This document shows positions 1-64,000 of a stretch of 64,000 bases of DNA, one piece after another; the stretch's first letter is position 1, and each line of letters starts with the position of its first letter. The position numbers were made by a program, and so were the translations under genes. Below the pieces are notes generated by a model. It saw only the letters and a list, made by a program, of their open reading frames with translations, searched no databases and had not been told where the DNA came from. The stretch is from an uncultured Methanosarcinales archaeon. GTDB lineage: Archaea; Nanobdellota; Nanobdellia; Woesearchaeales; CAIVOO01. Where the stretch lies: the NCBI GenBank assembly GCA_964485195.1, contig CAZAIK010000004.1, positions 33,673-97,672 of the forward strand, given 5' to 3'.

Positions 1-158
1 TTATTTTCTCCTTGTCAGGAAAATGAAGCTCTTGTGCAGCATCATCCTCTTCAGCCAGCCCAGGCTCAATCTTGAACGCAATTTCAGAAGTGGAGTGCTC
101 CTTGCCGGGCTCTTTTTGGAATATTTCAAGGATCTTGAACTCAGTATCATTCATTGTT
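1..158 (-). CDS. Partial CDS (3' end runs off the window). N-terminus MNDTEFKILEIFQKEPGKEHSTSEIAFKIEPG looks like a winged-helix/HTH domain.
   Basis: Reverse-complement ORF with ATG at 156-158 preceded by GGGGGTG (SD-like). HTH-like pattern. No stop codon inside the window. Confidence 0.35.
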
Positions 159-176
159 TCAGCACCCCCTGAAACA
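155..176. promoter_or_regulatory. Inverted repeat TGTTTCAG-N6-CTGAAACA overlapping the start of the minus-strand gene. Candidate Lrp/AsnC operator.
   Basis: Perfect 8-bp arms seen directly. A second copy lies at 221-241. Confidence 0.35.
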
Positions 177-190
177 ATATATATTGTTTT

Positions 191-200
191 TATATATAAA
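191..200. promoter_or_regulatory. TATA-like box (TATATATAAA) in the divergent intergenic region.
   Basis: AT-rich archaeal TATA consensus between divergent genes. Confidence 0.3.
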
Positions 201-220
201 TCTTTGCAATCCACTAGTTT

Positions 221-241
221 GTTTCAGAAAAATCCTGAAAC
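221..241. promoter_or_regulatory. Inverted repeat GTTTCAG-N7-CTGAAAC, second copy of the candidate operator.
   Basis: Perfect 7-bp arms, about 70 nt upstream of the Lrp start at 310. Confidence 0.35.
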
Positions 242-309
242 TTCAGAGATTCTTTATAAAAAAGGTTTATTTAGCAATTAACCTCACAAATAAGAATTCA
301 GGGGGTAAA

Positions 310-774
310 ATGCAGAACATGAACACAAAAGACTTGCAAATCATAGCCCATCTCAGGAATAACGCCCGCATGCCCCTCACGACCATGAGCAGGAAAACAA
401 GCATTCCAGTGTCGACGCTTTTTGACAGGCTCAAGGCAAATGAAAAGGAACTGATAACAAAGCACACAGCATTGATAGACTTCGCGAAACTGGGTTACGG
501 AATCAGGACAAGCATAGCGCTCAAAGCCGAAAGGGAAGACAAGGAAAAGCTAAAGCAGTTTCTGGTCAACCACCATTTAGTAAACTCAGTGTATAAGGTA
601 AGCAATGATTATGACTTCATACTGGAAGGAATATTCAGGGAGATAAAAGAAATGGAGCAGTTCTTTGATGATATGGAGAATTCATTCAGCATTTCTGACA
701 AAAAAATCTTGTTCATAACAGAAGACCTGAAAAGAGAGTCATTCCTCAGCGACCCCCGCCTGATATTCGGATAA
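310..774 (+). CDS. Lrp/AsnC-family transcriptional regulator (HTH plus RAM/ACT-like domain).
   Basis: N-terminal HTH segment (IIAHLRNNARMPLTTMSRKTSIPVSTLFDRLKANEKELI) followed by LIDFAKLGYGIRTSIALKAE, typical of the Lrp RAM domain. GGGGGTAAAATG ribosome-binding site. Confidence 0.8.
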   Translation: MQNMNTKDLQIIAHLRNNARMPLTTMSRKTSIPVSTLFDRLKANEKELITKHTALIDFAKLGYGIRTSIALKAEREDKEKLKQFLVNHHLVNSVYKVSNDYDFILEGIFREIKEMEQFFDDMENSFSISDKKILFITEDLKRESFLSDPRLIFG

Positions 775-902
775 TGATTAATTCTTCCAGAATATTTTCA
801 GGAATTCTTAAACAACCCATATAAATCATTTTCTCTTTTCCCTGAGAATGAAAAGCCCTGAATGCTACATCCTTGGCATAAGGAAGCTTGAAGTGAAGGA
901 GA

Positions 903-1334
903 ATGGCGACAGAAAAAGAAAGACTATTGCTACAGCATCTGAGGCAGAATTCCCGGAAAAGCCTGACTAAGATAAGCAGGGAAACAGGCATTCCAGTGTC
1001 CACACTGTTTGACATTCTGAAAAGATTAGAGACGCGTTTCATACAAAAGCACGTTTCTCTCATTGATTTTTCAAAATTAGGATACGGGCTGAGAATAAAC
1101 TTTGCAATGAGCGCGAAAAAGAAAAAACAGCTGAAAGAATTCCTGATGAACCATCCAAACATAAATTCTTTATTCTCCTCAATTAACGGCCAGGATTTTT
1201 ACGCTGAATGCGTATTCAGAAGCCTGAAAGAATTCACTGAATTCAAGTCAGGGCTTGAACAGTTTGAAATGGAGAACGTGCAGGAAACATTTGTGGTGGA
1301 AGAGCTGAAAAGAGAGGGATTCATATTAAGCTAA
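903..1334 (+). CDS. Second Lrp/AsnC-family regulator, tandem paralog.
   Basis: LLQHLRQNSRKSLTKISRETGIPVSTLFDILKRLE ... LIDFSKLGYGLRINFAMSAKK, clearly paralogous to the 310..774 protein. Confidence 0.8.
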   Translation: MATEKERLLLQHLRQNSRKSLTKISRETGIPVSTLFDILKRLETRFIQKHVSLIDFSKLGYGLRINFAMSAKKKKQLKEFLMNHPNINSLFSSINGQDFYAECVFRSLKEFTEFKSGLEQFEMENVQETFVVEELKREGFILS

Positions 1335-1339
1335 AAAAA

Positions 1340-1939
1340 TCAGGCTTTTTTGAATGAGAAAAAATATGTTCTGTTGTTTGGATCATCCTGTATTCCTGAA
1401 ACAAGTATCTCCAGGTTTGGATAATCCTTAATGACATTTTCAGATGCTATTGCAGCGATATTGTTTGCACTTTCTTCGCTTACAGCCCTGGCAGCCTCCG
1501 AAGTTGTATAAGCCACTTTTTCACCGTTAACATAATAGGAAGTTATAAGTTTGGCAGAGCTTCTTCGGAGATATTCCGAGCACTGCTGCGCAGCTTTTGG
1601 GTGAGTTAGTGTTTCTTCAATGTCCCCTGTGCGCGCTCCCTTCAGCCCTATAATGTTCATCCTGACAGGTATGAGAAATTCGTCAACTTTCACTATTCTC
1701 TTGTCTCTCAAGGCAATGGAGTTCCCTGTCAATTCAAAATCAATAACCCTTTTTGTCTGCTCAACCGGTCCTGAGGACGAATTGAAATAAGGAAGGATTC
1801 CCTGATCGACTTCTTCATCAATAACTGACTGCAGCACTTGGCTGACATCTGAACAGAATAATGTTTCAGGCATTTTATACCTTTTCAACACAGCTTCTTC
1901 AGAGAAGCTTCCTTTTGGTCCCAGTGTCGCGATTTTCAT
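1340..1939 (-). CDS. Prephenate (or arogenate) dehydratase catalytic domain only. No ACT regulatory domain.
   Basis: MKIATLGPKGSFSEEA matches the PDT N-terminal motif. At 199 aa it ends before any ACT domain. Paralog of the full-length PheA at 7280. Confidence 0.7.
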   Translation of the reverse strand: MKIATLGPKGSFSEEAVLKRYKMPETLFCSDVSQVLQSVIDEEVDQGILPYFNSSSGPVEQTKRVIDFELTGNSIALRDKRIVKVDEFLIPVRMNIIGLKGARTGDIEETLTHPKAAQQCSEYLRRSSAKLITSYYVNGEKVAYTTSEAARAVSEESANNIAAIASENVIKDYPNLEILVSGIQDDPNNRTYFFSFKKA

Positions 1940-2025
1940 ATTGAACAGAGAAATTTTTTATTTAATAACTGCTTCTGCAAAAAGACCGAAAATATTATGG
2001 TAACATCCAGAAGCTTTCCAGTTTT

Positions 2026-3711
2026 TTGTCGGGAATCCATTTTAATCAAAATAATAATTATTTTCTCATGGGGCACGAAACAATAAGGGACGTCAGAAAG
2101 CTTTTCCTCAACAGGGATAATATGGACGAATTCATTCGTTTAACAATCGGCGCCTTGACAGAGATGGTTAACTGGTATACCGGAATCGAGATTGAAAATA
2201 ATTTGAAGATTAATCCAGGCGATTACAAAAATGTGGGGGTGCACAATGGCTGTTCTGTTGAGGAGGCAGGCAAAAGAACAATAGAGCGGATACCGGAAGA
2301 GCTGCCAAAACAGCTGACTGAATCCTTAAACAGTGAACTTGAAGAGATAGTGAATTTCCTGAAAAACGAAATAAGGTTCAATGAGAATTTTATGGGCCAG
2401 ATGCACCCCTCCCAAAACATCGCTTCCTACGCTGCAGGAATAGCGGCTAAGTTTGTGAATGGAAATACCGTTACAGGCAGTGTTTCAAGGGCCACATCCC
2501 AGATTGAGCAAAACAGGGCAGTGCGTTGGCTTTGTGAAATTTTGGGGTATTCCCCTGAAAAAGCATCTGGCACCATTGTTTCAGGGGGGACAAAAGCAAA
2601 TTTAACAGCCCTGGTGATAGCAAGGAACCGTGCATTGTTCCATCTTCAGGAAATAAACAACGAACCGTTTGAGCAGTACCTGTTAACACCTGAGCAAATC
2701 CTGGATTTTAGCGAAAAAAGCTCTGCAATTATGGAAAACCACGGGGTTGCTAAAGTGGGAATGCAGGCGGTTAAGCCAAAGTGCGTCTTATACATGCCGG
2801 AAACAGCACATTACAGCCTTGTGCAGATACCCAATTTTATCGGGTTGGGAATTTCAAATATCAGGAAAATAAAAACAGACAAGAACCACAAAATAATAAT
2901 CCACGAGCTGACAAGACAGATAGAGCTGGACAAGTCAAGGGGAAATTACATAATAGGAATTATAGGTATTGCAGGAACAACAGAGGCGGGGGCTGTGGAT
3001 GACTTGGAATCTCTTGCAGGCATTGCTGAGGCATATAATCTTCACTTTCATATCGATGCGGCACATGGGGGTCCTTTCAGGATGGTGAGGCCAAACTTGT
3101 TCAAGGGGATGGAAAGGGCGGATACTATAACAGTAGACCCTCATAAAATGCTTTATTCACATTACAATGCGGGAGCTTTGCTTGTTAAGAACAAGGAATT
3201 CCTGAACCTGCTCAAGGCAAAAGCAGGATATCTGTTTGACAATGGTGTTTTAAACATAGGTGAGAACAGGATTGCCTGCTCAATGGGGCTGGAATCAGCC
3301 CTGCAAACATATGCTTCGCTGAAAGTTTTTGGTGAGGAAGGCTTGAAAGCACTTCTGAACCACAGCTTGGAGCTCACACAGAATTTTAAGAAGGTTATAG
3401 ATGCAGACAAAGACGAGGTGGGGAGGCACATCAAGCTTGTCAATCCCGAGCCGGACCTTAACCTGCTTTGTTTCAGGTATGAGAACACGGATTTAAGCAA
3501 AGAGGAACTGGACAGAATAAACAAGGAAGCCCAGCGCAGGCTTGAAGAGGAGGGAAAGTTCTATTTTTCAAGCGACAATATGAGCTACAGGCGGGGCATT
3601 GCAGTTCTCAGGGCTGTAATGATGAATCCCTTCACTACGGATGAAATTGTAAAATCGGCCTATGAGAGAACGAAGGACCTGATGTTGGAGGTGAAGAATG
3701 AGGGATTATGA
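2026..3711 (+). CDS. Group II pyridoxal-phosphate-dependent amino-acid decarboxylase, possibly aromatic/tyrosine decarboxylase-like. Unusually long at 561 aa.
   Basis: Motifs SGGTKANLTALVIARNR, HIDAAHGGPF and TVDPHKMLYSHY (PLP-lysine). The first codon is TTG; ATG at 2068 is an alternative start. The end overlaps the TyrRS start by 14 nt. Confidence 0.75.
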   Translation: MSGIHFNQNNNYFLMGHETIRDVRKLFLNRDNMDEFIRLTIGALTEMVNWYTGIEIENNLKINPGDYKNVGVHNGCSVEEAGKRTIERIPEELPKQLTESLNSELEEIVNFLKNEIRFNENFMGQMHPSQNIASYAAGIAAKFVNGNTVTGSVSRATSQIEQNRAVRWLCEILGYSPEKASGTIVSGGTKANLTALVIARNRALFHLQEINNEPFEQYLLTPEQILDFSEKSSAIMENHGVAKVGMQAVKPKCVLYMPETAHYSLVQIPNFIGLGISNIRKIKTDKNHKIIIHELTRQIELDKSRGNYIIGIIGIAGTTEAGAVDDLESLAGIAEAYNLHFHIDAAHGGPFRMVRPNLFKGMERADTITVDPHKMLYSHYNAGALLVKNKEFLNLLKAKAGYLFDNGVLNIGENRIACSMGLESALQTYASLKVFGEEGLKALLNHSLELTQNFKKVIDADKDEVGRHIKLVNPEPDLNLLCFRYENTDLSKEELDRINKEAQRRLEEEGKFYFSSDNMSYRRGIAVLRAVMMNPFTTDEIVKSAYERTKDLMLEVKNEGL

Positions 3712-4915
3712 GCTGGAGAGAATAATAGAGGAGCTTCAGAGGGGAGCTGTGGACTTCATCACGGACAAAGAGCTAGCTTGGAAATTCATCTCTGCTGAAA
3801 AGGAAAGGAGGTCTGTTGTTGTTAAATATGGTGTTGACCCCACTGCGCCTGAGGTACACATCGGCCATACCGTGACTTTGAGGAAATTAAGGCAGTTCCA
3901 GGATTTTGGCCAGCAAGTGACATTTTTGATAGGGGATTTTACCGCGAGAATTGGCGATCCTTCAGGAAAGGATGATGCAAGGAAGCCGATGACGGAAGAA
4001 GAGGTGGCTTCAAATGCAGAAACCTACAAAAAGCAGATATTCAAGATATTAAACCCTGAAAAAACAAACATCGTGTACAATAGTAGCTGGCTCAAACAGC
4101 TTATGCTTGAAAACTGCCTTAAGCTTTTGGGGAGCGGAACTATCAATGACCTGATAAAAAGGAGATCGTTTGCAAAAAGGTTTGAGGAAGGAAAGCCGGT
4201 GTCGGCAATAGAATTAGTATACCCTTTTCTGCAGGGCTACGACTCTGTTTTCTTGAATTCAGATGTTGAGGTAGGAGGAACAGACCAGTACTTCAACCTT
4301 GTTTTCGCGAGGGAATTGCAGAAAAAATATGGGCAGGAGCCTCAAGCAGTAATCACAATGCCCCTCCTTGAGGGGCTTGACGGCGACGAAAAGATGAGCA
4401 AGAGTCTTGGCAATCACGTGGGGATTGATGAGGACCCAAAAACAATGTATGCAAAAATAATGTCCTCAAATGACAGGGTGATGTTCAAGTATTTCAGGCT
4501 GCTCACCCAAATCCCCCTTTCAGATGTGGAGAAACTGGAAAAAGAGGTGGAAAAGGGAAGCTTACACCCGATGGATGTGAAGATGAAACTTGCTTTTGAT
4601 ATTGTTTCGCAGTATCATGGAAACCCGCAGGCTGGCCAGGCGCAGGAAGAGTTTATCAACATCCACAGGCACAAACAAACACCCTCCGAGATGCCGACAT
4701 ATTTCCTTGAATCGGGAAAGCCGGCAACCATAGCGGACGTACTGGTTGAGGGGGGCATTGCAAGCTCAAAAAGCCAGGCAAGAAGGCTGGTCCAGCAAAG
4801 AGGCGTGAGACTTAATAACATAACACTTGAAGATGCGGACAGGCCAATTGAGTTTGAAGACGGGGACACAATCAACGTAGGGAAAAGAAGGTATCTTCAG
4901 TTGAAGTATAAATAG
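3698..4915 (+). CDS. tyrS: Tyrosyl-tRNA synthetase, bacterial type, with a C-terminal S4-like RNA-binding domain.
   Basis: HIGH motif (PEVHIGHTV), KMSKS, FLIGDFTARIGDPSGK, LQGYD, and a C-terminal S4-like segment (SKSQARRLVQQRGVRLNN). 405 aa. Confidence 0.85.
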   Translation: MRDYELERIIEELQRGAVDFITDKELAWKFISAEKERRSVVVKYGVDPTAPEVHIGHTVTLRKLRQFQDFGQQVTFLIGDFTARIGDPSGKDDARKPMTEEEVASNAETYKKQIFKILNPEKTNIVYNSSWLKQLMLENCLKLLGSGTINDLIKRRSFAKRFEEGKPVSAIELVYPFLQGYDSVFLNSDVEVGGTDQYFNLVFARELQKKYGQEPQAVITMPLLEGLDGDEKMSKSLGNHVGIDEDPKTMYAKIMSSNDRVMFKYFRLLTQIPLSDVEKLEKEVEKGSLHPMDVKMKLAFDIVSQYHGNPQAGQAQEEFINIHRHKQTPSEMPTYFLESGKPATIADVLVEGGIASSKSQARRLVQQRGVRLNNITLEDADRPIEFEDGDTINVGKRRYLQLKYK

Positions 4916-5134
4916 ATGAACAAGCAGGGATTCAGCCACTTGTTAAAGCATTCCGAAGAGTTAAAGATTGTTTCTTTTTTTGAGAAGATAAAGAACCTCG
5001 TTGACTCTGTTGACATAGTCATTGACTGCCCCCTTCGGTTGTTGCGAAACCATATGAAAACATCCTGGAGATTCCCGGAAATAATCCGTAAAGCAAGGGC
5101 CAATTCTTTTTAACTTAAAAGAACAGAAAAAATC

Positions 5135-5868
5135 ATGAAAAAGTCAGATATTTTGATTGTAGGAACAGGAATCGCAGGAAGCCTGGCAGCTTATGAACTC
5201 CAAAAAATAGGGATAGATTATACATTAATAACTGAACAGGCAAATCCCCTCAGAAATGTCTCCAGCCTGAGCTTCGGCCATTTCAGGATTGCACGCATTG
5301 GCGAACTGGAGCAGTTTGTGAAAAGATGTGTTTTTGAGTTGGGGGAGGATGAGGAAAAAATGATGCTGGTGTATTCCAACAGCCATCTGACCTCTAGATT
5401 ACTGGGTGAGTTGGGGATGCCATTTGAAAAAAGGAGTTTTGGAGTCATCCCCACAACAAAGGGAAGGGGAGGGGCGTGCTTGTTGGCGAAACAGTCAGAA
5501 AAGGCTCGTTTGTTGATGAAAACGGAAAAGCGGTATTTGACAGGAGAACAGAGAAAATGCTGAAGCAGGATAATTACCACGAAATATTTCCTCAGATAAC
5601 AGAGCGAATCAGAACAAGGGAAAAACAAGGCCACAAGGTTTATTTTATGCAAGGGGATAATATGATTCCCATAACCCCCTATGTTCATTACACTGCGGGA
5701 GGGATTAAAACAGACAGGCTAGGCAGGGTTGAAGGGTGTGAAGACCTTTTTGCAGTGGGTGAATGCCAGGCCAACGGATTCAAAAACAACGGCAGGCTTC
5801 CTGGATATCCCTTCACATCCGCGGTTGTTTACTCAAAAATCCTGGCAGAATATTTCAGTAAGATTTAA
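5135..5868 (+). pseudogene. Frameshifted, miniature FAD-dependent oxidoreductase related to L-aspartate oxidase / succinate dehydrogenase flavoprotein.
   Basis: ORF 5135..5563 carries the N-terminal DILIVGTGIAGSLAAYEL FAD-binding site. ORF 5476..5868 in another frame carries HYTAGGI and LFAVGECQANG...NNGRLPGY. The capping domain is missing; the two pieces total about 245 aa against roughly 500 expected. Confidence 0.5.
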
Positions 5869-6037
5869 ATATGACATATGAGTAACAATGAATATGAGCA
5901 AAGCAGGCAAACAGAATTTGAATGAGTTTGCTAGCCAGTACTCTGGGTTCTATTATTTTTATTGAACAGGGATTCTCTTTTTAGTAGGAATCCCATCACA
6001 AGAAACCTAGAGCCAGCACTATAAAAAAAGTTTGGAG

Positions 6038-6162
6038 CCTCGCTTAGCTCAACGGCAGAGCGTTCGGCTGTAGAAAACACAAGACAAGGTCCCTTATGGG
6101 GTGAGAATGAAATGTGTTCAGCTGATACCGAAAGGTTGCCAGTTCAAATCTGGCAGCGGGGA
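6038..6162 (+). tRNA. tRNA-Tyr (anticodon GUA) with a 53-nt intron at the canonical 37/38 position (6074..6126). C1-G72 pair and A73 discriminator.
   Basis: Cloverleaf folded by hand. Acceptor CCTCGCT/AGCGGGG, D-stem GCTC/GAGC, anticodon stem TTCGG/CCGAA, loop CTGTAG|A, T-arm GCCAG-TTCAAAT-CTGGC. Confidence 0.75.
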
Positions 6163-6177
6163 TACGGAGGTAACAAA

Positions 6178-6450
6178 ATGGAGCTGAAAGAAATAAGAGA
6201 GCACCTGGACAGGCTGGACAATGCGCTTGTCTGGATTTTGGCAGAAAGGATGAGTTTTATTCCGAAGGTTGCGGAATTTAAAGCAAAAAACAAGATGGAG
6301 AGGTACCAGCCCGAGAGGGAAAAGGCAATTCTGGAATCAAAGAAAAAACTGGCAGAACAGCAGGGGGTTAATCCGGCTTTGGCAGAGGGCCTGTTCAAAA
6401 GGATTATAGAGGACGCCCACCGCATCGAAGAGGGAATAATAGGAAAATGA
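6178..6450 (+). CDS. Chorismate mutase, AroQ class.
   Basis: MELKEIREHLDRLDNALVWILAERMSF is the typical CM motif. Starts 16 nt after the tRNA-Tyr 3' end. Its stop overlaps the next start. Confidence 0.8.
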   Translation: MELKEIREHLDRLDNALVWILAERMSFIPKVAEFKAKNKMERYQPEREKAILESKKKLAEQQGVNPALAEGLFKRIIEDAHRIEEGIIGK

Positions 6451-7283
6451 GGCCAGAAACAATCTCAATCATCGGCGGAACCGGCAAGATGGGCAGTATG
6501 TTCAGGAACATCTTTGAGAAAGAAGGATACAAAGTTGTTGTTAGCGGAAAAAACACAGAGATAAGCCCTGAAGAGGCAGCTGCCAAAGGAGATGTTGTAA
6601 TAGTCACGGTTCCCATAAGGAAGACAATCGAAACAATCAAGAAAATAGGGCCCCATGTTAAAAAAGAAGCTCTCCTGACTGATTTTACCTCAGTGAAGGT
6701 GGAGCCTGTCAAGGTAATGCTTGAGAGTTCTGAAGCAGATGTCATTGGGGGGCATCCTGTTTTCGGCCCCACGGTTAAACTGAAGGGACAGTATTATGTC
6801 TTATGCCCTGCCCGGGGAGAACGATACCTTGGCTGGTTCAAGGGATTTCTGGAAGGGAGGGGTTGCAAGGTAATCATCAAGACCCCAGAAGACCATGACA
6901 AGACTATGGGGATAATCCAGTGCTTAACCCATCTGAGTGTAATTGCAATGGGAGGGGTTTTAAAGAGTATGAACATCGATATAGGTAAAACACTTGAGCT
7001 TGCATCCCCAATCTACAAGATGAGAATAGGAATAGTGGGAAGGATACTCAATCAGGACCCCGAACTTTACTCCGACATCCAGATTTACAACTCAAGCTCT
7101 ATGGAGATAGGAGAGGAATACAAAAAATCAATTGAAAAGCTCCTGAAGATAATTGAAGCAAGGGACTTGCAGGCATTTGACAGGTTTTTCAAAGAAGCGA
7201 AAGAATATCTTGGGGACTTTTGCAAACAGGCGCAGGAGGAAAGCGATTATATGCTTAAAAAACTGGCTGAGAGGGAAAAGTGA
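6447..7283 (+). CDS. tyrA: Prephenate dehydrogenase.
   Basis: N-terminal Rossmann motif IIGGTGKMGSMF. GGHPVFGP. Overlaps its neighbours by 4 nt on both sides. Confidence 0.8.
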   Translation: MRPETISIIGGTGKMGSMFRNIFEKEGYKVVVSGKNTEISPEEAAAKGDVVIVTVPIRKTIETIKKIGPHVKKEALLTDFTSVKVEPVKVMLESSEADVIGGHPVFGPTVKLKGQYYVLCPARGERYLGWFKGFLEGRGCKVIIKTPEDHDKTMGIIQCLTHLSVIAMGGVLKSMNIDIGKTLELASPIYKMRIGIVGRILNQDPELYSDIQIYNSSSMEIGEEYKKSIEKLLKIIEARDLQAFDRFFKEAKEYLGDFCKQAQEESDYMLKKLAEREK

Positions 7284-8104
7284 AAACAGGTACATTAGGG
7301 CCCAGGGGAAGCTTCAGCGAAATTGCTGCCAGGAGGCATGATAAACAAACAGAAATTGTTTTCTTCAGGCATATCTATGAGATTTTTGATGCTGTTAGAA
7401 ATGCAGAGGTTGATGAGGGTGTAGTTCCCATTGAAAATATGATTGAAGGCACGGTCAGGGAAGTGCTTGACAGGTTGTATGAGAACGACTTGAAAATCAT
7501 CAAGGAAGTGATCGTTCCGATACACCACTGCCTGGCAGCCCAATCTGATGATTTCAGCAAAATAATCTCGCACCCCCAGGCACTGGCACAGTGCTCTGTT
7601 TTTCTGAAGCAGCATAAGGAAAAATATGTTGAAGTGGAAGAAACAACAAGCACCTCAAAAGCCATGGAGATTGCTGGGGAAAATCTGGAATGCGCAGCCA
7701 TTGGCTCTCCAAGGGCGGCAGAGTTGAATAACCTCAAAATTATAGGCACAGAGATTGAGAATAACGAGAGAAATGCAACAAGATTTATCATAATCAGCAG
7801 GACCCAGGAGGAAAGAAAACAGGAAGACGCGAAGTTCAAAACGAGCATAGCGCTGCATCCTGCTGAAGACCGCCCGGGCCTTTTGTTTGATATTCTCGCT
7901 ATCTTTAAAATACAAAATGTCAACCTCACAAAAATAGAGTCAAGGCCCACTGAAAAAAAGCTGGGGGAGTACATATTTTACATTGACTTTGAAGGACATC
8001 GGCAGGATGAAAATATAAAACCTGTAATAGATTTCTTAAAATCAATTGTTCCAACCATAAAAATATTCGGGAGCTATGAAACAGAGAATGACAGTCAGCA
8101 ATAA
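7280..8104 (+). CDS. pheA: Prephenate dehydratase with a C-terminal ACT domain.
   Basis: TLGPRGSFSE, HPQALAQC, and a C-terminal ACT domain (GLLFDILAIFKIQNVNLTKIESRP). GTG start. Confidence 0.85.
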   Translation: MKTGTLGPRGSFSEIAARRHDKQTEIVFFRHIYEIFDAVRNAEVDEGVVPIENMIEGTVREVLDRLYENDLKIIKEVIVPIHHCLAAQSDDFSKIISHPQALAQCSVFLKQHKEKYVEVEETTSTSKAMEIAGENLECAAIGSPRAAELNNLKIIGTEIENNERNATRFIIISRTQEERKQEDAKFKTSIALHPAEDRPGLLFDILAIFKIQNVNLTKIESRPTEKKLGEYIFYIDFEGHRQDENIKPVIDFLKSIVPTIKIFGSYETENDSQQ

Positions 8105-9185
8105 AGTAAGGAATATGGACCTGAGCGGCGTCAGAAAAATGTTTGAGATGGCATCTAGTATTGAAAACCCTGTCAGCTTAACGATAGGCGAGCCTGATTT
8201 TGACATTCCTGAAAATGTAAAGCAAAAGGCAATAGAGGCAATTAAAAAGGGAAACACAAAATACACTCCCACAACAGGAATCGTCGAATTGAGGAGAGCT
8301 CTGCTGGAAAAACTCAAGAGCGAAAATAATATCACTGTTGGCGAGGAACAGCTCATAGTAACTTCAGCTGCTTCAGGGGCCCTGTCAATAATCCTTACAA
8401 CAATTCTGGAAGAAGGGGATGAAGTTATCATACCTGACCCTTATTTTGTGGCATACAAGCATCTTGTAATACAGAATGAGGCAACCCCCGTATTCGTGCA
8501 TTCAAAAAAGGATTTTTCGCTTAATCTTGAGAAAATAAAAGCAGCAATCAACAGTAAAACAAAGGCAATTTTGATTAATTCTCCCAATAATCCCGCAGGA
8601 AAGGTTTACTCGAAGGAGGAATTAGGAAAACTTGCTGAAATTGCGCGGGAAAACAACCTGCTTATAATCTCGGATGAGATTTATGAGAAATTTGTATTTG
8701 ACAAAAAGCATTTCAGCGTAGGCAGCATTTATGAGAACACAATAACAATAAATGGATTTTCAAAATCCCATGCAATGACAGGCTCAAGAGTTGGCTATTG
8801 TGTTGGGCCAAAGGGAATAATCCAAAACGCAATAAAGGTCCAGCAGGTCAATTTTGTGTGCGCGCCCACAGCGTTTCAGTATGCAGCAATAGAGGCATTA
8901 AAAACTCCTGTGGATAAAGAGCGGGAAGAGTACAGGAAAAGAAGGGATATGATTTATGAAGGGCTGAAAGGCAAGTACGAGATGGTGAAGCCCGAAGGAG
9001 CATTTTACGCTTTTGTAAAATACCCCTACAGGGGCGATAAATTTGTCAGGGACTGCCTTGAAAAAAATCTCCTGGTAGTTCCAGGAAAAACATTCTCAGA
9101 AAAAGATAGTCATTTCAGGATATCGTTTGCAGCAAGCCGGGAAACAATAAAGAAAGGGATAGAAATACTTAATTCCCTTATTTAA
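8076..9185 (+). CDS. Class I aminotransferase (aspartate/aromatic aminotransferase family).
   Basis: LTIGEPDFDIPENV, NSPNNPAGKVY, and SKSHAMTGSRVGY carrying the PLP-lysine. Confidence 0.85.
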   Translation: MKQRMTVSNKVRNMDLSGVRKMFEMASSIENPVSLTIGEPDFDIPENVKQKAIEAIKKGNTKYTPTTGIVELRRALLEKLKSENNITVGEEQLIVTSAASGALSIILTTILEEGDEVIIPDPYFVAYKHLVIQNEATPVFVHSKKDFSLNLEKIKAAINSKTKAILINSPNNPAGKVYSKEELGKLAEIARENNLLIISDEIYEKFVFDKKHFSVGSIYENTITINGFSKSHAMTGSRVGYCVGPKGIIQNAIKVQQVNFVCAPTAFQYAAIEALKTPVDKEREEYRKRRDMIYEGLKGKYEMVKPEGAFYAFVKYPYRGDKFVRDCLEKNLLVVPGKTFSEKDSHFRISFAASRETIKKGIEILNSLI

Positions 9186-9501
9186 CCCATCCGCACCTGT
9201 TCTCTTCCTTTACGCATCCGCATTCATAGCCCTGCGTTACTGGATGGTTTTCCACAATCTCGCAGGTTGAAAGCATATCTTCCCACTTTGCTGTGTCGTT
9301 CGTGCAGATAGTGTGGCCTCCTCCGCAGCCGTAATCAAAATTTGTGCAGTCTGAATCGCTGGTGCAGGCGCCGTCAGACCAGTTGAAAGTGAAGGACCTG
9401 TAAGTTGCCGAGTCAGTATCCATAGAGCAGGCTGTCAGAACCAAGACTGCAGCGATTAACGGAACCATTAATATTGTTGCGGTTTTACGCATAGCCCTCA
9501 T
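9178..9501 (-). CDS. Small secreted cysteine-rich protein with a lipobox-like signal peptide (LTAC).
   Basis: MRAMRKTATILMVPLIAAVLVLTAC... with 8 Cys in the mature part. Confidence 0.5.
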   Translation of the reverse strand: MRAMRKTATILMVPLIAAVLVLTACSMDTDSATYRSFTFNWSDGACTSDSDCTNFDYGCGGGHTICTNDTAKWEDMLSTCEIVENHPVTQGYECGCVKEENRCGWVK

Positions 9502-9532
9502 ACACCTCACATTCTTTATAAATTTTTTTGTT

Positions 9533-10291
9533 TTAACCAAGCAAAGCGCCAGCAGGCATCGCCCCGGACAGGTATAAAACAATCACGATTGCCGGTTCGT
9601 GAAGCAGATAAATCAGCAATGAGCGCCTGCCCAGGAAAGCCAGGGATTTCACTGCCGGAAATCCTGACAAATCCGGAATCCGAAACCCTCTTCTGGAATT
9701 CATGTAGAGTGCATTGCCTATAAAGATTCCAACCAATACCAGGCCGAACCAGGGCAGGACGGGGAAATAGTCAAAAGAATAAAGCTCCCTGGGCGTGAAA
9801 CCAAGCCACAGGAGCCATTTGAAATCAAACGTGAAATTCCTCAGGAACAGCCCCGCAGTTATGAACACTGCCCCGAGCAGGAGATTAAGATATTTGTGCT
9901 TCAGCAAGGGGTAGGCGAGAATTATTGAAATTCCGATAAGGTGCAAGATACCGAATATCACAAAACCTTCCCGCAAAAAAATAAATGTGATTAATGTTAT
10001 CAGCAGCCCCCACGAGAATATCTTAACCCCTCTTTTTAGATATCTCCCCAATAACTGCTTTTTTGTTTTGTTCTCCTTAGCCCGCGAAAAACTGAGAGTC
10101 AATGAAATTCCCACGAGAAGAAGGAAAATGCTTGCCGTGATTCTCGCGAAAACAAGCCAGAACCCGGAAGTCAGGACAAAACTTTTGCCGGCGAAATAGT
10201 TAAGGTCGTAAAGGAAATGGAAGACTATCATCATAACTATTGCTGTTCCTCTCAGAGAGTCCATTTCCCAGAAACGAAAATTGGCAGCCAC
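9533..10291 (-). CDS. DUF1624-family membrane protein (HGSNAT-like acyltransferase fold).
   Basis: EMDSLRGTAIVMMIVFHF signature and multiple TM helices. Confidence 0.6.
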   Translation of the reverse strand: MAANFRFWEMDSLRGTAIVMMIVFHFLYDLNYFAGKSFVLTSGFWLVFARITASIFLLLVGISLTLSFSRAKENKTKKQLLGRYLKRGVKIFSWGLLITLITFIFLREGFVIFGILHLIGISIILAYPLLKHKYLNLLLGAVFITAGLFLRNFTFDFKWLLWLGFTPRELYSFDYFPVLPWFGLVLVGIFIGNALYMNSRRGFRIPDLSGFPAVKSLAFLGRRSLLIYLLHEPAIVIVLYLSGAMPAGALLG

Positions 10292-10327
10292 AATACCATA
10301 ATGGGAAGGGATTATATAAATAAGTTA

Positions 10328-10894
10328 TCAAAGCACCCTTCTCGGGAGGAGGTATATGTAAGCCGAGCTTATGAAGCACAAAGCTGCCATTATCATAAAA
10401 ATTGCGCTGAACCCCGCCAGCGTTACAATAACTCCCCCGGCAATTGCGCCGAATGCCACTGAAAAGTAATCCATTGCCTCCCAGGTTCCCCATTCAATAC
10501 CTATTCTCTTCTTTGTGGTGTGCCCAGAAAAAAGCGCGTCAAATGCCGGGGAATAAAATGCCTCGGCAAAGCCTATTATGACCTGGACTATGAAAAGAAA
10601 GATTATTGAGTTGACGAAAGTGTAAAGGACAAAGCCTATGCCCATAACAAGATAGCCCAACACCACTATCAGGTCCTTTCTTTTTACATTGTCCGCGTAT
10701 TTTCCTGCGATGAGGGTGGTTACTCCTGCAGCCAAAGCGAATATTCCCGCTGTCAGGCTTGCATCAAGCAGGCTGCCCCCTATCCTTTCAACAAAAAGCG
10801 CGTAAATAGGGCCGAGCATTGCCCCTGCAATAAGAACCAGTCCGTTTGTAATCAGCAAGACCCTTAACGCCCGGTTGAACAAAAAGTGTTTCAT
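10328..10894 (-). CDS. MFS-like 6-TM membrane protein (half transporter, or truncated).
   Basis: Six hydrophobic helices with MFS-like loop motifs. Only 188 aa and no second 6-TM half nearby. Confidence 0.45.
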   Translation of the reverse strand: MKHFLFNRALRVLLITNGLVLIAGAMLGPIYALFVERIGGSLLDASLTAGIFALAAGVTTLIAGKYADNVKRKDLIVVLGYLVMGIGFVLYTFVNSIIFLFIVQVIIGFAEAFYSPAFDALFSGHTTKKRIGIEWGTWEAMDYFSVAFGAIAGGVIVTLAGFSAIFMIMAALCFISSAYIYLLPRRVL

Positions 10895-10933
10895 CAGCCT
10901 GAAAAAGATTAAAGAGGTATTTAAATATTTGTT

Positions 10934-11593
10934 TCAAAGGTTCTCTTTTATCGCGTTGCTAAGAACATTGAAGGCCTTTGCTGTATCTTTCTCGTCAACA
11001 GTGACTGTCCATTCGGTGAATGTTGAAACCACGTCCACTATGCTTATGTTCTCCCAGGCAAGAGCCCTGGTTATGAGGTAAAAGAGCCCCACAATCCTGT
11101 ACGACTCTTCTGACAGGTTTATGGTAATGCTTGATATGTTCCTTATGAGCTTTTTTATCATGCTCTTTGGAAAGATTTCAGTTATCCTTTTTTCATATTT
11201 TGAATTTGTGATTATCATAACCTCGTGCAGTCCGTGGGTCATTGTCAGGAAATCACCTTTCCTCAAGTTTATCAAATTGTAAATCTTTTTCAGGTATTCC
11301 TGCACATTCTCCATCTTGAACACTGTTATCTCAACAAGGTTCGACCTCACCACTATGTCCGTGCTCTCGTCAAATTTTGCCTTGGGGGAAAATGATTTTT
11401 CCAGCTGTTCCTTAACCCTTCTTATGGCCATGTTCACTGCAGAGAATTTCACCTCTTTTCCAAGCTCTTCCTGTACCTTGGGGATGAGCTCTTCTGCAAG
11501 GGCGGCGTTGTTTATGACGCCTCTTGAGAGGGCTTCCTGGACAAAAGGGTGGTCTTTCACGTATTTCCTCACTACCTGAGCGACATTTACCAT
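10934..11593 (-). CDS. Hypothetical protein.
   Basis: 219-aa ORF with a coding-like composition. No motif recognised. Confidence 0.4.
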   Translation of the reverse strand: MVNVAQVVRKYVKDHPFVQEALSRGVINNAALAEELIPKVQEELGKEVKFSAVNMAIRRVKEQLEKSFSPKAKFDESTDIVVRSNLVEITVFKMENVQEYLKKIYNLINLRKGDFLTMTHGLHEVMIITNSKYEKRITEIFPKSMIKKLIRNISSITINLSEESYRIVGLFYLITRALAWENISIVDVVSTFTEWTVTVDEKDTAKAFNVLSNAIKENL

Positions 11594-11681
11594 TCCAAAT
11601 CTCCTTTATTTGTGAATTATTTTACATTACGTTATTATACTATTTAAGCTTTACCCTGCTCAAGAAAGTTCAGGAGGTAAA

Positions 11682-12659
11682 ATGAGCATACCAATACAAG
11701 CGCGCCAGTTAAGAGGGGGGTTTGCAGCAATGATAACCCCCAAATTTCATAATGGAGACATAGACTATGAAAAGACAGACACGCTGATTGAGGATTTTGT
11801 CAGATGCGGGACAGGCATTGTTGCAGCAGGAACCACAGGAGAGTCAGACACTCTGGACAGGACAGAACACGAACACGAAGACTTTGTTGAATATGTCCAC
11901 AGCAAGGTAGCAGGCAGAGTCCCCTTTATGGCGGGGGCTGGGTCAAACTCAACTGAAAAGGCAGTCAGGATGGTAAGAGAGCTTGAAAAGAGGATAGGGC
12001 CTGCCACATTCCTGTCAAAAAGCCCCTATGGCAACAAGCCCACGCAAAACGGAATAATTCTGCACTATGCTGCAATAGCAGATGCCCTCAACGAGCCGGA
12101 AAGCAACATAGTCCTTTACAATGTCCCTTCAAGGACAGCAAGGAATGTTGAGGCTGCCACAGCATTAAGACTGGCAGAAAACCCAAGGATAATAGGGGTA
12201 AAGGAATGCCCTCCTTCCCTTCCAGACGGCAGTCCCGATATGGGCCAGCCAAGGCAGATAGCTGAAGGTGCTGAAGAAAGAGGTCTGGATTTTGTCCTGG
12301 GATGCGGAGAAGATGGAATCCTTGCAGAAATGCTTTCCATTGGAGGAAGGTTCGGGGTTTCAGCCACAGCAAACATCTGTCCCAGGATTTACAGCAGCAT
12401 CTTTGACGCCTGTGAAGAAGGAAAATATGACAGAATGCAGGAGATACAGCAAAGGCTAAACCCTCTTGTCAGTGCCACATTTTTCGTGACAAGCCCCATC
12501 CCCCTGGCAACTGCATTCAACAGCGGGTTAAGGCTTCCTTTATGCAGGGAGAATGGTGTTGAGGAAAATATGCTCAAAACTTTAAGTGATTACAGCGCAG
12601 CTGAATTGGGGATTGACTTAACCAAGTATAATGAAAAAATCCAGCTAAGGGAGGATTAA
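11682..12659 (+). CDS. dapA: DapA-family aldolase (4-hydroxy-tetrahydrodipicolinate synthase family).
   Basis: GTTGES, YNVPSRT, IIGVKEC (Schiff-base lysine). Carries an insertion PPSLPDGSPDMGQ... Confidence 0.7.
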   Translation: MSIPIQARQLRGGFAAMITPKFHNGDIDYEKTDTLIEDFVRCGTGIVAAGTTGESDTLDRTEHEHEDFVEYVHSKVAGRVPFMAGAGSNSTEKAVRMVRELEKRIGPATFLSKSPYGNKPTQNGIILHYAAIADALNEPESNIVLYNVPSRTARNVEAATALRLAENPRIIGVKECPPSLPDGSPDMGQPRQIAEGAEERGLDFVLGCGEDGILAEMLSIGGRFGVSATANICPRIYSSIFDACEEGKYDRMQEIQQRLNPLVSATFFVTSPIPLATAFNSGLRLPLCRENGVEENMLKTLSDYSAAELGIDLTKYNEKIQLRED

Positions 12660-12660
12660 G

Positions 12661-13248
12661 ATGAAGGAAGGAAGATACGCAATCATGGTGAACGGCCTGC
12701 CGGGGGAAATGGCAACCCTTGTTGCAAATGAGATGCTGAGAGCCCCTATAAATGGCAGAGGTTATGTCCTGTGCAGCTACGCAATTACCGGCGATAAAGT
12801 GAATGAAGACATTGAAAAGCTAAGGAGAATTTCCCTTGACGGAATGAGTTTGTGCCAGAGAAATCATCCAAGAATGAACAAATTCATAAGGCACGCAAGG
12901 GAATCTGCCGGCGACAACCTCATAGCAGTTGACTTTGCGCGGGTAGGGCAGGGAGATTTAAATGCCGAGCTTTATTTTGACAGGAGAATACCTTTTGTTA
13001 TGGGAACTCGCAGCGTTGATTACACCCAAATGGACAGGGAAGCAAGAGCTTCAGGCATTCCGTGCGTGGCAACACACTTTTTGCGTTCAGCTGACCTTTC
13101 CAGGGAGCAGGAAGATTATCCCGACCACGGCATTATCAGGGGCACGCTGGCTTCCATAGATTTTCTCATAGGGGTGTTGAACAATGGAGGGGAGGCAAGA
13201 AGATACGGAGTCAGCGACGTCCTGAACGCCCGAAGAAATTTCGCTTAA
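12661..13248 (+). CDS. Truncated DapB (dihydrodipicolinate reductase) paralog lacking the central catalytic region.
   Basis: Aligns with the 43033 protein at the N-terminus (YAIMVNGLPGEMA vs YAIIVNGQPGKMA) and C-terminus (GTLASIDFLIGVL vs GTLKALDFLIDVI). Lacks the E-HH-K-DxSGTA motif. Confidence 0.55.
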   Translation: MKEGRYAIMVNGLPGEMATLVANEMLRAPINGRGYVLCSYAITGDKVNEDIEKLRRISLDGMSLCQRNHPRMNKFIRHARESAGDNLIAVDFARVGQGDLNAELYFDRRIPFVMGTRSVDYTQMDREARASGIPCVATHFLRSADLSREQEDYPDHGIIRGTLASIDFLIGVLNNGGEARRYGVSDVLNARRNFA

Positions 13249-13355
13249 CGATATTATATCCGAAGCCGACTTTATATCAAAGATAATAGAGGAGGATGAG
13301 GCAAGATAACTAAATGTTTTTGCAGAGTTTGCCCCCCCGAGCGAAAAAAGAGGAA

Positions 13356-13853
13356 TTACTTTTTAGAAAATTTTGCGAAAAAACCTTTCTTCTTTTCTGT
13401 TTCTTGTCTCTTTTTTCCACCATATACTTTTAGAACATCCATAAATTTTTTTAAATCTAAACGAACACCACTTAAACCCTCATTTTTATATTCTTCTTCA
13501 GGGGACCCCAGACCAAATGAGTAAGGTACAAAATTCGACCATAGTGTGTCGCTGTTTACCTCTCTTCCGTTAATTACAACTTTTTTGGGAAGTTTTCCTT
13601 TCAAATTCCTTCCCTCTAGAAGTTTATTAAGTTCATTTGCTCCGCCCACATACGGATAAAAACCAGTTTTTTTGGGATTTATTTGCCTTTTTGGAGGTTT
13701 GTTTAAATTAAAAACAAAAGCTTTCCCCCTTTGTGCTGGATCGTCTAGCTCTAAAATCTCAGGATTAATGACATAAACTGCCACTACATTATTATTCTCA
13801 AAATATGCAAAGTCAGGAATAGGTTCCTCTTCAAGATTCTTCTTTTTTCTCAT
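13356..13853 (-). CDS. Hypothetical lysine-rich protein in an AT-rich segment.
   Basis: 165-aa ORF. The locus is visibly more AT-rich than its flanks. Confidence 0.4.
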   Translation of the reverse strand: MRKKKNLEEEPIPDFAYFENNNVVAVYVINPEILELDDPAQRGKAFVFNLNKPPKRQINPKKTGFYPYVGGANELNKLLEGRNLKGKLPKKVVINGREVNSDTLWSNFVPYSFGLGSPEEEYKNEGLSGVRLDLKKFMDVLKVYGGKKRQETEKKKGFFAKFSKK

Positions 13854-14057
13854 AAATTAAAATAGATATATTTCATTTATATAAATTTCGTTTTTTAATG
13901 ATGGTAAGTAGGAATAGACATCAAGCGAGGGGGCAAATTGCATATAACCTATAGCTTTAACAGAAGTTTTCCGTCGCAGAGCGATTTGGGAAAATCTGAG
14001 CCAAGGTGTTTTCCATTTTTAATTAATTTTATAAAGGGTGAATCACAAACCTGCATT

Positions 14058-14396
14058 ATGAAACAGGTAATACTTGTAAGGCAGGACCTGCAGCTGCCAA
14101 AGGGAAAATTGGCTGCGCAGGTGGCCCACGCTTCTGTTGAGTGCGTGCTGAAGTCTGACCAGAAAAAGATGGGCAAATGGCGCCTTTTCGGAATGAAAAA
14201 ATCCGTGCTAAAGGTTAAGAATCTCAGGGAGCTGAAGAAGTATGCTGCAAAGGCGAAAAAGGCAGGGCTTATCCACGCTTTAATCAAGGATTCCGGCAGG
14301 ACATTTTTCAAGAGATCCACCATAACCTGCCTGGGCATAGGGCCTGATGATGAGGAGAAGATTGATGAGCTGACAGGAGAACTGAAGCTCGTTTAA
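14058..14396 (+). CDS. pth2: Peptidyl-tRNA hydrolase, archaeal PTH2 type.
   Basis: MKQVILVRQDLQLPKGKLAAQVAHAS matches the Pth2 signature. Confidence 0.8.
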   Translation: MKQVILVRQDLQLPKGKLAAQVAHASVECVLKSDQKKMGKWRLFGMKKSVLKVKNLRELKKYAAKAKKAGLIHALIKDSGRTFFKRSTITCLGIGPDDEEKIDELTGELKLV

Positions 14397-14447
14397 TATC
14401 CATTCTTTAATAGTAAATTTTATATATCTGGTGGTGCTTCCGATTAT

Positions 14448-15152
14448 ATGATAGAAAGAGGAAAAATCCTGAGTTGCTATCCTTCAGGTTCGTATGAATT
14501 CAGGAAGGTAAGCGAGGAAATCAGCAGGATAGGCAAAAAGCTGGACAGGGAGCTGAAAGAAGGGCTTGTCCTGGCAGAACCAAACCCCCGGCTAAAAGGG
14601 TGGCTGAAAAGAACCAGGGAGCTTGAAAATAAAACCCTTGAAGAAAGCGCCAGTATTCTCACAACGCTTTCAGAAAGTATAGACCAGTTTGACGAGCAGA
14701 TGATTGCCAGGTTCAGGAAACAACCCGCAACATTCAGCTGCAGCCAAAGCAGAAGAACTGGCCCAGATTATTTCCCCAATCACAACCTTACCGAGATCAT
14801 AATGGCTGTGAACGAATCCACAAGCCTTATCAAGAAGCCCAGTGAGAATTTTGTTGTGAAACACACAGGGACAGGAGCAGCCTTCCTGGGAAAAGGGAAG
14901 CATTCACAAATAAGCGAAGGATATGTTTACACCGGAGAATTCGGAAGGGATTTCTTCACCGCGCTTGACAACCCTGCAAGTTTTGTTGGAGGAAAAAAAC
15001 AGGTAAGCAGAGCAGGAGACATAATAATGCTTGAGGAAAAGAATCCCCGCCTCGCATCAGAGCACAGCGAAATTTTCTTTCTCGGCAACGAGATAGTTTC
15101 AAAATACCTGGGCACGCTTTATGATTTGTACGCTTCCGGGCCTTCTGTTTAA
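14448..15152 (+). CDS. Hypothetical protein.
   Basis: 234-aa ORF. No recognised motif. Confidence 0.4.
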   Translation: MIERGKILSCYPSGSYEFRKVSEEISRIGKKLDRELKEGLVLAEPNPRLKGWLKRTRELENKTLEESASILTTLSESIDQFDEQMIARFRKQPATFSCSQSRRTGPDYFPNHNLTEIIMAVNESTSLIKKPSENFVVKHTGTGAAFLGKGKHSQISEGYVYTGEFGRDFFTALDNPASFVGGKKQVSRAGDIIMLEEKNPRLASEHSEIFFLGNEIVSKYLGTLYDLYASGPSV

Positions 15153-15199
15153 TTTCCCCATCAAAAACTATATAAACCCTTTTTCTACCACAAACTAGA

Positions 15200-16687
15200 A
15201 TGGCAGAGGGAAAGGAATCAGAGGCTTCTGTGATCAGGGACAGGTACAGGAAGCTGGAAGAATTGAAAAAAAAGGGGATAAATCCTTATCCTTACAGTTT
15301 CAACAGGAAAGACACTGCATCAGAACTTCTTGCAAAATTTGACAAAAAGCTGAAGGCAGGAGACCATACCAACAGCAGGGCGGTTGTTGCAGGGAGGGTT
15401 ATGGCAAAGCGGGAAATGGGCAAGCTGACTTTCTCGCACTTGCAGGATTCCACAGGAAGAATCCAGATCCTGCTGAAAAGGGACAATGACAAGGATATGC
15501 ATGAACTTTTCAGGCTCTTTGACATAGGCGACATAATAGGTGTCAAGGGAAAGGTTTTCAAGACAAAAACAGGGGAGCTCACAGTAGAGGCTGAAAGCGT
15601 ATCCCTGCTTTCCAAATCACTATACCCCCTGCCGGAAAAGTATCACGGCATTCACGACACGGAGTTAAAATACAGGAGGAGAAGCCTGGACCTGATAATG
15701 GACCCACAGGCGAAGGAGGTTTTCAGGAAGAGGGCAGAGATATACAAGGCAATAAGGGAATTCCTTGAAAAGAATGGTTTTATGGAAGTGCACATACCTA
15801 TTCTGCAGCCGCAGTACGGGGGGGCAAATGCAAGGCCTTTCATGACAAAGATTAATGCCTGGGACATGAATGTTTATCTCAGGATAGCCTATGAAATCCA
15901 CCTGAAAAGGCTTCTGGTCGGGGGCTTTGAGAAAATATATGCCCTGGGCTCCTGCTTCAGGAATGAGGGTGTTGACAAGACGCACAACCCGGAGTTTTCA
16001 ATGATGGAAATACAGTGGGCGTACAGGGACTACAAAGACGCGATGAAACTGACAGAGGAGTTGTGGAATTATGTTGCCAAGAAAGTGCTGGGCAAGACGA
16101 CAATAGAGTATCAGGGAAAAAAGATTGACTTGAAGCCGCCCTGGGAGAGAATAACAGTGAAGGATGCAATCAAGAAGTATGCTGACATTGATGTTGACAA
16201 ACTGACTGATGAGGAACTGAAGGAATTGTTCATAACATACAACCTGAGCATAGAGGGAGACCTCACAAGAGGGGAAATAATAACAGCTCTGTTTGAGGAA
16301 CTGGTTGAGGACAAATTAACAAAACCAACACAGGTCATAGACCATCCCAGGGAGTCAAGCCCGCTTGCAAAGCCCCACAGGGAAAACCCCGAGCTTGTGG
16401 AAAGGGTGGAGCCGTTCATCAACGGCTGGGAAGTGGGCAACTGCTATTCTGAATTGACAGACCCTGTCCTGCAAAGGAAACTGCTGGAAGAGCAGGTTGA
16501 GAAAGGAAGGGGCGGTGATGAAGAGGCCCACCCGATGGATGAGGATTTCATAAGGTCCCTGGAATACGGGCTCCCTCCAAATGTGGGGATAGGAATAGGT
16601 ATTGACAGGATGGTAATGCTCCTGACAAATGCCAAAAGCATAAGGGATGTCATACTGTTTCCGATGATGAAGCCAGAGGGAGATTAA
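15200..16687 (+). CDS. lysS: Lysyl-tRNA synthetase, class II.
   Basis: N-terminal OB fold followed by the class II core (CFRNEGVDKTHNPEFSMMEIQWAY) and motif 3 (GIGIGIDR). Confidence 0.9.
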   Translation: MAEGKESEASVIRDRYRKLEELKKKGINPYPYSFNRKDTASELLAKFDKKLKAGDHTNSRAVVAGRVMAKREMGKLTFSHLQDSTGRIQILLKRDNDKDMHELFRLFDIGDIIGVKGKVFKTKTGELTVEAESVSLLSKSLYPLPEKYHGIHDTELKYRRRSLDLIMDPQAKEVFRKRAEIYKAIREFLEKNGFMEVHIPILQPQYGGANARPFMTKINAWDMNVYLRIAYEIHLKRLLVGGFEKIYALGSCFRNEGVDKTHNPEFSMMEIQWAYRDYKDAMKLTEELWNYVAKKVLGKTTIEYQGKKIDLKPPWERITVKDAIKKYADIDVDKLTDEELKELFITYNLSIEGDLTRGEIITALFEELVEDKLTKPTQVIDHPRESSPLAKPHRENPELVERVEPFINGWEVGNCYSELTDPVLQRKLLEEQVEKGRGGDEEAHPMDEDFIRSLEYGLPPNVGIGIGIDRMVMLLTNAKSIRDVILFPMMKPEGD

Positions 16688-16947
16688 TGCTTGGACAATT
16701 AATAAATGACCTGGAAAAGGGAGTGCAGTATGGGGTTTCCAGGGGATTGGAATTCGCAATGCAGGATCCGGAAATCCGCGAGGAAAAACCCGATGATGTT
16801 TATTATATGAAAAGTTTCTGCATAGCGGCAAGTTTTGGAAGGATAATGGGAGGAAGCATAGCACTGTTATTCATTGATGTGCCAACTTTGGGGCTTCTCC
16901 CACTGTACAACTATTATAAACACAGGAAGAATTATCAGCAAACCTAA
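16687..16947 (+). CDS. Small hypothetical protein.
   Basis: 86-aa ORF. Weak support. Confidence 0.25.
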   Translation: MLGQLINDLEKGVQYGVSRGLEFAMQDPEIREEKPDDVYYMKSFCIAASFGRIMGGSIALLFIDVPTLGLLPLYNYYKHRKNYQQT

Positions 16948-17405
16948 AACTTTCTGACAATCTTGTCCTTGTTTGCGCGGGCGTAAATCCATACCTCTTT
17001 CTTCGAGGGCATGACAACAATGTCAGCCATTTTGTCTTTTTTTGTAATAAGGTAATGGCCGGAGATATCAACTCTTGATTCATCACAGCATCTTTCCAGC
17101 ATTTCAAGGCGGGGCTTGGTCGCTGCAATCAAGACTGCCTTAAGCGATTCAGAATCATACATTTGCCTTGTCATTGCAGCAAGGTTCTCCTTCATCTCCC
17201 TGAATGTCACTCCTTCAGTTTCGCCGCCGACGATTTCGCAAAGCCCTGCTGTCCTGTCACAGCCGGCCAGGGCGATGGCAGTGGGGTTTATGTTTTCAAT
17301 GACAATAGGCAAGTCACTAACTTCATAGTTTATCCAGGGAGGCCATCCTGCCAGGTTAAGAACTGTATGTTTCCCTATACGCCCTCCGGATCCTGACAGT
17401 CTCAT
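16944..17405 (-). CDS. Hypothetical protein.
   Basis: ORF with MRLSGSGGRIGKHTVLNLAGW. No confident family assignment. Confidence 0.4.
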   Translation of the reverse strand: MRLSGSGGRIGKHTVLNLAGWPPWINYEVSDLPIVIENINPTAIALAGCDRTAGLCEIVGGETEGVTFREMKENLAAMTRQMYDSESLKAVLIAATKPRLEMLERCCDESRVDISGHYLITKKDKMADIVVMPSKKEVWIYARANKDKIVRKF

Positions 17406-17442
17406 AAACAATTCTTAATGTGAGAAAAATATTTAAGCTTTA

Positions 17443-18399
17443 CTAAACACAATTTAGCATAACTGCCTTTGAAATGTCTGATATTTTTGCATTCAGGGTT
17501 TTGAAATTTTCCATGAGGATTACAAACTGCTTGTTGATTGTGGAGTTCCCGTTCTGCAGGAATTCATCACATTTTTCGTATATCTCCGGCTTTGTTGTCT
17601 CTATCTCACAGGCCACGTTCATGTCCTTGCCGTAATAGGCTTTCATAGAACTCAGGTATCTTGATTTAATCTTGTTGAATAACTCTGAGACTTCAGCAAG
17701 GCTTTTCTCATCAAGTTTGAGACCTGCCAGGCACTTGCTGATTCTCTTGATGCTGTCACCTATTTTTTCCATGCGAAGCGAAACCTCCCAGTCAAGAAGG
17801 ACGTCCTTTGGTTCTGTTTCAAACATCTTTGAAATCTTTTGGTCTTCAAGGGCGGCGGTTATCATACGCCTTACAAGCCAGGTCAGCCTGTTCACATCTT
17901 CATCCCTGTCATAGATGCTTTTTACAGTCTGTTTTCCGATTTTTGTCACGGCATCGTCTGTCATGGACCTTATTATTATGTCTATCCTCCTCATCAAGGC
18001 TTTTATCGAAACTTCCTTTACATTTATGAGGTCTTTTGTTATAATCTTGTCTGAAGTCTGTTCAAGAATCTCAAGCCCGGCAAGGTTCTGGACAAGTTCC
18101 TTTACCTTGACAAGGTTGTCCTCGTCAAGCTGCCTTATTTCTATGATGTTGTAATTATTAAGGTAGGCCGCGATAAGCTCGCATCTGATAACACCGTAAG
18201 ACTTGTTTGCGCCGTCAATCTGCTTCTCCTTGATCTCCTTTTCCCTGTCAGAGCGCGCAGAGGTTATGACCAGCTCATTTGGCTTCTCTTCAATGTAGAG
18301 AGGGTCCCCTTTCTCCAGCTTATTGCCTGAAATCCAGTTTTTGGGCAGAGAAATAACATATGACGAACTTCCAAAACTGATTAGCTTTCTTGTCTCCAA
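17443..18399 (-). CDS. PhoU-like regulator with an N-terminal AbrB/SpoVT-type swapped-hairpin domain.
   Basis: KLISFGSSSYVISLPKNWI is an AbrB-like motif. The remainder is alpha-helical and PhoU-like. Confidence 0.55.
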   Translation of the reverse strand: METRKLISFGSSSYVISLPKNWISGNKLEKGDPLYIEEKPNELVITSARSDREKEIKEKQIDGANKSYGVIRCELIAAYLNNYNIIEIRQLDEDNLVKVKELVQNLAGLEILEQTSDKIITKDLINVKEVSIKALMRRIDIIIRSMTDDAVTKIGKQTVKSIYDRDEDVNRLTWLVRRMITAALEDQKISKMFETEPKDVLLDWEVSLRMEKIGDSIKRISKCLAGLKLDEKSLAEVSELFNKIKSRYLSSMKAYYGKDMNVACEIETTKPEIYEKCDEFLQNGNSTINKQFVILMENFKTLNAKISDISKAVMLNCV

Positions 18400-18574
18400 T
18401 TTGCACCCCCTATATGCTCATATATGCATCTATTTAAATACTTTTCGCTATTCTGAAACTATCGTAAAGTTGTAGTGGGCACTAAGGGATATTTTTTAGA
18501 ATATATTCTATATACATTATATCAGGCATTTTTAAATTAAAAACCTGCCTGAAAATATTCCGGAGGTGATCAAA

Positions 18575-18709
18575 ATGAGGATAGTAAGGGTGTCAAAACC
18601 AAGGAAGGAAAAAGACCTTAAGGATGAGTTTGAGCTGATGCTGGAAGAAGACGGCATGACTGCAGAAGAAGAGGCATTTATCAGGGGCTGGGAACAAGGC
18701 AATTATTAG
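18575..18709 (+). CDS. Candidate 44-aa small acidic protein, absent from the ORF track.
   Basis: GGAGGTGA Shine-Dalgarno 6 nt upstream of the ATG. MRIVRVSKPRKEKDLKDEFELMLEEDGMTAEEEAFIRGWEQGNY. Confidence 0.3.
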   Translation: MRIVRVSKPRKEKDLKDEFELMLEEDGMTAEEEAFIRGWEQGNY

Positions 18710-18742
18710 AAAATTTTTTAATCTCTTTCTTATTCAGGAGCT

Positions 18743-18937
18743 GTGATGGTGGACAAGAAACGCCTGGAGGAGATACAGGAAGCATACTCTGCCCAGCTGA
18801 AGAGGAAGGACCAGGAGATAGAGGAGCTGAAAAAGGAGAATGACCTTCTGATGAAAACAGCTATGAAACAGTCTGACAAGGCCAAGCAATGGGAAGACAT
18901 AGCAAAAAAGGTGATGAGGGAAAAAAAGAAAGACTAA
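18743..18937 (+). CDS. Small coiled-coil protein.
   Basis: 64-aa K/E-rich heptad-like ORF. Confidence 0.35.
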   Translation: MMVDKKRLEEIQEAYSAQLKRKDQEIEELKKENDLLMKTAMKQSDKAKQWEDIAKKVMREKKKD

Positions 18938-19368
18938 TCCCTGCTAAAAGCATTTCTCACAAAACTGCCGATGTAAAACAAAATCCCCAAGGCAATAGCA
19001 GATGCAAAAACCCCCACAAATATCCCTGCTAAAATTAAAAGAGTGGGGCCTAATCCTTTTATTATGTAAATAACAAAAAAAGGAATGTAAACAATAAGCA
19101 GGCCCACAAGAACATTAAAGAAAAACTCCCAGAAATGAAATTCATACACAGGGTTTAATTCTCCGCATTCAGGGCATTTCCTTTTCCTATATGCAAATCT
19201 TGTGTGGCAGTTCGGACAGCTGATTTTATCTGTCTTTTTCCTGCTGAAAAAAGATTTTTTTTGTTTAGCGCCTATTCTGTGCGGAGCGCATTTGAAACAA
19301 AAGACTTTCCCGTTTTCCTTCACATATGTTCCAGGGACAACGGCTTTACCACACTTTGAGCATTTCAT
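18934..19368 (-). CDS. Zinc-ribbon membrane protein.
   Basis: Two CxxC pairs (CSKCGK...CFKC, CPNC...CPEC) followed by TM helices. Confidence 0.5.
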   Translation of the reverse strand: MKCSKCGKAVVPGTYVKENGKVFCFKCAPHRIGAKQKKSFFSRKKTDKISCPNCHTRFAYRKRKCPECGELNPVYEFHFWEFFFNVLVGLLIVYIPFFVIYIIKGLGPTLLILAGIFVGVFASAIALGILFYIGSFVRNAFSRD

Positions 19369-19468
19369 ATCACTGCAGTTTTCTCATTCTTTAAAAACCT
19401 TACTGAATGCAGGTAGAATCAAGTTGGCTGAATCAAAAACTTAATAAACAGAATAATCAACAAAAACT

Positions 19469-21166
19469 TTGATGGAAGAGTTCAAAAAAGAGATTATAAG
19501 AACAGTAGGCAAAATTGTCAATGCAACAGATTCCATGCTTGAGATTCCGCCGGACTCTTCAATGGGAGACTTGGCATTGCCTTGCTTTTCATTTGCAAAG
19601 GACCTGAAGAAAAACCCGGCAGACATAGCGAAAAAGATAGAAGAGGAGGCCAGTCCGGGAGAGTTAATAGAGGAAATCAAGGCATTCGGGCCTTATGTCA
19701 ATTTCTTCATCAACAAGGAAAAGCTTGCGGAATTGACACTGAAGGACATTGTGAAATTAAAGCATTCTTACGGAAAGTCACTGACGGGAAAGGGAAAAAC
19801 CATAATGGTGGAATACTCATCCCCCAGCCTCAACAAGCCCCAGCACCTGGGGCACGTTAGAAACAACGTGCTGGGCTTCTCACTTTCAAGAATCTTTGAA
19901 TTCTCCAGCTACAAGGTGATAAAGGCCAACCTGATGAATGACAGGGGAATCCACATCTGCCAGTCCATGCTTGCCTATAAGGAGTGGGGCGAGAACAAGG
20001 AGCCTGACAAGAAGCCCGACCATTTCGTGGGGGGCTTCTATGTGATGTTCCACAACAATGTGAAAGAAAAGCCAGAGCTTCAGGAAAAGGCCCAGCAAAT
20101 GCTCAGGAAATGGGAGCAGGGCGATAAGGAGATACTGGCCTTGTGGAAAAAGATGAACAACTGGGTCTACAAGGGATTCCAGGAAACCTACAACAGCCTG
20201 GGAGTGGATTTTGACATTTATTATCACGAATCTGAATTTTACCACAAGGGGAAGAAAATCATTGATGAATCCCTGAAAAAAGGCCTGCTGAAAAAGAGCA
20301 AGAACGGTGCTATATACGCAGACCTTGAGGAATTCGGGCTTCCTGAAAAATATGTTTTGAGAGCTGACGGCACAACTGTTTACACAACCCAGGACATTTA
20401 CCTTGCAAAGCTGAAATTTGAACAGTATGACCTGGACAAATCCCTCTATGTCGTAGCAAGCGAGCATAACCTGTATCTTCAGCAGCTTTTCGCCATACTG
20501 AAAAAGATGGGTTTTGGCTTTGCTGACAAGTGCTACCACAGGACATACGGCATGGTTTTTCTCCCTGAAGGAAAGATGAAGTCAAGGGAAGGAACTGTTG
20601 TTGACGCTGATGACAGCATAGGAAGGATGAAAGGGCTGGCAAAAGAGGAAGTTGAAAAGCGGTACGAAAAACTGGGGGAAAAGGAAAAAGACAGGAGAGC
20701 CAAAGCAATAGGGTTGGCAGGGCTAAAGTTTTACATGCTGAAGCAGGATCCGGTGAAGGATATCTATTTTGACCCGAGGGAGTCCATTTCCTTTGAGGGG
20801 GAAACCGGCCCTTACATCCAGTACGCATTTGCCAGGATTTGCTCCATATTGAGAAAATTCGGAAAGCCGATAAACGAAAACATTGATTTTTCCCTGGTGA
20901 AAAAAGAGGAGGAGATAAACTTGATAAAGCATTTGGACTTGTTTTACACTGCTGTGGAAGAGTCAGCAAAGCACTATGACCCTTCCAAAATCGCGCATTA
21001 TCTTACAGGCCTTGCCCAGATGTTCAATAATTTTTACCATAACTGTCCTGTGCTCTCTGAAAGGGAGGACCTTAAAAAAGCGCGCCTCTTGCTGGCATAC
21101 TGCACAAAGCAGGTGCTTGGGAACGGCATCTCACTGCTGGGGATTGAAACCCTGGAAGAGATGTAG
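19469..21166 (+). CDS. argS: Arginyl-tRNA synthetase.
   Basis: SSPSLNKPQHLGHVRNNVLG (HIGH region), a class I core, and a C-terminal DALR-like anticodon-binding domain. Confidence 0.9.
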   Translation: MMEEFKKEIIRTVGKIVNATDSMLEIPPDSSMGDLALPCFSFAKDLKKNPADIAKKIEEEASPGELIEEIKAFGPYVNFFINKEKLAELTLKDIVKLKHSYGKSLTGKGKTIMVEYSSPSLNKPQHLGHVRNNVLGFSLSRIFEFSSYKVIKANLMNDRGIHICQSMLAYKEWGENKEPDKKPDHFVGGFYVMFHNNVKEKPELQEKAQQMLRKWEQGDKEILALWKKMNNWVYKGFQETYNSLGVDFDIYYHESEFYHKGKKIIDESLKKGLLKKSKNGAIYADLEEFGLPEKYVLRADGTTVYTTQDIYLAKLKFEQYDLDKSLYVVASEHNLYLQQLFAILKKMGFGFADKCYHRTYGMVFLPEGKMKSREGTVVDADDSIGRMKGLAKEEVEKRYEKLGEKEKDRRAKAIGLAGLKFYMLKQDPVKDIYFDPRESISFEGETGPYIQYAFARICSILRKFGKPINENIDFSLVKKEEEINLIKHLDLFYTAVEESAKHYDPSKIAHYLTGLAQMFNNFYHNCPVLSEREDLKKARLLLAYCTKQVLGNGISLLGIETLEEM

Positions 21167-21254
21167 GCAGAATGCAATCCAGCAGCAAATATAAGCATAA
21201 CCTTTAAAAACAAAAACTACTTCTGAATCATTAAAACCTTAAAAGAGGCGTTCC

Positions 21255-23873
21255 ATGGACATTTTGCTCATAATAATTATTGTAGTTTTGGCTATAATCG
21301 GCTTTAAAGTCTTCAGTCTGCTATTCTCTGCCATTGGCAAAATCCTCATAATCCTCCTGCTGGTCCTGGTGGCTTATGCAGTTTTTGTGCACGCTGACAG
21401 GGACCTGGCCTTTGAAGGGTATGTCTTCCCGGACCAGAGCATAACTGTAGACGAAAACCCTTTTATCATAAAATTTGAGCCTGACCAAAGGCCTTCCAGC
21501 ATACAGGTTGACTATTATCAAAAATATTTTTTCATTAACAAAGGCCACTGCAAAACCATAGTGAACGTGGATATCTGTTTTGCGAACACGATATATGACC
21601 TGGAATTCAACAAATTCAAGGCGAATATAAGCGCATACAAGGTAGAGCCGGACCTGACAATAAGAAGGACAATAAACGATTCCAGGCTTGTTGTCGGCGA
21701 AAGCGCAAGGATATTCATCAATGTAACAAACGGCGTGGGCATACCTGCCAGTGATTTCAGGTTTACAGACTCCTTTTCCCCTGAAGAGTTTGAGATAGAG
21801 GATGTCGACGGGGACTGCATTGGGGAAAACAACAGCATAACTTATGCCGGAACTTTAAGGGAAAACGAAAAAATATCCTGCGAGTACGAGCTCAGGGCGC
21901 TAAAGGAATTGACAAGGTCTTCCAGGGCAAGGGCAAGCTATTTTAACGGAGTCGAGGATGAGGTATTGTTCTCAAACCCCATAAACTTTGAAGTGGACCC
22001 CGCTTTCTCCATAAAAACCAGTTTTAACGAGTCTGACAGGAAAGTATATGAGGGAGAGAAGGTTCTTTTCATCGTCAATATATCAAATAAGCATCCTGAC
22101 GAGGAGATGGAAAATGTGGTGCTTGATATTTACCTTCCTTCAGGCCTGGCTTTTGAAAGGACAAGCTCTTTTGAAGTGTATTTCAACCGGACAAGCAACA
22201 GGACCATACGCTCCCAAAGGATTGAGAGGGTTAGTGAGGGGGTTTACCAGTTCACAGGCAATCTTTTGGAGGGCACTTCCAAATTCATTGTAATGGAATT
22301 GAAAACAACAAATACTGGCAGGTCTGACATACTCCTGGACGCTTCCTATGAAATTGGCACAGAGAAAAAAGAGGTTAATGAAAAGGAATCCCTGGAAGTT
22401 GAGCACAAGGAAATAGTTCTTTTTGCTAATTTTGAAGACGGGGCAATCTTTGATTCAGGAGAAGAGAAGCTGATAAAAATAGGGGTCTCAAATCCCAGCG
22501 ATCATATACTCCTGAAGAACATAAACATCAGGGTGGACACTTCCATTGCAGATAACCTTTCCGGCTCTGTCCTGGCACTGGACAAGCTCAAGGCAGCAAC
22601 CCTGATAAACAAGCGTGTAAAGATGCCCTCTGTTGATAGCAACAGGAATTACCAGTTTGACGTGATCGCAAGTTATGACACGGAATACGGAGTTCATCAC
22701 GAGGAAACATTCGAATATGACTTCAAGATAGAAGCAACAAGGGGCCTTTCAGTCAATCACGACATCAGCAGGACCTCTGTGGAGGCAGGAGAGACTTTCA
22801 CGGTCAAGACAAGGATAACAAACAACAGGAATACCGACATTAAGAACATAAGGGTCTTTGATGTTGTGCCCCAGGAATTCCAGAGAAAAGGCCTGAATTC
22901 GATAAGCAACCTTAATGTGCTGGCAAAAGACACAGTGACGGCATATGAGTACAGGATGGCCGCTCCTGAAGTGGAAACCCCCAAAGTATACTCATTCAGG
23001 ACCACTGCAAGATTTGAGGAGGAAAACAAGACCTATGCTTTTGAAAGGCAGTTCCAAATAACAGTAAATCCAAGGAAAGTAGACCTTTCCATTGCCAATG
23101 CAGTTTCAGACCCAACCACTTATGAGGGGGCTGTGCTGGACATACTTTACACCCTGCAGAACCCAGATGATGAAAAGACATTGAGGGACATAACATTGTC
23201 TTTCCCTGTCCAGCAGGATGTTGACCTGATAGGCCACAGGAATTTTTCAATAAACCGGCTGCTGCCAGGTGAAAGTTACACATTAAGAAAGATTCACAAG
23301 ATAAGGCTGAAAAATAACGGCTCCATAAGGCTGAACCCCGCCCTGATTGCTTATGAGGATGAGAACGGGAACACATTCAAAAAGAATTCATCCTCTTTAT
23401 CATTGAACGCCAAGGAGGGGTACATCACAGGCCCGGCTTTCTTTATAACCAAGGAATCAAATTCCTCTGCGACAAGGGGAGAGATGGTGACTGTCAGAAT
23501 AACTGTGGAGAACATTGGCACTGAGAAGGGAAAAATCACAATCGCAGACTCCGGAAAGGCGTGGAACCTGAACGTGGGGCCGGAGGAAAAGAATGCAATA
23601 ACCTATAAGATAAGGGCGGAAACCGCAGGCCGGCTGAATCTAAAACCTGCCTCTGGAAAATATGAATACAGGAACAAGCCTGCGTACACAGTGTCCAACA
23701 GCGCGTTCACAGATGTCAAAGAAAAAGTAGTAACAGAGCTGGAAGAAGAGGAAGAAGAGGAAGAAATACAGAACGTAACAGTTGAAAAAGTGGAGGAACC
23801 CGAAGAAAAGGGATTCTTCCAGGTTGTCTGGAATGCTATAAGCAATATCTTTAAAGTGTTTTCAGGGAGGTGA
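21255..23873 (+). CDS. Large (872 aa) membrane-anchored surface protein with repeated beta-sandwich domains (DUF11/CARDB-like) and an acidic poly-Glu C-terminus.
   Basis: N-terminal TM segment; repeated V-x-V-x-N-x-G motifs (for example VTVENIGTEKGKIT); EEEEEEEE linker. Confidence 0.6.
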   Translation: MDILLIIIIVVLAIIGFKVFSLLFSAIGKILIILLLVLVAYAVFVHADRDLAFEGYVFPDQSITVDENPFIIKFEPDQRPSSIQVDYYQKYFFINKGHCKTIVNVDICFANTIYDLEFNKFKANISAYKVEPDLTIRRTINDSRLVVGESARIFINVTNGVGIPASDFRFTDSFSPEEFEIEDVDGDCIGENNSITYAGTLRENEKISCEYELRALKELTRSSRARASYFNGVEDEVLFSNPINFEVDPAFSIKTSFNESDRKVYEGEKVLFIVNISNKHPDEEMENVVLDIYLPSGLAFERTSSFEVYFNRTSNRTIRSQRIERVSEGVYQFTGNLLEGTSKFIVMELKTTNTGRSDILLDASYEIGTEKKEVNEKESLEVEHKEIVLFANFEDGAIFDSGEEKLIKIGVSNPSDHILLKNINIRVDTSIADNLSGSVLALDKLKAATLINKRVKMPSVDSNRNYQFDVIASYDTEYGVHHEETFEYDFKIEATRGLSVNHDISRTSVEAGETFTVKTRITNNRNTDIKNIRVFDVVPQEFQRKGLNSISNLNVLAKDTVTAYEYRMAAPEVETPKVYSFRTTARFEEENKTYAFERQFQITVNPRKVDLSIANAVSDPTTYEGAVLDILYTLQNPDDEKTLRDITLSFPVQQDVDLIGHRNFSINRLLPGESYTLRKIHKIRLKNNGSIRLNPALIAYEDENGNTFKKNSSSLSLNAKEGYITGPAFFITKESNSSATRGEMVTVRITVENIGTEKGKITIADSGKAWNLNVGPEEKNAITYKIRAETAGRLNLKPASGKYEYRNKPAYTVSNSAFTDVKEKVVTELEEEEEEEEIQNVTVEKVEEPEEKGFFQVVWNAISNIFKVFSGR

Positions 23874-23876
23874 ACA

Positions 23877-24275
23877 ATGGGAATCTTTTCATTCCTAAAA
23901 AAGAAAAAGAAGCCTGAAGAAAAAAAGGGAAAAGGCGCAATGAACCTGGATGTCAACCTGCCGCCAATTGAGCCGGTAAAGCCGCATCCCTCTGCTCCGG
24001 AAACCCCTGAAACAGCCCCGGAACACCCTTATCCCGGCCAGGGCAGGCAGCCGGAGCCCAGCCCTTACACTCCTCCCTCCTTTCCTTCACCAGAACAGCC
24101 CCAGGCATTTAAGGAAGCTGAGTCATACCGTGCTGAGGTTGCCAACAAGGACCTGGCCAAGAGCCTGGACCTGCTATCTGCCAAATTAGACGCGATAAAG
24201 GTGATGATTGAGAATCTCAACCACAGGATTGACAAGCTGGAGCAGAAGGAGAAGAGAGAAACAGTAAGATGGTAA
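23877..24275 (+). CDS. Proline-rich protein with a C-terminal coiled coil.
   Basis: PxP-rich middle section (PPIEPVKPHPSAPETPETAPEHPYP) and a C-terminal heptad. Confidence 0.4.
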   Translation: MGIFSFLKKKKKPEEKKGKGAMNLDVNLPPIEPVKPHPSAPETPETAPEHPYPGQGRQPEPSPYTPPSFPSPEQPQAFKEAESYRAEVANKDLAKSLDLLSAKLDAIKVMIENLNHRIDKLEQKEKRETVRW

Positions 24276-24733
24276 AGAAGGTTTCTGCGAAGCTCCTGTT
24301 CATCCTTGCTATCAGTCTGCTCGTTGCCGACCAGCTAACCAAGATGATGGTCAGGAACCTTGGCGAATCAGTGCCTGTAATAAAAAACATATTTCACATA
24401 ACCTTTGTAATGAATTTTGGAGTGGCATTTGGCCTGTTGCAGGGTTACAACCATATCGTGATATGGCTTTACCTCGTGGTACTGGGCCTGATAATATTCT
24501 TTTACGACAGGTTTCCAAAAGACAGGTTCACACAGGCAATGCTTTTTATAATCATAGCAGGAATCTTAGGAAACTTTGTAGACAGGATGGCATTCGGCTA
24601 TGTCATTGACTTCATAGACTTCAGGGTATGGCCTGTTTTCAACCTGGCAGACCTTTATCTTAATATAGGGATAATAGGGTTAATAGGAAGGGAAATCCTG
24701 AAAGGAAAATCAAAGAAAGCAACTGCTGACTGA
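24269..24733 (+). CDS. lspA: Lipoprotein signal peptidase (signal peptidase II, LspA).
   Basis: Aligns with the LspA boxes: NFGVAFGLL, GNFVDRM (catalytic Asp), VFNLAD (catalytic Asp). Four TM helices. Confidence 0.8.
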   Translation: MVKKVSAKLLFILAISLLVADQLTKMMVRNLGESVPVIKNIFHITFVMNFGVAFGLLQGYNHIVIWLYLVVLGLIIFFYDRFPKDRFTQAMLFIIIAGILGNFVDRMAFGYVIDFIDFRVWPVFNLADLYLNIGIIGLIGREILKGKSKKATAD

Positions 24734-24735
24734 TT

Positions 24736-25089
24736 TTAAAACTCGCTTTCCATCTCTTCCAACGGCTTAAGATACCCTTTTGACTTGAGCCATTTGACCT
24801 GTGTTGGAGTGTACTTGAATATTATGTCCCCTTTTGTCTCTCCGGAATATTCCCACGGCTCCACAATAACTATAAATCCCTGCTTAACCCACAGTCTCCT
24901 TTTCAGCCTGCCGGGCACCCTGCAAATTCTTGTCTTGCCGTCGAAACACTTGACTTCCATACGGCCGGAGCCAAGCATCCTGGAAACTATCCCCAGGGAC
25001 TGGTTTCCTCTCGGCAGCTTGATTCTTCTTATCTCTGTTTGTATCCTTTGATGCTCTGCGGCAGCTTCTGCTTCTCTCTTCTTGCTCAT
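24736..25089 (-). CDS. Translation initiation factor aIF-1A.
   Basis: GRMEVKCFDGKTRICRVPGRLKRRLWV...GDIIFKY is the S1-like OB signature of eIF1A. Confidence 0.85.
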   Translation of the reverse strand: MSKKREAEAAAEHQRIQTEIRRIKLPRGNQSLGIVSRMLGSGRMEVKCFDGKTRICRVPGRLKRRLWVKQGFIVIVEPWEYSGETKGDIIFKYTPTQVKWLKSKGYLKPLEEMESEF

Positions 25090-25140
25090 ATCCCTGGAAT
25101 AAAGCCGAAAATTTATAAATGTTTGTAATTCTGTTTTTTT

Positions 25141-26286
25141 ATGCCTGCAAAATTTTCCGAAGCGCAGACCAAGGATGTGGTGCACGGGCTGGAAGGCGTA
25201 AAGGCAGTCGCGACAATAAAGTCAAAAGTTGACGGTTCCGGTGAAGGCGCGCTTTTCTACGAAGGGTATAATATTTCTGAGCTGGCAGAAAAATCCTCTT
25301 TTGAGGAAGTTGTTTTTCTTTTATTGTACGACAAGCTTCCCAACAAGAAGGAACTGAACGAGCTTGAAAAAAAGCTAAGGTCTTACAGAAAACTTGATGA
25401 AAACGTTGTTGAATTGTTAAGGAAGGCAAAAGGGCATCCCGTGGCTGTTTTGAGAACAGCTGTTTCCGCGCTTTCATCTTTTGACAAAGAGTCCGAAGAT
25501 TCCTCTTATGAGGCAAATGAAAGAAAAGCTTTAAGGCTGATAGCCCAGATTCCTGTAATAATCGCTGTTTACAACAGGCTGAGGAAAGGCGGGGAATTGA
25601 TTGAGCCTGAAGGGAACCTGAACACAGCGGCTAATTTTGTTTATATGCTCGCCGGAGAGAAAGACGAGCTGAAGTCAAGGATTATGGACATTATTCTGGT
25701 TCTGCACGCTGATCACGGCCTGAATGCTTCAACTTTTGCTGCAAGAGTGACAACGTCAACGCTTTCTGATATGTATTCCGCGATAACCTCCGCAATCGGG
25801 ACATTGAAAGGTCCTCTTCACGGAGGAGCGAATGAGCAGGTGCTGAAGATGCTGCTGGGCCTTGAAGGCGATGTCAAGGAATGGGTTATGGGCAAGATTG
25901 CAAAAAAGGAAAAGATAATGGGAATAGGCCATCGCGTTTACAAAGGAGGGGATCCAAGGGCGAAGATACTGAAAAGATATGCAAAGGAATTAAGCGAGGA
26001 AACAGGCAAATCCAAATTATATGAAAGGTTGAGAACAATAGAGGAAACAGTTGACAAGGAAAAAGGGCTCAAGCCCAATGTTGACTTCTATTCCGCGCTG
26101 GTCTTCCACTGCGCAGGAATCCCCCCTGACTTGTTCACACCAATATTTGCGATGTCAAGGATAGCCGGATGGGCCTCCCACGTGCTTGAGCAATACGCCA
26201 ACAACAGGCTGTTAAGGCCCAAGGCTGTTTATGTTGAAGAGCTGGCTCCCCTTGGAAGAGAATATATTGAGATTGATAAAAGATAG
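25141..26286 (+). CDS. Citrate synthase.
   Basis: GPLHGGANE and GHRVYK motifs and a C-terminal SRIAGW. Confidence 0.85.
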   Translation: MPAKFSEAQTKDVVHGLEGVKAVATIKSKVDGSGEGALFYEGYNISELAEKSSFEEVVFLLLYDKLPNKKELNELEKKLRSYRKLDENVVELLRKAKGHPVAVLRTAVSALSSFDKESEDSSYEANERKALRLIAQIPVIIAVYNRLRKGGELIEPEGNLNTAANFVYMLAGEKDELKSRIMDIILVLHADHGLNASTFAARVTTSTLSDMYSAITSAIGTLKGPLHGGANEQVLKMLLGLEGDVKEWVMGKIAKKEKIMGIGHRVYKGGDPRAKILKRYAKELSEETGKSKLYERLRTIEETVDKEKGLKPNVDFYSALVFHCAGIPPDLFTPIFAMSRIAGWASHVLEQYANNRLLRPKAVYVEELAPLGREYIEIDKR

Positions 26287-26495
26287 ACATTTCTGGAACT
26301 GTAAGGTTGTAGTCGTTTAATTGTGGTAATGCTGGCACTGCGCTCCTCTGCTTCATTAATCTCTTCTAAACCCTATTTATTCGTAGTTTGAGAGGTTATA
26401 AGATAACTCCGCTCGGCAGTGACAGCGCCAACACAGAACACTTGACTTAACCATATTTGAGAAACATTTTTAAAAACAAAGCAAAAAAGGATTAC

Positions 26496-26957
26496 ATGCC
26501 AAAAGCTGTGCTGATTCCAGCGTGGAAGCGTCTCGTCGCTTTTATCATAGACATTCTCATCGTGGATTTCCTGTTGCTCTACCCTTTTACAGACATATCT
26601 GAAAAAGCCTTTTCAGCAGTCCGCGCCGATTTCCTTATTTTTCAGGGCTCCCTGGTTGCACTAATCCTGTCTGTTTCAGCAATCTACATTCTTTATTTCA
26701 CGTTTTTTGAATGGATTCTCGGGCAGACCATTGGAAAGATGTTCATTAGGTCCACATCAGCGAACCTTAATAACAAGCAGATGAATTTCTGGCAGGCCCT
26801 GGGCAGAAACCTTTTTTTAATTCCTGTTGTTCCCTTCGTATTCCTCTGGGTTTTGGACCCCATATTTATCATATGGAAGGGCAGGTCCCTTAGCGAAATA
26901 TTTACAAAGACAAAAACAATTGAGGGTGAAAAATGGCTGGAAAAACAAAAACAGTAA
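26496..26957 (+). CDS. RDD-family membrane protein.
   Basis: RLVAFIIDILIVDF matches the RDD domain pattern. 3-4 TM helices. Confidence 0.55.
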   Translation: MPKAVLIPAWKRLVAFIIDILIVDFLLLYPFTDISEKAFSAVRADFLIFQGSLVALILSVSAIYILYFTFFEWILGQTIGKMFIRSTSANLNNKQMNFWQALGRNLFLIPVVPFVFLWVLDPIFIIWKGRSLSEIFTKTKTIEGEKWLEKQKQ

Positions 26958-27823
26958 TATTGATATTAGTGGGACTCTTTATCTTAAGCTGGCTCCTGGT
27001 TTCCCTCTTTAGCGAGTCAAAGTTCGGAAACGTCGCCCACATAGAAGTTAACGGGATAATACTTTCTGAGGACACAGGAGGGCTTTTCGGAGATGCAATA
27101 GCTTCATCGACAGACATCGCAGGTTTTATTGAAGATGCTAATGAAGACATCAATATAAGGGCAATACTTCTTGAGATTAACTCTCCCGGAGGAGCTCCTG
27201 TTGCTTCTGCTGAAATAGCGGATGCTGTGAAGAAGTCCAACAAGACAGTTGTGGCGTGGATCAGGGACACTGGAACTTCCGGAGCTTACTGGGCCGCCTC
27301 CCCTGCCTACAAAATCGTGGCCCACCCCCTGTCAATAACAGGAAGCATAGGAGTTCTGGGCTCTTATCTTCAGTATTCAGGACTGCTGGAAAGGTTCAAC
27401 ATAACGTACGAGAGATTGGTGGCGGGAGAGTACAAGGACATGGGCAGCCCGTTCAAGAAGCTGGAGCCGGATGAAAAGAGAAGCCTGCAGCACACCCTGG
27501 ACTTAATGCACGAGTATTTCATCCAGTCTGTCGCTGAAAACAGGGGGATGAGACTTGAAGAAATGCGGGAAATCGCTGACGGGAAATTCTTTCTGGGAAT
27601 GGAAGCCAAAGAAACAGGACTGGTTGATTTCCTTGGCGGGCAGGAAATAGCAGAGGAGATAATAAAGAAAAGGGAAAACCTTGCAGCGGTCCACCTGGTA
27701 AAATATGAGCAAAAAAGAACCTTGCTTGATATGCTTGCCAGCGTTGTGGGCAATATGGGCTTTTCCTTTGGCAAGGGCTTCTCGCACGGACTGCTTGAGC
27801 AAAGAGCTCCTGCCTGGACCTGA
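26933..27823 (+). CDS. sppA: Signal peptide peptidase SppA (S49 family).
   Basis: AILLEINSPGG and GTSGAYWAAS...GSIGV motifs. Confidence 0.8.
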   Translation: MAGKTKTVILILVGLFILSWLLVSLFSESKFGNVAHIEVNGIILSEDTGGLFGDAIASSTDIAGFIEDANEDINIRAILLEINSPGGAPVASAEIADAVKKSNKTVVAWIRDTGTSGAYWAASPAYKIVAHPLSITGSIGVLGSYLQYSGLLERFNITYERLVAGEYKDMGSPFKKLEPDEKRSLQHTLDLMHEYFIQSVAENRGMRLEEMREIADGKFFLGMEAKETGLVDFLGGQEIAEEIIKKRENLAAVHLVKYEQKRTLLDMLASVVGNMGFSFGKGFSHGLLEQRAPAWT

Positions 27824-28201
27824 TTTCAGTTAAATTTTTATATTTCAGCTGATTTTAGGCGCTAAGTGGGGGCGGATTCAAACCTGGAGTCAAGAATAAA
27901 AACTAATTCTCTGGTAGCGCGCAAAGAAGGCAATGTCATTTATCCTGCAGCGTTCTTTAATAGCAAGGGAATACCCAACAGGCCTTTGAACACTGATGAA
28001 ATTGCGAAAGTGGTGAGAATGGATTTTGCGCACGGCACTCCCCTGATAAAGCAGGATTTTGAGAAATGGAAAGAGCTGGCAATAAATGTATCTGTTTACT
28101 GCGCGACCGTTGCAGGTGTTGCTTCACTGGCATACATAACCTGCAGGGGAATAGTTGAGATAGCAAAATATTTTTGATTGTTAACAGGCGCATTTTTGAC
28201 C

Positions 28202-28618
28202 TTAATCCAGTGATTTGAACATTATGTGCTGGTCTTTTGTTTCATACCACTTGGGGATTCTTCCCACATCCTCAAAGCCGAACCTTTCAAAGAATTCCCT
28301 GTCAGGAGTGTCAAGCGCAACCCTCTTAAATCCCTCTTTCCTTGCCTCTTCAAAAAACTTCTCCATAAGCTTGCCGGCATAGCCCTGTATCCTGCAATTT
28401 TTCCTGACAACTATGAAGTACAGCCAGCAGGAGTTCTCACCCTCAGCCCTCGCTCCCAAGGCGCCTATTATTTCTCCATCTTCTGTGATTTTTAGACATA
28501 TGGAATCTTTGCTGATTATTAAGTCATTTACCAGCTCTTTAGTGTAAGCCATCCTTTCACTTTCCTCCATGATCTCATAAATCCTGTCAATGTCCTTGGT
28601 AGTGGCATATTCTATCAT
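28202..28618 (-). CDS. GNAT-family N-acetyltransferase.
   Basis: RKNCRIQGYAGKLMEKFFEEARKEGFKRV matches GNAT motif A. Confidence 0.7.
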   Translation of the reverse strand: MIEYATTKDIDRIYEIMEESERMAYTKELVNDLIISKDSICLKITEDGEIIGALGARAEGENSCWLYFIVVRKNCRIQGYAGKLMEKFFEEARKEGFKRVALDTPDREFFERFGFEDVGRIPKWYETKDQHIMFKSLD

Positions 28619-28653
28619 TCTCTCCCCAAGAAAACATTGTTATAAAAATTTTT

Positions 28654-29283
28654 CTAAATGTCCTCCAGGTTAACAATGGCTTTTTTGGTTTCTCCATAGG
28701 CTATTCTGGGGCACATTGTGTTAACCCAGCACTGGATAAAGGGAAAATTATCCAAATACGAAATGTTCAGTGTTTCTGTCAGGAAGTAAAAGAACTGCTT
28801 GTCTGGATATTTCTTCCCGAGCCTTTCCCTGTCAATATCAGCTGCCTGTCCTTTTTTTGTCGTGATTAAAACACCAATCTTGTCTGCTCCCAGGAATTTT
28901 GTTATCGTCGCTTTTTTCCTTGTCCTGGTTTTTTGCATTTCCATTTCACTTATCTCGAAAACCTCATTTTCAAGAGGGTTGGCTGTGACTATTTTCTTAA
29001 TGCCTTCCAACCCTGTCGGATGGAACCTTCCCGAGCCGATGAACAATATGCAGTCAGCTTTTCCAGAAATCTTTCCTGCGTTAATGACATTGCATCCCAG
29101 AACCTGCCCGCCCACAAAAACCTTCCTCTTGTTTTTCTCAAGAAACTCCCTTGCCTCCTCCAGCTTGTGCAGGTGCTGGGCTGTCGTAACAATCCCAACT
29201 ATATCAGGCAGTTTTTCCAGGGCTTTTTTAAGCACAGGGATTATGTCAACATCAGACTCTGCAGGTATGAATACTGTTTTCAT
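28654..29283 (-). CDS. Dph2-like 2-(3-amino-3-carboxypropyl)histidine synthase homolog, missing the N-terminal domain.
   Basis: VGIVTTAQHLHKLEEAREFL, QVLGC and NTMCPRIAY match Dph2 domains 2 and 3. At 209 aa it lacks domain 1 (about 340 aa expected). Confidence 0.55.
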   Translation of the reverse strand: MKTVFIPAESDVDIIPVLKKALEKLPDIVGIVTTAQHLHKLEEAREFLEKNKRKVFVGGQVLGCNVINAGKISGKADCILFIGSGRFHPTGLEGIKKIVTANPLENEVFEISEMEMQKTRTRKKATITKFLGADKIGVLITTKKGQAADIDRERLGKKYPDKQFFYFLTETLNISYLDNFPFIQCWVNTMCPRIAYGETKKAIVNLEDI

Positions 29284-29696
29284 TCTGTCTTAATATCCCC
29301 TATGTTTTTTAAAGTTATCCACGCGCACATATTCCCATGACCTTTTTTGCTTATCTTGAATGTTTTTAGCCTTCTCACGTTCTTGATGAATATCAGCGTG
29401 CAAAATTTTTTGTCTTTTACCATGCCCAAACGAGAAAGGCTAATGCCAATCCTGCTGCCGTACTTTTTGATAATCCCCTCTATTTTGGCTTTGTCCAGAT
29501 GTTCAAAAAACAATGCCTTTTCAACTTCACACTTTGCCGACACCGGTTTTCCGGGCTCTTTGAGATAAACAGTTTCCCCTGCCCTTATATTACCAAAAGG
29601 CGCTTTCCTGGACCTGTACCATCTGGACTCTATGCTTTTTTCTCCTGAAAGAATCATCCCGAAGAAAGGCTGCCTTACAATTGCCAGATGGTCCAT
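29280..29696 (-). CDS. ASCH-domain (PUA-like) protein.
   Basis: AIVRQPFFGMILSGEKSIESRWY matches the ASCH signature. Its stop overlaps the Dph2-like start. Confidence 0.6.
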   Translation of the reverse strand: MDHLAIVRQPFFGMILSGEKSIESRWYRSRKAPFGNIRAGETVYLKEPGKPVSAKCEVEKALFFEHLDKAKIEGIIKKYGSRIGISLSRLGMVKDKKFCTLIFIKNVRRLKTFKISKKGHGNMCAWITLKNIGDIKTE

Positions 29697-29777
29697 TTTG
29701 GCAAACTTATTGTTGTTGAGGATATATAAACCTTGCTGACCTAAAGATTTAAATTATTAATCCTGCTTATCCTTTTC

Positions 29778-30083
29778 ATGAGGGTGTTATTCATCTGCAA
29801 CCAGAACCTGCACAGGAGCAGAACTGCTGAAGACGTATTCAGGGGATTGTTTGAAACCAAATCAGCCGGGCTTTTCAATGAAAAACCAGTGACAGAGGAG
29901 CAGGTTGCCTGGGCAGACCTTGTTTTTGTTACGGAGGACTTTCAAAGGAAGGAGATTGCGAAAAGGTTTCCCAAACAATATATGAAGAAAAGAATAGTTT
30001 CATTTAACATTCCTGACGCTTACCAGTACGGGGATGAAAAGTTAATAACACTGTTAAAAAAGGGAGTCAGAGCATCACTTTAA
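29778..30083 (+). CDS. Small low-molecular-weight phosphotyrosine phosphatase / arsenate reductase-like protein.
   Basis: VLFICNQNLHRSRTAE contains the CX5R P-loop. Confidence 0.6.
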   Translation: MRVLFICNQNLHRSRTAEDVFRGLFETKSAGLFNEKPVTEEQVAWADLVFVTEDFQRKEIAKRFPKQYMKKRIVSFNIPDAYQYGDEKLITLLKKGVRASL

Positions 30084-30171
30084 CCATCTCTCAACCTGTT
30101 TTCCCGCTTCCTCTTTCGTGCTGTATGTTTCTGTCCTTCAGTTCTCCCCTTACCATTCCTCATCCTGATTT

Positions 30172-30678
30172 TCATTTTTCTTCCAGTCTCTTAATGATTT
30201 TTTCAACAGAATCAAGCGTTGTCTTCTTTGCCTCATCAAACACGTCAGTTACAACCTTTTCAGCGGATTTTTCAAGGCCTTTCAGCCGGTGGCTTAAGTC
30301 CCCCACCTGGCTGTTCTCACATATGGGAAGCTTTTGGCCTGTTTCTGCATTAAGGAGATATGCCTTGTCCCCTCCCTCGGTGTGCTCTACCAGGACACGC
30401 AAATCATAAGGATTATTTGCAAATTTCTCTGCCGGCTCTTTCCCTGCGTTTATCCTCTTTATGGCCCCATAGCCAGTCTCCACTATTTCCTGGGCTGTAT
30501 TTTCATCTTTTGTCTTCCCCAGCTCTTTCAGAAGGGTTTCTTCATACTCTTGTTTTTGGAAGACAACCTGGTTGAAAATGCCGGCTATGTCAGGTATGTT
30601 TTCATAATTGGTCTTAATGCCCAGATAGCCTGTTCCCAGTGCCGCAAAGGCGGCAATCGTGGCAATTGTCCTTTTCAT
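30172..30678 (-). CDS. Secreted or membrane-anchored hypothetical protein.
   Basis: Signal/anchor sequence MKRTIATIAAFAALGTGYLG. Confidence 0.4.
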   Translation of the reverse strand: MKRTIATIAAFAALGTGYLGIKTNYENIPDIAGIFNQVVFQKQEYEETLLKELGKTKDENTAQEIVETGYGAIKRINAGKEPAEKFANNPYDLRVLVEHTEGGDKAYLLNAETGQKLPICENSQVGDLSHRLKGLEKSAEKVVTDVFDEAKKTTLDSVEKIIKRLEEK

Positions 30679-30769
30679 AAGAAACCAGATCACGGCGTCA
30701 TATTTATTTTTAATAAGTTGCGGGAAGGACGACAACATTATTTAAACGACAAGGGAGGTTAGGTTGTGA

Positions 30770-31102
30770 ATGCAGGAAAAAACCCTCCTGAAACTTTCCC
30801 TTATTGTGAGCATAACAGGCATCGCGCTCCTGTTTTTTATCTCTGTTTATGCGGAAAGTAATGAAAATTTTCAGTTATTGGGCGAGGGGGATTTTGCAGT
30901 GGTCAGAGGACAGGTCTTAACAGCAAGGACATCAGGGAATATAACCTTTCTCAGGGTCGCTCCCGAGGGGGCAATAACAGCGGTAATCTTTGGAAATGAT
31001 TACCTCGCTCTCGGTGAGGGGGACAATGTCGAGATGAGAGGTGTTGTGGAAGAATACAAGGGGGAAAAAGAGCTTATAGTGGAAGAGATGAGGAAGATAT
31101 GA
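30770..31102 (+). CDS. Small secreted protein.
   Basis: Signal/TM segment followed by a beta-rich domain. Confidence 0.4.
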   Translation: MQEKTLLKLSLIVSITGIALLFFISVYAESNENFQLLGEGDFAVVRGQVLTARTSGNITFLRVAPEGAITAVIFGNDYLALGEGDNVEMRGVVEEYKGEKELIVEEMRKI

Positions 31103-31981
31103 TTATGCTTTTTCCTGGAGGTAAAGCAGGTCCTCTGTTGTGATTTTTTCACCTTTTTTGAGCTTGTCCTCCACTTCCTCTTTCTTTGCTTTTACCCGCT
31201 GTCTTGATATTTTGGGCTCTTCCTTCTTCCTTGCTCTCTCCTTTTTCTTTTTTTCAGCTTTGCTGCCGATTTCAGCTGCATTGGAGAGTTTTAGGTTTAG
31301 CTCCTCGCTGACTTCGTTGAATTTCTTCCTTTTTTCCTCAAATGATTTTGATAGCTCTTTTTCTTTCTCCCTCAGCTCGTTTAGCTGTTTGGAGATGGCG
31401 CCTATCTGCTCGTGCTTTTCCTGGCTCTCCCCTGCCTTCTCCTGTATCCTGTTATGAACTTCATCTGCCTTTTTCCTTGCCTCATCCGCCTCTCTGGAGA
31501 GCTTGTGCGTTTTTTCTATGATTTCCCTGGAATCTCCGGCTTCATCAAGCATTTTCTTTTTCTCCTTGATGAGCTTCATTATCTCCTTTTCCTTGCCGTG
31601 GGACATAACCTGCGTTTCAACTTTCCTTTCCAGCCCCTCTATTTCCTTCTTGATGCTCACAGGGTCGGTCTTGATGTTGGACTTCTGGAGAGCCTGCTTT
31701 TTTTCCCTGTTGGCTTCCTTTAATTTTGATAGAATCTCCTTGAGATTTTCATTAAGCTCCTGTCTTTTTTCCTTTAATTCTTTCACCCCTCCAGTGAGCT
31801 TGTTCCTTTCGCTCTTGAGCATTTTGAGGTTCCTAATATGCTCCCTTATCTTTTCCCTTAACTTCTTGAGCTCAGAAAAAGCGCTCTCTTTCTCTCTGTC
31901 AGAATCATTCAGCCTTTTTTTCAGGGCAGAGATGTCTCTGGAAAATCCTCTTGTCTGATTCAAGTCTTCTCTTTCTGCCAT
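31103..31981 (-). CDS. Lys/Glu-rich coiled-coil protein.
   Basis: Heptad repeats across 292 aa. Confidence 0.45.
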   Translation of the reverse strand: MAEREDLNQTRGFSRDISALKKRLNDSDREKESAFSELKKLREKIREHIRNLKMLKSERNKLTGGVKELKEKRQELNENLKEILSKLKEANREKKQALQKSNIKTDPVSIKKEIEGLERKVETQVMSHGKEKEIMKLIKEKKKMLDEAGDSREIIEKTHKLSREADEARKKADEVHNRIQEKAGESQEKHEQIGAISKQLNELREKEKELSKSFEEKRKKFNEVSEELNLKLSNAAEIGSKAEKKKKERARKKEEPKISRQRVKAKKEEVEDKLKKGEKITTEDLLYLQEKA

Positions 31982-32052
31982 CCTTTATCACGGTCATCCT
32001 GCGGTCATAGCCGCTGATTTTGGGCTTCATTCAAAACAGGAAAGCAAAAAAA

Positions 32053-32361
32053 TTATCCGAAGAGGGAACCCAGACCTGCTGCAGCCTGCTCTTCAGATAC
32101 CTTTTCTTCCTTTGCTTCTTCCTTCTTTTCAGGCGCTTTTTCTTCAGCTGCAGGCGCTTCTGCTGCCGGAGCTGCCGCCGGAACAGCCGCTGCCTTTTCA
32201 ATGGCCTCGTCAATATTGACTCCTTCCAATGCAGCCACAAGAGCCTTGACTCTTGTGTCATCAACCTGCACGCCAGCTGCCTCAAGCACCTTCTTTACAG
32301 ATGCTTCGTCTACCTTTTTCCCTGCTTTGTGAAGCAACATTGCTGCATATACATATTCCAT
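32053..32361 (-). CDS. Ribosomal stalk protein P1 (L12e).
   Basis: [11 protein letters not shown] and a C-terminal [18 protein letters not shown]. Confidence 0.9.
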
Positions 32362-32379
32362 TTTTTACCTCCTTAAATG

Positions 32380-33246
32380 TCAAACATTGGTCTTGTTCTT
32401 CAGCGCGCTTGCCTGCGCCACGGCCCTTGCAAGTATTAACCCAACAACTTCCTTCTCCAGTATTCCCTGCTCTATCGCAAGTGATTTTGCCTCGCTGAAA
32501 GCCTTGGTCACAAGCAGTTCTATGTTTTCCTTTGTCAATATGCCCGCTTCAACAGAAAGGTTGAAAGCCTGCGCTGCCGCCTTGCTTATGCTGTCAAAGT
32601 ATTCCTTCTCGTCAATGTCAAGTGTTTCTGCGGCGAGTATGTCGCCGTTTTCAAATATTGCTGTTACGTCAAGCCCTATTTCCATGGGCTTTATGTTGAA
32701 CTTGGACAAAAGATTGGCAACCTTCTCGCTGATTACATCTCCCTTTCTTGCAGCCATGAAGTCTGACTTTATGGCCACCTTGCCCTGCTCGATTCCAGCC
32801 TTTACGCCCAAGGCGCCAAGCTCTCCCACGATGGGACCGGGCCCGAATTCAGTGGGCCCTGCAGGGATTATCAAATCCTTGGGGGCTGTCTGGCCCGCCT
32901 TTGCAGCTGCCGGTGTCTTGTTCTTCTTTATCCTGCTGAAAATCCTGAAGGGATCTTCCCTTGTGAACATTAATGCGGGGATGCCTTCCAGGTAATTTTC
33001 AAGCTTTTCAATGCCCTTAACCTCTTTTTTTAAATCTTCAAGGGCTATTTTCATAAGCCTCTTCTTGGTCATGTAAATCCTGAGATGATCCTTTAATCTC
33101 CTCTTGATCATCTGAAGCTGTGCGCAGGGAAGGTTGGTCATGTCAACTATTCCTATCACAGGGTACTCCTTTACCAGATTCTCAACTTCCCTTACCTGCT
33201 TCTTCTTCTTTTCTGTTATGTGAGGTTTTGGTTTTTCTTCAGGCAT
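32380..33246 (-). CDS. Ribosomal protein P0 (L10e), acidic stalk protein.
   Basis: L10 fold, with a C-terminal region similar to P1. Confidence 0.85.
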   Translation of the reverse strand: MPEEKPKPHITEKKKKQVREVENLVKEYPVIGIVDMTNLPCAQLQMIKRRLKDHLRIYMTKKRLMKIALEDLKKEVKGIEKLENYLEGIPALMFTREDPFRIFSRIKKNKTPAAAKAGQTAPKDLIIPAGPTEFGPGPIVGELGALGVKAGIEQGKVAIKSDFMAARKGDVISEKVANLLSKFNIKPMEIGLDVTAIFENGDILAAETLDIDEKEYFDSISKAAAQAFNLSVEAGILTKENIELLVTKAFSEAKSLAIEQGILEKEVVGLILARAVAQASALKNKTNV

Positions 33247-33247
33247 T

Positions 33248-33907
33248 TTACATCAGCTTTTCCGGTTTGCTCATAGTGAATTTGATAAAAACATCCTTGA
33301 CATTGTTCCTTCCTTTGGGAAGCTTGGACTCGAGCTGCGAAAAGGCCTCCACAACGTTGTCAGCAAGCTCCTCGTCGCTGAGGCTTTCCTTGCCCACAAA
33401 TATCTGCACCAAGGGAGAGGTTTTTGCTGTTATCTTGATAGTGTCCTGCAGCTTACCATACAAAGGCTTTAATGATGCCTTGGGAGGCACCACGCACCCC
33501 GCCTTGGGATTGGGCATCTTTCCCCTCGGCCCCAAGGCCTTACCAAAGGCTGCAGCAACCTTGGGCATTATGTCTGCCTGGGCAATGAAAAAGTCATATT
33601 CAGACGCAAGCTTTTTCATCTGCTTCTTGTCCTTTGTGTAACTGCTGAACTCGTCCACAGATATTGCCTTGTCGCAGACAGACCTGGCCTCTTCCAGAAG
33701 TTCAGGCCCCACCAGGGCGCAAACTTCCCTTTTCTTGCCGGTTTTCTTGTGAAAGGTTAAGAAGAAATCAACCTGCTCTTCGGATTTTTTCAAATCAATG
33801 TCTTTAAGATTTATGATTAAGTCAGTGCTTTGGTTAAATTTTCTTTTTTTTGCAGTTTCCCTCAGCTTCTTTAAAGCTTCTAAAACCTGTTTCTTTTCCA
33901 TTTCCAA
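33248..33907 (-). CDS. rpl1: Ribosomal protein L1.
   Basis: L1 family pattern (GKALGPRGKMPNPK). Confidence 0.85.
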   Translation of the reverse strand: MEMEKKQVLEALKKLRETAKKRKFNQSTDLIINLKDIDLKKSEEQVDFFLTFHKKTGKKREVCALVGPELLEEARSVCDKAISVDEFSSYTKDKKQMKKLASEYDFFIAQADIMPKVAAAFGKALGPRGKMPNPKAGCVVPPKASLKPLYGKLQDTIKITAKTSPLVQIFVGKESLSDEELADNVVEAFSQLESKLPKGRNNVKDVFIKFTMSKPEKLM

Positions 33908-34080
33908 CCCCTTCTATGCGCGCCAAGCTTATAGTATTAGCGGGATAGAGGAGTGGAAAAGCAGGGTGTTTATAAAGCTATCGGGATTTGGAAAGCAAGC
34001 TCTTAATCATTATATCGAAACCTTTATATACTACCCCCTCCTTAAATATTTCAGAGATGATTTCTGAGGGGAGTGCTTAA

Positions 34081-34728
34081 ATGCCAGAGAATTCAGAACA
34101 GCTTAAGACAGGAACAACAACAATCGCTGTTGTGTGTAAGGACAGCGTGGTATTGGGAGCTGACAGAAGGGCCACTGTAGGCGGTGGCATGATTGTCAAC
34201 AAGGACGTCCAGAAGATTTACCCCATTTCTGAGCATATGGCACTGACTATGGCAGGAAGCGTCTCTGACATACAATTAATAGTAAAGTTCATCAAGGCTC
34301 AGATCCGGCTTAAAAAAGTCAGGAGCGCAAGGGAGTTAAGAGTAAAGGAAACTGCAAACTTGCTGGCAGGGATTGTTTATGAAAACATAAGGAAGTTCAG
34401 CGCAATCCCCGGGCTTTCGCATTTCCTGCTTGGAGGATGGGATGAGGACGGACTGCACGTTTATGACATCTTTCCGGACGGCTCTGTAACAGACGTCAAG
34501 GATTATGTGAGCTCAGGCTCAGGAAGTGTTTTTGCTTATGGTGTTTTGGAAACACTGTTCAAGAAGGACTGCTCTGCTGAGGAAGGGACAAAGATAGTGA
34601 TAAAGTCCCTTAACGCGGCACTGCAGAGAGACACTGCTTCAGGCTCAGGATTTGATGTGGTGCAAATAACAAAAGATGGAGTTAAGAAGGTTCTGGGAAA
34701 AGAACTGAAACTTAAAGTTGAAGCATAA
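34081..34728 (+). CDS. psmB: Proteasome beta subunit.
   Basis: Propeptide followed by TTTIAVVCKDSVVLGADRRAT, with the active-site Thr. Confidence 0.9.
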   Translation: MPENSEQLKTGTTTIAVVCKDSVVLGADRRATVGGGMIVNKDVQKIYPISEHMALTMAGSVSDIQLIVKFIKAQIRLKKVRSARELRVKETANLLAGIVYENIRKFSAIPGLSHFLLGGWDEDGLHVYDIFPDGSVTDVKDYVSSGSGSVFAYGVLETLFKKDCSAEEGTKIVIKSLNAALQRDTASGSGFDVVQITKDGVKKVLGKELKLKVEA

Positions 34729-34761
34729 AAAATTTCTGTGAAATTAGAAATTTTCTGAAAA

Positions 34762-36654
34762 ATGGGAGACATAATAAAGGAGATTTTAAGTCAGCTGCCG
34801 GAGAACAAGGTAAGCGACGCTGTATTTGAGGGCGCCAACATTGTTCTCTACACAAAGGACATAGAATTTTTCCTGGACAACAAGGGAGTAATAAAAAAGA
34901 TAGTTGACAATATCAAGAAAAGGATAGAATTAAGGCCGGACCCTTCCTGCACTATGGATGCTGAAAGGGCTGAAAAGACCATAAAGGAATTGCTGCCTGA
35001 GGAGTCAGGAGTTGGCAACATAATCTTTGACCCCCAGCGCTCGCAGGTGGTGATTGAAGTTGAAAAGCCGGGCGTTGCCATCGGGAAGAATGGCGACTTG
35101 CTCAGGGGAATAAAGGAGAAAACACACTGGGTTCCCCTCATCAAGAGAACGCCACCGATAAGATCCTTGGTGGTTGAGAACATAAGGTCGGTGCTTTACC
35201 AGAACTCTGACTACAGGAGAAAGTTCCTTAACAAGATAGGGCACAGGATTTATGACGGCTGGATAAGGGGAAAAAAGCACGAGTGGATAAGGGTTACCTT
35301 TCTTGGAGGCGCAAGGCAGGTGGGAAGGTCGTGCATGCTTATACAAACCCCTGAGTCAAGGGTTATGATGGACTGCGGAATTAATGTTGCTGCAGAAGGG
35401 GAGCAGATGTATCCCCAGCTTGACGCGCCTGAAGTCAAGATAGACGAGCTGGATGCAGTCATAATCACCCACGCGCACCTTGACCATTCAGGGCTTGTCC
35501 CCTATCTTTTCAAGTTCGGCTACAGGGGGCCTGTTTACTGCACTGAAGCAACAAGGGATTTGATGGCCCTGCTCCAGCTGGACTTTGTGAAAATACAGCA
35601 GGGAGAGGGCAAGGATCCCATTTACACTGCCGAGGACATCAAGGAGATGGTAAAGCACACAGTCTGCCTCAGCTATGAGGAGGTTAGCGACATAACCCCT
35701 GATGTGAGATTGACACTTTACAATTCAGGCCATATCCTGGGAAGCGCAATGGCCCACCTTCACGTGGGAAACGGACTTCACAATCTGCTTTATACAGGCG
35801 ACTTGAAATTCGGAAAGACGCAGTTGTTCGCGCCTGCCGCCACCAGGTTCCCGAGGCTGGAGACACTGATATTGGAAAGCACTTACGGCGGCAAGGAAAA
35901 CGTGACGCCTCCCATTAAGGAGGAGGAGGAAGATTTCAGGAAGGTCGTGACAGACACAATCTCAAGAGGGGGCAAGGTCCTTATGCCTGTGCTTGGCTCT
36001 GGAAGGGGAGAGGACATGATGGTCATACTTGAGGAGATGATGCGAACAGGCAGGATAGAAAAGGTGCCTATTTACATTGACGGAATGGTGTGGGACATTA
36101 TGGCAATCCACACAGCTTATCCCGAATTCCTCAACAGTTCCATAAGAAAGAGAATATTCCACAAGGACGAGAATCCTTTCCTTTCAGACATTTTCAAGAG
36201 AATAGGCTCCAAGAAGGAGAGGCAGCAGGTAATTGAGAATTCAGGGCCGTGCGTCATTCTCGCAACTTCCGGAATGCTTGTGGGCGGCCCTTCTGTGGAA
36301 TACCTCAAGGCGTTGGCTGACAACCCTAAAAATTCCATAATTTTCACCTGCTTCCAGCCGGAAGGAAGCCTTGGCTACAGGATAAGGGCGGGTGAGAAGG
36401 AATTCACATTTGTAGAGGGAAAGAAAACAGAAGTTGTCCGGATAAACATGGACGTTCACAGGATGGAAATCACGGACCACGCAGACAGGAGGCAGCTGGT
36501 CAATTTCGTGCACAGGTGCGAGCCCAGGCCCAGAAAAATCATAATCAACCACGGGGAAAGCTCAAAATGCCTTGACCTGGCAAGCTCGCTTCACAGGCAG
36601 TACAGGGTTGAGACAGTCTGCCCCAGGAACCTGGAAACCTTGAGGCTGAAATAA
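34762..36654 (+). CDS. Archaeal CPSF1-type ribonuclease (KH domains, metallo-beta-lactamase, beta-CASP). Transcription termination factor aCPSF1/FttA.
   Basis: N-terminal KH repeats, HAHLDHSG metal-binding motif, beta-CASP region. Confidence 0.85.
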   Translation: MGDIIKEILSQLPENKVSDAVFEGANIVLYTKDIEFFLDNKGVIKKIVDNIKKRIELRPDPSCTMDAERAEKTIKELLPEESGVGNIIFDPQRSQVVIEVEKPGVAIGKNGDLLRGIKEKTHWVPLIKRTPPIRSLVVENIRSVLYQNSDYRRKFLNKIGHRIYDGWIRGKKHEWIRVTFLGGARQVGRSCMLIQTPESRVMMDCGINVAAEGEQMYPQLDAPEVKIDELDAVIITHAHLDHSGLVPYLFKFGYRGPVYCTEATRDLMALLQLDFVKIQQGEGKDPIYTAEDIKEMVKHTVCLSYEEVSDITPDVRLTLYNSGHILGSAMAHLHVGNGLHNLLYTGDLKFGKTQLFAPAATRFPRLETLILESTYGGKENVTPPIKEEEEDFRKVVTDTISRGGKVLMPVLGSGRGEDMMVILEEMMRTGRIEKVPIYIDGMVWDIMAIHTAYPEFLNSSIRKRIFHKDENPFLSDIFKRIGSKKERQQVIENSGPCVILATSGMLVGGPSVEYLKALADNPKNSIIFTCFQPEGSLGYRIRAGEKEFTFVEGKKTEVVRINMDVHRMEITDHADRRQLVNFVHRCEPRPRKIIINHGESSKCLDLASSLHRQYRVETVCPRNLETLRLK

Positions 36655-36792
36655 CAGGACATTGTGCCCGAACTTCTTAAACCTAAGGCAAAACTTTTCA
36701 TTAACCCAGGTTAAATGCCGGCACAGAAAATGTAACAGCTGGCTTAACCATCATACCACAATATTTAAATACACTTTAGTATAAAGCAGGTT

Positions 36793-37722
36793 ATGAACAT
36801 CTTCACAAAGGGGGAGCAGCCGGACATCAAGGATTATGTCGGTGAATTTGTCATCGTTCTTGGCAAGAGGGGCTCCGGAAAGTCAAATGTTCTTACAGTT
36901 GTTGCCGAGGAATTGCTGAAGCAAAAAGTGAGCATGTCAGTGCTTGACCTTGAGGACGAGTTCGGAGGTTTGATAGAGGAAAAGGCTGTTTCTTCCCCAA
37001 AGGCGGATGTCAAGAAGATTGCAAAAGACACCATTATGAAAAACAGCCCGGTCCGGTTTGATTTAAGTGATATGGACGAGAATGAAATGCAGGAATTCCT
37101 TGCAGACTACCTTAACGCCCTCTGGGATGTTGAGAAAGCTCAGAGGGTTCCTCACTGCATAGTTATCGACGAGCTGTGGACATTCGCTCCCCAGTCATCC
37201 AAGAAAACAGGGCTGGCAAGGATATTCCAGAAGATTGCCCTGAGAGGGAGGAAGTACGGCCTGTTCGTCCTGGCAGCCTCGCAAAGAAGCTCTAACATAA
37301 ACAAGGACATAATAACACAGGCGGGAATTTATTTTCTTACAAAAGTGACCCATCCTGCTGACCTGAAGGTTTACAGGGAAATAATAGGGGACAGGAAGAT
37401 TGTTGACGAGGTTCCCAAACTGCAGGTGGGTGAATGCATTTATGTTGAAGGGGACCAGAAGCTGAAGAGGAAGGCGAGGCTTGCTGAGACAGAGCTGGGA
37501 GGCAAAACCCCGACGCTTGAAAAGTCAAAGCCGGCGGGAGAGCCGCATAAAAAAACAAAGAAGAAGAGTCAAAACAAAATGATATTCCCCCTGGTGCTGG
37601 GCCTGGTATTCATTGCGGCAACAGTCATCTCTGCCTTTTTCATAGGCATTTTTGCCGTAATGGTGGCAATTGCCCTGGCAATAATATTCTTCAATGTTGT
37701 TTACCGCAAGAAGAGTAAATAA
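36793..37722 (+). CDS. FtsK/HerA-superfamily P-loop ATPase (DUF87-like) with a C-terminal transmembrane anchor.
   Basis: Walker A VIVLGKRGSGKSNVL, Walker B HCIVIDELW, and a C-terminal hydrophobic helix. Confidence 0.5.
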   Translation: MNIFTKGEQPDIKDYVGEFVIVLGKRGSGKSNVLTVVAEELLKQKVSMSVLDLEDEFGGLIEEKAVSSPKADVKKIAKDTIMKNSPVRFDLSDMDENEMQEFLADYLNALWDVEKAQRVPHCIVIDELWTFAPQSSKKTGLARIFQKIALRGRKYGLFVLAASQRSSNINKDIITQAGIYFLTKVTHPADLKVYREIIGDRKIVDEVPKLQVGECIYVEGDQKLKRKARLAETELGGKTPTLEKSKPAGEPHKKTKKKSQNKMIFPLVLGLVFIAATVISAFFIGIFAVMVAIALAIIFFNVVYRKKSK

Positions 37723-37761
37723 TACACAATATTTAAATATTAATAGGCAGGAGTATCTGTT

Positions 37762-38001
37762 ATGGCTGAGAAAACCAAGGAGAAAAAGATTACCAAGGAA
37801 ACCATAATAGCAGACGCTGTTGAAATCAATCCCGACGCTCCCAAGGTTATGTTCAAGTACGGGCTGCACTGCATTGGATGCCACGTTGCATTGTGGGAAA
37901 CCATAGAGCAGGGATGCAAGGGCCACGGAATGAGCGACGAAGACGTGGAAAAGCTGGTAAAGGAGCTGAATCAAAAGCCGAAACCTGAAAGCAAACCCTG
38001 A
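37762..38001 (+). CDS. DUF1858-like redox-disulfide domain protein (hybrid-cluster-protein-associated type).
   Basis: TIIADAVEINPDAPKVMFKYGLHCIGCHVA matches the DUF1858 pattern, including a CxxC. Confidence 0.55.
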   Translation: MAEKTKEKKITKETIIADAVEINPDAPKVMFKYGLHCIGCHVALWETIEQGCKGHGMSDEDVEKLVKELNQKPKPESKP

Positions 38002-38042
38002 GAAACTAAAATTTTATAAAGTCCAATGTCAAAAGCAAGAAG

Positions 38043-38270
38043 ATGCCAGTGCTTACAAAACCATCAATGCACATTCTTGAGGGAGCGTCCTTGCTAGTGG
38101 GGGTTGTGGCATTGCTTACCAGCATACTTTATTTCCTTGACTCATACGGATTCATAAACATTGCCTATGAGATATCGCAGGAAACCTTAATGCTCTTTTT
38201 TGCTTTAATGACCCTGATTTCGGGCATAGTGTTGATAGCCTCAACAATTGGAATGATAGGGCTAAAATGA
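38043..38270 (+). CDS. Small two-TM membrane protein.
   Basis: Two hydrophobic helices in 75 aa. Confidence 0.35.
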   Translation: MPVLTKPSMHILEGASLLVGVVALLTSILYFLDSYGFINIAYEISQETLMLFFALMTLISGIVLIASTIGMIGLK

Positions 38271-38800
38271 AAAAGACAATCATTGCGTTAATCGCAGTAC
38301 TGCTTCTTCCTGTCACTTTCGCAGGGGACGAGCAGATCTTCAAGGGAGATGAATGGCTGGCTGTTGATGACAATGAAGTTCACAGGATAAAATTAATTGA
38401 CGTGACCAGCAGCGGGGACGCCTGCGGAATAGAAGTTGACGGGGAAACACACTGGATTGATGTCGGAGCTGACGCACGAATTAACGGGGTTTACATAAAA
38501 GTTTTTGACGCTTACCCTGTGCATTCCCAGACACAGGACAACGATGCCTGCGAGATTTTCATTTCAGGCAGCCTGACAAAGGAATACAGGACTCCTTTTA
38601 TCGCTGAAGTTGATGACGAGCCAGAGGAGGATATGCCTGAGGAAGAGGAAGAAATCAATATCACCGAGCCTGTAATAAGCGCGGAAGAGAATGTAACAGG
38701 AACTGAAGTCAATGCAACATTTGACAATGTTCAGGAAGGGAAAAAGCCCTCCTTGTGGGAGTGGATTAAAGGATTGTTAAGGGCTCTGTTTGGAAAGTAA
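38267..38800 (+). CDS. Secreted acidic protein carrying a two-Cys domain paralogous to a domain of the large surface protein at 56999.
   Basis: Signal peptide. VHRIKLIDVTSSGDACGIEVDGETHWIDV...INGVYIKVFDAYPVHSQTQDNDACEI aligns with residues around 250-320 of the 808-aa protein. Confidence 0.55.
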   Translation: MKKTIIALIAVLLLPVTFAGDEQIFKGDEWLAVDDNEVHRIKLIDVTSSGDACGIEVDGETHWIDVGADARINGVYIKVFDAYPVHSQTQDNDACEIFISGSLTKEYRTPFIAEVDDEPEEDMPEEEEEINITEPVISAEENVTGTEVNATFDNVQEGKKPSLWEWIKGLLRALFGK

Positions 38801-39103
38801 AAATTCTTTTTAGTCTCGCATTAACCTTGCTGCTCATCAGCTTCTTTTGCCCCATTGCCACGCAAGAATAAATATTTAATTGCCGAAGGCAATTTAAGGC
38901 AACCCTGGCAGTAAAGGCAGGTTCAAAAAAACCGGGAGCCTGGTTAAGAGTTGCCTTATTTTAGCTTTTGTTTTTCCTTTTCTAAACTATCAAATACAAA
39001 ACCACAACCTTTAAAAACACCCTTTCTTTCTTTTGTTCCACAATGAGAATTGGTGGTTGTATTCATCACTAGAACTTCTGATTTTGATAGTTTTAACTCT
39101 TAT

Positions 39104-39190
39104 GGCGGTAATAGTTTAGTGGCAGAATACAGGACTGTGGCAGAATACTGCGGAAATCCTGTGGCCCGGGTTCGATTCCCGGTTACCGCC
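39104..39190 (+). tRNA. tRNA-His (anticodon GUG) with a genome-encoded G-1, a C73 discriminator, and a 15-nt intron (39141..39155).
   Basis: Hand-folded. Acceptor GCGGTAA/TTACCGC, G-1 at 39104 pairs with C73. Anticodon stem CAGGA/TCCTG, loop CTGTGG|A. T-arm CCGGG-TTCGATT-CCCGG. Confidence 0.7.
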
Positions 39191-39206
39191 CTGTCATATT
39201 TTATAG

Positions 39207-39530
39207 GTGGAAAAAATGGATATTAAGGAATTTCAGGACAGAGTATTGAAAGTATTTTCTGAAATGGATAAGGTGCCCAATAGAAAGGAGCACACGAAAC
39301 AAAGTGCATTGATCCATTTAATGGAGGAAATAGGGGAGATAGCAAGACAAGTAACAAGCGAGTATCACAGGCCTGAAAAATTCAATAGAGAGAATTTAGG
39401 CACTGAAATTGCAGATGTTTTGATGTTCATTGTTGTCCTGGCAGAAATGTATCAGATTGATCTTTCAAAAGAGATGCAGGAAAGCATTAAAAGAGTTGAG
39501 AACAAAATAAAAGAATTAAACACAGAATAA
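39207..39530 (+). CDS. MazG-like nucleotide pyrophosphohydrolase.
   Basis: EE-x-GE and E-x-x-D motifs (LMEEIGEIARQ, EIADVLMFIVVLAEM). Confidence 0.6.
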   Translation: MEKMDIKEFQDRVLKVFSEMDKVPNRKEHTKQSALIHLMEEIGEIARQVTSEYHRPEKFNRENLGTEIADVLMFIVVLAEMYQIDLSKEMQESIKRVENKIKELNTE

Positions 39531-39531
39531 A

Positions 39532-40794
39532 ATGACTGAATTAACACCAAAAGGGATGAGGGACTTTTTGCCTGAAGAGAAGATAATCAGGGCCAGGATA
39601 GTTGAGACCCTGAAGGAAATGTTTGAAAGGTATGGCTTTAATCCCCTGGAAACACCTGCCCTGGAAAGACTGGAGGTTCTCACCTCAAAATATGCAGGAG
39701 GAGAGGAAATCCTTAAGGAAATTTTCAAGCTGAAGGACCAGGGCGGAAGGGAACTGGGATTGAGATATGACTTAACAGTTCCGCTTGCAAGGGTAATGGC
39801 GATGAATCCCGAGCTCAAGATGCCTTTCAAGAGGTATCAGATTGGAAAGGTATGGCGGGACGGCCCCATAAAGCTGGGAAGGTACAGGGAATTCTGGCAG
39901 GCAGATGTCGACATTGTCGGATGCAGGTCGGTGAAGGCAGATGCGGAAATACTTGCCCTTGCAAACTCTGTTTTCAACGCTCTCGGGCTTGACGTTGTCA
40001 TTCAGGTCAATAACAGGAAGCTCTTGAACAGGATAATTGAATATTGCGATGCCAAGGGAAAAGAGGAGGATGTTATTCTTTCCCTTGACAAGCTTGAAAA
40101 GATTGGGGAGAAAGGAGTAAAAAAGGAACTGGAAGAGAAAGGGATTGATAAGAAAACAATTGAAAAAATAATGAAAACAATCTCCATTGAAAACCTGGAC
40201 GAGCTGGAAAAGCAAATAGGAAAGTGCGAAGGCATTAATGAATTAAGGGAATTGTCGGGATTAACAAACTTGTTTGGGGCTGAAATAAAAATAACCCCTA
40301 CACTTGCGAGAGGTTTGAGTTATTACACCGGCCCTGTTTATGAGGTTTTCCTGAAGGAAGGAGAAATCAAGTCTTCCCTTGCCGGCGGGGGGCGCTATGA
40401 CAAAATGATTGCACAGCTGATAAGGAAGAAGGAGGATGTTCCTGCAGCAGGAATAAGCTTTGGCATTGACGTAATCTCCGAAGCTATCAAGCTGGAGAAA
40501 AAAATGAAATTAAGTAAAAGTGTTGCTGATGTCTATGTTGTCCCGATAGGTGACGTGATGGAAAAGGCAGTTTCCTTATTGCAGGTCTTGAGAAGAAATG
40601 GGGTCAAGGCTGACATTGACCTTATGGAGAGGGGCATTTCCAAAAATCTTAGTTATGCGAATTCATATGGTATTCCTTTTGTGATTTTTCTCGGGCAGAA
40701 GGAGGTGGGGCAGAACAAGGTCAAATTGAGGGACATGGAGAAGGGGGAGGAAAAGCTGTTAAGTGCTGATGAAGTTATGAAGATTTTACGATGA
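39532..40794 (+). CDS. hisS: Histidyl-tRNA synthetase.
   Basis: TPKGMRDFLPEE motif 1 region, class II core, GGGRYD motif 3. Confidence 0.9.
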   Translation: MTELTPKGMRDFLPEEKIIRARIVETLKEMFERYGFNPLETPALERLEVLTSKYAGGEEILKEIFKLKDQGGRELGLRYDLTVPLARVMAMNPELKMPFKRYQIGKVWRDGPIKLGRYREFWQADVDIVGCRSVKADAEILALANSVFNALGLDVVIQVNNRKLLNRIIEYCDAKGKEEDVILSLDKLEKIGEKGVKKELEEKGIDKKTIEKIMKTISIENLDELEKQIGKCEGINELRELSGLTNLFGAEIKITPTLARGLSYYTGPVYEVFLKEGEIKSSLAGGGRYDKMIAQLIRKKEDVPAAGISFGIDVISEAIKLEKKMKLSKSVADVYVVPIGDVMEKAVSLLQVLRRNGVKADIDLMERGISKNLSYANSYGIPFVIFLGQKEVGQNKVKLRDMEKGEEKLLSADEVMKILR

Positions 40795-41192
40795 ATGAAA
40801 CTGAGAAAATAGTTGATGTTCTTGAGAAAGTCGTTTCAGGCGGCAAGGTTTTTGAAAGGACAGGCAGCTGGGTCATAGACAATCTTGCAAGCAGCAATCT
40901 TGTCGGCGTTATTTACGGGAAAAGGGCAGCTTCATACGCATTTGAGATAAGGAAAAGCAGGGAAGCTGTAACATTTTACAATTACCACAGGAGGGCTGTT
41001 AAGGGCAAGGGCACGGAATCACTGAAACTGCTGGAATACTTTCTCGGGCTCTTGGCCAAAAGGATTGGAAAGCCGATAATCCTTGAGTTTCCAAAGCTGG
41101 GCCAGGAGGAAACAGCCAAATGGCTCAGGAAGAACGGCTATAGAGAGGTTTCTGGAAAGGCGGGGGAGGTGTTCGTGAAGGAGGTAAAATGA
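40791..41192 (+). CDS. Putative GNAT-like small protein.
   Basis: Weak match to GNAT motif A (VKGKGTESLKLLEYFLGLLAKRIG). Overlaps the hisS stop. Confidence 0.35.
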   Translation: MNETEKIVDVLEKVVSGGKVFERTGSWVIDNLASSNLVGVIYGKRAASYAFEIRKSREAVTFYNYHRRAVKGKGTESLKLLEYFLGLLAKRIGKPIILEFPKLGQEETAKWLRKNGYREVSGKAGEVFVKEVK

Positions 41193-41307
41193 GTTTGTAT
41201 TTATTTCTCTATTGAAATAAACTAAATATTAACTGCTGTTAAGTGGTAAAAAACGAAACCTTTATATACAACTTCTTCTTACTTTTAACCATCATATGGT
41301 GGTAAAA

Positions 41308-41805
41308 ATGCAGAAAATACTGGTTTTGGTGTTCATATTGGCTGTATTCTCACTGGGATGGCTTAGCAGCAGCATGTACGCAGTTGCCTCAGCCTCTGAA
41401 ACACCAGTAAGAGAGCCTTTTGGCCAGCCACAGTCTGTGATGAAAACCCCATCAGACAGGGTTTCAGAAGACAGAATACACGTCTTCAGCGACAGGATAG
41501 TCCTTGACATCCAGAATGCCTCGTGGTCAGTGTTCACCCCCACACGCTCCATGGAGCCATTGATAAGCGAGAAAGCCAACGGCATAGAGCTAAAGCCAAG
41601 AACCCCTTCTGAACTGAAGATTGGAGACATAATATCCTACAAGTCACGCTTCACATCAGGCCTCGTAATCCACAGGATAACGGATGTGGGCTATGACGAA
41701 AACGGCTGGTATGCCATAGTGAAAGGGGACAACAACCCAGAGCAGGACCCCGGCAAGGTAAGGTTTGACCAGGTAAACGGAGTGCTGATTGGGATAATCT
41801 ATTAA
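41308..41805 (+). CDS. Signal peptidase I, archaeal Sec11 type.
   Basis: N-terminal TM helix; RSMEPLI with the catalytic Ser; a VKGDNN box. Confidence 0.75.
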   Translation: MQKILVLVFILAVFSLGWLSSSMYAVASASETPVREPFGQPQSVMKTPSDRVSEDRIHVFSDRIVLDIQNASWSVFTPTRSMEPLISEKANGIELKPRTPSELKIGDIISYKSRFTSGLVIHRITDVGYDENGWYAIVKGDNNPEQDPGKVRFDQVNGVLIGIIY

Positions 41806-41828
41806 CCCTTTTGATGTTGTAATCTAAA

Positions 41829-42959
41829 ATGTCACTTACAGAAAAACTTTACAGAAACCAGGATAAAGAATTTCTTGACAAGGCGTGGGAGGAATTCCTG
41901 TTTTTCCACCCAAAACTGAGATGGCTTAACTACAAATTTGTCAAGCAGGCCCTCGATGAAAATGATAGGAACTTTTTTGTAAACCTGATAAGAATGACAT
42001 ACTTTCCCAAACAGGAAAACGATGTTGTGGAAGAGGAATTCAGGAAAGCCATGAACAAGGGCATAAACGCAGTGAATTCCCTTTGCAATCAGCACCTGCC
42101 CAAACCGGATTTATTCCTTATTAATGAAATTCATCCTCCGCTTAACTTGTTTGAACTCGTTCATCAGGCAAGAGAGGAATGGATAGAGGGAAGAAGAAGA
42201 GACAGCAAGCACCCAAGGGATTACGCGAAAATCCTCAAGGCTTATGACAGGATACGGGCTTTCGGATTGGGATACAATGTTAAGATGCTGGAAGAATCGC
42301 CTGAAGTCCTTGATTCTATCAGGCAGTATGAAATGGTTCTGAAATGGTTTGACGAGGCACTAGGTTTTGATGGCCTGAAAGAATGCGGCCTGGAGACATT
42401 TTGCAACACCTGGAACACCCGGGCAGGAGTGGATGTTTACGGAGCTGAAGTGCCAATGAAATCAAGGCTGAAAATCCTGGACAATGACAACAACCTGAAA
42501 TATGATTCTTTGATGATGAAAATGTATCTTAAGAGAGCCTTCCCGAATATTATGACAGACCACACAGGGGCTGAATTCATAGTTGAAGATGACACTGCAA
42601 GGAAACAGCTAATCAACTACCTGCAAAACCAGCTAAGGATAACAGGCAGGATAGAGTCATTCAAAAAACAGGGAAGGGGAAAGAAAAGCAAAAAAACAAG
42701 CGAACATTCAAGCTCTGATTTCGGTGTTGTGAAATTTGTCCTGCGCCCTCCCATTGAGGTGGAGCCGATCGCAGGCTACGACCTCGGCTCAAAAGTGTAT
42801 GAAAGGGTGCCTGTTGAAGTGCAGGTCTTAACGCTTGAAGACGACAAAATCAGGAGAATGCATCCCGACGTAAAGCACGATGCGTACAAGAAGAAGCAGT
42901 TATCAAGGCTTTTCCCGCTAATATTCCCTGAACAGATTTACAAGCACTTGCTGGACTAA
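41829..42959 (+). CDS. Hypothetical protein. The C-terminal region weakly resembles a nucleotidyltransferase / RelA-SpoT-like synthetase.
   Basis: 376-aa ORF. Motif order GRIESFKK ... DFGVVKFVL ... GYDLGSKV ... EVQVLT ... H-x-x-YKKK parallels the RSH synthetase motifs. This is not confirmed. Confidence 0.4.
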   Translation: MSLTEKLYRNQDKEFLDKAWEEFLFFHPKLRWLNYKFVKQALDENDRNFFVNLIRMTYFPKQENDVVEEEFRKAMNKGINAVNSLCNQHLPKPDLFLINEIHPPLNLFELVHQAREEWIEGRRRDSKHPRDYAKILKAYDRIRAFGLGYNVKMLEESPEVLDSIRQYEMVLKWFDEALGFDGLKECGLETFCNTWNTRAGVDVYGAEVPMKSRLKILDNDNNLKYDSLMMKMYLKRAFPNIMTDHTGAEFIVEDDTARKQLINYLQNQLRITGRIESFKKQGRGKKSKKTSEHSSSDFGVVKFVLRPPIEVEPIAGYDLGSKVYERVPVEVQVLTLEDDKIRRMHPDVKHDAYKKKQLSRLFPLIFPEQIYKHLLD

Positions 42960-43032
42960 ATCTTTATAAATAATGAATATCTTTCTGTTTTAAGAGGGCG
43001 AACGGCCCAAGCGTTCTTGGGGGAGGATTAGA

Positions 43033-43965
43033 ATGGGAAGTGATGATTTTGAAAAGGGAGCCAACCTTATGCCTAAAAGTTCTTCAGTCAGTGAAAGAGA
43101 TTACGCGATCATTGTGAATGGCCAGCCGGGCAAGATGGCAAAAATAATCGCCCAGGCTGTCTTGCCCTTATGGAGGGATACTTCTTCAGGAAGAAAAATT
43201 GGACTTTTAGGCGCGTCAATGACCGGGCAGGGAATGGGGGCATCTTACAGTTTGGAACCGAAAAATGCAGGCTTTAAGTGCTTTAAGATAACCTTAGTCC
43301 CTCCTGAAGAACACGACAGTTTCTTGAAAGAAATGAAGGAGCAAAGGCCAAATGAGCAAATCATAGCAATAGACTTTGTAAAAGGAGATGGGCAGGCGGA
43401 CAGGAATGCCCAATTGTATTTTGAAAACAAAATCCCCTTTGTGATGGGAAGCACAGGGGCAGATTATGAGGCGATGGACAAATTGGCAAGAGAGGCAGGA
43501 ATTCCCTGCCTTGGATTTCCAAACATGGACATGAGGCTGGGCGCGTGGATGTACGGAGTCCAGCAGATGGCAGAGAGATTCCCAGGGGCGTTTGAAGGGG
43601 CAACAGTGAAGATATGGGAAAGCCATCAGGCAGGCAAGGCAGACACAAGCGGGACAGCAAAGGCGATGCTAAACCAATTCGGGGAATTGTCAAGAACTGA
43701 ACTGACAATTGATGACATTGCAGTCATAAGAGACCCAAAATTCCAGGAAGCTGTGTTGGGTGTTCCAAAGGATTTTTTGGGATGGCACGCATATCACAAC
43801 ATAGAAGTCAGGGACAATGACGGCAATTCAGAAAGGCTGGCTTTCAAAAGGCACGGAGGGGCAAGCTATGCAAGAGGCACATTAAAAGCCCTTGACTTTT
43901 TGATTGACGTGATTGAAAACAAGGGGGAAGCGAAAAGATACACAATGTTTGACACTTTTCTCTGA
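43033..43965 (+). CDS. dapB: 4-hydroxy-tetrahydrodipicolinate reductase.
   Basis: N-terminal NAD site (YAIIVNGQPGKMAKII) and the catalytic motif IWESHQAGKADTSGTAKAM (E-x-HH-x-x-K-x-D-x-SGTA). Confidence 0.75.
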   Translation: MGSDDFEKGANLMPKSSSVSERDYAIIVNGQPGKMAKIIAQAVLPLWRDTSSGRKIGLLGASMTGQGMGASYSLEPKNAGFKCFKITLVPPEEHDSFLKEMKEQRPNEQIIAIDFVKGDGQADRNAQLYFENKIPFVMGSTGADYEAMDKLAREAGIPCLGFPNMDMRLGAWMYGVQQMAERFPGAFEGATVKIWESHQAGKADTSGTAKAMLNQFGELSRTELTIDDIAVIRDPKFQEAVLGVPKDFLGWHAYHNIEVRDNDGNSERLAFKRHGGASYARGTLKALDFLIDVIENKGEAKRYTMFDTFL

Positions 43966-44014
43966 TTTTTTTATTTATTAGAGAAGATTTTAAATAAAAA
44001 AGTATTTTTATAAT

Positions 44015-45124
44015 ATGATAATGAATGATAGAATAAATATTTCAGACGGATCTGCTAAACATTTTCTGGCAAGAGCTAGCAATATATCAGAAAAGGCAGC
44101 ATCGCTAATTGAGGAAAAATTTCGACAGTTTCTTTCCAAGTCAAAAGAAAGGGAAATATTCAGAAGAAAGTATGGATTTGCTCCCTTAAACATAACTATT
44201 TCACCTACTTATTGGTGCAATCTTTCTTGTTCAGACTGCTATTCTAACAGCTTAAAAGAAAATTCCGGAGTACTAAGCCATGACATTACTGATAGAATAA
44301 TAAAAGAAGCCAGTGAAAAATGGGCAGTTCCTTTTTTTACACTAACTGGAGGAGAGCCATTACTTTATGCAATTGAAAGTGCTAAAAGACACAAAGACGC
44401 TCTTTTTCAGGTTTATACAAATGGGACATTGATAAATCGTGAGGTGGCGGATAACCTTTCTGACCTAGGAAATATCTTTCCTTTGATAAGCATTGAAGGT
44501 TTTAAAGATGAAACAAACGGGATTCGAGGGGAAGGAGCTTATGACAGAACAATGAAAGCAATGGAATTGCTCACAAAAACCAAGGTTCTTTGGGGTATTT
44601 CTTTTACACTCACTTCGCAAAACGCAAATGTTTATGATACTGATGACTTTTTAAGCATGGTAATTGGCAAAGGCGCATTACTGGGCAGGTTTCTTACTTA
44701 TATGCCGGTTGGAAGAAACGCGGATTTTAGAAAAGTTCCTTCCACTGAACAAAGGAAGAGACAAGGAGATGCTTTAAGAAAATTCAACAGGGACTTTTAT
44801 ACAATTGATTATTTGAATAATCCTGACTTAGTTGAAGGCTGCGCCGCCGCGGGTTTAAGATATGTTCACGTAGACCCTTCAGGAGCTGTTCATCCTTGCG
44901 TTTTTATCCCTGTTCCAGCTCAATTCAATCTCGTTGGTGCTTACGAGGGAGCTTATGAAAATTTACAGATAAATTGTTTGGAAGATATTCTGGTGAAAGA
45001 CCCGCTACTGCAAATGACACGTAACATAGCCAAAAAAAGGCCAAAAGATAGCTGCTGTTTAGTGATAGATGGTCCTGACGAGTTCAAAACACTAAAAGAG
45101 TGCGATTTTTCTCTTAATGTATAA
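44015..45124 (+). CDS. Radical SAM enzyme with a C-terminal Cys-rich (SPASM/twitch-like) region.
   Basis: YWCNLSCSDCY is a CX3CX2C motif; GGEPLL follows; the C-terminus has Cys at GCAAAG, HPCVF, INCLED and DSCC. Confidence 0.65.
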   Translation: MIMNDRINISDGSAKHFLARASNISEKAASLIEEKFRQFLSKSKEREIFRRKYGFAPLNITISPTYWCNLSCSDCYSNSLKENSGVLSHDITDRIIKEASEKWAVPFFTLTGGEPLLYAIESAKRHKDALFQVYTNGTLINREVADNLSDLGNIFPLISIEGFKDETNGIRGEGAYDRTMKAMELLTKTKVLWGISFTLTSQNANVYDTDDFLSMVIGKGALLGRFLTYMPVGRNADFRKVPSTEQRKRQGDALRKFNRDFYTIDYLNNPDLVEGCAAAGLRYVHVDPSGAVHPCVFIPVPAQFNLVGAYEGAYENLQINCLEDILVKDPLLQMTRNIAKKRPKDSCCLVIDGPDEFKTLKECDFSLNV

Positions 45125-45180
45125 ACAATCCACGCAAAGCTTTTTAAATGAACCTTTTTTTAACAATTCAGGGGGTTAAA

Positions 45181-46065
45181 ATGGCTTCTTTAGAGGACTG
45201 GAAAAAGGCCGGGAAAATAGCTGCAGAAGCTCTGGAATACGGAAGGTCCCTTGTGGGGAAAGGCGTGTATCTCAAGTCTGTTGCTGACAGGATTGAGGAG
45301 AGGATAAGGGACAAGGGCGCGATTCCCGCTTTTCCCGTGAACATCTCCTGCAATGAAATAGCTGCCCATTACACCCCTGACCCGAATGACGAGACAAAGT
45401 TCGGCGATGATTTAGTGAAAATAGACGTGGGCGTATGCTACAACGGCGCAATAGGAGACACAGCATTGACTGTTGACCTGTCAGGAAAATATTCAGAAAT
45501 GGTCAAGGCTGTTGAGGAAGCCCTGCAAAAAGCAATTGAGACAATAAAGCCCGGAGTGAAGCTTTCCGAGATAGGAGCGGCCATAGAAAAAACAATAAAA
45601 AAGCACGGGTTTGTTCCGATACAGAACCTGTCAGGCCACGGCCTGGACGATTTTAACATTCACACGAAATTCTCAATACCCAACATTGACAACGGCGACG
45701 AGAGGGTTTTGCAAAAGGGCGATTTTATAGCAATTGAGCCATTCGCAACCTTGAAAGGAGGCGAGGGAAGGGTGGTGGAAGGCCCCAAGACAGAGATTTT
45801 CAGCCTGGTAAACAGGAAAGCAGTCAGGAACCAGACCGCAAGAAAAATACTCCAGCAGATTGAGCAGTACAAGACACTGCCCGTTGCCACGAGATACTTC
45901 AACTTTCCCAAGTTCCAGATGGATTTGGCATTGAGGGAGATGGACAGGCTGGGAGTGATAAAGCTTTATCCCATACTCACAGAACGCTCAAAAAATCCGG
46001 TTGCGCAGGCAGAGCACTCCTTGTACGTTGATGACGAGCCGATTATACTGACAAAAGCTGATTAA
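45181..46065 (+). CDS. map: Methionine aminopeptidase, type 2.
   Basis: ASLEDWKKAGKIAAEAL and the metal ligands (D...D...H...E...E pattern) of archaeal MetAP. Confidence 0.85.
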   Translation: MASLEDWKKAGKIAAEALEYGRSLVGKGVYLKSVADRIEERIRDKGAIPAFPVNISCNEIAAHYTPDPNDETKFGDDLVKIDVGVCYNGAIGDTALTVDLSGKYSEMVKAVEEALQKAIETIKPGVKLSEIGAAIEKTIKKHGFVPIQNLSGHGLDDFNIHTKFSIPNIDNGDERVLQKGDFIAIEPFATLKGGEGRVVEGPKTEIFSLVNRKAVRNQTARKILQQIEQYKTLPVATRYFNFPKFQMDLALREMDRLGVIKLYPILTERSKNPVAQAEHSLYVDDEPIILTKAD

Positions 46066-46652
46066 TGCTTGTTCCTCCCCCTTCCCTCTACAATCTCAAA
46101 CCTTTTCAGGACTTCCTCGTTTTGGGGATAATTTTCACCATACCCCCTTATGAATTCCCTGAAGCACTCCTCCCATATCTGGTGATGCTTTGACTCAAGT
46201 GCCTGGCGCAGCAAGTGCAAGTCCACTGCCTTGTCCTCTGTCTTTTCCGAGACAAAGCTGAGCCCGAAGTCTATGAAATGGATCTCATCCTTAAGAATCA
46301 TATTGGAGGTTGTCAGGTCCCCGTGGATAATGTGTTTCTTGTGAAGCGCTGCCACTTTCTCACCCATCTCCCTGCTCAGCTTTTTGTGGTTCTCGTGCAG
46401 GACATCCTTGACGAGCAGACCTTCTATAAATGAAAGCCTTAGCAATCCGTTTTTATCGTCAGATTCCAGCACCCTCGCTGCAGGAAAACCCATCTCTTCA
46501 AGCTTTTCCAGGATTTTTGCTTCCCTTCTCGTCCTGCATTTCCTCAGGCTGGCGTCAATCTCAGGATGCCTGTACTCTTTCTTGAACCTGTTCTTGACTA
46601 CCAGATTCTCTTGTTTTGTTACAATTGCTTCCGCTCCCTGCGCCAGTTTCAT
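46062..46652 (-). CDS. bud32: Bud32 / Kae1-associated kinase (KEOPS subunit).
   Basis: IIHGDLTTSNMIL catalytic loop. Small atypical kinase of 196 aa. Confidence 0.8.
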   Translation of the reverse strand: MKLAQGAEAIVTKQENLVVKNRFKKEYRHPEIDASLRKCRTRREAKILEKLEEMGFPAARVLESDDKNGLLRLSFIEGLLVKDVLHENHKKLSREMGEKVAALHKKHIIHGDLTTSNMILKDEIHFIDFGLSFVSEKTEDKAVDLHLLRQALESKHHQIWEECFREFIRGYGENYPQNEEVLKRFEIVEGRGRNKH

Positions 46653-46677
46653 AATAAAAAGAAAAACAGATATTTAT

Positions 46678-48231
46678 TTAATTGTTTTGCTCGGCTCTTT
46701 TTTCAGGATGAAATTCTCCTTTGTTTAGCTTTGCTTCGCATTCAGGGTCAACAAGGATGACACATCCTTCATTTCCTACGTTTTGCTGTATTCCCAGACC
46801 GGTGAGGGATTCTTTGATTATTCTTTCTTTTTCCTGTTTTTCCATTTCTCTTTCTGCTTCTTCCAGTTTTCTTAGTTTTCGCTTTTCATCAGCTTTTTCC
46901 CTTCTGCGCTCTACGAACCTGCCTAATGTATTGGAATACGTGAAGCCAACACCTGCGCCAATCCCTCCCCCGACTACTGCAAGGGAGGCTCCGATGCCTC
47001 CAAGCATAACCCCGAAACCACCAGATACTGAAGCCCCTATCTTTCCTGTGCTTTCTGTAAAACTGTCCCAGCCTTTTGCAATCCTCAGCGACAGTTCGCT
47101 CCGGTAATATACAGGGTATTCCTGAATGATTTCATCCAGGTTTAACTGGCCTAATGGATGCAAGATATGTGCCATCGCAGCACTAAAATTACCGCCCTGC
47201 TGATCCATAACCCTTCCTTTTATCCTGATCTGCTCACCTGAATTTTTTACAGTTAACACATAGCGTGGACCTTCCAGCTCAACAGCGTCTTCGCTGGACT
47301 CCAAAGCAAAGAACATTGTTTCTACAAGTTCCTTCCTGTCCACAACCCTTTCAGGTGTACAGACATATTTGATGCAGCTCTCTTCAGAAGCAAATTTCCC
47401 GGGGTCAAAACCCAGGTTTTCAACAGCATCTTCGGCGATTAACCTTGATTCCTCGTACACCCTGTCTCTTGTTTTTTCATCTGAAACCCTGCTAAGACGG
47501 TAACCGTCTGCTGTAAACTGGTCGCTAATATGAGGATTAAGAACTGTTAATTTATGAAAATTTGTTCTCTTTTCATCTCCACAGGGCAGCTGCCTGATTA
47601 TATCAAGATATATCTGCAACGGCTCTGAATAATCCCTTCGCTCTGGTGGCTTGTCATCTTCTTCTATTTCCATCCCGAAAGCTTTATGGTATTTCTTTTT
47701 CATCAAGTCAGGATTCGCGCTAGTTTTGCCTTTTAGTGCCAGCTCCAGCCCTCTTTCCTTTGCTTCTCTAAGCTGGGTCCATATGGCATTTCTTTGTCCA
47801 GGCTCAGCTATATTGACCTCAAGCATTTCTTCAACTCTCCTAACTGATTCTGCAGCTGTGTCATTTGCATCTGTTTTGGCTTCAAAACGTGAGCGTTTAA
47901 CTACATAAGATATGTCTTCATCAGGCACTTTTCTTTGAATTTTTATTAAGTCAAGCGGAAAATTATTCAGAAAAACCTGGGCTTGTTCTTGGTCCAATGC
48001 GAGTTCAATATCTGCAAGGATTATTGGGTTCACGAACGTAAGAGCTCTTCTGCCTTCAAGAGTCTTGCCAAGCACTTGATAACCAAAGTCAATTCCGCCA
48101 TTATTGCCAAAAGAAATTGAATACAATGATATTCTTCCCTTATCTATCAAATTAGATATAGTGAAGGAGAGGTCGCCTAAAGAAAAACTTTTACTGATCT
48201 CCACAGGCCTGGAAACTTGTCTGTATGGCAT
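46678..48231 (-). CDS. Large hypothetical protein with a C-terminal glycine-zipper hydrophobic segment and a charged coiled-coil tail.
   Basis: 517 aa. GKIGASVSGGFGVMLGGIGASLAVVGGGIGAGVGF followed by RRREKADEKRKLRKLEEAEREMEKQEKER. Confidence 0.5.
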   Translation of the reverse strand: MPYRQVSRPVEISKSFSLGDLSFTISNLIDKGRISLYSISFGNNGGIDFGYQVLGKTLEGRRALTFVNPIILADIELALDQEQAQVFLNNFPLDLIKIQRKVPDEDISYVVKRSRFEAKTDANDTAAESVRRVEEMLEVNIAEPGQRNAIWTQLREAKERGLELALKGKTSANPDLMKKKYHKAFGMEIEEDDKPPERRDYSEPLQIYLDIIRQLPCGDEKRTNFHKLTVLNPHISDQFTADGYRLSRVSDEKTRDRVYEESRLIAEDAVENLGFDPGKFASEESCIKYVCTPERVVDRKELVETMFFALESSEDAVELEGPRYVLTVKNSGEQIRIKGRVMDQQGGNFSAAMAHILHPLGQLNLDEIIQEYPVYYRSELSLRIAKGWDSFTESTGKIGASVSGGFGVMLGGIGASLAVVGGGIGAGVGFTYSNTLGRFVERRREKADEKRKLRKLEEAEREMEKQEKERIIKESLTGLGIQQNVGNEGCVILVDPECEAKLNKGEFHPEKRAEQNN

Positions 48232-48304
48232 AGCAGGAGAAAAAAAGGCGAGTATATAAACCTTTTGATTTTTTATCTACTATTAAGTCATTACAAAATA
48301 TATA

Positions 48305-48817
48305 TTATTTATACTTATTAGGATGCTTATAGAATCCAAACGCCTTTGCAAACCTCGGAAAACGTGCGAAAGGCCTGATGAACCTGCCGAACCTTCCGCT
48401 TCTTCCCATTTCTGCAGCAACCCGCTTGCCTTCCTCCTCAACCTCAACAGTTCCGTGCACAATCCTCTGCACCCTTGTGATGTCTTCGGCGGCGACAAAC
48501 AACCCTATCATCTCCTCAACAATCCTTGCCACAACAAAAACAGGAAGGACAGCTATTATCTCAATCCAGTATTTTTTGAGAAATTTCGGAGCGTTCTTTG
48601 TCCTTATGAACTTGAAAGTCAGGTCAACAATGAAAAAGGCAATGATGATGTAGTCAGCAATCTCAACATAAAGATGGTACGGTTCAATAATTTCAGGGAA
48701 GAAAAGGTCAAGAACAATAAGCACCACAAGCACTGCCAGAAGGAAAGGGATTAACTTGTCAACAGCAACCTCAATCTTATGCCAAGATCTTTTCATCAGA
48801 AAAGGAAAATAAGACAA
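48305..48817 (-). CDS. Membrane protein with helices resembling an ion-transport voltage sensor, and an Arg/Phe-rich C-terminal tail.
   Basis: TM helices with charged residues (FIVDLTFKFIRTKN, IIAVLPVFVVARIVEEM). Tail GRSGRFGRFIRPFARFPRFAKAFGF. Confidence 0.45.
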   Translation of the reverse strand: MSYFPFLMKRSWHKIEVAVDKLIPFLLAVLVVLIVLDLFFPEIIEPYHLYVEIADYIIIAFFIVDLTFKFIRTKNAPKFLKKYWIEIIAVLPVFVVARIVEEMIGLFVAAEDITRVQRIVHGTVEVEEEGKRVAAEMGRSGRFGRFIRPFARFPRFAKAFGFYKHPNKYK

Positions 48818-48852
48818 GCTTTAAAAATATGCCCGGTTTTTCTGGTTTTCAC

Positions 48853-48942
48853 AGCCCCGTAGTCTAGCGGCCAAGGATGTCAGGCTCTGGAGACTGGTTC
48901 AGGAGAAACCTGGAGACCGCGGTTCAAATCCGCGCGGGGCTA
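48853..48942 (+). tRNA. tRNA-Gln (anticodon CUG) with A1-U72 and a 17-nt intron (48891..48907).
   Basis: Hand-folded. Acceptor AGCCCCG/CGGGGCT, D-arm GTCT-AGCGGCCAA-GGAT, anticodon stem TCAGG/CCTGG, loop CTCTGG|A, T-arm CGCGG-TTCAAAT-CCGCG, discriminator A. Confidence 0.7.
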
Positions 48943-48943
48943 C

Positions 48944-49156
48944 TTATGTTCTTGTAATTATCCTGTAACCAAAAAACACAATTGCGATTACCAGGATTAT
49001 TATTGCTGATGTTGTTATGGGGAAGTAGAATTTCATATTGCCTTTGTCTATGACTATGTCTCCGGGAAGCTTGCCGGGCCTTATGCCGAACTGCCACAGC
49101 ACCCCCATTATTATCATCACTGTCCCTATTATTACCAGCAGGGCGGAGGTCTTCAT
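48944..49156 (-). CDS. DUF2905-like small membrane protein.
   Basis: GKLPGDIVIDKGNMKFYFPITTSAIIILVIAIV matches the DUF2905 pattern. Confidence 0.45.
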   Translation of the reverse strand: MKTSALLVIIGTVMIIMGVLWQFGIRPGKLPGDIVIDKGNMKFYFPITTSAIIILVIAIVFFGYRIITRT

Positions 49157-49209
49157 TTTCAGGAGGGGAAATAGCAAATCTTTTTAAGTATGTTTGCATA
49201 TTTAATGAT

Positions 49210-49854
49210 ATGAAACCAATAATAGCCACGACCCTGTCCGGGCTTTTCATCAAGTCAAAGCCGTGGAAAGAGGCCCACAATCTCTGGTTTGAGCAGATGG
49301 TGAAGGAAACAGGTGATGAGTCCCTGAGACAGTGGGTTGGCAAGGCAAATTATTTTGAGGGAGTTAACCTTGCCATGAGCAAGCTTATGCCTGACGCTTC
49401 CAGGGAAGAACGCACAAGGGAGGCAAGAAGGAGGTTTATGCAGACGGTCACTGATTACATCAAGGAGCACAATGATGATGTGATCAACAGGAAAATTGTT
49501 GAATATTTCAAGTCCTTGAAGGACAGGTTCAGGCTTGCGCTGATAACAACAAACACTGCGAAGTTCCTTAACGAAATTCTTGAGGAGACAGGCCTTGATG
49601 AATTGTTTGATATTGTGGAATGCTCTTCATCTGTTGAGGAGGATGACAAGATTGCTGTTTTTGAAAGGTTTTTTGAGAAATACGGCAAGCCTGTTGTTTA
49701 TTTCGGGGGGAAGAGAAGAGATACCTATGATTATTGCAGGGAAAGGAACATCTTTTGCGTGTTTGCAAACCTTGAGAACGCTGAAGGTATAAGCGTGAGA
49801 ACTGTTAAGAATATTGACGAGATTAAGCAGGTGATTCAGGAGCTTTCTTCCTGA
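49210..49854 (+). CDS. HAD-like fold protein lacking the catalytic Asp dyad (possible pseudoenzyme).
   Basis: IIATTLSGLF stands in place of the HAD motif hhhDxDGTL. LITTNT and a C-terminal motif-III-like region. Confidence 0.4.
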   Translation: MKPIIATTLSGLFIKSKPWKEAHNLWFEQMVKETGDESLRQWVGKANYFEGVNLAMSKLMPDASREERTREARRRFMQTVTDYIKEHNDDVINRKIVEYFKSLKDRFRLALITTNTAKFLNEILEETGLDELFDIVECSSSVEEDDKIAVFERFFEKYGKPVVYFGGKRRDTYDYCRERNIFCVFANLENAEGISVRTVKNIDEIKQVIQELSS

Positions 49855-50567
49855 GGCTTTTCCTTTTTCTTCACAGGTTCTTTCTTCCTGGGGGTTGTTT
49901 CCTTCTTTTCCTCTTCTTTCTCTTCCTTTTCCTCTTCAGCTGGCTCCTCCGCAGGCTGTTCCTCTTCACTAATGCCTTTCTCCTCCAGGGGCTGGGCAAG
50001 CTGCATAACCCTTATCTCAGAATTTTTCAGGGGGCAGACCTTTCGTAATGCCTGGCCCATTGCCTTTTGCAGTTTCTGGGCTACCAAGTCCTGCACCAGC
50101 TGGTTGTAGTCTGTTTTTCCCAAATACTCTTTTAATTCCTGCCTTGCCAGTTTCCTGAGAAGGGTTTTTTTGGAATTGTCAACTTTGTTTCTTGTAACCA
50201 GCAGGGCCTTCATTATAACTTCCTTGCCGTCTGCTGTTTTGAGCCTGAAAACCTCATCAATCCTGTCCCTTCCTTTCCTGATCTGCCTTTTTATCTGCGC
50301 TGCTGACAGCTCTATTTTCTTGACATCAGCCAATGCGTTGTTTCCCTGCATATTGGTGATTTTGAATGTTATCTGGGTGTTTTGCTTTCTTATCTCTCCT
50401 GTCACAGCAGCAAGGCTTATCCTTATCTCCTTCCCCATGACCTTCTCGCGCTCAGAGGCAGGGGTTTCGCCGATAAACGCGCTTCTCATATACTTTGGAC
50501 CATAAACAGGGAACCACTTCTTGGATTTCCACGGGTCTATTGCCCTTGACTTGGTTTTTGCAGCCAT
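49836..50567 (-). CDS. Ribosomal protein S3Ae (S1e) with an acidic/lysine-rich C-terminal extension.
   Basis: MAAKTKSRAIDPWKSKKWFPVYGPKYM is the S3Ae N-terminus. Tail EEEQPAEEPAEEEKEEKEEEKKE. Confidence 0.85.
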   Translation of the reverse strand: MAAKTKSRAIDPWKSKKWFPVYGPKYMRSAFIGETPASEREKVMGKEIRISLAAVTGEIRKQNTQITFKITNMQGNNALADVKKIELSAAQIKRQIRKGRDRIDEVFRLKTADGKEVIMKALLVTRNKVDNSKKTLLRKLARQELKEYLGKTDYNQLVQDLVAQKLQKAMGQALRKVCPLKNSEIRVMQLAQPLEEKGISEEEQPAEEPAEEEKEEKEEEKKETTPRKKEPVKKKEKPQEESS

Positions 50568-50619
50568 ATCCTGGGAGTTTTGGGAATTATTTATAAATAT
50601 TACTAAATATAAGGGGCGC

Positions 50620-51006
50620 ATGCCTCAAACCATAATACTTGACACCAATTTCCTGATGATACCCTGCCAGTTTGGAGTGGATATTTTCTCAGAAGTTGAC
50701 AGGATATGCGATTTTGAATATGAGCTGGCAGTTCTGGACAAGACAGTGGGGGAGTTGAACAAGATTATAAGCGAGCAAAGGGGAAATAAAATCTCAGCTG
50801 CCAGAATGGCGCTTGAACTTTTGAAAAGGAAAGATTTAAAAATAATTCGCACACCTTTTCCAAAACCTGCTGATGATTTGCTTGTGGAGGAGGCAGAGAA
50901 GGGCGCTATCGTGGCAACACAGGATTCAGCCCTTAAAAAAAGGATTAAGGGGAAGAAGGGGAGAATAATCTTTTTAAGGAACAAGAAATTCCTTCAGCTT
51001 GATTAA
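50620..51006 (+). CDS. PIN-domain protein (archaeal Fcf1/Utp24-like), in the conserved cluster upstream of rpoE.
   Basis: IILDTNFLM carries the PIN Asp. Position in the conserved PIN, rpoE, spt4, S24e, S27ae array. Confidence 0.7.
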   Translation: MPQTIILDTNFLMIPCQFGVDIFSEVDRICDFEYELAVLDKTVGELNKIISEQRGNKISAARMALELLKRKDLKIIRTPFPKPADDLLVEEAEKGAIVATQDSALKKRIKGKKGRIIFLRNKKFLQLD

Positions 51007-51008
51007 AA

Positions 51009-51587
51009 ATGTTTTACAAAATAGAATTAAAAGACAAAATAAGGGTCACTCCTGACCTTTTCGGACTGAAGCTGGAAGATGCAGTTGTTAAGATGGTCAA
51101 GTCCAAGTACGAAGGTTATGTTTCCCAGGACTTGGGAGTAATCATTGACGTGATTGACGTCAGGTACATTGGGGAGGGCATCATACTTCCCGGCGACGGC
51201 TCCAGCTTTTATGACACAACTTTTGAGCTGTTGACTTTCAAGCCTGAAATGCAGGAAGTCGTCATAGGAAAGATAAAGGACATTGCAGATTTCGGCGCTT
51301 TCCTCACCCTTGGACCCATAGAGGGAATGGCGCACATAGGCCAGTCAATGGATGATTATGTTTCCTTGAGCAAGGAAAAAGTGCTGACGGGCAAGGACAC
51401 CAAAAGAACCCTCAAGGTGGGGGATGTCTGCAGGGCGAGAATCATTGCAATAAGCTTCAAGGACCCTGCCAGCCCTAAAATAGGGCTTACCATGAGGCAG
51501 GCCGGGCTGGGAAAGCTTGAATGGGTGGCTGAAGACATAAAGCAGAAAGAACCAAAACCTTCAGACAATAAAAAGGAGAAGAAATGA
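51009..51587 (+). CDS. rpoE: DNA-directed RNA polymerase subunit E (Rpb7-like, S1 domain).
   Basis: MFYKIELKDKIRVTPDLFG N-terminus and S1 domain (GKIKDIADFGAFL). Confidence 0.85.
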   Translation: MFYKIELKDKIRVTPDLFGLKLEDAVVKMVKSKYEGYVSQDLGVIIDVIDVRYIGEGIILPGDGSSFYDTTFELLTFKPEMQEVVIGKIKDIADFGAFLTLGPIEGMAHIGQSMDDYVSLSKEKVLTGKDTKRTLKVGDVCRARIIAISFKDPASPKIGLTMRQAGLGKLEWVAEDIKQKEPKPSDNKKEKK

Positions 51588-51766
51588 AAAAGGCGTGCAA
51601 GAAATGCAAGATATTCGTGGAAGGCAGCGAATGCCCTGTCTGCAAGGGAACGGACTTCGTGACAAACTGGAAGGGAAGGGTATATGTCATTGACGAGCAG
51701 AAGTCCTCAATTGCAAAGAAAGTGGGGCTGCCTGTGAAAGGCGAGTATGCAATCAAGGTAAAGTAA
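51584..51766 (+). CDS. spt4: Transcription elongation factor Spt4 (RpoE2).
   Basis: Zinc ribbon CKKC...CPVC, with VTNWKGRVYVID. Confidence 0.8.
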   Translation: MKKACKKCKIFVEGSECPVCKGTDFVTNWKGRVYVIDEQKSSIAKKVGLPVKGEYAIKVK

Positions 51767-51767
51767 A

Positions 51768-52205
51768 ATGAAGCTGGAAATAAAGGAGGAAAAGGAAGCT
51801 CCCCTGTTGTCAAGGAAAAGGGTAAAGCTTTATGCAGCTTTTGAGAAGGAGACGCCTTCAAGGGAATTCATAAGAAAGAAGGTGGCTGAAGCCCTTAAAA
51901 CAAAGGAGGAGCTGACCATAATCAAGCACATCTATCCCATATTCGGAAAAAGGGAGTCAAAAATAATCGCTCACATTTACAAGAGCCCTGAGGATATGAA
52001 GAGGATTGAGGAGAAGCATATCCTGAAAAAGCACGTTAAAGAGGGAAAGAAGGAAGAAGAGCAGGCTGAAGCAAAAGCAGAACCCGAAGAAAAGAAAGAG
52101 GGGGCAGCCGAGGAGAAAAAAGAGGCTCCTGAAGCAAAATCAGAGCCCAACAAGAAAGAGGCCAAGGACGAAAACAAAGAAGAGAAAGCACAAAAAAAGG
52201 AATAG
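51768..52205 (+). CDS. Ribosomal protein S24e with a K/E/A-rich C-terminal extension.
   Basis: LLSRKRVKLYAAFEKETPSREFIRKKVAEAL matches the S24e core. Confidence 0.85.
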   Translation: MKLEIKEEKEAPLLSRKRVKLYAAFEKETPSREFIRKKVAEALKTKEELTIIKHIYPIFGKRESKIIAHIYKSPEDMKRIEEKHILKKHVKEGKKEEEQAEAKAEPEEKKEGAAEEKKEAPEAKSEPNKKEAKDENKEEKAQKKE

Positions 52206-52214
52206 TAATCAAGA

Positions 52215-52439
52215 ATGGCAGAGAAAAAGCAAAAGGAAAAGAAGAAGAAGCCAAGCCTGAAGCAGGGTTCCTATTACAAAATAGAAGGAGAAAAGATATC
52301 CAGAAGCAGGAAGTCCTGCCCAAAATGCGGACAGGGTTATTTCATGGCAGAGCACAACAACAGGCTTGCCTGCGGACGATGCGGATATACAGAATTCAGA
52401 AAAAAGGAAAAGTCAGGGGAAAAGTCAGCCCAAGCTTAG
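52215..52439 (+). CDS. Ribosomal protein S27ae.
   Basis: CPKCGQGYFMAEHNNRLACGRCGYTEF zinc ribbon. Confidence 0.85.
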   Translation: MAEKKQKEKKKKPSLKQGSYYKIEGEKISRSRKSCPKCGQGYFMAEHNNRLACGRCGYTEFRKKEKSGEKSAQA

Positions 52440-53156
52440 TCCGCCGTCGATAACAAGCACTTCTCCGGTGATAAAGTCAGCGTCTTCTGAGGCAAGGTAA
52501 AAAACTGCCTTTGCAATCTCTTCAGGCCTCGCCATTCTCTTCAGCAGGGTTCCCTTTATGATTTTTTCCCTTTTCTCTTCTCCTATGCCTCTCTCCATCC
52601 TGGTGTCAGTAGGCCCCGGAGCCACGGCATTGACATTTACATAGGGTGCAAGCTCCTTAGCCAGCCCTTTCGTGAAATTAACCATGCCTGCCTTTGAAGC
52701 GCAGTATGGAAGAATGCCGGGGCGGGTGAATTCACCTTTCCCCCGGACAGAGGATATGTTTATTACCTTCCCTTTCTTTTTCTTCAGCATTGTTTTCGCA
52801 GCTTCCCGCGCACAAAGAACAGCCCCCACAAGGTTTATCTCAAGGACCTTCATCCAGTCCTTCTTATTTGTCCTGAAAAACTCTTTTTGATTAAGGATTC
52901 CAGCATTGTTGACCAGTACATCAATGTCACCAAGCCTTTTCCTTGCCTTCTCAAACATAATCCTGACCTGCTTTTCGTCAGTGATGTCTGCTTTTATGTC
53001 CATCCCATCGCTGTATTTTTTAACATCTTCAACTACTTTTCTTGCAGACTCTGGCTTTTCCACATAGTTCACTGCAACATTAAACCCTTTTTTGGCGAAT
53101 TCCAGTGAAACAGCCCTTCCTATGCCAGTATTGCCTCCTGTTACCAGAACATTCAT
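52425..53156 (-). CDS. Short-chain dehydrogenase/reductase (FabG-like).
   Basis: VLVTGGNTGIGRA, NNAGI, and a YCASKAG catalytic triad region. Confidence 0.8.
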   Translation of the reverse strand: MNVLVTGGNTGIGRAVSLEFAKKGFNVAVNYVEKPESARKVVEDVKKYSDGMDIKADITDEKQVRIMFEKARKRLGDIDVLVNNAGILNQKEFFRTNKKDWMKVLEINLVGAVLCAREAAKTMLKKKKGKVINISSVRGKGEFTRPGILPYCASKAGMVNFTKGLAKELAPYVNVNAVAPGPTDTRMERGIGEEKREKIIKGTLLKRMARPEEIAKAVFYLASEDADFITGEVLVIDGGLSLG

Positions 53157-53210
53157 AATCTTTAAAAAAGAGATTACATTTATAAATATATCCCTACCAC
53201 CTACCTAAAA

Positions 53211-53519
53211 ATGCTGAATTTTAGCAGAATGGGGGGGTTAATTCCTGTTATTGTCCAGGATTCAGCCACAGGAGAAGTCCTGATGCTGGGCTATATGAAT
53301 GAGGAGGCCCTTCAGGAGACCCAGGAGACAGGAAAAACCACTTTTTGGAGCCGCTCCCGCAACAAGCTGTGGACAAAGGGAGAGACAAGCGGAAATTTTT
53401 TGGAAGTGAAGGAAATATGGGCTGACTGCGATGAGGACAGCTTGCTGATAAAGGCAAAGCCCGCAGGGCCGACGTGCCACACAGGAAAGAAGAGCTGCTT
53501 TTTCAACAAAATAAAATGA
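53211..53519 (+). CDS. hisI: Phosphoribosyl-AMP cyclohydrolase.
   Basis: GLIPVIVQD...[17 protein letters not shown]...DCDEDSLL...CHTG matches the HisI signature. Confidence 0.85.
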
Positions 53520-54409
53520 GCCAAAATAATGGGAACAACAACAAACTCAAGCTAGGGATTCCAAAAGGAAGCTTGCAAGACACAACTATCTCCATCTTCA
53601 GGAAAGCAGGATTTCACATTGTTCCAAACGGGCGTTCTTACTATCCTGACATTGACGATCCCAGGATACAGTGCATTCTCATAAGGGCGCAGGAAATGGC
53701 AAGATATGTTGAGGAAGGCCTTATTGACTGCGGAATCACAGGGAAGGACTGGATTATAGAGACTAAGGCGGATGTCCTGGAACTGGCTGACTTCATCTAT
53801 GCAAAGACAGGGTTAAGAAAGGTGAAGTGGGTTGTGGCAGTCCCGAAGGACTCAGACATAAAGACAGTTAAGGATTTGGAGGGAAAGCACATCGCCACAG
53901 AGGCAATGAACCTTGCCAAAGAATACCTGGACAAGAAAGGGATAAATGCAAAGCTGGAATTCTCCTGGGGAACAACAGAGGCAAAGCCCCCCACGCTTGC
54001 CGACGCCATCATAGAGGTTACAGAAACCGGCGCTTCATTAAGGGAGAACAACCTGAAAATAATCGACACAGTGCTGGAATCCACCACAAAGTTCATCGCC
54101 AACAAGGAAGCAGTCAGGGACGAGTGGAAAAAGAACAAGATGGAAAAGATGATAATGCTTATTGAAGGGGCTTTGCAGGCAGAGGAAAAGGTAGGAATAA
54201 AAATGAATGTTGAAAACAGCAACATGAGCAACGTACTTTCGCTGCTTCCCTCGCTGAAAAAGCCAACCATAAACTCGCTTGCTGAATCAGGATGGATGTC
54301 TGTGGAGGCGATTGTTGATGAGAAGGTTGTGAGGGATTTAATACCAAAGCTCAAGAAAAACGGGGCAGAGGGCATCATAGAATACCCCTTGAACAAGGTC
54401 ATTTTCTGA
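53516..54409 (+). CDS. hisG: ATP phosphoribosyltransferase, long form.
   Basis: [14 protein letters not shown]-terminus; the catalytic and C-terminal regulatory domains. ATGA overlap with hisI. Confidence 0.8.
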
Positions 54410-54469
54410 ATTCTATAGAAAAAGTTATATACCCTGAGACCATACTGTCTTCTCAATAGGGGGTGAATC

Positions 54470-54724
54470 ATGGAAAAAAAGAAAGTAGGCAAAATAACCC
54501 ATTTTTTTCCGAAAATAAGCGTTGCAGTGATTGAGCTTGAGGATGAGCTGAAACAAGGGGACACCATAGAGATAGAAGGGCACGGAAAAAGCTTTGAGCA
54601 GAAGGCTGATTCAATGCAGGTAAATCATCAGCCTGTCGATTCTGCCAAAAAAGGCGACGCCATTGGGATGAAAGTCAGCGAAAACGTCAAGGAAGGCGAC
54701 GTGGTTTTTCTGAAAACTGAATGA
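54470..54724 (+). CDS. Small beta-barrel protein (EF-Tu domain 2-like).
   Basis: KGDTIEIEGHGKS...KGDAIGMKV...GDVVFL pattern. Confidence 0.4.
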   Translation: MEKKKVGKITHFFPKISVAVIELEDELKQGDTIEIEGHGKSFEQKADSMQVNHQPVDSAKKGDAIGMKVSENVKEGDVVFLKTE

Positions 54725-54996
54725 TTTTTTTTATTAATTATCTGGATCCTGCAGTGTCGTAATCATCGCTACGTCTTAACATTAAATACTGGTTCTGGAA
54801 AAAAGAACACAAAGGCGGTACCTTCAAAATTAAAAGAAAAAACCGCCGCTCTTAATAGATGCAGACTGATGCTCTGTGGCTTTTCAAAAGCTTGCGGGTT
54901 CAAACCTGGCAGGGCGATGCTGAAAAAACGCTTCGCATTTTTGTCAAGTTAAAAACTGTTCATTTTTAACTAAGTCCCGCCGGCGCCGACCTCACA

Positions 54997-56205
54997 ATGT
55001 TCGCAGAATTGCTGATATTTGTCATTTTCGGAATATTTTTCGGGGTGCTGACAGGCATAACCCCGGGAATCCACATTAACCTGATTGCTGTGATTTTGCT
55101 GTCCATTTCCCCTTTCCTGCTGTTTTATTTCAACGTCCTTTCTGTGGTAAGCCTTATAATCGCAATGTCCGTCACGCACACCTTCCTTGACTTCATCCCC
55201 TCCACATTCCTGGGAGCTCCTGAGGAGGCAACAGCAATGGCTGCGCTGCCGGCCCACAAACTGCTGCTGAGGGGGATGGGCTATGAGGCTGTTAAGCTTT
55301 CAACAATAGGAAGTCTTTTATCATTAATCCTTGTCGCCTGCTCCTCCCTGATCCTGATAAGGGCGGTCCCGGCAATCTTCAGCTCAATAAAGGACTACAT
55401 AGGCTGGATTCTCCTCGCCATAGTAATCTTCATGATAGCAAAAACAGGAGCGAAGAACAGGGTATTCTGGAGCGCTTTTGTTTTCATTCTTGCAGGTGTT
55501 TTCGGAATAATAGTGTTCTCAATGCATATCAAGGACCCTCTTTTTCCGATGTTCTCTGGAATGTTCGGGGTTTCAATGCTCTTCACCTCCATCTTTGAAA
55601 GGGTTGTGATCCCAAAGCAGAGGACCACGGAGATGATAAAGGTAAGGAAAGGGAATGTCATCAAGGCAACTGCCGCAGGCAGCTTTTCAGGGGGATTGAC
55701 AACAATATTCCCCGGGCTGGGGCCTGCACAGGCCGCGGTGATAGCGAGCCAGTTTATGGGGAAAATCGGGATTTACAGCTACATAATATTAATAGGCGGG
55801 ATAGGCACTGCCTCAATGATAATGTCCCTTGTAACGCTTTTCACGATTGAAAAGGCAAGGAACGGCTCAATAATAGCTGTGCAGAGCCTGCTGGGCAATA
55901 TGGGAATGAATGAATTCTATGCCTTCATTGCGGTGACATTCATTGCAGGAGGGGCAGCTGTTTTCCTCTCGCTTTACATTGCCAAGATATTCTCGGGCAT
56001 CATCACGAGGATAAACTACCAGCTGCTGTGCCTGCTCATCATTATGACAATTATGATATTGTCAGTAATATTGACAGGGTGGATAGGCGCCCTAATCCTT
56101 CTGGTATCGACAACACTGGGGCTGCTGCCTCCACTGCTGAACGTGGGAAGAAACCACTTAATGGGAAGCCTTCTTCTTCCAGTAATATTTTATTTTATTC
56201 TTTAA
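54997..56205 (+). CDS. TctA-family (DUF112) membrane protein.
   Basis: Duplicated G-x-L-T-G-I-x-PG motifs (GVLTGITPGIHINL; GGLTTIFPGLGPAQAAV). At least 10 TM helices. Confidence 0.6.
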   Translation: MFAELLIFVIFGIFFGVLTGITPGIHINLIAVILLSISPFLLFYFNVLSVVSLIIAMSVTHTFLDFIPSTFLGAPEEATAMAALPAHKLLLRGMGYEAVKLSTIGSLLSLILVACSSLILIRAVPAIFSSIKDYIGWILLAIVIFMIAKTGAKNRVFWSAFVFILAGVFGIIVFSMHIKDPLFPMFSGMFGVSMLFTSIFERVVIPKQRTTEMIKVRKGNVIKATAAGSFSGGLTTIFPGLGPAQAAVIASQFMGKIGIYSYIILIGGIGTASMIMSLVTLFTIEKARNGSIIAVQSLLGNMGMNEFYAFIAVTFIAGGAAVFLSLYIAKIFSGIITRINYQLLCLLIIMTIMILSVILTGWIGALILLVSTTLGLLPPLLNVGRNHLMGSLLLPVIFYFIL

Positions 56206-56208
56206 GAA

Positions 56209-56634
56209 TTATTCTGCCTTTTTCCTGTAATTGCTTATCCACTTCTTGACTTCTGCTGTTTTGGGAAATCCCCATTGCCTGGCTTTTTCATCAGCATCCC
56301 TCTCCAGTTTCATCCCGTCTCCTTTTTTCCAGTTCCGCCCCTGAAGGGCGTGACCTAATTCGTGGGCAATGACATATCTCAGAACATTTACAGGGATTTC
56401 TCCTGGCAATATCAACTGAAGGATTGTGAATTTTCCATTAACACCGGGGAAGTGCATCGCCTGCCCCAACGACCCTTCGTGCAGGGCGGCAATAACAAGA
56501 TTCTTGGTCGCTTTCTCATATTCCTGTTCATTTAAGGATGATAAAACTTCTTTTAGTGCGTCCTGCGCCTTTTTATAGAATTGCAGGCTTTTCTGGGAGC
56601 TGATGAACCCTTCAATTTCCTTTTGCGATGGCAT
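56209..56634 (-). CDS. Small HExxH zinc metallopeptidase-like protein (ImmA/IrrE-like).
   Basis: VIAHELGHALQG motif in a 141-aa protein. Confidence 0.5.
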   Translation of the reverse strand: MPSQKEIEGFISSQKSLQFYKKAQDALKEVLSSLNEQEYEKATKNLVIAALHEGSLGQAMHFPGVNGKFTILQLILPGEIPVNVLRYVIAHELGHALQGRNWKKGDGMKLERDADEKARQWGFPKTAEVKKWISNYRKKAE

Positions 56635-56985
56635 ACTCTGCTCTGGACAATTTTTCCAGCCTTTTTATATCTTTTTAAATAAAAGCTCCCGGGGATTTTT
56701 TAAACTCCAGAGTGATAAATGTCTTGCGCTGCTGAATATTCCTGCTGTTACGGCCTGAAAAGAGAAATCATTGTCGAGGAAAAAGGGCATTACGAAAACT
56801 TTATAAAGGAGAACCTTTATTTTTAGTGCTGGAGGCTAAGTCTCCCCCGACATTAATACCCCATCGAAAAAACGCAAAGTATAAAAATAACCTAAATCAG
56901 TTTCACATTACTTCCATAAAAAAGATTGTTTGTAATGAACTTATGGACGCATAAGGTTCATACAAACCCGATAACTACTAATAAC

Positions 56986-56993
56986 AGGAGGTG
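56986..56993 (+). promoter_or_regulatory. Strong Shine-Dalgarno (AGGAGGTG) 6 nt upstream of the surface-protein ATG.
   Basis: Direct sequence: acAGGAGGTGtttaaATGG. Confidence 0.5.
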
Positions 56994-56998
56994 TTTAA

Positions 56999-59425
56999 AT
57001 GGAAGTTAAGAAGGCAATTAAGAAAGTTGTTGCCTTAGGCGCTGGAGCTACCATGATGGGAGCAACCCTGATGGGAGCTGTGGCAGCAGACCTAGCAGAT
57101 TACCCTGCGCCGTTCGTAAAGAACGGACAGTTCGACGCATTCATCGTCGTGGGTGATCAGGCAGCAGCTGAAGACGTTGTCGGCGCAGTCGACATTGGCG
57201 CAAGTCTTCAGTTCGAGATGAGAGAGGAGGAGTTCGTTTCTACCGGGACTGCAAATGTTCTTGTTTCCGATGGGGTAAAAATCAAGGGAACTGGTTCTGA
57301 AGTCCTGAACTACAACGAATCCATCGGAGAAGTGAGAGACACGACTCTGGACGAGGAAGACATGCCAGTGATGTTGGCAGAAGGCCGATACTCTGAGAGC
57401 GAAGGAGCAACAGACAACGACGAGAATTATGTCCAGGAGCTTTTGCTTAACAACACAAACGGCATAACACTGCACGACCAGCCAGATGATTTGGACCACG
57501 ATGACTACCTGGAACTGCTGGATGACGGGCCAATATATGTCTACACTCTGGAGTTTGACGACCCGGTTGAGTTTGAGACATCATCATCTGTGGACGGCTC
57601 GCTAGACGACGACATAGAGGGAACGCAGATAGAGATACAAGGAAACCTGTACACCATAACAGATGTCAAGTTTGAGAACAATGCAAACCTGTCGGACATG
57701 ACATTGATGGCAGGAGACACTCTTGTATGGCTGATGCAGGACCAGGTGATTGAGAAGACAGTCAACGGCGTTAGCCACGAGATAAAGGTCGTTGACGTGA
57801 CCGACAACGAGGATTCCTGCGGAGTCTCTGTGGACGGATTCGTGGCCTGGATTGATGTTAAGTCAGACAAGACCATCAACGGAGTGAACATCGGAGTGCT
57901 TGACGCAAAAGCTGTACACGCACAGCTGCAGGACGTTGACATCTGCGAACTGAACATCGGAGCTACAGAGATAGACATAGAGAACGCTGAGGTAGATGGG
58001 TTCAACTCTTCAAATCTTGGAGGTTCTTCCATCACAGTAGACGGAATGGAGATTGACGACGCAGAAGTAGGCCTTGTAAGCGAAGGAGATGGAAAATGGG
58101 GCGGTATAATAATTGAGTTCACGCCAGACGATGACGTGTTCTTGGCAACTGACCAGGAATTCATTGACCCAGTGCTTGACAACTTCAAGTTTTTGATGGG
58201 AGGCGTGACAACACCGAGAGAGGAGATTGAACTGAAAACTTCCGGTTCAAAGGACGCAGAGCTGACCTTCATCAACAACGACGGAAAGAAAGTTGAAATC
58301 CCGCTCTATGTCAACGACGCAGAGACAGGATTCGGCCTAGGTTCTGACGACGACGAGCCATTGCTGCTTGAAGGAGACACCTTTGACTGCGGAACATCCC
58401 TGGAGGACTGTGACGGGGTGCTGTTATATGCACTGACAAGCGGAGACACCGCTCACGTGCTTGAAATAACAAACCTTGACACAGACGACACAGAGGTTGA
58501 CCTCAAGGACCTGACCTACGGAAGGAACTTCGATGACAAGAATTATTCCAGTTCAATCAGCCTGGGCTCACTGGGCTCAATAACCCTGACGGACTCTGGT
58601 TCAGGAGTAATCACCGCAACAAACCTTGACACAAACAACAACAACTACGCAGAGACCAACTACGGAGGAAATCTTACGCTTGACTCTGCAGATGCTTTGG
58701 GAGGAACTGTAGCAGCTAATGACACAGTTACTGAAGTCTTCCTGTTCACAGAAGACGATACTGACGACACAGATATTTCTGCACAGACCCTGAACGTGAC
58801 TGCGCAATACGACAGGTCGGATGACGATGAGCTTGAAATCTCACTGACCACAACAGGCGTTGTTTTCGAGCCTACAGGCGGTGTGGACGAGAGCGAAGAC
58901 AATTCCGACGTGAGGTACTACACAACCCTTCACGGAACAATTGTTGAGGTTGACGACGAGGACGACGACTACGTGACAATAATGTATCCGCAGGAAGAAG
59001 TTGAGATAAATGCTTTCATAGCACCAACATCTGCTCAGATAACATCATCTGGCGGAGACATCTCAACAATGACCCTGGACAAGATAAACGTCGGAGCAGC
59101 CAGGCTTGCATCTGAAGTGGATGTGGGAAGCGAGAACCTCATACTTGTAGGAGGGGCTTGCGCCAACGCAGCTACTGCAGAAGCTATGGACCTGCCTTTC
59201 AACGCAGCAGGATGTGAGGGCGACCTCCAGAGCGGGGAAGCAATCATAAAGCTGGTTGAGCACGACACAGGCAAGGTCTCAATGGTCGTGGCTGGTATGG
59301 ACGCAATCGACACAAGAAGGGCTACAAGGGTTGTTTCAAACTACGCTGCTTACGACCTGAGCGGAAGCGAAGCAAGAGTAACAGGAACAAGCCTGACCGA
59401 CATAAAAGTGAGCATGCCTTCATAA
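56999..59425 (+). CDS. Large, highly acidic secreted surface protein (S-layer-like).
   Basis: Signal peptide MEVKKAIKKVVALGAGATMMGATLMGAVAA. 808 aa, very D/E/T-rich. Contains the two-Cys domain shared with the 38267 protein. Long 5' UTR, strong SD and an oligo-T terminator. Confidence 0.65.
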   Translation: MEVKKAIKKVVALGAGATMMGATLMGAVAADLADYPAPFVKNGQFDAFIVVGDQAAAEDVVGAVDIGASLQFEMREEEFVSTGTANVLVSDGVKIKGTGSEVLNYNESIGEVRDTTLDEEDMPVMLAEGRYSESEGATDNDENYVQELLLNNTNGITLHDQPDDLDHDDYLELLDDGPIYVYTLEFDDPVEFETSSSVDGSLDDDIEGTQIEIQGNLYTITDVKFENNANLSDMTLMAGDTLVWLMQDQVIEKTVNGVSHEIKVVDVTDNEDSCGVSVDGFVAWIDVKSDKTINGVNIGVLDAKAVHAQLQDVDICELNIGATEIDIENAEVDGFNSSNLGGSSITVDGMEIDDAEVGLVSEGDGKWGGIIIEFTPDDDVFLATDQEFIDPVLDNFKFLMGGVTTPREEIELKTSGSKDAELTFINNDGKKVEIPLYVNDAETGFGLGSDDDEPLLLEGDTFDCGTSLEDCDGVLLYALTSGDTAHVLEITNLDTDDTEVDLKDLTYGRNFDDKNYSSSISLGSLGSITLTDSGSGVITATNLDTNNNNYAETNYGGNLTLDSADALGGTVAANDTVTEVFLFTEDDTDDTDISAQTLNVTAQYDRSDDDELEISLTTTGVVFEPTGGVDESEDNSDVRYYTTLHGTIVEVDDEDDDYVTIMYPQEEVEINAFIAPTSAQITSSGGDISTMTLDKINVGAARLASEVDVGSENLILVGGACANAATAEAMDLPFNAAGCEGDLQSGEAIIKLVEHDTGKVSMVVAGMDAIDTRRATRVVSNYAAYDLSGSEARVTGTSLTDIKVSMPS

Positions 59426-59458
59426 AGGCAGCTTATTTTTTTTCTTTTTCTTTTGTTT
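59416..59458 (+). terminator. Hairpin (GCCTT-CATA-AAGGC) followed by a T8 and T-rich tract, immediately after the surface-protein stop.
   Basis: Seen directly. Oligo-T tract of the archaeal intrinsic-terminator type. Confidence 0.45.
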
Positions 59459-59698
59459 TGAACGAGAACTAGTTTGGAATCTTTAAAAATTAAAACAATA
59501 AATATCTCCCAGTCAATTCTTAAAACTCTTATTTGTTTAATTGCTGTTGGTTTTTGTTGCCAGAATTGCAGATATATCACTGTTTATAGACAATATTATT
59601 CCATCCTGCGTGGCAATAAGAACAAAAGAGTGATAATTACTCTGTTTTAATGCAGGACTATAGCAAGATTTTTATTTTTATCAACATACCCTAAAAGA

Positions 59699-60367
59699 AT
59701 GAGTAAAAATAGAATGCCAAAAGTTCTTGTGGGATGTCCCACTTATGAAGGCAAGGCCTACTGCTTTGATGAATATGCAAGGTCTGTGCAGAACCTTGAC
59801 TATGGCAATTATGACATACTGCTGGCTGACAACTCCAAAACAGAGGAGTATTTCAATAAAACAAGAGAAAAACTGCCTGCAATTAGGGTGCAAAACTATG
59901 AAAATCCCAGGAAGACGCTTGCTGAGGCCAGGAATGCCCTCCGTAAGAAGGCCCTCGAGGGAAATTATGATTTTTTCCTCAGCCTTGAGCAGGACGTAAT
60001 CCCCCCAGAAAATGCGATTAAAAAATTAATTTCCCATAATAAGGACATTGTCACGGGGAACTATCTTGTGCCGAAGAGAATCAACAACAAGGTTTTTCCG
60101 GTCTCGCCCGTGCTGATAAAAAGGAACGGAAAATTCATCACAGCTGACAGGGGTGTTCTTGATTCTGAGAATCTGGCGGAGATAGAGGCCTGCGGGCTCG
60201 GCTGCGTTCTGATAAGCAGGAAAGTGCTTGAGAAAATAAAATTCAGGCACGAGGAAAACAGCAGAACGTGGGATGACATGTTCTTCTCAAAGGACGCAAG
60301 GCAGGCGGGCTTTCAAATATTCCTGGACCCAACGATTAAGTGCAGGCACCTCATAAAAAGAGGTTAA
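59699..60367 (+). CDS. Family 2 (GT-A) glycosyltransferase-like protein.
   Basis: GT-A N-terminal region (VLVGCPTYEGKAYCFDEYARSVQNLDYGNYDILLADNS) and a DxD-like LEQD. Confidence 0.55.
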   Translation: MSKNRMPKVLVGCPTYEGKAYCFDEYARSVQNLDYGNYDILLADNSKTEEYFNKTREKLPAIRVQNYENPRKTLAEARNALRKKALEGNYDFFLSLEQDVIPPENAIKKLISHNKDIVTGNYLVPKRINNKVFPVSPVLIKRNGKFITADRGVLDSENLAEIEACGLGCVLISRKVLEKIKFRHEENSRTWDDMFFSKDARQAGFQIFLDPTIKCRHLIKRG

Positions 60368-60463
60368 GTCAGTTAATAAGTGAAATGCTGGCACTGCGCT
60401 CCGTGCCAATGCTGATTAGGAGTTCAGTCGGTTTATTTGGAATCTCACAGCAATTATAGCAAT

Positions 60464-60661
60464 ATGAAACTTACAGTTGTCCTGGAAAGACAGGAAGAGG
60501 GAGGCTACAGTATACGTGCCTTCCTTGCCCGGATGCGTTTCGCAGGGGATACAAGAGAAAAAGCGCTTAGAAACATAAAAGAAGCAATTGAGCTGTACCT
60601 TGAGCCTGATACCAGCGAAATTCTGGAGTATAGCGGAGAGAAGGTTAAAGTCGCTATATGA
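60464..60661 (+). CDS. hicB: HicB-family antitoxin (UPF0150).
   Basis: MKLTVVLERQEEGGYSIRAFLARMRFAGDTREKALRNIKEAIELYLE matches the HicB pattern. Confidence 0.7.
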   Translation: MKLTVVLERQEEGGYSIRAFLARMRFAGDTREKALRNIKEAIELYLEPDTSEILEYSGEKVKVAI

Positions 60662-60663
60662 AG

Positions 60664-60892
60664 ATGCTCACTTTCTGGACTTGAACTTATTAAACACCTG
60701 GAAAAATTTGATTTTGTGGCTACAAGGAGAAAAGGCTCTCACGTGAGACTTGAAGAGTATAATAGCACAGCTAAAAAGACGATAAAAATAACTGTTCCGC
60801 TTCACAAGAACCTGAAAAAAGGGACCCTCATCAGGATGATTAAAAGCGCTGGCTTAACACTTAAAGGTTTTGAAAAGTTAAAGAATTCATAG
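60664..60892 (+). pseudogene. hicA: HicA-family mRNA interferase toxin gene with an early +1 frameshift. No in-frame start for the conserved reading frame.
   Basis: The frame beginning at 60668 encodes SLSGLELIKHLEKFDFVATRRKGSHVRLEEYNSTAKKTIKITVPLHKNLKKGTLIRMIKSAGL, the HicA GSH motif. The ATG at 60664 is in another frame and reaches TGA after 6 codons. Confidence 0.6.
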
Positions 60893-62104
60893 GCATTTTC
60901 CTGCGAAGCAGTTGTGCTTGTCCCTCACCAGCTTTATCCTTGCTTCGCTTCCAGCACTTTTGGCACAGCCAAACGCATTAATGCTTCTCTCGTCAGAAGC
61001 TGCTATTTTCTCGTTTCCATACATCCCCTCGCACATTAATTCAGCCTTTATTGCCTGGCCCTTCCTGAAGGGCTTTGGAAGCGTCTTTGACTTGTGAATC
61101 CCGAAATCCCCTGCTTTCAGCACCAGTTTCGTGTTGTACTTCTCTTCCAGCTTTCGCAGCTTTTTGTAAAACTCATTCCAGGACATCTGTTTTGCGGGCT
61201 TTCTTCCGTGCTCGTATTCCAGGAAATTCTGTATTCCCACCTTAATCCTGCTTTTCTTGCAGGCCTTTATTGCAAACTGTACCAGTTTCTCAATCTCCCC
61301 GTCATTAAGTCCGGGAACCCAGACAGGAGCTATGAGCATATCTGACTTTTTTCCCACATACCTGATTATTTTCTTGACGTGCTCCAGGTCGTAGGGAAAA
61401 TTTGCCATCTTCCCCGCAGTTTGCTCGTTGAGGGCGTCAAGGGAAATGTTAAACCTGGTCAGGCCCGCATCCATCAGCTCGTCAGCCATTTTTTCAGTCA
61501 GGAGCGTTGCGTTGGTGTCCATTGATATTGCACCCACATTCGCCATCCCCGCGATTTCCCTGACCAGCTCATTAAGCTCAGGGTAAAGCAGGGGCTCCCC
61601 GTGGGTTCCAATATGGCAGTTCCACCTTTCCCCTATGAAGCCCGCCAGCTTTTTTATCTCCTCAACCAGATAATCCCTCTCGATAAGAAAGTCAGTCTTT
61701 TTGCCAGAGCCGGCGCCTTCGTCAATGGAGCAGTAAACACAGTTCAGGTTGCATCCTGTCACGGGCTTAACCTCTATGACATTTGTGTTCCTGTAGATTA
61801 TCCCGAAGGCCGTGTTGCCTATGAGGGGAATGCCTGAATTCCTGTGTATGTACACTGTTTTTTTCTTTGTAACAGCATTTGTCAGGCTTCCCATATGCTT
61901 TTCAACAAGAAAATTGAATTTCCTTTCAGCCCGTTGCCGCGGAATGTTCTTGAAAACAATGCTGTTTTCATTTGCCTTAAAATCACCTATCCTCTCAACC
62001 TCCTCCCTTGGTATTTTCAGGTAATAATTCCTCAGAAACAGGACTTTCAGCGCGTTCTCCTCCTCCAGAAATCCCAATTGCTCGTATTCCAGCCTGGCAT
62101 TCAT
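60887..62104 (-). CDS. Radical SAM enzyme with an N-terminal extension of about 115 aa and a C-terminal 4-Cys cluster.
   Basis: VTGCNLNCVYCS is a CX3CX2C motif at about residue 117; GTHGEPLLYPE follows; C-terminal Cys at CEGMYG, FGCAKS and HNCFAGKC. Confidence 0.65.
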   Translation of the reverse strand: MNARLEYEQLGFLEEENALKVLFLRNYYLKIPREEVERIGDFKANENSIVFKNIPRQRAERKFNFLVEKHMGSLTNAVTKKKTVYIHRNSGIPLIGNTAFGIIYRNTNVIEVKPVTGCNLNCVYCSIDEGAGSGKKTDFLIERDYLVEEIKKLAGFIGERWNCHIGTHGEPLLYPELNELVREIAGMANVGAISMDTNATLLTEKMADELMDAGLTRFNISLDALNEQTAGKMANFPYDLEHVKKIIRYVGKKSDMLIAPVWVPGLNDGEIEKLVQFAIKACKKSRIKVGIQNFLEYEHGRKPAKQMSWNEFYKKLRKLEEKYNTKLVLKAGDFGIHKSKTLPKPFRKGQAIKAELMCEGMYGNEKIAASDERSINAFGCAKSAGSEARIKLVRDKHNCFAGKCL

Positions 62105-62165
62105 TTTATAAACTGCTATTCAAAAACTATTTAAATCCTGTTGTTTTTGCCTGAGCCGGGGGAAA

Positions 62166-62852
62166 ATGGAAAACGAAGTTGTAATAACCTACGAAACCCT
62201 CTTTGAAATCCTGCGAAGGGAGAAGTCCCGCGAGGAACTTCAGGAACTGCCGGAAAATTTTGAAGAGGAAGTCAAAAAATATTTGGAAGAGAAAAAGCAG
62301 TCATTATTCCCTGATTCTGATGACAAATTCTCAGAGCTTGAGCAGGAAAAAACCAGGAAGCAGATCCTCAACATCAAAAAAATCCTCAATGATGTTTATG
62401 AAAGAAGGGAAAAGAAGATTGCAAACATAGCCCTGAGCAAGAGCAGGATTCCCAAGAGCGTGATTGACATTTCCAGGCTGACGGATAAGGAAAAAAAGCT
62501 TTATGAGGAGCTTCTGGCTGTATTGAACAGCGCAAGGCAGGACACTTTAAGCAATGTTCTTCTTGAAAATTCAAACATTTCCGGGAAGCAGGAACAGGCT
62601 GAAGAGAGGCAGCAAGAAACCGGGCCTGAAAAGGAAGAAACACAGCCCCAGGAAGGGCAAAAGGCCTCGTTCAGGACAGCTGAAAGCGAGACAAAAACAG
62701 TCAGGTTCAAGTGCGACGTTTCCCAGTTTGTGGGGCCAAATCTTGAGATTTACGGGCCTTTCAAGTCAGAAGAAACAGCAGTCCTGCCCCTGAAGGTGTG
62801 CAATGTGCTCATTAACAAGGAAAAGGCAGAATTTGAGGATTCTGAGGAGTAA
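62166..62852 (+). CDS. GINS subunit (Gins15/Gins51-like), DNA replication.
   Basis: N-terminal A-domain pattern TYETLFEILRREKSREELQELPENFEEEVKKYL. C-terminal B-domain-like VRFKCDVSQFVGPNLEIYGPFKSEETAVLP. Confidence 0.55.
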   Translation: MENEVVITYETLFEILRREKSREELQELPENFEEEVKKYLEEKKQSLFPDSDDKFSELEQEKTRKQILNIKKILNDVYERREKKIANIALSKSRIPKSVIDISRLTDKEKKLYEELLAVLNSARQDTLSNVLLENSNISGKQEQAEERQQETGPEKEETQPQEGQKASFRTAESETKTVRFKCDVSQFVGPNLEIYGPFKSEETAVLPLKVCNVLINKEKAEFEDSEE

Positions 62853-62883
62853 ACTTTTTAAATAAGTCTCTTACACCTCTTAT

Positions 62884-63198
62884 ATGGCAAAATACCCAAA
62901 ATTAGTCAAGAGGCTCTGCCCTCACTGCAAAAAGCACGCAGAGCACAAGGTAACCCAGTCCAAGAAAAGGACTAGAGGCACTGCCAACCCTCTCGCCTGG
63001 GGCTCCAGGATAAGAATCAAGAGAAGGGGTAGGGCGAGGGGCCACGGCAACACAGGAAAGTACAGCAAGCCCGCAAACCCAAAAATGACCGGCAAGAAGC
63101 AGTCAAAAAAGACAGATTTCAGGTACGAGTGCAAGGAGTGCAGCAAGCAGCACGCGCAGGGCAAGGGATTCAGGGCAAAAAAAATAGAGATGGTGTAA
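62884..63198 (+). CDS. Ribosomal protein L44e.
   Basis: [12 protein letters not shown] ... GyGN ... CKECSK zinc-ribbon pattern. Confidence 0.85.
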
Positions 63199-63199
63199 A

Positions 63200-63379
63200 A
63201 TGAAAAAACAGGCTTCCAGCAAGTTCATAAAGGTCAAATGCTCAAAGTGCAAGAATGAGCAGATAATATTCGGAAAGATATCCTCAAATGTCAAATGCCT
63301 GGTTTGCGAGAAAATGCTAGCAGAACCCACCGGAGGCAAGGCCAAGATAAAGGCAAGGATTCTGGAAGTGCTGGAATAA
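63200..63379 (+). CDS. Ribosomal protein S27e (59 aa, absent from the ORF track).
   Basis: Manual translation [59 protein letters not shown], a C4 zinc finger. Confidence 0.8.
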
Positions 63380-63384
63380 TCACG

Positions 63385-64000
63385 ATGCTTCTTAAAAGAA
63401 AAGGATGGCCTGAGGAAGGCGAACTGGCGATATGCACAGTCACAAAGATAACAGGCAACTGCGTGTTTGTGAATCTTGACGAGTACAACAAGTCAGGAAT
63501 GATTCACATTTCTGAAGTAAGCCCCGGAAGGATAAGAAACCTGAGGGATTTCGTGAAGGAAGGAAGGGTTGTGATATGCAAGATCCTTAAGATAGACGAG
63601 CAAAAGGGGCACATAGACCTCTCTCTCAGAAGGGTTTCTGAGAGCATGAGAAGAAAGAAGAATGAGGAGATAAAGCAGGAGCAGAAGGCAGAGAAGATTG
63701 TTGAGATGGTCGCGCACAACCTGAAAGTTGATGCCAGGAAGCTTTACGAGGCAGTCGCTCCCAAGATTCTTGAGAAATACGACTTCCTGTATAATGCATT
63801 TGAGGATGTTGCGCTTAAAGGCGGCTCCCTGGCGGACCTGGGAGTGGACAAGAAATACGCAAAGGCCCTTGACGAGGCAGTGAAGCAGAAAATCACGCCG
63901 CCGGAAGTGTCAATAACAGGAACCTTCACGCTCTTAACATACGCTCCCGACGGCGTACGAGTCATAAAGACAGCGCTGAAGCCAGCAGAGGAAAAAGAAG
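63385..64000 (+). CDS. Translation initiation factor aIF-2 alpha subunit (partial; 3' end beyond the window).
   Basis: Manual translation MLLKRKGWPEEGELAICTVTKITGNCVFVNLDEYNKSGMIHISEVSPGRIRNLRDFVKEGRVVICKIL (S1 domain). Sits in the conserved L44e, S27e, aIF2alpha operon. Confidence 0.85.
   Translation, partial: MLLKRKGWPEEGELAICTVTKITGNCVFVNLDEYNKSGMIHISEVSPGRIRNLRDFVKEGRVVICKILKIDEQKGHIDLSLRRVSESMRRKKNEEIKQEQKAEKIVEMVAHNLKVDARKLYEAVAPKILEKYDFLYNAFEDVALKGGSLADLGVDKKYAKALDEAVKQKITPPEVSITGTFTLLTYAPDGVRVIKTALKPAEEKE

What the first reader, a model, noticed from the sequence alone, without database searches (positions are those of the whole stretch)
2026..4915. Long group II PLP decarboxylase translationally coupled to a bacterial-type TyrRS, resembling the tyrDC-tyrS tyramine operon
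The 561-aa group II decarboxylase (SGGTKANL, HIDAAHGG, DPHK motifs) overlaps by 14 nt a 405-aa TyrRS with an S4 C-terminal domain. Archaeal TyrRS is normally short and lacks the S4 domain, so this is a bacterial architecture. In lactic acid bacteria a tyrS paralog is genetically linked to tyrosine decarboxylase for tyramine production. Finding the same pairing here, embedded in a tyrosine biosynthesis locus, points to horizontal acquisition of a Tyr decarboxylase/TyrRS module and possibly tyramine formation.
Basis: partly seen in the sequence, partly recalled or inferred. Interest (0 to 1): 0.65.

Follow-up and report, generated by a model that had tools for sequence, protein, structure and literature searches.

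The report
Archaeal decarboxylase–TyrRS–tRNA-Tyr gene module
A PLP-dependent amino-acid decarboxylase is fused into one operon with a bacterial-style tyrosyl-tRNA synthetase next to an archaeal-style tyrosine tRNA, and the same pairing recurs across a whole group of tiny uncultured (DPANN/Woesearchaeota-like) archaea, so it is a real, conserved and so far undescribed tyrosine-handling module rather than a copy of the lactic-acid-bacterial tyramine operon.

Summary
A group II PLP decarboxylase (2026/2068..3711) overlaps by 14 nt a 405-aa bacterial type-2 TyrRS with an S4 domain (3698..4915). A perfect GGAGGTGA Shine-Dalgarno sequence sits 3 nt before the TyrRS ATG.

The host is an archaeon. The TyrRS belongs to a 23-member clade (NJ bootstrap 60/60); every member with context (10 of 23) is archaeal. 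So the bacterial origin is old, not a recent imported module. The decarboxylase is not TdcA, MfnA or PanP. It belongs to a small orphan clade of about 14 representatives among 1.84 billion proteins.

New findings:
- In 9 of 11 clade loci the decarboxylase lies directly upstream of this TyrRS, in at least four different flanking contexts.
- In a tenth locus it sits beside tRNA-Tyr and an archaeal-type TyrRS.
- Intron-bearing tRNA-Tyr(GUA) genes with archaeal identity (C1-G72, no long variable arm) lie nearby in six loci, including window 6038..6162.
- A Methyltransf_32 gene often follows the TyrRS.
- None of 78 bacterial TyrRS loci has such a decarboxylase.

Most likely this is a lineage-specific tyrosine-handling operon: a probable tyrosine decarboxylase plus the cell's working TyrRS. 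It resembles tyrS–tdcA by analogy, not homology. The substrate, and whether this is the only TyrRS, are untested.

The parts
154..774 (+). Lrp/AsnC-family transcriptional regulator. The true start is probably internal, near MQNMNTKD.
   Evidence: NCBIfam Lrp model 53.3 bits, below its cutoff. Lrp/AsnC regulators sit upstream of the decarboxylase in L004, L006, L165, L167 and L170, and upstream of the TyrRS in L005.
903..1334 (+). Second Lrp/AsnC-like HTH regulator
   Evidence: PF13412 HTH_24 and weak Lrp matches. The closest relative, L005, has the same two-regulator arrangement.
1340..1939 (-). Prephenate-dehydratase-domain protein without an ACT domain, transcribed divergently from the decarboxylase
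   Evidence: PF00800 122 bits. A 202-aa PDT gene holds the same position in L005.
2026..3711 (+). Group II PLP-dependent amino-acid decarboxylase of an orphan archaeal clade. It is 561 aa from TTG 2026, or 547 aa from ATG 2068. Catalytic residues in 547-aa numbering: H248, D330, K360, Y388.
   Evidence: PF00282 170 bits. No NCBIfam equivalog cutoff is reached. Clade defined by HMMER. AlphaFold2 model pLDDT 87.4. Invariant residues.
3687..3694 (+). Shine-Dalgarno sequence GGAGGTGA for the TyrRS, lying inside the end of the decarboxylase gene
   Evidence: Read directly from the sequence. It lies 3 nt before ATG 3698.
3698..4915 (+). Bacterial type-2 tyrosyl-tRNA synthetase with an S4-like C-terminal domain. 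Motifs: HIGH at residue 54, KMSKS at 232, LQGYD at 178, GGTDQ at 193.
   Evidence: TIGR00234 370.5 bits, cutoff 113.8. Pfam domains. PDB neighbours. Motif positions and clade tree.
6038..6162 (+). tRNA-Tyr (anticodon GUA) with a 53-nt intron after position 37. It has C1-G72, A73 and a 5-nt variable loop, which is the archaeal identity set.
   Evidence: Rfam RF00005 52.2 bits. Sequence read. ARAGORN missed it.
6178..6450 (+). Chorismate mutase (AroQ type). The likely start is ATG 6178, 16 nt after the tRNA, preceded by GGAGGT at 6166-6171.
   Evidence: PF01817 70.7 bits. Sequence. The mechanical ORF start at 6112 lies inside the tRNA.
6447..7283 (+). Prephenate dehydrogenase (TyrA)
   Evidence: PDH_N 74.9 bits and PDH_C 67.5 bits.
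7280..8104 (+). Prephenate dehydratase with an ACT domain (PheA)
   Evidence: NF008865 265.7 bits, cutoff 219. PDT and ACT domains.
8076..9185 (+). Class I/II aminotransferase, a candidate aromatic/aspartate aminotransferase
   Evidence: PF00155 233 bits. Archaeal aspartate aminotransferase model 338 bits, below its cutoff of 550.

Best explanation
This is a lineage-specific tyrosine-handling operon of a DPANN (Woesearchaeota-like) archaeal group.

The first gene encodes a catalytically intact group II PLP decarboxylase from a small orphan clade. The second, translationally coupled gene encodes a bacterial type-2 TyrRS. An ancestor of this archaeal group acquired that TyrRS long ago. It most probably replaced the archaeal enzyme at the same locus and now charges the neighbouring archaeal-type tRNA-Tyr (C1-G72, no long variable arm).

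Because the decarboxylase stays next to TyrRS and tRNA-Tyr through many rearrangements, and whichever type of TyrRS is present, its substrate is most likely L-tyrosine or a close aromatic analogue, giving tyramine. The two enzymes would draw on one tyrosine pool and be co-expressed under the adjacent Lrp/AsnC-type amino-acid regulators. In this window the Tyr/Phe terminal biosynthesis genes lie next door. The arrangement works like the tyrS-tdcA pairing of lactic acid bacteria but arose independently from different protein families.

Shown: gene identities, coupling, conservation of the pairing, clade structure and tRNA identity elements.
Inferred: the substrate, the role of the amine, that this is the sole working TyrRS, and the regulation.
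For: 1. Identities and coupling.

2. The decarboxylase clade is small and distinct. By HMMER against 1.84 billion representatives, its core members (including the three query sequences) score 430-991 bits, an outer tier (full-length P0246, P0248-P0251 plus the 286-aa fragment P0247) scores 328-366, and generic group II enzymes score 306 or less.

3. The decarboxylase lies immediately upstream of the bacterial-type TyrRS, on the same strand, between a 14-nt overlap and a 44-nt gap, in nine loci: the window, L004, L006, L165, L167, L168, L170, L172 and L173. The flanks differ. In L168 the pair sits inside the rpoA2-L30e-NusA-S12-S7 cluster.

4. L169 has the decarboxylase, a TK0271 family transcriptional activator homologue, tRNA-Tyr, and then the N-terminus of an archaeal-type TyrRS. 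That fragment scores 53.6 bits on NF006330 against 23.8 on the bacterial model, and its best PDB match is 2cyc (an archaeal-type TyrRS chain), residues 1-56.

5. tRNA-Tyr(GUA) genes with introns and C1-G72 lie within about 5 kb in six loci.

6. The TyrRS clade of 23 sequences has NJ bootstrap 60/60, and decarboxylase-linked members sit on both deep branches. The HxGH, KMSK[ST], LQ[AG][YF]D and GGxDQ motifs are conserved across the clade.

7. None of 78 bacterial TyrRS loci has the decarboxylase.

8. Precedents exist. Cognate aaRS genes sit in the tyramine and histamine clusters of lactic acid bacteria (PMC3315439). Human mitochondrial TyrRS charges C1-G72 and G1-C72 tRNAs equally and keeps its S4 domain although its tRNA lacks the long variable arm (PMC5370408).
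Against: - The substrate is inferred from context alone. By sequence, the nearest named families use small charged substrates. All 14 clade members score best on PanP (window protein 197 bits; best member E 4.9e-79, against a cutoff of 606 bits), then on DABA decarboxylase. The best solved-structure matches are 8zpi, Sphaerobacter 4rit, GAD67 and GADL1, all ahead of TyrDC or MfnA.
- The fold search does not discriminate between substrates.
- No amino-acid/amine antiporter appears in any locus, so the energy-yielding scheme of lactic acid bacteria is not supported, and no use for tyramine is evident.
- Two clade members lack an adjacent bacterial-type TyrRS (L002, L169). The closest relative of the window (L005, TyrRS 68% identical) has the TyrRS and the aromatic genes but no decarboxylase there.
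- I could not scan any complete genome for a second TyrRS. Only the 64-kb window and the flanks of each locus were checked.
Confidence: 0.5

Rival explanations
1. The decarboxylase acts on a non-aromatic substrate, for example aspartate to beta-alanine (PanP-like) or 2,4-diaminobutyrate or glutamate. Its linkage to TyrRS would then reflect co-regulation or a physical or regulatory partnership, not a shared substrate.
For: PanP is the best NCBIfam match for all 14 clade members, followed by DABA decarboxylase. PanP-like proteins of 540-553 aa are the nearest outgroup to the clade profile. The best PDB sequence matches are 8zpi, 4rit, GAD67, GADL1 and the 2qma DABA decarboxylase. Some loci add a DoeB-like N-acetyl-DABA deacetylase homologue and a GCS2 carboxylate-amine ligase.
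Against: Identity to these families is only about 26-31%, and every score is far below the family cutoff. My own knowledge is that substrate specificity in group II decarboxylases is commonly not conserved at that distance. No CoA, ectoine or polyamine pathway genes were seen in the loci. The linkage to TyrRS and tRNA-Tyr holds in 10 of 11 loci and with both TyrRS types, and this idea does not explain it.
Confidence: 0.25
2. The bacterial-type TyrRS is an accessory paralogue dedicated to the module, like tyrS-1 of Enterococcus faecalis. A normal archaeal TyrRS elsewhere in the genome would do the housekeeping charging.
For: The TyrRS and decarboxylase clades are similar in size and almost always co-occur: 9 of the 10 TyrRS-clade loci examined carry the decarboxylase. 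That pattern fits a co-inherited accessory module. In lactic acid bacteria the cluster-linked tyrS forms its own clade and co-evolves with tdcA (PMC3315439). I could not search any complete genome.
Against: L169 carries an archaeal-type TyrRS in the equivalent neighbourhood and no bacterial-type one on that 4.5-kb contig, which fits replacement rather than coexistence. The only tRNA-Tyr genes seen nearby are ordinary archaeal ones. In L168 the pair sits inside the core RNA polymerase/ribosomal operon. The catalytic and tyrosine-binding motifs are intact across the clade. L005 keeps the TyrRS without the decarboxylase.
Confidence: 0.2
3. One reading: a tyrosine decarboxylase/TyrRS tyramine module, homologous to tyrS-tyrDC of lactic acid bacteria, was acquired horizontally as a unit.
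For: The TyrRS is bacterial in type. The nearest relatives of the decarboxylase outside its clade are mostly bacterial. The pairing resembles TDC clusters.
Against: The TyrDC model scores 107.5 bits against a cutoff of 905.3. The TyrRS is type 2 with KMSKS, not the type-1 KFGKT enzyme of lactic acid bacteria. The gene order is reversed, there is no T-box and no TyrP antiporter. The TyrRS falls in a clade with 60/60 support whose context-checked members are all archaeal. None of 78 bacterial TyrRS loci has the decarboxylase. G+C content is flat and the locus is syntenic with relatives.
Confidence: 0.05
4. The decarboxylase and the frequently co-linked Methyltransf_32 protein are partners of the decoding system itself. 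They might form a complex with TyrRS, or make or modify something specific to tRNA-Tyr or Tyr-tRNA, perhaps connected with adapting a bacterial TyrRS to an archaeal tRNA.
For: The gene order decarboxylase-TyrRS-methyltransferase is fixed, with overlapping or abutting genes. tRNA-Tyr lies directly downstream in L006 and L169. The methyltransferase has no informative relatives.
Against: I know of no chemistry that links a PLP alpha-decarboxylase to a tRNA or an aminoacyl-tRNA, because these enzymes need a free alpha-carboxylate. The window itself lacks the methyltransferase. L169 has the decarboxylase alongside an archaeal-type TyrRS, so adaptation of a foreign enzyme cannot be the whole story.
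Confidence: 0.1

Closest known systems
Tyramine (TDC) cluster of lactic acid bacteria: tyrS-tdcA-tyrP-nhaC (Enterococcus, Lactobacillus brevis)
   Same: A group II PLP decarboxylase gene lies next to a TyrRS gene. The cluster-linked TyrS forms its own clade and co-evolves with the decarboxylase. Both enzymes use one tyrosine pool (PMC3315439).
   Different: - The protein families differ. TdcA is a TIGR03811 enzyme, and the archaeal protein scores 107.5 bits against a cutoff of 905.3. The TyrS of lactic acid bacteria is type 1 with KFGKT, and the archaeal enzyme is type 2 with KMSKS.
- The gene order is opposite, and here the genes are translationally coupled.
- There is no T-box leader and no Tyr/tyramine antiporter.
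- The regulators are Lrp/AsnC proteins.
- A tRNA-Tyr gene, and often a Methyltransf_32 gene, are part of the neighbourhood.
- The host is an archaeon.
Bacterial type-2 TyrRS (TyrZ/Thermus thermophilus type; PDB 1h3e, 6byq, 6bqy)
   Same: The full architecture matches: Rossmann catalytic domain, helical domain and S4-like C-terminal domain. HIGH, KMSKS and the tyrosine-binding motifs are present. PDB matches score 287-344 bits, and identity to many bacterial enzymes is 44-50%.
   Different: It is encoded in archaea. The neighbouring cognate tRNA has C1-G72 and a 5-nt variable loop, not G1-C72 and a long variable arm. About 10 of the 23 clade members no longer give an S4 Pfam hit.
CPR bacteria with archaeal-type TyrRS and C1-G72 tRNA-Tyr (Mukai et al. 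2017, PMC5370408)
   Same: A cross-domain replacement of TyrRS in an ultra-small uncultured lineage. It raises the same question of how tRNA identity rules are met.
   Different: The direction is reversed: here a bacterial enzyme is in archaea. In the CPR bacteria the tRNA-Tyr carries the C1-G72 identity that matches the imported archaeal enzyme, often on a bacterial V-arm scaffold. Here the tRNA keeps the host's archaeal identity, so the imported bacterial enzyme must accept it, as human mitochondrial TyrRS does. That paper does not report a linked decarboxylase.
PanP (PLP-dependent aspartate 1-decarboxylase, TIGR03799) and MfnA (archaeal Tyr/Asp decarboxylase, TIGR03812)
   Same: Same fold and catalytic residues. 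PanP is the best-scoring named family and has a similar length (about 540-550 aa). MfnA is the known archaeal tyrosine decarboxylase.
   Different: Scores of 197 and 158 bits fall far below the cutoffs of 606 and 299. The clade separates cleanly from both in the HMMER ranking. No CoA or methanofuran pathway genes were seen in the loci.

Membership tests
Group II PLP-dependent decarboxylase (Pfam PF00282) | Match to the family HMM above the gathering score | tested here: met
   170 bits against a cutoff of 27, E 8.6e-50. The AlphaFold2 model matches group II decarboxylase structures with Foldseek probability 1.00 and TM-scores of about 0.7-0.86.
Group II PLP-dependent decarboxylase (Pfam PF00282) | Catalytic residues: Schiff-base Lys in [DN]PHK, Asp to the pyridine N, stacking His, and catalytic-loop Tyr | tested here: met
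   K360 (DPHK), D330 (HIDAAHGG), H248 and Y388 are invariant in a 27-sequence alignment. The roles are assigned by homology to DDC, from my own knowledge.
Enterococcal/lactobacillal tyrosine decarboxylase TdcA (NCBIfam TIGR03811) | Equivalog HMM score at or above the curated cutoff | tested here: not met
   107.5 bits against 905.3, and only residues 120-352 align. All 14 clade members are below the cutoff.
Tyramine (TDC) operon of lactic acid bacteria | Adjacent tyrosine/tyramine antiporter (TyrP) and a T-box leader on tyrS | tested here: not met
   No T-box at the Rfam gathering threshold in the window. No amino-acid permease appears among the Pfam-annotated neighbours in any of the 11 loci.
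Archaeal tyrosine/aspartate decarboxylase MfnA (TIGR03812) | Equivalog HMM score at or above the curated cutoff | tested here: not met
   158 bits against 299.4. The MfnA structure 3f9t scores only 106 bits against the clade profile.
PLP-dependent aspartate 1-decarboxylase PanP (TIGR03799) | Equivalog HMM score at or above the curated cutoff | tested here: not met
   197 bits for the window protein and 255 bits for L173, against a cutoff of 606.1. It is the best-scoring named family but far below membership.
Bacterial-type tyrosyl-tRNA synthetase (TIGR00234), type 2 | Equivalog HMM above cutoff, HIGH and KMSKS motifs, tyrosine-binding motifs, S4-like C-terminal domain | tested here: met
   370.5 bits against 113.8. 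HIGH at residue 54, KMSKS at 232, LQGYD at 178, GGTDQ at 193. S4 31.5 bits against 22.8 and SYY_C 35.1 against 27. The nearest structures are type 2.
Bacterial-type tyrosyl-tRNA synthetase (TIGR00234), type 2 | Cognate tRNA-Tyr of bacterial identity (G1-C72, long variable arm) | tested here: not met
   All six neighbouring tRNA-Tyr genes have C1-G72 and A73. The five read through the variable region have a 5-nt loop; the L170 variable region, beyond a long intron, was not parsed. Whether the enzyme charges them was not tested.
Archaeal-type TyrRS (NF006330) | Equivalog HMM above cutoff; short enzyme without an S4 domain | tested here: not met
   109.9 bits against 220. The protein is 405 aa and has an S4 domain.
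Housekeeping (sole) TyrRS of the organism | No other TyrRS gene in the genome | not testable with these tools
   Only the 64-kb window and the flanks of each locus could be searched, and they hold no second TyrRS.

The most novel reading that the evidence does not exclude
A clade of DPANN archaea has swapped its TyrRS for a bacterial type-2 enzyme that must charge an archaeal-identity tRNA-Tyr (C1-G72, no long variable arm). This decoding pair is locked into a conserved island with an orphan PLP decarboxylase and an uncharacterised methyltransferase, and those two are functional partners of TyrRS and tRNA-Tyr. They could form a complex or pathway that gates tyrosine between translation and an amine product, or perform new tRNA-Tyr-related chemistry, rather than being an ordinary catabolic decarboxylase that happens to sit next door.
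Probability: 0.15. Interest if true: 0.8.

Novelty: new variant of a known kind. Interest (0 to 1): 0.6.

Why it matters
TyrRS and tRNA-Tyr are the textbook case of domain-specific tRNA identity. That incompatibility is the basis for orthogonal pairs in genetic-code expansion.

The reverse exception is known: CPR bacteria that use archaeal TyrRS (PMC5370408). I found no report of archaea that use a bacterial, S4-bearing TyrRS with a tRNA-Tyr that has C1-G72 and no long variable arm. If this is their only TyrRS, these enzymes are natural variants with relaxed or re-targeted acceptor-stem recognition and a C-terminal domain with no long variable arm to bind. That can be tested directly in vitro.

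Separately, an orphan decarboxylase stays fused to the TyrRS operon across deep divergence, and with either TyrRS type. This is an independent second invention of the cognate aaRS plus amino-acid decarboxylase arrangement known from the tyramine and histamine clusters of lactic acid bacteria, whose logic is still unsettled. The archaeal version is simpler, with translational coupling and no transporter, and may help explain why cells couple the two. It could also point to amine production, possibly tyramine, in DPANN symbionts.

Tried and rejected
Searches that gave nothing useful:
- The metagenome-contig scan with the clade alignment was swamped by generic group II decarboxylases.
- The third word-indexed protein search, run with the clade profile, added no new clade members.
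- An exact look-up of the window's decarboxylase found no contig on record. Cluster look-ups gave no organism names.
- The window's own genome is not among the GTDB representatives scanned.
- The Foldseek search of the AlphaFold2 model against the PDB ranks Sphaerobacter 4rj0, 8zpi, DfoJ, GADL1, R. gnavus TrpDC, GAD67, AADC and TyrDC almost equally. It cannot assign a substrate.
- I tried to reason about pocket residues from sequence alignment alone and abandoned it as unreliable at about 20% identity without coordinates.
- PDB and NCBIfam searches with the Methyltransf_32 protein gave only marginal generic methyltransferase hits.
- Literature searches found no prior description: Woesearchaeota plus TyrRS, DPANN plus TyrRS, bacterial-type TyrRS in archaea, and 8ZPI.
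- tblastn found no second TyrRS and no Methyltransf_32 gene in the window.

Ideas considered and rejected:
- Homology to the TDC cluster of lactic acid bacteria.
- MfnA identity.
- A recent horizontally transferred island. G+C is 0.43-0.44 here, within a window range of 0.40-0.47.
- T-box control.
- Bacterial contamination of the contig. Archaeal markers lie on both sides.

Full report
**1. Observation**

Both ORFs exist as described.
- The decarboxylase ORF runs 2026..3711, giving 561 aa from a TTG start. The first ATG is at 2068 and gives 547 aa, the form recorded for this protein in NCBI (P0001).
- The TyrRS ORF runs 3698..4915, giving 405 aa.
- They overlap by 14 nt. A perfect GGAGGTGA sits at 3687-3694, 3 nt before the TyrRS ATG, so translational coupling is plausible.
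- Pfam gives PF00282 at 170 bits for the first ORF. For the second it gives PF00579 at 262 bits plus S4 and SYY_C-terminal, both above their cutoffs.
- NCBIfam places the TyrRS in the bacterial-type family (TIGR00234, 370.5 bits, cutoff 113.8) and not the archaeal one (NF006330, 109.9 bits, cutoff 220).
- The decarboxylase reaches no equivalog cutoff: PanP 197/606, MfnA 158/299, DABA decarboxylase 142/900, enterococcal TyrDC 107.5/905.
- The catalytic residues H248, D330, K360 and Y388 are invariant among 27 aligned relatives.

**2. Host and neighbourhood**

The window is archaeal. It has three intron-bearing tRNAs, FttA/aCPSF1, an S-layer protein, and several aaRS genes. G+C content is flat across the region.

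The genes around the pair are:
- two Lrp/AsnC-type regulators upstream (154..774 and 903..1334);
- a prephenate-dehydratase-only paralogue, divergently transcribed (1340..1939, minus strand);
- downstream, a split FAD-binding ORF, then chorismate mutase, TyrA, PheA and an aminotransferase.

It is tRNA-Tyr(GUA) with a 53-nt intron after position 37. It has C1-G72, A73 and a 5-nt variable loop, which is the archaeal identity set. It ends 16 nt before the likely chorismate mutase start (ATG 6178, preceded by GGAGGT).

**3. The TyrRS**

Its nearest solved structures are type-2 bacterial enzymes: 6byq at 344 bits, 6bqy at 311 and T. thermophilus 1h3e at 287. Type-1 enzymes (S. aureus, B. stearothermophilus) score 122-135 bits, and archaeal enzymes 84 bits or less.

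In the protein database, the closest relatives at 50-68% identity include sequences labelled Candidatus Woesearchaeota. Bacterial sequences (Atribacteria, Aminicenantes, Abyssubacteria and others) follow at 44-50%.

I built a neighbour-joining tree of 122 sequences over 403 columns. It gives a 23-member clade with 60/60 bootstrap support. The clade holds the window's enzyme and every TyrRS that I could place in an archaeal context. The HxGH, KMSK[ST], LQ[AG][YF]D and GGxDQ motifs are conserved throughout the clade.

The C-terminal domain is the least conserved part, slightly more so than in the bacterial set. About 10 of the 23 clade members no longer give an S4 Pfam hit.

**4. The decarboxylase**

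Word-indexed search found only two relatives above 31% identity. Exhaustive HMMER against 1.84 billion representatives shows a small, distinct clade of long proteins (547-628 aa). Core members, including the three query sequences, score 430-991 bits and an outer tier scores 328-366. Scores then drop to 306 or less for generic group II enzymes.

PanP-like proteins are the nearest outgroup. The best solved-structure matches are 8zpi, Sphaerobacter 4rit, GAD67 and GADL1, ahead of L. brevis or E. faecalis TyrDC (132-135 bits) and MfnA (106 bits).

The AlphaFold2 model is confident (pLDDT 87.4, pTM 0.89). The exception is an insertion specific to the window's protein, around residues 190-237. The fold search cannot discriminate between substrates.

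**5. Conservation of the pairing (the main new result)**

| Locus | Arrangement |
|---|---|
| Window | Lrp, Lrp, PDT (minus strand), DC, TyrRS (14-nt overlap), FAD ORFs, tRNA-Tyr, CM, TyrA, PheA, aminotransferase |
| L004 (Woesearchaeota) | Lrp, Lrp, DC, TyrRS, Methyltransf_32 |
| L006 (Woesearchaeota SURF_58) | Lrp, DC (34% identical), TyrRS (55%), Methyltransf_32, tRNA-Tyr |
| L165 | DC, TyrRS, Methyltransf_32 |
| L167 | DC, TyrRS (4-nt overlap), AsnC (minus strand), tRNA-Tyr |
| L168 | Pair inserted in the rpoA2-L30e-NusA...S12-S7 cluster, followed by an AstE/AspA homologue and a GNAT |
| L170 | DC, TyrRS (overlap), Methyltransf_32; tRNA-Tyr nearby |
| L172 | DC, TyrRS, Methyltransf_32, AstE/AspA, GCS2 ligase |
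| L173 | DC, TyrRS, Methyltransf_32, AstE/AspA, GCS2 ligase |
| L002 | DC without an adjacent TyrRS |
| L169 | DC, 93-aa TK0271 family transcriptional activator homologue, tRNA-Tyr, GNAT, HD protein, then at the contig end the first 57 residues of an archaeal-type TyrRS |

DC = the decarboxylase.

The L169 fragment scores 53.6 bits on NF006330 against 23.8 on the bacterial model. Its best PDB match is 2cyc (an archaeal-type TyrRS chain), residues 1-56.

So the decarboxylase is linked to TyrRS and tRNA-Tyr in 10 of 11 loci, whichever type of TyrRS is present. The closest relative of the window (L005, TyrRS 68% identical) keeps Lrp-Lrp-PDT(minus)-TyrRS-Methyltransf_32, tRNA-Tyr, TyrA and chorismate mutase, but has no decarboxylase there. 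None of 78 bacterial TyrRS loci has a homologue of the decarboxylase within 10 kb.

The decarboxylases share only 31-41% identity and the flanks differ in at least four ways. Persistence of the pair is therefore better explained by functional coupling than by inherited gene order.

**6. Interpretation**

*Shown:*
- a catalytically intact group II decarboxylase is co-operonic with a catalytically intact bacterial type-2 TyrRS;
- the pairing is conserved across an archaeal clade and was probably present in its ancestor, because linked members lie on both deep branches of the TyrRS tree;
- archaeal-identity tRNA-Tyr genes belong to the same neighbourhood.

*Inferred:*
- The substrate is tyrosine or a close aromatic analogue. 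This rests on context, and on the precedent that biogenic-amine clusters in lactic acid bacteria carry the cognate aaRS gene (tyrS with tdcA, hisS with hdc; PMC3315439).
- The bacterial-type TyrRS displaced an archaeal one in place and is the working enzyme. L169 shows the presumably older state.
- A bacterial-type enzyme can serve a C1-G72 tRNA without a long variable arm. The human mitochondrial enzyme does so (PMC5370408).

Against the tyrosine assignment, the nearest named families use Asp, DABA or Glu. Some loci carry a DoeB-like deacylase and a carboxylate-amine ligase. No transporter and no downstream use for tyramine is evident. I put tyrosine or an aromatic substrate at about 0.5.

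**7. Comparison with known systems**

The module works like the tyrS-tdcA pairing of lactic acid bacteria but is not a member of that system. The decarboxylase family is different. The TyrRS subtype is different (KMSKS type 2 here, KFGKT type 1 there). The gene order is opposite. There is no T-box and no antiporter.

It mirrors the CPR bacteria that use archaeal TyrRS (PMC5370408). In four literature searches I found no description of archaea with a bacterial TyrRS, or of this gene pair.

**8. Verdict**

Correct points: bacterial-type TyrRS in an archaeon, a meaningful pairing, and possible tyramine formation. Unsupported points: homology to tyrDC-tyrS and recent acquisition as a module.

Novelty: a new variant of a known kind, namely an independently evolved aaRS-decarboxylase module plus a cross-domain TyrRS replacement.

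The main open points are the decarboxylase substrate and whether a second TyrRS exists. Neither could be tested with the tools available.

Noticed in passing
window 6038..6162 and 6178..6450; L005 15296..15420: The intron-bearing tRNA-Tyr gene ends 16 nt before the likely start of the chorismate mutase-TyrA-PheA-aminotransferase operon. In L005 a tRNA-Tyr likewise sits directly in front of the prephenate dehydrogenase gene. This suggests possible co-transcription or a regulatory link between tRNA-Tyr and tyrosine biosynthesis. ARAGORN missed the tRNA, and the mechanical ORF start of chorismate mutase (6112) lies inside it.
   Followed up: partly
window 5135..5563 and 5476..5868: An FAD-binding oxidoreductase is split into two overlapping frames. 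The N-terminal piece is DAO/FAD_binding_2-like and the C-terminal piece matches only the last ~75 positions of FAD_binding_2. Together they total about 245 aa, too short for a normal family member. The Logan-assembled contig L001 (run SRR7048220), identical over the region it covers, shows the same split. It may be a pseudogene or a minimal two-piece flavoprotein.
   Followed up: partly
window 1340..1939 (-); L005 9244..9852 (-): A prephenate-dehydratase-domain protein without the ACT regulatory domain is conserved next to the TyrRS in both the window and its closest relative. The window also has a full-length PheA (7280..8104). The role of this paralogue is unknown.
   Followed up: no
L004 12823..13425, L005 11223..11819, L006 11163..11741, L165 9014..9610, L170 5077..5637, L172 4753..5349, L173 9253..9849: A ~190-200-aa Methyltransf_32 (PF13679) protein directly follows the TyrRS, often overlapping it, in seven loci. 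It has invariant Cys, His and Asp residues (CxG, HxCG, CC motifs) and no informative PDB or NCBIfam relatives. It is absent from the window.
   Followed up: partly
L172 5569..7729; L173 9990..12190; L168 6109..7619; L169 3077..3697: Several module loci add an AstE/AspA-family deacylase (best match DoeB, 75 bits), a GCS2 carboxylate-amine ligase and/or a GNAT acetyltransferase. L005 has a GNAT, an MR_MLE racemase and an M20 peptidase. This hints at N-acyl or gamma-glutamyl conjugation of the amino acid or amine.
   Followed up: no
L168 164..8746: The decarboxylase-TyrRS pair is inserted between NusA/KH and S12-S7 in the conserved archaeal RNA polymerase/ribosomal protein cluster.
   Followed up: no
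L169 4314..4484: A fragment at the contig end encodes the first 57 residues of an archaeal-type TyrRS. It lies 1.76 kb downstream of a clade decarboxylase, with tRNA-Tyr and a TK0271 family transcriptional activator homologue between them.
   Followed up: yes
window 2635..2780 approx. (residues ~190-237 of the 547-aa decarboxylase): The window's decarboxylase has an insertion of about 34-45 aa that is absent from P0002 and P0003 and is modelled with low confidence (pLDDT 50-57).
   Followed up: no
window 17443..18399 (-): A 318-aa protein has only an N-terminal MazE/AbrB-like domain hit. Homologues of 308-320 aa flank the TyrRS module in L004, L005, L167 and L173, so this is a lineage-typical neighbour of unknown function.
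   Followed up: no
window 15200..16687, 19469..21166, 39105..40794, 48853..48943: The window is rich in translation genes: a class II Asp/Asn/Lys-type aaRS, ArgRS, an intron-bearing tRNA-Ala(GGC) next to HisRS, and an intron-bearing tRNA that ARAGORN mis-called with a 4-base anticodon. By eye that last one is tRNA-Gln(CUG).
   Followed up: partly

Follow-up and report, generated by a model that had tools for sequence, protein, structure and literature searches.

Genomic context of tyrS

The window, a stretch of 64,000 nucleotides, contains a tyrosyl-tRNA synthetase (TyrRS) gene and, downstream of it, a gene for tRNA-Tyr. Its contig is archaeal and Woesearchaeota-like: it carries an L10P insert, L44e, S24e, Rpb7/RpoE, aCPSF1/FttA and a proteasome subunit as archaeal markers, and the aCPSF1 shares 82% identity with a protein from a 'Candidatus Woesearchaeota archaeon'. 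The features of the locus, in window coordinates, are:

1340..1939, minus strand: second prephenate dehydratase-like gene, without an ACT domain and oriented divergently to the decarboxylase-tyrS operon (PF00800, 122 bits)
2026..3711, plus strand: putative group II PLP-dependent decarboxylase (PF00282, 170 bits), probably called by NCBI from 2068 (547 aa)
3698..4915, plus strand: tyrS, bacterial-type (TyrZ subfamily) TyrRS of 405 aa (TIGR00234, PF00579, PF22421, PF01479; best PDB matches 6BYQ and 1H3E)
4916..5113, plus strand: 65-aa ORF with no family match in the profile search
5135..5868, plus strand: degenerate FAD_binding_2 (NadB/SdhA-like) gene, two domain ends only, in two overlapping frames
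6038..6162, plus strand: tRNA-Tyr(GUA) of archaeal type, C1-G72, A73 (Rfam RF00005 and reading of the sequence); by cloverleaf parse, exons 6038-6073 and 6127-6162, intron 6074-6126, anticodon GUA 6070-6072
6175..9185, plus strand: aromatic amino-acid genes directly 3' of the tRNA
6175-6450, plus strand: chorismate mutase (CM_2)
6447-7283, plus strand: prephenate dehydrogenase (PDH_N/PDH_C)
7280-8104, plus strand: prephenate dehydratase-ACT (PDT+ACT)
8076-9185, plus strand: class I/II aminotransferase (Aminotran_1_2)

The window TyrRS matches TIGR00234 over its full length (370.5 bits; cut-off, 113.8) and exceeds the cut-offs of Pfam tRNA-synt_1b (PF00579), SYY_C-terminal (PF22421) and S4 (PF01479). 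Its score on the archaeal TyrRS model NF006330 is 109.9 bits, well short of the cut-off (220). It also has an S4-like domain, which archaeal enzymes lack; it is not a member of the archaeal/eukaryal family. The nearest solved structures are TyrZ-type (6BYQ, 344 bits; Thermus thermophilus 1H3E, 287 bits). TyrS-type structures score at most 135 bits, and human mitochondrial TyrRS (2PID) only 93 bits. Sequence identity is 44-50% to bacterial homologs and about 26-29% to the M. jannaschii enzyme.

The tRNA-Tyr gene (RF00005, 52.2 bits) encodes the acceptor stem CCUCGCU/AGCGGGG, with a C1-G72 pair and a U3-G70 wobble, the discriminator A73 and a variable loop of 5 nt (AGGUU), within the 4-5 nt given by an earlier sequence-only reading. 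A 53-nt intron follows nucleotide 37, its borders being inferred from the cloverleaf; ARAGORN missed this tRNA because of the intron. The same reading had noted a bacterial-type TyrRS beside an archaeal-type tRNA-Tyr, and the profile matches bear this out. The two genes are close rather than strictly adjacent, as had been stated: tyrS is followed first by the 65-aa ORF and the degenerate FAD-protein gene, and the tRNA comes 1.1 kb downstream.

An archaeal clade within bacterial TyrZ

Our comparison set consisted of the best 120 homologs, 21 archaeal and 99 bacterial. The archaeal sequences are monophyletic inside bacterial TyrZ (100/100 neighbour-joining bootstraps) and have longer branches (0.52 vs 0.34 in the neighbour-joining tree). 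The bacterial-type tyrS occurs in archaeal surroundings on 13 independent contigs; seven of these 13 loci also have an intron-bearing C1-G72 tRNA-Tyr(GUA) no more than 4.3 kb from tyrS, in varied arrangements, and in one (P0278, locus L091) it is only 17 nt upstream. The pairing is therefore no coincidence. The closest relative of the window tyrS (68% identity) is in locus L002, which shares with the window the order of tRNA-Tyr followed by prephenate dehydrogenase and also has the ACT-less prephenate dehydratase-like gene (47% identity) as upstream neighbour of tyrS. The 234 kb of archaeal DNA that we examined contained neither an archaeal-type TyrRS gene nor a second tRNA-Tyr gene.

Conserved and altered residues of the window TyrRS

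The following features, all encoded within tyrS, are relevant to catalysis and tRNA recognition:

3824-3826, plus strand: Lys43, TyrZ-type tyrosine-OH-binding residue (20/21 archaeal members, one alignment gap)
3857..3868, plus strand: HIGH motif, H54-I-G-H57 (H54 and H57 invariant in 21/21 archaeal members)
4145..4168, plus strand: CP1 acceptor-end motif N150-D-L-I-K154-R155-R156-S157 (column counts; bacterial consensus A-R-M-L-E-R-D-D)
4289..4291, plus strand: Tyr198 in GGTDQ-Y-FN (equivalent to T. thermophilus Arg198 and M. jannaschii Arg174)
4391..4405, plus strand: KMSKS motif, residues 232-236 (K232-K235 invariant in 120/120 sequences; residue 236 is S or T)
4472..4474, plus strand: Asp259, equivalent to T. 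thermophilus Asp259 and invariant in A1 and A2
4676..4912, plus strand: C-terminal S4-like domain (PF22421, 35.1 bits; PF01479, 31.5 bits)

The window enzyme shares with T. thermophilus TyrRS (1H3E; also 6BYQ and 6BQY) its architecture and numbering, the HIGH and KMSKS motifs, a lysine in place of Tyr at the tyrosine-OH site (Lys41 in T. thermophilus), Asp259, which in T. thermophilus reads anticodon base G34 (PMC1934993), and the S4-like domain. All 21 archaeal members keep HIGH, D80, Y175, Q179, D182, Q197, K232-K235 and D259, so that neither the catalytic site nor the reading of G34 has been lost. Base 35 is read in T. thermophilus by Asp423; the window TyrRS has Arg at this position, which is also variable in bacterial TyrZ. 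The S4-like domain persists even though the partner tRNA lacks a long variable arm, and no other region has diverged as far within the clade (35% identity between archaeal members, compared with 47% between bacterial ones).

What distinguishes the window TyrRS from Thermus TyrZ, apart from the archaeal host and the archaeal, armless C1-G72 partner tRNA, is the segment that contacts the acceptor end in solved TyrRS-tRNA complexes, where the E154/D156/D157 patch has become K/R/S and Lys/Arg198 has become Tyr. Nine of the 13 flagged clade-specific positions fall within CP1 residues 127-177 (hypergeometric P = 2e-6), and the clade consensus K-R-(K/R)-S replaces the acidic bacterial E154-R-D156-D157. 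Residue 154 is K in 21/21 archaeal members (E in 98/99 bacteria) and residue 150 is N in 21/21 (A in 98/99). Residue 156, which is D/E in 95/99 bacteria, is K/R in 16/21 archaeal members, N, S or T in the remaining five and acidic in none. Position 157 is S in 17/21 (D in 97/99 bacteria), position 198 is Y/F/H in 17/21 (K in 85/99 bacteria), and F203 is present in all 21.

Both hhalign and an ungapped 55-residue phmmer alignment place R155-R156-S157 of the window TyrRS onto R131-R132-S133 of M. jannaschii TyrRS, whose sequence we verified to be that of 1J1U; the two programs also align position 198 with Arg174. In M. jannaschii, Arg132 (Arg151 in yeast) and Arg174 read C1-G72, with Arg174 contacting C1, whereas T. 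thermophilus Arg198 contacts A73 (PMC1934993). The window enzyme thus has the same motif at the C1-G72-reading position, and the same kind of partner tRNA, as the archaeal/eukaryal enzymes (M. jannaschii 1J1U; yeast 2DLC), but a Tyr-Phe pair where M. jannaschii has R174-K175. Position 156 aligns with Glu152 of B. stearothermophilus TyrRS, a negative discriminator (PMC9976931). The flanks of the R-R-S motif are bacterial-like, so that its resemblance to the archaeal motif seems to reflect convergence and not recombination. In a set of 150 diverse TyrZ representatives, the full motif (N150 plus K-R-K/R-S/G) occurs only in P0001, P0008, P0278 and P0297; R156 alone is found in ~11% of the bacterial representatives, each time together with E154 and D157.

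Probable adaptation of a bacterial TyrRS to an archaeal tRNA

The retention of the catalytic and G34-reading residues, the altered CP1 region and the linkage to tRNA-Tyr together favour adapted recognition. This had been one of two options offered by the sequence-only reading, which proposed inspecting the acceptor-binding residues; their replacement throughout the clade (E154K in 21/21) and the match to the archaeal motif lend it support. We consider it likely that a bacterial TyrZ-type tyrS was gained once, that its acceptor-end patch was rebuilt, and that the product charges archaeal tRNA-Tyr as a functional TyrRS. The single acquisition would have taken place in the ancestor of a Woesearchaeota-like (DPANN) lineage. 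The acquired enzyme would have remained bacterial in its domains (a Rossmann core, a helical anticodon-binding domain and an S4-like C-terminal domain) and in its reading of G34 by Asp259, while the change of E154-R155-D156-D157 to K-R-(K/R)-S and of Lys198 to an aromatic residue would have recreated the Arg-Arg-Ser motif of the archaeal/eukaryal C1-G72 readers. The same change would take away the acidic residue that repels non-cognate tRNAs in Bacillus TyrRS.

The CP1 motif at 4145..4168 is thus a candidate C1-G72 adaptation, and the clade substitutions may have switched or relaxed specificity for the 1-72 pair; the case for a switch is built on alignment to co-crystal structures of other enzymes. 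The non-basic residues at position 156 in five of the 21 members, the bacterial occurrence of R156 alone and the Arg at the Asp423 position weigh against it. The rebuilt patch probably lets the enzyme charge archaeal-style tRNA-Tyr. Its presumed substrate is the window tRNA-Tyr, an ordinary host tRNA (C1-G72, A73, GUA, no long arm), and it would most likely be the working TyrRS of the cell, and presumably the only one encoded in the genome. The S4-like domain may bind the anticodon stem or the tRNA body in the absence of a long arm, as in mitochondrial TyrRS.

If this is correct, a TyrRS of bacterial origin works across a supposed domain barrier. We found no description of a bacterial-type TyrRS adapted to an archaeal tRNA-Tyr in the literature searched. 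The published reverse case is that of CPR bacteria with an archaeal-type TyrRS and a C1-G72 tRNA-Tyr (Mukai et al. 2017, PMC5370408). Both direction and solution are mirrored: in CPR bacteria the tRNA has changed, often keeping its bacterial V-arm, whereas in the window the tRNA is unchanged and the enzyme has changed.

Possible loss of discrimination or specialised role

A bacterial TyrRS may not need G1-C72 and a long arm as strictly as the sequence-only reading assumed. Human mitochondrial TyrRS, a bacterial-type enzyme with an S4-like domain, charges a tRNA that lacks the long arm, regardless of the 1-72 pair (PMC5370408, PMC9976931). The window TyrRS could similarly have lost 1-72 discrimination, like the vertebrate mitochondrial and apicoplast enzymes, rather than gained C1-G72 reading, with the anticodon, A73 and the antideterminants of other tRNAs providing specificity. 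We regard this as possible but unlikely; it is a variant of the adaptation proposed above and not an exclusive alternative. Human mitochondrial TyrRS has mixed bacterial and archaeal features in CP1, like the window enzyme, and charges G1-C72 and C1-G72 tRNAs equally (PMC9976931), and Plasmodium apicoplast TyrRS, likewise bacterial-type and with an S4-like domain, ignores the acceptor stem (PMC6310243). The organellar enzymes, however, are TyrS-like and act on degenerate organellar tRNAs, whereas the window TyrRS is of TyrZ type, in a free archaeal genome with a canonical archaeal tRNA-Tyr. In favour of such a loss, some clade members have no basic residue at position 156, and the longer branches and less conserved C-terminal domain fit partly relaxed constraint. 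Against this, K154, N150 and F203 are fixed in 21/21 members and S157 is the archaeal residue, which argues for a maintained new state and not for drift.

It is rather improbable that the TyrZ-type tyrS encodes a second, specialised TyrRS, co-expressed with the decarboxylase, with a normal archaeal TyrRS encoded elsewhere; such an enzyme would still act on archaeal tRNA-Tyr. Its role could be to keep tRNA-Tyr charged or to sense tyrosine during decarboxylation, as proposed for the tyramine operons of lactic acid bacteria. The tyramine-operon analogy, raised by the sequence-only reading, is weak. It is not baseless, because in most of the clade a gene for a PLP-dependent decarboxylase precedes tyrS and is translationally coupled to it. 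In the window the end of the decarboxylase gene overlaps the beginning of tyrS by 14 nt; the gene is also found upstream of tyrS in L003 and L082-L090 (tblastn, gene tables), and across the clade the spacing varies between an overlap of 20 nt and a gap of 18 nt. The pair persists even though identity among the clade decarboxylases is only 30-35%; the window decarboxylase is 27-34% identical to its nearest outside relatives. None of the 78 bacterial loci has such a pair at tyrS, so it must have come together in archaea. Lactobacillus/Enterococcus tyrosine decarboxylase (TDC) structures align with the N-terminal half of the window decarboxylase (92-96 bits), and the neighbourhood is rich in aromatic amino-acid genes, including two for prephenate dehydratase.

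The decarboxylase nevertheless falls below the cut-off of every NCBIfam equivalog. The Enterococcus TDC model gives it 107.5 bits where 905 are required, PanP and MfnA give it more but still too little to pass their cut-offs, and its best PDB matches are DABA-decarboxylase-like. The gene order is the reverse of that in the Enterococcus/Lactobacillus operon, with the decarboxylase first, and the window tyrS is TyrZ-type. An Rfam search found no T-box or other element at the window locus, and no Tyr/tyramine antiporter gene was seen near tyrS. L002 keeps tyrS without a decarboxylase within 10 kb. The hosts are small-genome archaea, in which redundant synthetases are generally unusual. On the other side, the conserved coupling to the decarboxylase, and usually to a methyltransferase, might indicate that the role of the TyrRS is specialised and not general; a Methyltransf_32 gene occupies the slot of the 65-aa ORF in nine of the 11 longer archaeal loci.

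Finally, the view that the juxtaposition is an artefact, either a bacterial fragment wrongly assembled or binned into an archaeal contig or a non-functional gene in decay, is effectively refuted. Composite genome bins of DPANN archaea and CPR bacteria do show cross-contamination at times (PMC5370408), and a degenerate FAD-protein gene lies near tyrS. On the 13 contigs, however, which come from differing samples and assemblers and include an independent Logan assembly of the exact window locus, tyrS has archaeal genes and intron-bearing tRNAs on either side. Its reading frame is intact, the 21 diverged sequences all retain the catalytic residues, and GC content is uniform over the region. The degenerate FAD_binding_2 gene has an identical structure in the independent Logan contig L001.

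A bacterial-type TyrRS on archaeal DNA

The two genes at issue are:

3698-4915, + strand: tyrS, class I synthetase of 405 aa with a full-length match to TIGR00234
6038-6162: tRNA-Tyr(GUA), Rfam 52.2 bits

The product of tyrS (the window TyrRS) matches the bacterial tyrS equivalog model TIGR00234 over residues 12-404 with 370.5 bits (cut-off 113.8) and falls below the archaeal TyrRS equivalog model NF006330 (109.9 bits, cut-off 220). It scores above threshold on the Pfam models tRNA-synt_1b, SYY_C-terminal and S4, with PF22421 (35.1 bits, cut-off 27) and PF01479 (31.5 bits, cut-off 22.8) spanning residues 327-388. Archaeal-type TyrRSs are about 310-340 aa long and have no S4-like domain, whereas the window protein has 405 aa and includes one. 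The class I motifs are present as H54-I-G-H57 (HIGH) and K232-M-S-K-S236 (KMSKS). The tyrosine-hydroxyl site is occupied by a lysine, K43, and not by a tyrosine; its counterpart in Thermus thermophilus TyrRS is Lys41, which lies at the tyrosine-hydroxyl binding position of that enzyme (PMC1934993). The top PDB matches are Thermus-type (TyrZ) structures (6BYQ, 344 bits; 6BQY, 311 bits; 1H3E from T. thermophilus, 287 bits), and the numbering of residues 112-282 is collinear with the T. thermophilus enzyme. TyrRS structures of the Bacillus, Staphylococcus and E. coli type score 105-135 bits (2TS1 and 1JII, 122-135 bits). By sequence, the window TyrRS is a member of the bacterial TyrZ family. The usual TyrZ context is a tRNA-Tyr with G1-C72 and a long variable arm, and the window enzyme departs from both, the type of partner tRNA being a feature of functional context and not a criterion of the TyrZ sequence family.

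The closest relative of the window TyrRS (68% identity) comes from an uncultured archaeon (contig L002), followed by two proteins from 'Candidatus Woesearchaeota archaeon' (55% and 52%); bacterial homologues (Atribacteria, Abyssobacteria, Aminicenantes and others) reach about 50% at most. In a neighbour-joining tree of the 120 best homologues, 21 archaeal sequences form one clade in 100/100 bootstraps, with a branch length of 0.52 as against 0.34 for the sister sequence. The contigs of eleven clade members were inspected, and all had an archaeal-looking neighbourhood. A single clade on archaeal contigs points to a gene that was acquired once from Bacteria and then diversified within these archaea. 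An assembly or binning artefact is excluded because the gene is carried by 13 independent contigs, including a separate Logan assembly of the exact window locus.

The host of the window tyrS is an archaeon. The window encodes the ribosomal proteins L10P (with the archaeal/eukaryal insert), L1, L44e and S24e, as well as Rpb7/RpoE, a proteasome subunit and the termination factor aCPSF1/FttA. The last has 82% identity to a protein that carries the label 'Candidatus Woesearchaeota archaeon', and the named relatives among its best 120 are all archaeal, mostly Woesearchaeota, Nanoarchaeota or Nanoarchaeia. Across the tyrS region the GC content is uniform.

The linked tRNA-Tyr genes

The sequence-only reading had placed a bacterial-type TyrRS adjacent to an archaeal-type tRNA-Tyr that bears C1-G72 together with a short variable loop. 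TIGR00234, Rfam and reading of the sequence itself confirm both types and their common locus; 'adjacent' was too strong, as the tRNA gene lies 1.1 kb downstream of tyrS and not immediately beside it, and it also bears an intron. Its acceptor stem (CCUCGCU/AGCGGGG) gives C1-G72, the discriminator is A73, the anticodon GUA and the variable loop AGGUU, and there is a 53-nt insertion after nucleotide 37. ARAGORN called no tRNA-Tyr at 6038-6162 because of the intron; Rfam found it.

Of the 13 archaeal loci, 7 have a tRNA-Tyr gene no more than 4.3 kb from tyrS, those of L084 and L091 having been added by a pattern search, and all seven tRNA-Tyr genes have C1-G72. Relative to tyrS they are found 17 nt upstream, 0.2, 0.7, 1.1, 1.3 and 4 kb downstream, and 4.2 kb away on the opposite strand; such variation in distance and orientation argues for a maintained linkage rather than one inherited arrangement. 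The five that were parsed in detail share GUA, C1-G72, A73, a 5-nt variable loop, a 51-58-nt insertion after nucleotide 37 and a conserved anticodon-intron helix (GGCUG/CAGC[UC]). Nothing in the linked tRNA-Tyr genes hints at G1-C72 or at the long arm of bacteria; they are ordinary archaeal genes.

ARAGORN and filtered cmscan both call too few of the tRNAs that have long introns. At the gathering threshold Rfam returned no tRNA for the L084 locus, where a clear tRNA-Tyr (GUA, C1-G72, intron) at 10513-10638 came to light through a spurious tblastn cross-hit and was confirmed by regular expression. In the whole window, the Rfam gathering scan gave three tRNAs only. The two besides tRNA-Tyr are oversized (39105-39191, 87 nt; 48853-48943, 91 nt), and ARAGORN read one as tRNA-Ala(GGC) and the other as undetermined with a 4-base 'anticodon' (ctgg). 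Both are probably archaeal tRNAs with an intron, mis-parsed by ARAGORN.

In this clade, tRNA-Tyr lies about 15-40 nt upstream of a protein gene on the same strand (window, 6038-9185; L002, 15296-16293; L091, 10-152; L084, 10513-10660; L085, 9443-9601). In the window and L002 it directly precedes tyrosine-biosynthesis genes (chorismate mutase, prephenate dehydrogenase), and in L091 it precedes tyrS. This proximity points to co-transcripts of tRNA and mRNA, by which the supply of tRNA-Tyr might be tied to tyrosine metabolism. Upstream of tRNA-Tyr, a block of about 75 nt is conserved between the window (5925-6037) and L002 (15205-15295), two genomes with only 68% identity between their TyrRS proteins. 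The block holds an A/T-rich box, which reads TATTTTTATTGAA in the window and TATATTTATTGAA in L002, as well as the inverted repeat GGATTC...GAATCC, and could be a promoter with a regulator-binding site. In a scan for sigma-70 promoters and terminators, which does not apply to archaea, matches were no more numerous than in shuffled sequence.

A rewritten CP1 motif

The tyrosine-binding K43, typical of TyrZ, is kept in 20 of the 21 archaeal members, the remaining one having an alignment gap. HIGH, Asp80, Tyr175, Gln179, Asp182, Gln197 and Asp259 are conserved across all 21, as is KMSKS, with S or T at position 236. In the Thermus complex, Asp259 reads the anticodon base G34 (PMC1934993). Conservation of the catalytic and G34-reading residues indicates that the window protein is almost certainly an active, anticodon-reading TyrRS.

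Thirteen positions sharply split the archaeal clade (21 sequences) from the bacterial sequences (99), and nine of them fall inside CP1, residues 127-177 (P = 2e-6). CP1 sets species-specific 1-72 recognition, according to the transplant experiments of Wakasugi et al. 1998 as cited in PMC1934993. The consensus for residues 150-157 is A-R-M-L-E-R-D-D in bacteria and N-x-x-x-K-R-(K/R)-S in the archaeal clade. The usual TyrZ thus has an acidic motif, E154-R-D/E156-D157, which the window TyrRS lacks, having K-R-R-S instead; in the T. thermophilus enzyme, Glu154 presumably contacts G1.

Residues in the archaeal clade and in bacterial homologues (window TyrRS numbering)
Position 150: archaeal clade N 21/21; bacteria A 98/99
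Position 154: archaeal clade K 21/21; bacteria E 98/99
Position 156: archaeal clade K/R 16/21, never acidic; bacteria D/E 95/99
Position 157: archaeal clade S 17/21; bacteria D 97/99
Position 198: archaeal clade Y/F/H 17/21; bacteria K 85/99
Position 203: archaeal clade F 21/21; bacteria V 93/99

Adapted recognition was one of two possibilities put forward by the sequence-only reading, and the acceptor-binding residues, now inspected, speak for it. In an hhalign profile alignment to Methanocaldococcus jannaschii TyrRS (reference sequence verified as PDB 1J1U), R155-R156-S157 of the K-R-R-S motif align with R131-R132-S133, and position 198 with R174; an ungapped 55-residue phmmer alignment, independent of hhalign, gave the same pairing. 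A three-kingdom structural comparison describes C1-G72 as read by M. jannaschii Arg132 (yeast Arg151) and Arg174 (yeast Arg193), and A73 as contacted by T. thermophilus Arg198 (PMC1934993). The counterpart of Arg132 in the window TyrRS is R156, within R-R-S; those of Arg174/Lys175 are Tyr198/Phe199. Position 156 also aligns, by phmmer, with Glu152 of B. stearothermophilus, which discriminates against non-cognate tRNAs through electrostatic repulsion (PMC9976931). By these alignments, the acidic bacterial patch is replaced by the basic archaeal/eukaryal R-R-S motif at the place where the first base pair is met, a mechanistic reading based on the archaeal and yeast TyrRS contacts and the reported Bacillus data. 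Recombination with an archaeal tyrS is rejected as the simplest source of R-R-S: the flanks (FAKRFEEGKP) follow the bacterial consensus, and the motif is therefore read as convergent point substitution.

From a search of 1.84 billion cluster representatives, we took the best 150, a diverse set of TyrZ proteins with 33-52% identity, for alignment. Within this set position 156 is acidic in 118/148 and basic in 17, mostly as E-R-R-D, which thus retains E154 and D157. N150 together with K154-R155-K/R156-S/G157 occurs in this set only in the window protein and in the representatives P0008, P0278 and P0297. P0008 represents the clade; P0278 and P0297 are more divergent, on contigs too short for taxonomy. 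The P0278 contig (L091) has an intron-bearing C1-G72 tRNA-Tyr 17 nt upstream of tyrS, and so the motif goes with an archaeal tRNA-Tyr even in a member that shares only about 41% identity with the window enzyme.

The C-terminal S4-like domain is kept, with its signature residues S357, R363, Q367 and G395 largely retained. No other part of the protein has diverged as much (35% identity between clade members versus 47% among bacteria), and several clade members no longer score on the Pfam models for this domain. Human mitochondrial TyrRS likewise keeps its S4-like domain while its tRNA has no long arm (PMC5370408), a precedent by which retention would fit a role in binding the tRNA body.

A decarboxylase operon and the question of a paralog

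In the window, tyrS is preceded by a gene for a group II PLP decarboxylase (547-561 aa) that ends 14 nt inside tyrS. L003 and L082-L090 carry a homologous gene immediately before tyrS; the two genes overlap by up to 20 nt or are separated by up to 18 nt, and the products of the homologous gene are only 30-35% identical to the window decarboxylase. A Methyltransf_32 gene (about 200 aa) lies just downstream of tyrS in 9 of the 11 longer archaeal loci (L002, L003, L082, L084, L086-L090) and is lacking in the window.

The clade-wide arrangement is a three-gene module, PLP decarboxylase (547-628 aa), bacterial-type tyrS and Methyltransf_32, from which the window has lost the methyltransferase and L002 the decarboxylase. 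Frequent neighbours of the module are AsnC-family regulators, a PPDK_N and HD gene pair, and a MazE/AbrB-like protein of 310-320 aa.

A decarboxylase next to tyrS is absent from all 78 bacterial loci, and the operon was therefore built in archaea and not imported. Substrate names for the decarboxylase disagree. The window decarboxylase is below every NCBIfam equivalog cut-off (PanP, 197 against 606; MfnA, 158 against 299), its nearest outside relatives, at 27-34% identity, are variously named, and its best PDB matches are DABA-decarboxylase-like. The candidate names PanP, MfnA, DABA decarboxylase, GAD and TDC conflict, all being below cut-off or at 27-35% identity.

The other possibility put forward earlier, an enzyme outside housekeeping like the tyrS of tyramine operons, fares less well. 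The tyrS of the Enterococcus and Lactobacillus tdc clusters has a TDC-equivalog neighbour, a T-box leader upstream of it and an antiporter, and the window tyrS has none of the three: its decarboxylase scores 107.5 bits on the Enterococcus TDC model TIGR03811 (cut-off 905.3), the Rfam gathering scan of the whole window gave no T-box, and none of the tyrS neighbours, whether in the window or in the 11 related loci that have gene tables, is a permease or a tyrosine-tyramine antiporter. L002, moreover, keeps tyrS with no decarboxylase within 10 kb. The likeness to the lactic-acid-bacterial cluster is therefore superficial. That tyrS is a specialised paralog we regard as unlikely. The coupling of decarboxylase and tyrS is real and conserved across the clade, which keeps the paralog reading alive. 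A tblastn search with M. jannaschii TyrRS across 234 kb of archaeal DNA (the 64-kb window plus flanks of up to 10 kb on its relatives) found TyrZ genes only and no second TyrRS; there was no second tRNA-Tyr either.

We consider it probable, from the residues described, that the window TyrRS has adapted to C1-G72 tRNA-Tyr and charges it as the working TyrRS of the cell. It is predicted to work most like an archaeal TyrRS at the acceptor end and, by analogy, may work most like the mitochondrial TyrRS with regard to the arm-less tRNA. A wider proposal is much more tentative: that the archaeal TyrRS was completely and naturally replaced by TyrZ through a convergent CP1 rewrite of three or four residues, and that the enzyme joined a new tyrosine-handling module, a clade-wide operon with the PLP decarboxylase and the Methyltransf_32 methyltransferase beside the tRNA, whose other two enzymes would act on tyrosine, tyramine or the tRNA itself. 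If true, it would identify the minimal determinants for a 1-72 specificity switch and define a new class of TyrRS/tRNA pairs.

Relation to known TyrRS/tRNA-Tyr pairs

The difference between G1-C72 and C1-G72 in tRNA-Tyr is a textbook species barrier in aminoacylation, and on it rests the orthogonal pair in widest use for genetic-code expansion. The same difference has been argued to keep TyrRS from being transferred across domains (PMC5370408, PMC1934993). Full-text literature searches turned up no account of archaea with a clade of bacterial-type TyrRS, nor of the motif switch. The closest published work is the mirror-image transfer: in CPR bacteria with an archaeal TyrRS, the tRNA has changed to C1-G72, often with the V-arm kept (PMC5370408). 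There the tRNA changed, whereas in the window clade the enzyme appears to have changed instead.

The few residues involved can be identified and lie in the peptide known to set species specificity, so that minimal switch mutations are directly testable. The clade enzymes offer a natural model for how organellar TyrRSs of bacterial type cope with arm-less tRNAs, and may provide new synthetase/tRNA pairs. The inferred replacement would mean that in DPANN archaea even core translation enzymes with 'incompatible' identity rules can give way to bacterial versions.

Wider neighbourhood of tyrS

The window tyrS lies among aromatic amino acid genes: a gene resembling prephenate dehydratase (PDT), and then tRNA-Tyr directly followed by chorismate mutase, prephenate dehydrogenase, PDT-ACT and an aminotransferase. 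Two prephenate dehydratase genes are present, a short one without ACT (1340-1939, - strand) and a full PDT-ACT (7280-8104, + strand). The ACT-less gene runs divergently to the decarboxylase-tyrS operon, and its counterpart in L002 (47% identity) is the gene next to tyrS on the upstream side.

At 5135-5868 there is a degenerate FAD_binding_2 gene resembling L-aspartate oxidase or succinate dehydrogenase flavoprotein, of which profile positions 1-74 and 337-411 (of 414) are left across two overlapping frames. The structure recurs in the independent Logan contig of the locus (L001), which makes this a real pseudogene or minimal remnant.

A class II synthetase of the Asp/Lys/Asn type (15200-16687, 495 aa) has PF00152, an OB anticodon-binding domain and a LysRS-like N-terminus; should it prove to be a class II LysRS, this archaeon would have a further synthetase of bacterial style. 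The window also encodes ArgRS (19469-21166) and HisRS (39532-40794).

Follow-up and report, generated by a model that had tools for sequence, protein, structure and literature searches.

Attenuation by leader peptides is a textbook mechanism of gene regulation in bacteria. T-box riboswitches, known for instance from tyrS and aromatic genes in Firmicutes, bind uncharged tRNA directly via a specifier codon and do not need a ribosome. In archaea, translation is known to be coupled to transcription, and tRNA introns at position 37/38 are excised by the splicing endonuclease. The E. coli thrU-tyrU-glyT-thrT-tufB operon is a co-transcribed tRNA-mRNA unit. Mitochondrial tRNA punctuation and t-elements are further units of this kind (PMC3790967, PMC1920247), as are dicistronic tRNA-mRNA transcripts of plants (PMC8166872). 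Among leader peptides, E. coli pheL has been described (PMC3082878), and the mycobacterial 'Cys ribulon' of Canestrari et al. consists of polycysteine leaderless short ORFs, on which stalled ribosomes are proposed to block RNA structure (bioRxiv 10.1101/834739). Our full-text literature searches returned no description of an archaeal amino-acid-sensing leader peptide; recent archaeal Ribo-seq papers call upstream ORFs merely 'reminiscent' of bacterial ones.

The locus described here lies in a 64-kb stretch of DNA (the window), whose host is a DPANN archaeon, Woesearchaeota-like. A tRNA-Tyr gene stands directly before genes for chorismate mutase (CM), prephenate dehydrogenase (TyrA), prephenate dehydratase (PheA), and an aminotransferase (AT) (Table 1). 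The identities that a first-pass annotation had given to these four genes are borne out by Pfam. PheA also scores 266 bits against NCBIfam PRK11898, above the model cut-off, and the nearest named homologues of TyrA are Nanoarchaeota/Woesearchaeota proteins. The overlaps of 4 nt between CM and tyrA (ATGA) and between tyrA and pheA (GTGA) stand as annotated. The 29 nt claimed for pheA and AT apply to the longest ORF and shrink to 17 nt from ATG 8088, which is the likely true start of AT judging by the N-termini of its L085 and L086 homologues. We put at roughly 50% the probability that tRNA-Tyr lies inside the 5' leader of a CM-tyrA-pheA-AT operon, behind a leaderless ORF that would serve as a Tyr/Phe-sensing leader peptide.

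Table 1. Features of the tRNA-Tyr locus and its surroundings (window coordinates).
Feature	Coordinates	Strand	Basis
Tyrosyl-tRNA synthetase (TyrRS), bacterial-type architecture, S4-like C-terminal domain	3698-4915	+	Pfam
Decayed HI0933-like FAD oxidoreductase gene	5135-5868	+	Pfam; comparison with L085
Promoter-like BRE/TATA element	5856-5871 (TATA TTTAAATA 5864-5871)	+	PWM 12.9
Predicted leaderless 23-codon upstream ORF, MSKAGKQNLNEFASQYSGFYYFY and stop	5894-5965	+	TATA spacing, composition, homologues
P1 helix 5' strand CUCUGGGUU, ORF codons 16-19, just 5' of aromatic run	5941-5949	+	Folds
P2 hairpin, GGGAUUC (5969-5975) with GAAUCCC (5988-5994)	5969-5994	+	Folds
P1 helix 3' strand, conserved box AACCUAGAG	6004-6012	+	
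tRNA-Tyr(GUA)	6038-6162	+	Rfam RF00005; ARAGORN with introns enabled
tRNA-Tyr 5' exon	6038-6073	+	By inspection
tRNA-Tyr anticodon	6070-6072	+	By inspection
tRNA-Tyr intron, 53 nt	6074-6126	+	By inspection
tRNA-Tyr 3' exon	6127-6162	+	By inspection
15-nt spacer, Shine-Dalgarno GGAGGT at 6166-6171	6163-6177	+	
Chorismate mutase (CM), AroQ type, 90 aa	6178-6450	+	Pfam CM_2, E = 6e-20
Prephenate dehydrogenase TyrA, 278 aa	6447-7283	+	Pfam PDH_N and PDH_C
Prephenate dehydratase PheA with ACT domain, 274 aa, GTG start	7280-8104	+	Pfam PDT and ACT
Aminotransferase (AT), class I/II	8076-9185	+	Pfam Aminotran_1_2, E = 7e-69

The promoter-like element was found with a BRE/TATA PWM trained on 38 promoters of relatives' tRNA-Tyr genes. 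This PWM replaced a sigma-70 promoter and hairpin-terminator scan, which is inapplicable to archaea and whose sites were no commoner than in shuffled controls. The box at 5864 is in the top 0.03% of window positions and is the only site scoring above 2.0 in 5850-6180. Its TATA start is 30 nt from the ATG at 5894, and window genes with strong TATA boxes mostly have the box 28-32 nt before the start codon (mode 29-31); from this spacing, the upstream ORF is predicted to begin at the 5' end of the transcript. A second in-frame ATG is present at 5888. Seven of the 23 codons encode Tyr or Phe (four Tyr, three Phe), and the last five read F-Y-Y-F-Y. Eight-codon segments with at least six Tyr/Phe make up 1.2e-4 of all such segments; TTT and TAT codons are an easy by-product of AT-rich spacers. 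We also considered orf65 (4916-5113) as a further leader peptide and rejected it, as it is not aromatic-rich.

The decayed FAD gene has its stop codon within the BRE/TATA element, is split into two overlapping frames, and is missing about 290 nt of the L085 version; intact FAD-CM pairs are found in L085, L151, L152-155, and L157. Farther upstream, 1.1 kb from tRNA-Tyr and on the same strand, lies the TyrRS gene, whose product matches NCBIfam TIGR00234 at 370 bits and falls below the cut-off of the archaeal model PRK08560.

Comparable ORFs occur in DPANN relatives. We ran an unbiased scan for a TATA box followed by a start codon at 27-34 nt and a short ORF. ATG-started, aromatic-rich ORFs with 29-31-nt spacing were found only before aromatic operons, in the window, L151, L085, L066, and L005; a further aromatic-rich leaderless ORF precedes an aromatic operon in L159, which makes six DPANN lineages with the window. 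As background, such ORFs occur 22 times in 1.2 Mb over both strands. The scan gave one additional aromatic-rich hit, in L152, which begins with TTG at a spacing of 27 nt and is located within a minus-strand gene. The genes behind the ORF differ among lineages: tRNA-Tyr and CM in the window, tRNA-Tyr in L151, FAD-CM-TyrA-PheA-AT in L085, DAHPS-CM-TyrA-PheA in L066, DAHPS-DHQS/CM in L005, and CM in L159. The ORFs of the window, L151, and L085 are alignable, and every indel is a multiple of 3. In L151 the order is TATA box, ORF (…SGFYYYFY), hairpin, ACCTAGAG box, and tRNA; the TTTAAATA motif is present at an equal distance to the short ORF, and 27 of the first 30 nt of the tRNA are identical to the window. 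L081 shares the box and the tRNA, which there lies 34 nt upstream of tyrA. Of the related DPANN operons examined, about half lack such an ORF (L082, L152-155, L157, L160). An aromatic frame before Nre in L082 was rejected, since it lacks a start codon and Nre is preceded at 30 nt by a TATA box of its own; the frame probably belongs to a T-rich terminator region.

The tRNA is much more restricted. The first-pass annotation had called for a synteny check in relatives, and this check spoke against the tRNA as a conserved part of the operon, since most relatives have FAD-CM or DAHPS-CM without it. Broad synteny of tRNA-Tyr with CM or tyrA was likewise rejected: 61 metagenomic copies of this tRNA-Tyr family have no aromatic-pathway gene nearby, and tRNA-Tyr was found in 0 of 80 genome loci. 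N-terminally extended CM homologues (P0141, P0152, and others) were tried as tracers of an upstream tRNA and discarded, as their extensions are unrelated. The tRNA occupies the leader position in only three lineages, on contigs that lack the upstream part in L081 and the downstream part in L151. Because the ORFs recur before aromatic operons and the tRNA is in only three lineages, the tRNA looks like a lineage-specific passenger inside an apparent leader-peptide attenuator.

A similar arrangement exists in Methanomicrobiales, where an aromatic-rich, stop-terminated frame lies 32-63 nt upstream of aroA' in 18 of 18 loci and is followed by a hairpin that ends in or beside the Shine-Dalgarno (SD) tract of the next gene. 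An automated check found the SD clearly paired in 6 of the 18, so SD sequestration in this group, as modelled, is only adjacent or partial.

In the window leader, the two P1 strands pair in both MFE and centroid folds. L151 keeps the 3'-strand box as GACCTAGAG and L081 as GAACTAGAG. The L085 equivalent of P1 pairs CUUUAAGUUC with GAGCUUAGAG and differs from the window, by inspection, by one compensatory and three one-sided changes. Its box counterpart GAGCTTAGAG adjoins the SD of the L085 FAD gene, and the predicted helix covers GAG..GG of that SD. P2 begins 4 nt past the ORF stop codon and includes UCUUUUU in its loop; L151 has a different hairpin (GGGG/CCCC) at this position, and L081 retains the 3' arm GAATCC. 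No U-run of an intrinsic terminator follows the 3' strands of P1 or P2 in the window leader, and the folds contain no mutually exclusive pair of structures. The 3' partner of P1 is not adjacent to any ribosome-binding site (RBS), and P1 makes no contact with the CM SD. Because the partner is not beside an RBS and a hairpin-plus-U-run is absent, a concrete switch cannot be drawn from the modelled P1 and P2. T5 runs number 208 on the + strand of the 64 kb (about 1 per 300 nt) and also occur in the operon interior; in an AT-rich genome they are too common for those of the leader to be accepted as archaeal terminators, and we therefore give them little weight. In 5800-6250, Rfam gives the tRNA alone and nothing T-box-like among known RNA families.

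According to the sensing model, transcription would start at about 5894, driven by the TATA box, and the first codon of the RNA would be the AUG of an ORF ending Phe-Tyr-Tyr-Phe-Tyr. By comparison with the related loci, this ORF would be a leader peptide reporting the supply of charged tRNA-Tyr and tRNA-Phe. When they are in short supply, ribosomes would linger on the aromatic codons and cover the 5' strands of P1 and P2, and the altered leader fold might send more, or more usable, transcript into tRNA-Tyr and the biosynthetic genes. The regulated step could be read-through, processing, or stability, in either direction. The tRNA would be excised and matured by RNase P, RNase Z, and the splicing endonuclease, as expected from established tRNA processing, and the RNase Z cut would leave an operon mRNA with a 15-nt leader bearing the SD. 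The tRNA separates the sensing ORF from the RBS of the first enzyme. In the tRNA-less relatives (L085 and Methanomicrobiales), the ORF appears beside a hairpin reaching the next SD tract, which would match by analogy the mycobacterial leaderless short-ORF arrangement.

The strongest competitor is plain co-transcription without sensing, in which the tRNA of a compact genome landed or was retained between promoter and operon, a single transcript is cleaved by RNase P and RNase Z, and the aromatic ORF is a relic or a T/A-rich by-product. It gains from the position of the tRNA, which uncouples the ORF from the CM RBS, from a leader in which no terminator-like switch is visible, and from the common ancestral order FAD-CM, as the FAD decay here shows recent rearrangement; tRNA-mRNA units are, moreover, known elsewhere (PMC1920247, PMC3790967, PMC8166872). 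However, the ORF, TATA spacing, hairpin, and box are kept between the window and L151 despite a CM identity of 74%, the indels are in frame where a relic would be expected to decay, and ORFs of this kind also stand before aromatic operons of other DPANN lineages and of Methanomicrobiales. We regard a leader that senses nothing as less likely than the sensing model.

Both of these readings have one transcript running through the tRNA into CM. The first-pass annotation had placed the tRNA 3' end close upstream of the CM start, which is confirmed, and had named a separate promoter with a terminator between the two as the finding that would speak against a shared transcript; PWM and T-run scans found neither. 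The spacer has no T-run and no TATA-like box and is too short for an archaeal promoter, no promoter-like site lies inside tRNA-Tyr (PWM below 0), and no T4+ run occurs within 60 nt 3' of it. Of 46 tRNA-Tyr genes of relatives, 38 have a TATA box whose end lies 23-27 nt upstream of tRNA position 1, and 35 have a T4+ run within 40 nt downstream; the window gene lacks both the box at canonical spacing and the downstream T-run. Its sole short-range box, ACTATAAA (6018-6025), ends 12 nt upstream. Because the spacer has neither promoter nor T-run, the tRNA contains no promoter-like site and lacks signals of its own, and L081 has the same tRNA before tyrA, transcription most likely enters the operon from a start upstream of the tRNA, in which case RNase Z would create the mRNA 5' end. 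The claim that the tRNA is the mRNA leader thus survives as to read-through; the transcript is predicted to start about 145 nt further upstream, with a leaderless short ORF, so the tRNA itself probably does not lead it. For the suggested coupling of Tyr/Phe synthesis to tRNA maturation we found no supporting evidence, and any such coupling would more plausibly run through the Tyr/Phe-rich upstream ORF.

Separate units would require tRNA transcription from the weak box at 6018 or by read-through of the TyrRS operon, and a CM start inside or just after the tRNA, for example with the T-loop TTCAAATC, about 36 nt upstream of the ATG, acting as a pseudo-TATA. MAFFT does align the TATA box before CM in L085 with the window T-loop, the two being about equally far from the CM start, and CM in L160/L161 is leaderless with its own TATA box. 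Yet the T-loop site has a PWM score below 0, and the 6018 site, at 2.0, would put the start within the tRNA, at about 6050. No T-run follows the tRNA, and a start at about 6174 would remove the good GGAGGT SD of CM. We regard this arrangement as quite improbable.

The intron-containing tRNA-Tyr reported by the first-pass annotation is real. It matches RF00005 over model positions 1-71 at 52.2 bits (gathering score 29), comparable to the 58 and 49.6 bits of the other two tRNAs in the window; ARAGORN misses it by default and with the intron option reports tRNA-Tyr(GTA), interrupted after position 37 by an intron of 53 nt. By inspection, it has C6038-G6161 (C1-G72), discriminator A6162 (A73), and a 5-nt variable loop AGGUU, and is thus of the archaeal type (archaeal/eukaryal Tyr identity set). 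This tRNA-Tyr family was found at 61 metagenome loci, and its members have introns of about 50 nt with a covarying helix. A strict bulge-helix-bulge could not be drawn, because the 4-bp central helix that 37/38 would require contains a U-U mismatch; when 39 family members are folded to a consensus, a longer helix between GGCUG (anticodon arm) and CAGCY (intron 3' end) takes its place. GA and RAUGA motifs are conserved in the introns; no box C/D guide RNA is claimed, as RUGAUGA is absent near the intron 5' end and only one GA/RAUGA pair is conserved. That the sequence is a nonworking t-element serving only to define the mRNA 5' end, with a functional tRNA-Tyr elsewhere, would fit the missing promoter and terminator, the U3-G70 wobble, and a D-loop 1 nt shorter than in most relatives, but is highly improbable given the full-length match on par with the window's other tRNAs, the intact G18-G19, T-loop UUCAAAU, C1-G72, and A73 (by inspection), and the retained intron helix.

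If the leader-peptide reading is true, one Tyr-codon read-out would feed back on both limits of Tyr-tRNA-Tyr, the tRNA and tyrosine synthesis. Amino-acid control of tRNA-Tyr would be unusual if this is the cell's only tRNA-Tyr gene. More broadly, and still tentatively, there may be archaea with ribosome-mediated leader-peptide control, in which leaderless (DPANN) or short-leader (Methanomicrobiales) ORFs ending in Phe, Tyr, or Trp codons sense charged aromatic tRNAs and gate aromatic operons, here also a tRNA-Tyr gene. The pattern of aromatic-rich short ORFs at aromatic operons is shared by two archaeal groups that are only distantly related. Since cultivated Methanoculleus strains and the genus Methanoregula belong to one of them, the question can be tested directly. 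The tRNA-Tyr behind the sensor is an unusual extra, through which a single codon-level read-out would control both a tRNA gene and the pathway that makes its amino acid. Should the ORF be inert, the locus would still be a clean candidate for an archaeal mRNA 5' end made by tRNA processing.

Compared with known systems, the locus shares with the bacterial attenuators pheL-pheA and trpL-trpEDCBA of E. coli a very short leader ORF that ends in codons for the pathway product, lies just before an RNA structure, and is conserved only in codon composition. It differs in its archaeal host, in an apparently leaderless ORF (no SD, TATA box 30 nt upstream), in the lack of a hairpin-plus-U-run terminator, in the tRNA between the ORF and the first enzyme gene, and in being known from sequence alone. 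With the 'Cys ribulon' it has in common a short ORF, here predicted to be leaderless, as first cistron of an amino-acid operon with a run of cognate codons and, in L085 and Methanomicrobiales, a hairpin reaching the SD tract of the next gene; it differs in the domain of life and in a codon run that is aromatic instead of Cys. What follows the ORF in the window is a tRNA rather than an ORF with an SD, which excludes RBS sequestration as the direct read-out. T-boxes likewise link expression of Tyr-related genes to tRNA-Tyr charging, as proposed here, but by direct tRNA binding, and Rfam finds no such element in 5800-6250. As in archaeal intron-containing tRNA genes, the tRNA-Tyr intron, of about 50 nt, lies next to the anticodon, and it is common to the whole sampled DPANN family; a strict bulge-helix-bulge cannot be drawn for the window tRNA-Tyr, and the GGCUG:CAGCY pairing is conserved instead. 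Finally, as in co-transcribed tRNA-mRNA units, a coding region follows the tRNA directly, neither promoter nor terminator intervenes, and the mRNA end would be set by RNase P and RNase Z cleavage; here, where co-transcription is predicted from sequence signals, the tRNA carries an archaeal spliceosome-independent intron, the downstream pathway produces the amino acid of this tRNA, and a sensing-type ORF precedes it.

The main element of interest in this locus is a predicted leaderless, Tyr/Phe-rich ORF that precedes the tRNA-Tyr gene. Promoters were scored with a position weight matrix (PWM) built from the BRE/TATA promoters of tRNA-Tyr genes in relatives. In genes of the window with strong PWM scores, the box lies mostly 28-32 nt before the start codon (mode 29-31); thus, leaderless mRNAs are apparently the norm here. 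Only two positive PWM sites were found between 5850 and 6180 (see table). ATG 5894 is located exactly 30 nt downstream of the stronger of these, and it opens a 23-codon ORF (5894-5965) encoding MSKAGKQNLNEFASQYSGFYYFY before the stop. Eight-codon stretches with at least six Tyr/Phe codons make up 1.2e-4 of all such stretches in six frames, and this ORF is the only Tyr-dominated case. Located 5' of the Tyr/Phe branch only, it contains Tyr and Phe and no Trp.

Two scans of related loci (designated by L numbers), one for aromatic-rich short ORFs and the other an unbiased search for a TATA box, a start codon at 27-34 nt and a short ORF, detected aromatic-rich ORFs with an ATG at 29-31 nt only 5' of aromatic operons. 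An extra aromatic-rich match, within a minus-strand gene of L152, starts with TTG at 27 nt. The six ORFs, from the window and from the five loci in the table, all have boxes scoring 11.6-14.3 with the PWM, followed by an ATG at 29-31 nt, against a background of 22 such ORFs per 1.2 Mb with both strands counted. The ORF DNA of the window, L151 and L085 can be aligned, and these versions differ only by 3-nt indels. Trp codons are found in L066, whose operon takes in the common pathway, and in L085. Judging from sequence comparison, we put the probability that these ORFs serve as functional sensors somewhere in this family at roughly 60%. That tRNA-Tyr and enzymes alike are under the control of the window ORF is a more tentative proposal, with somewhat less than even odds.

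Folding predicts two helices in the leader. P1 pairs CUCUGGGUU (5941-5949), in the codons just 5' of the aromatic run, with the box AACCUAGAG (6004-6012), and P2 is a hairpin (5969-5975 with 5988-5994) that begins 4 nt past the ORF stop. The 3' box of P1 is conserved in L151 and L081, and a different hairpin is found at the P2 position in L151. The P1 equivalent in L085, CUUUAAGUUC with GAGCUUAGAG, reaches into the Shine-Dalgarno (SD) sequence of a gene for an HI0933-like FAD oxidoreductase; by inspection, one compensatory and three one-sided changes distinguish it from P1 of the window. A ribosome stalled at the aromatic codons would mask the 5' strands of both predicted helices. In the window, the helices are followed by the tRNA and not by an SD. 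They have no U-run after them, and Rfam identified no known RNA family in the leader; T5 runs in the leader were discounted as signals, being too common in this sequence. Two boxes in the window, at 5999-6014 and 6023-6039, resemble each other, and either could pair with 5941-5949 of the ORF. The 15 nt abutting the tRNA 5' end (6023-6037, AAAAAAAGTTTGGAG) can be aligned with the L085 FAD gene's SD box (CAAAAAGAGCTTAGAGAGG), as if the tRNA-Tyr stood in the place of an SD-led ORF.

The tRNA-Tyr gene is one of three tRNA genes detected in the window by Rfam (6038-6162, 52.2 bits). ARAGORN missed it in a default run and, with introns allowed, reported tRNA-Tyr(GTA) interrupted after position 37 by a 53-nt intron. 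By inspection, it is of the archaeal tRNA-Tyr type (C1-G72 first pair, A73 discriminator, 5-nt variable loop), with D-loop G18-G19 and T-loop UUCAAAU intact. The ARAGORN labels of the other two were wrong: 39105-39191 (Ala/Tyr) is, by inspection, tRNA-His(GUG) with G-1 at 39104, C73 and a 15-nt intron, and 48853-48943 ('???'/Ser) is tRNA-Gln(CUG) with a 17-nt intron. Thus, all three tRNAs have an intron adjoining the anticodon. The named TyrA proteins closest to that of the window (48-50% identity) come from Nanoarchaeota/Woesearchaeota bins, and together with the introns this identifies the window as DPANN archaeal DNA. Its sequence also occurs in the sequencing runs SRR7048220 and SRR7048218.

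The tRNA-Tyr intron family (window 6074-6126; L089-L149) has a helix with strong covariation, conserved kink-turn-like GA (5' side) and RAUGA (3' side) motifs, and a conserved CAGCYG 3' end paired with GGCUG in the anticodon arm; attempts to draw a strict bulge-helix-bulge for it failed. In L090, L096, L098, L106, L111, L113, L122, L126, L128, L129, L134, L139 and L147, the tRNA-Tyr gene carries, besides the intron in the anticodon loop, a second long insertion in the T-arm or T-loop; these appear to be multi-intron tRNAs.

Features of the locus and aromatic-rich ORFs of related loci
Feature	Position	Strand	Remarks
PLP-dependent decarboxylase	2026-3711	same as operon, upstream	
TyrRS, bacterial architecture	3698-4915	same as operon, upstream	TIGR00234, 370 bits; archaeal model below cut-off; S4 domain
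65-aa ORF		same as operon	upstream of tRNA-Tyr
HI0933-like FAD oxidoreductase gene, broken	5135-5868	same as operon	two frames; ~290 nt missing relative to L085
Promoter site TTTAAATA	5864-5871		PWM 12.9; top 0.03% of window positions
Promoter site ACTATAAA	6018-6025		PWM 2.0; predicted start inside tRNA
tRNA-Tyr exons	6038-6073 and 6127-6162	+	inspection
Chorismate mutase (CM)	6178-6450	+	Pfam, NCBIfam
TyrA	6447-7283	+	Pfam, NCBIfam
PheA with ACT domain	7280-8104	+	Pfam, NCBIfam
Aminotransferase (AT)	8076-9185	+	Pfam, NCBIfam
L151 ORF			MEKAIKRKTLNHFDSHISGFYYYFY; then hairpin, tRNA-Tyr
L085 ORF			MRKTSNVNDKNLASASFKFYFYFW; then FAD-CM-TyrA-PheA-AT
L066 ORF			MAHTSSYVNWSASYFSAFYFSW; then DAHP synthase-CM-TyrA-PheA
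L005 ORF			MNATATQALFFGQSYFYFRS; then DAHP synthase-DHQS/CM
L159 ORF			MNSRNVRIIVGLRFVYFF; then CM

The overlaps at the first two junctions of the operon (ATGA, GTGA) agree with the first-pass annotation. The third, given there as 29 nt, holds for the longest ORF but shrinks to 17 nt with ATG 8088, the start favoured by homologue N-termini and an independent gene call. Upstream, the FAD gene is a pseudogene with a frameshift; it is intact and immediately 5' of CM in many relatives (L085, L151, L152-155, L157). The TyrRS of bacterial architecture, with its S4-like C-terminal domain, contrasts with the archaeal C1-G72 identity pair of the neighbouring tRNA-Tyr. TyrRS, a prephenate dehydratase paralogue and AsnC-type regulators form, with the tRNA and tyrA, a 'tyrosine neighbourhood' (window 3698-4915 with 2026-3711, 1340-1939, 154-774 and 903-1334); a grouping of TyrRS, AsnC-type regulators and a short prephenate dehydratase paralogue lacking the ACT domain also occurs on the 58-kb contig (ERZ1426824) of one homologue, P0003.

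A BRE/TATA element (consensus AAAnnTTTATAAA) is present in 38 of 46 relatives, its end lying 23-27 nt (mode 24) before tRNA position 1, and in 35 of the 46 a run of at least four Ts occurs within 40 nt past the discriminator, often directly after it. Neither a BRE/TATA element at canonical spacing nor a downstream T-run is present at the tRNA-Tyr of the window or of L081, and no PWM score above 0 was found within the tRNA or its intron. A 15-nt spacer with GGAGGT (6163-6177) separates the tRNA from the operon. Because no archaeal promoter fits into this spacer and CM is preceded by an SD, the CM mRNA must start further upstream; with the tRNA's own signals missing as well, co-transcription is the most economical reading. 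As far as the sequence can tell, the tRNA and the operon are quite probably on one transcript. The earlier proposal of a tRNA-led operon transcript is therefore only partly retained: co-transcription is likely, but the tRNA does not head the leader, which is longer and contains it as a lineage-specific insert.

Synteny in relatives revealed that the adjacency of tRNA and operon is mostly not conserved. In the closest operons (L085, L151, L152-155, L157), FAD precedes CM by 14-38 nt or overlaps it, without a tRNA; other relatives have Nre before CM (L082) or a leaderless CM (L160/161). Scanning metagenomes with 20 nt from the tRNA-Tyr 5' half returned 61 loci, nearly all with a tRNA-Tyr containing a ~50-nt intron and none with homologues of the window tRNA-Tyr's neighbours. 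The arrangement is common to two lineages besides the window. L081 (TyrA 62% identical) has the same tRNA 34 nt 5' of tyrA, with an intron of 52 nt, a homologous 5' flank and an SD; CM is at another place on the parent contig. In L151 (CM 74% identical), whose contig is from run SRR13394437, FAD-CM is followed by the tRNA and then the contig end.

Methanomicrobiales have comparable candidate leaders 5' of aroA', the gene that heads the archaeal aromatic pathway. In all 18 Methanomicrobiales loci brought in by the TyrA search, a stop-terminated frame with 5-7 aromatic residues among its last 8 (e.g., ...FGFYYRFYYWY, ...FYRYFTRFIRF, ...RYFGYFWYFY) ends 32-63 nt 5' of aroA'. Most of them have a stable hairpin that begins 2-8 nt past the stop and whose 3' arm ends within the purine-rich SD tract or next to it. 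These genomes are GC-rich; thus, AT bias does not explain the Phe/Tyr/Trp runs. With its hairpin by the aroA' SD, the frame (L016-L077) is a leader-peptide candidate; the lineages that carry it include cultivated strains of Methanoculleus, the genus of L046 and L064, and members of the genera Methanoregula and Methanolinea. L045 (7211-7258), L064 (7210-7257) and, at the equivalent position, about twelve further Methanomicrobiales loci share a 15-codon ORF or DNA element of high conservation, M-x-G-E-C-F-F-A-G-E-C-F-Y-x-x, with a tandem GAGTGTTTTT-like repeat, 150-200 nt 5' of aroA'; this element may represent another leader peptide, a promoter or a binding site for a regulator.

A full-text literature search of incomplete coverage returned no report of a leader peptide that senses amino acids in Archaea, which is absence of evidence only, and the archaeal Ribo-seq papers found mention upstream ORFs only generically. 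For mycobacterial leaderless poly-Cys ORFs, stalled ribosomes have been proposed to block an RNA duplex sequestering the RBS of the next gene (bioRxiv 10.1101/834739). The aroA' layout of Methanomicrobiales, with an aromatic frame, a hairpin and an SD, matches that of these mycobacterial ORFs.
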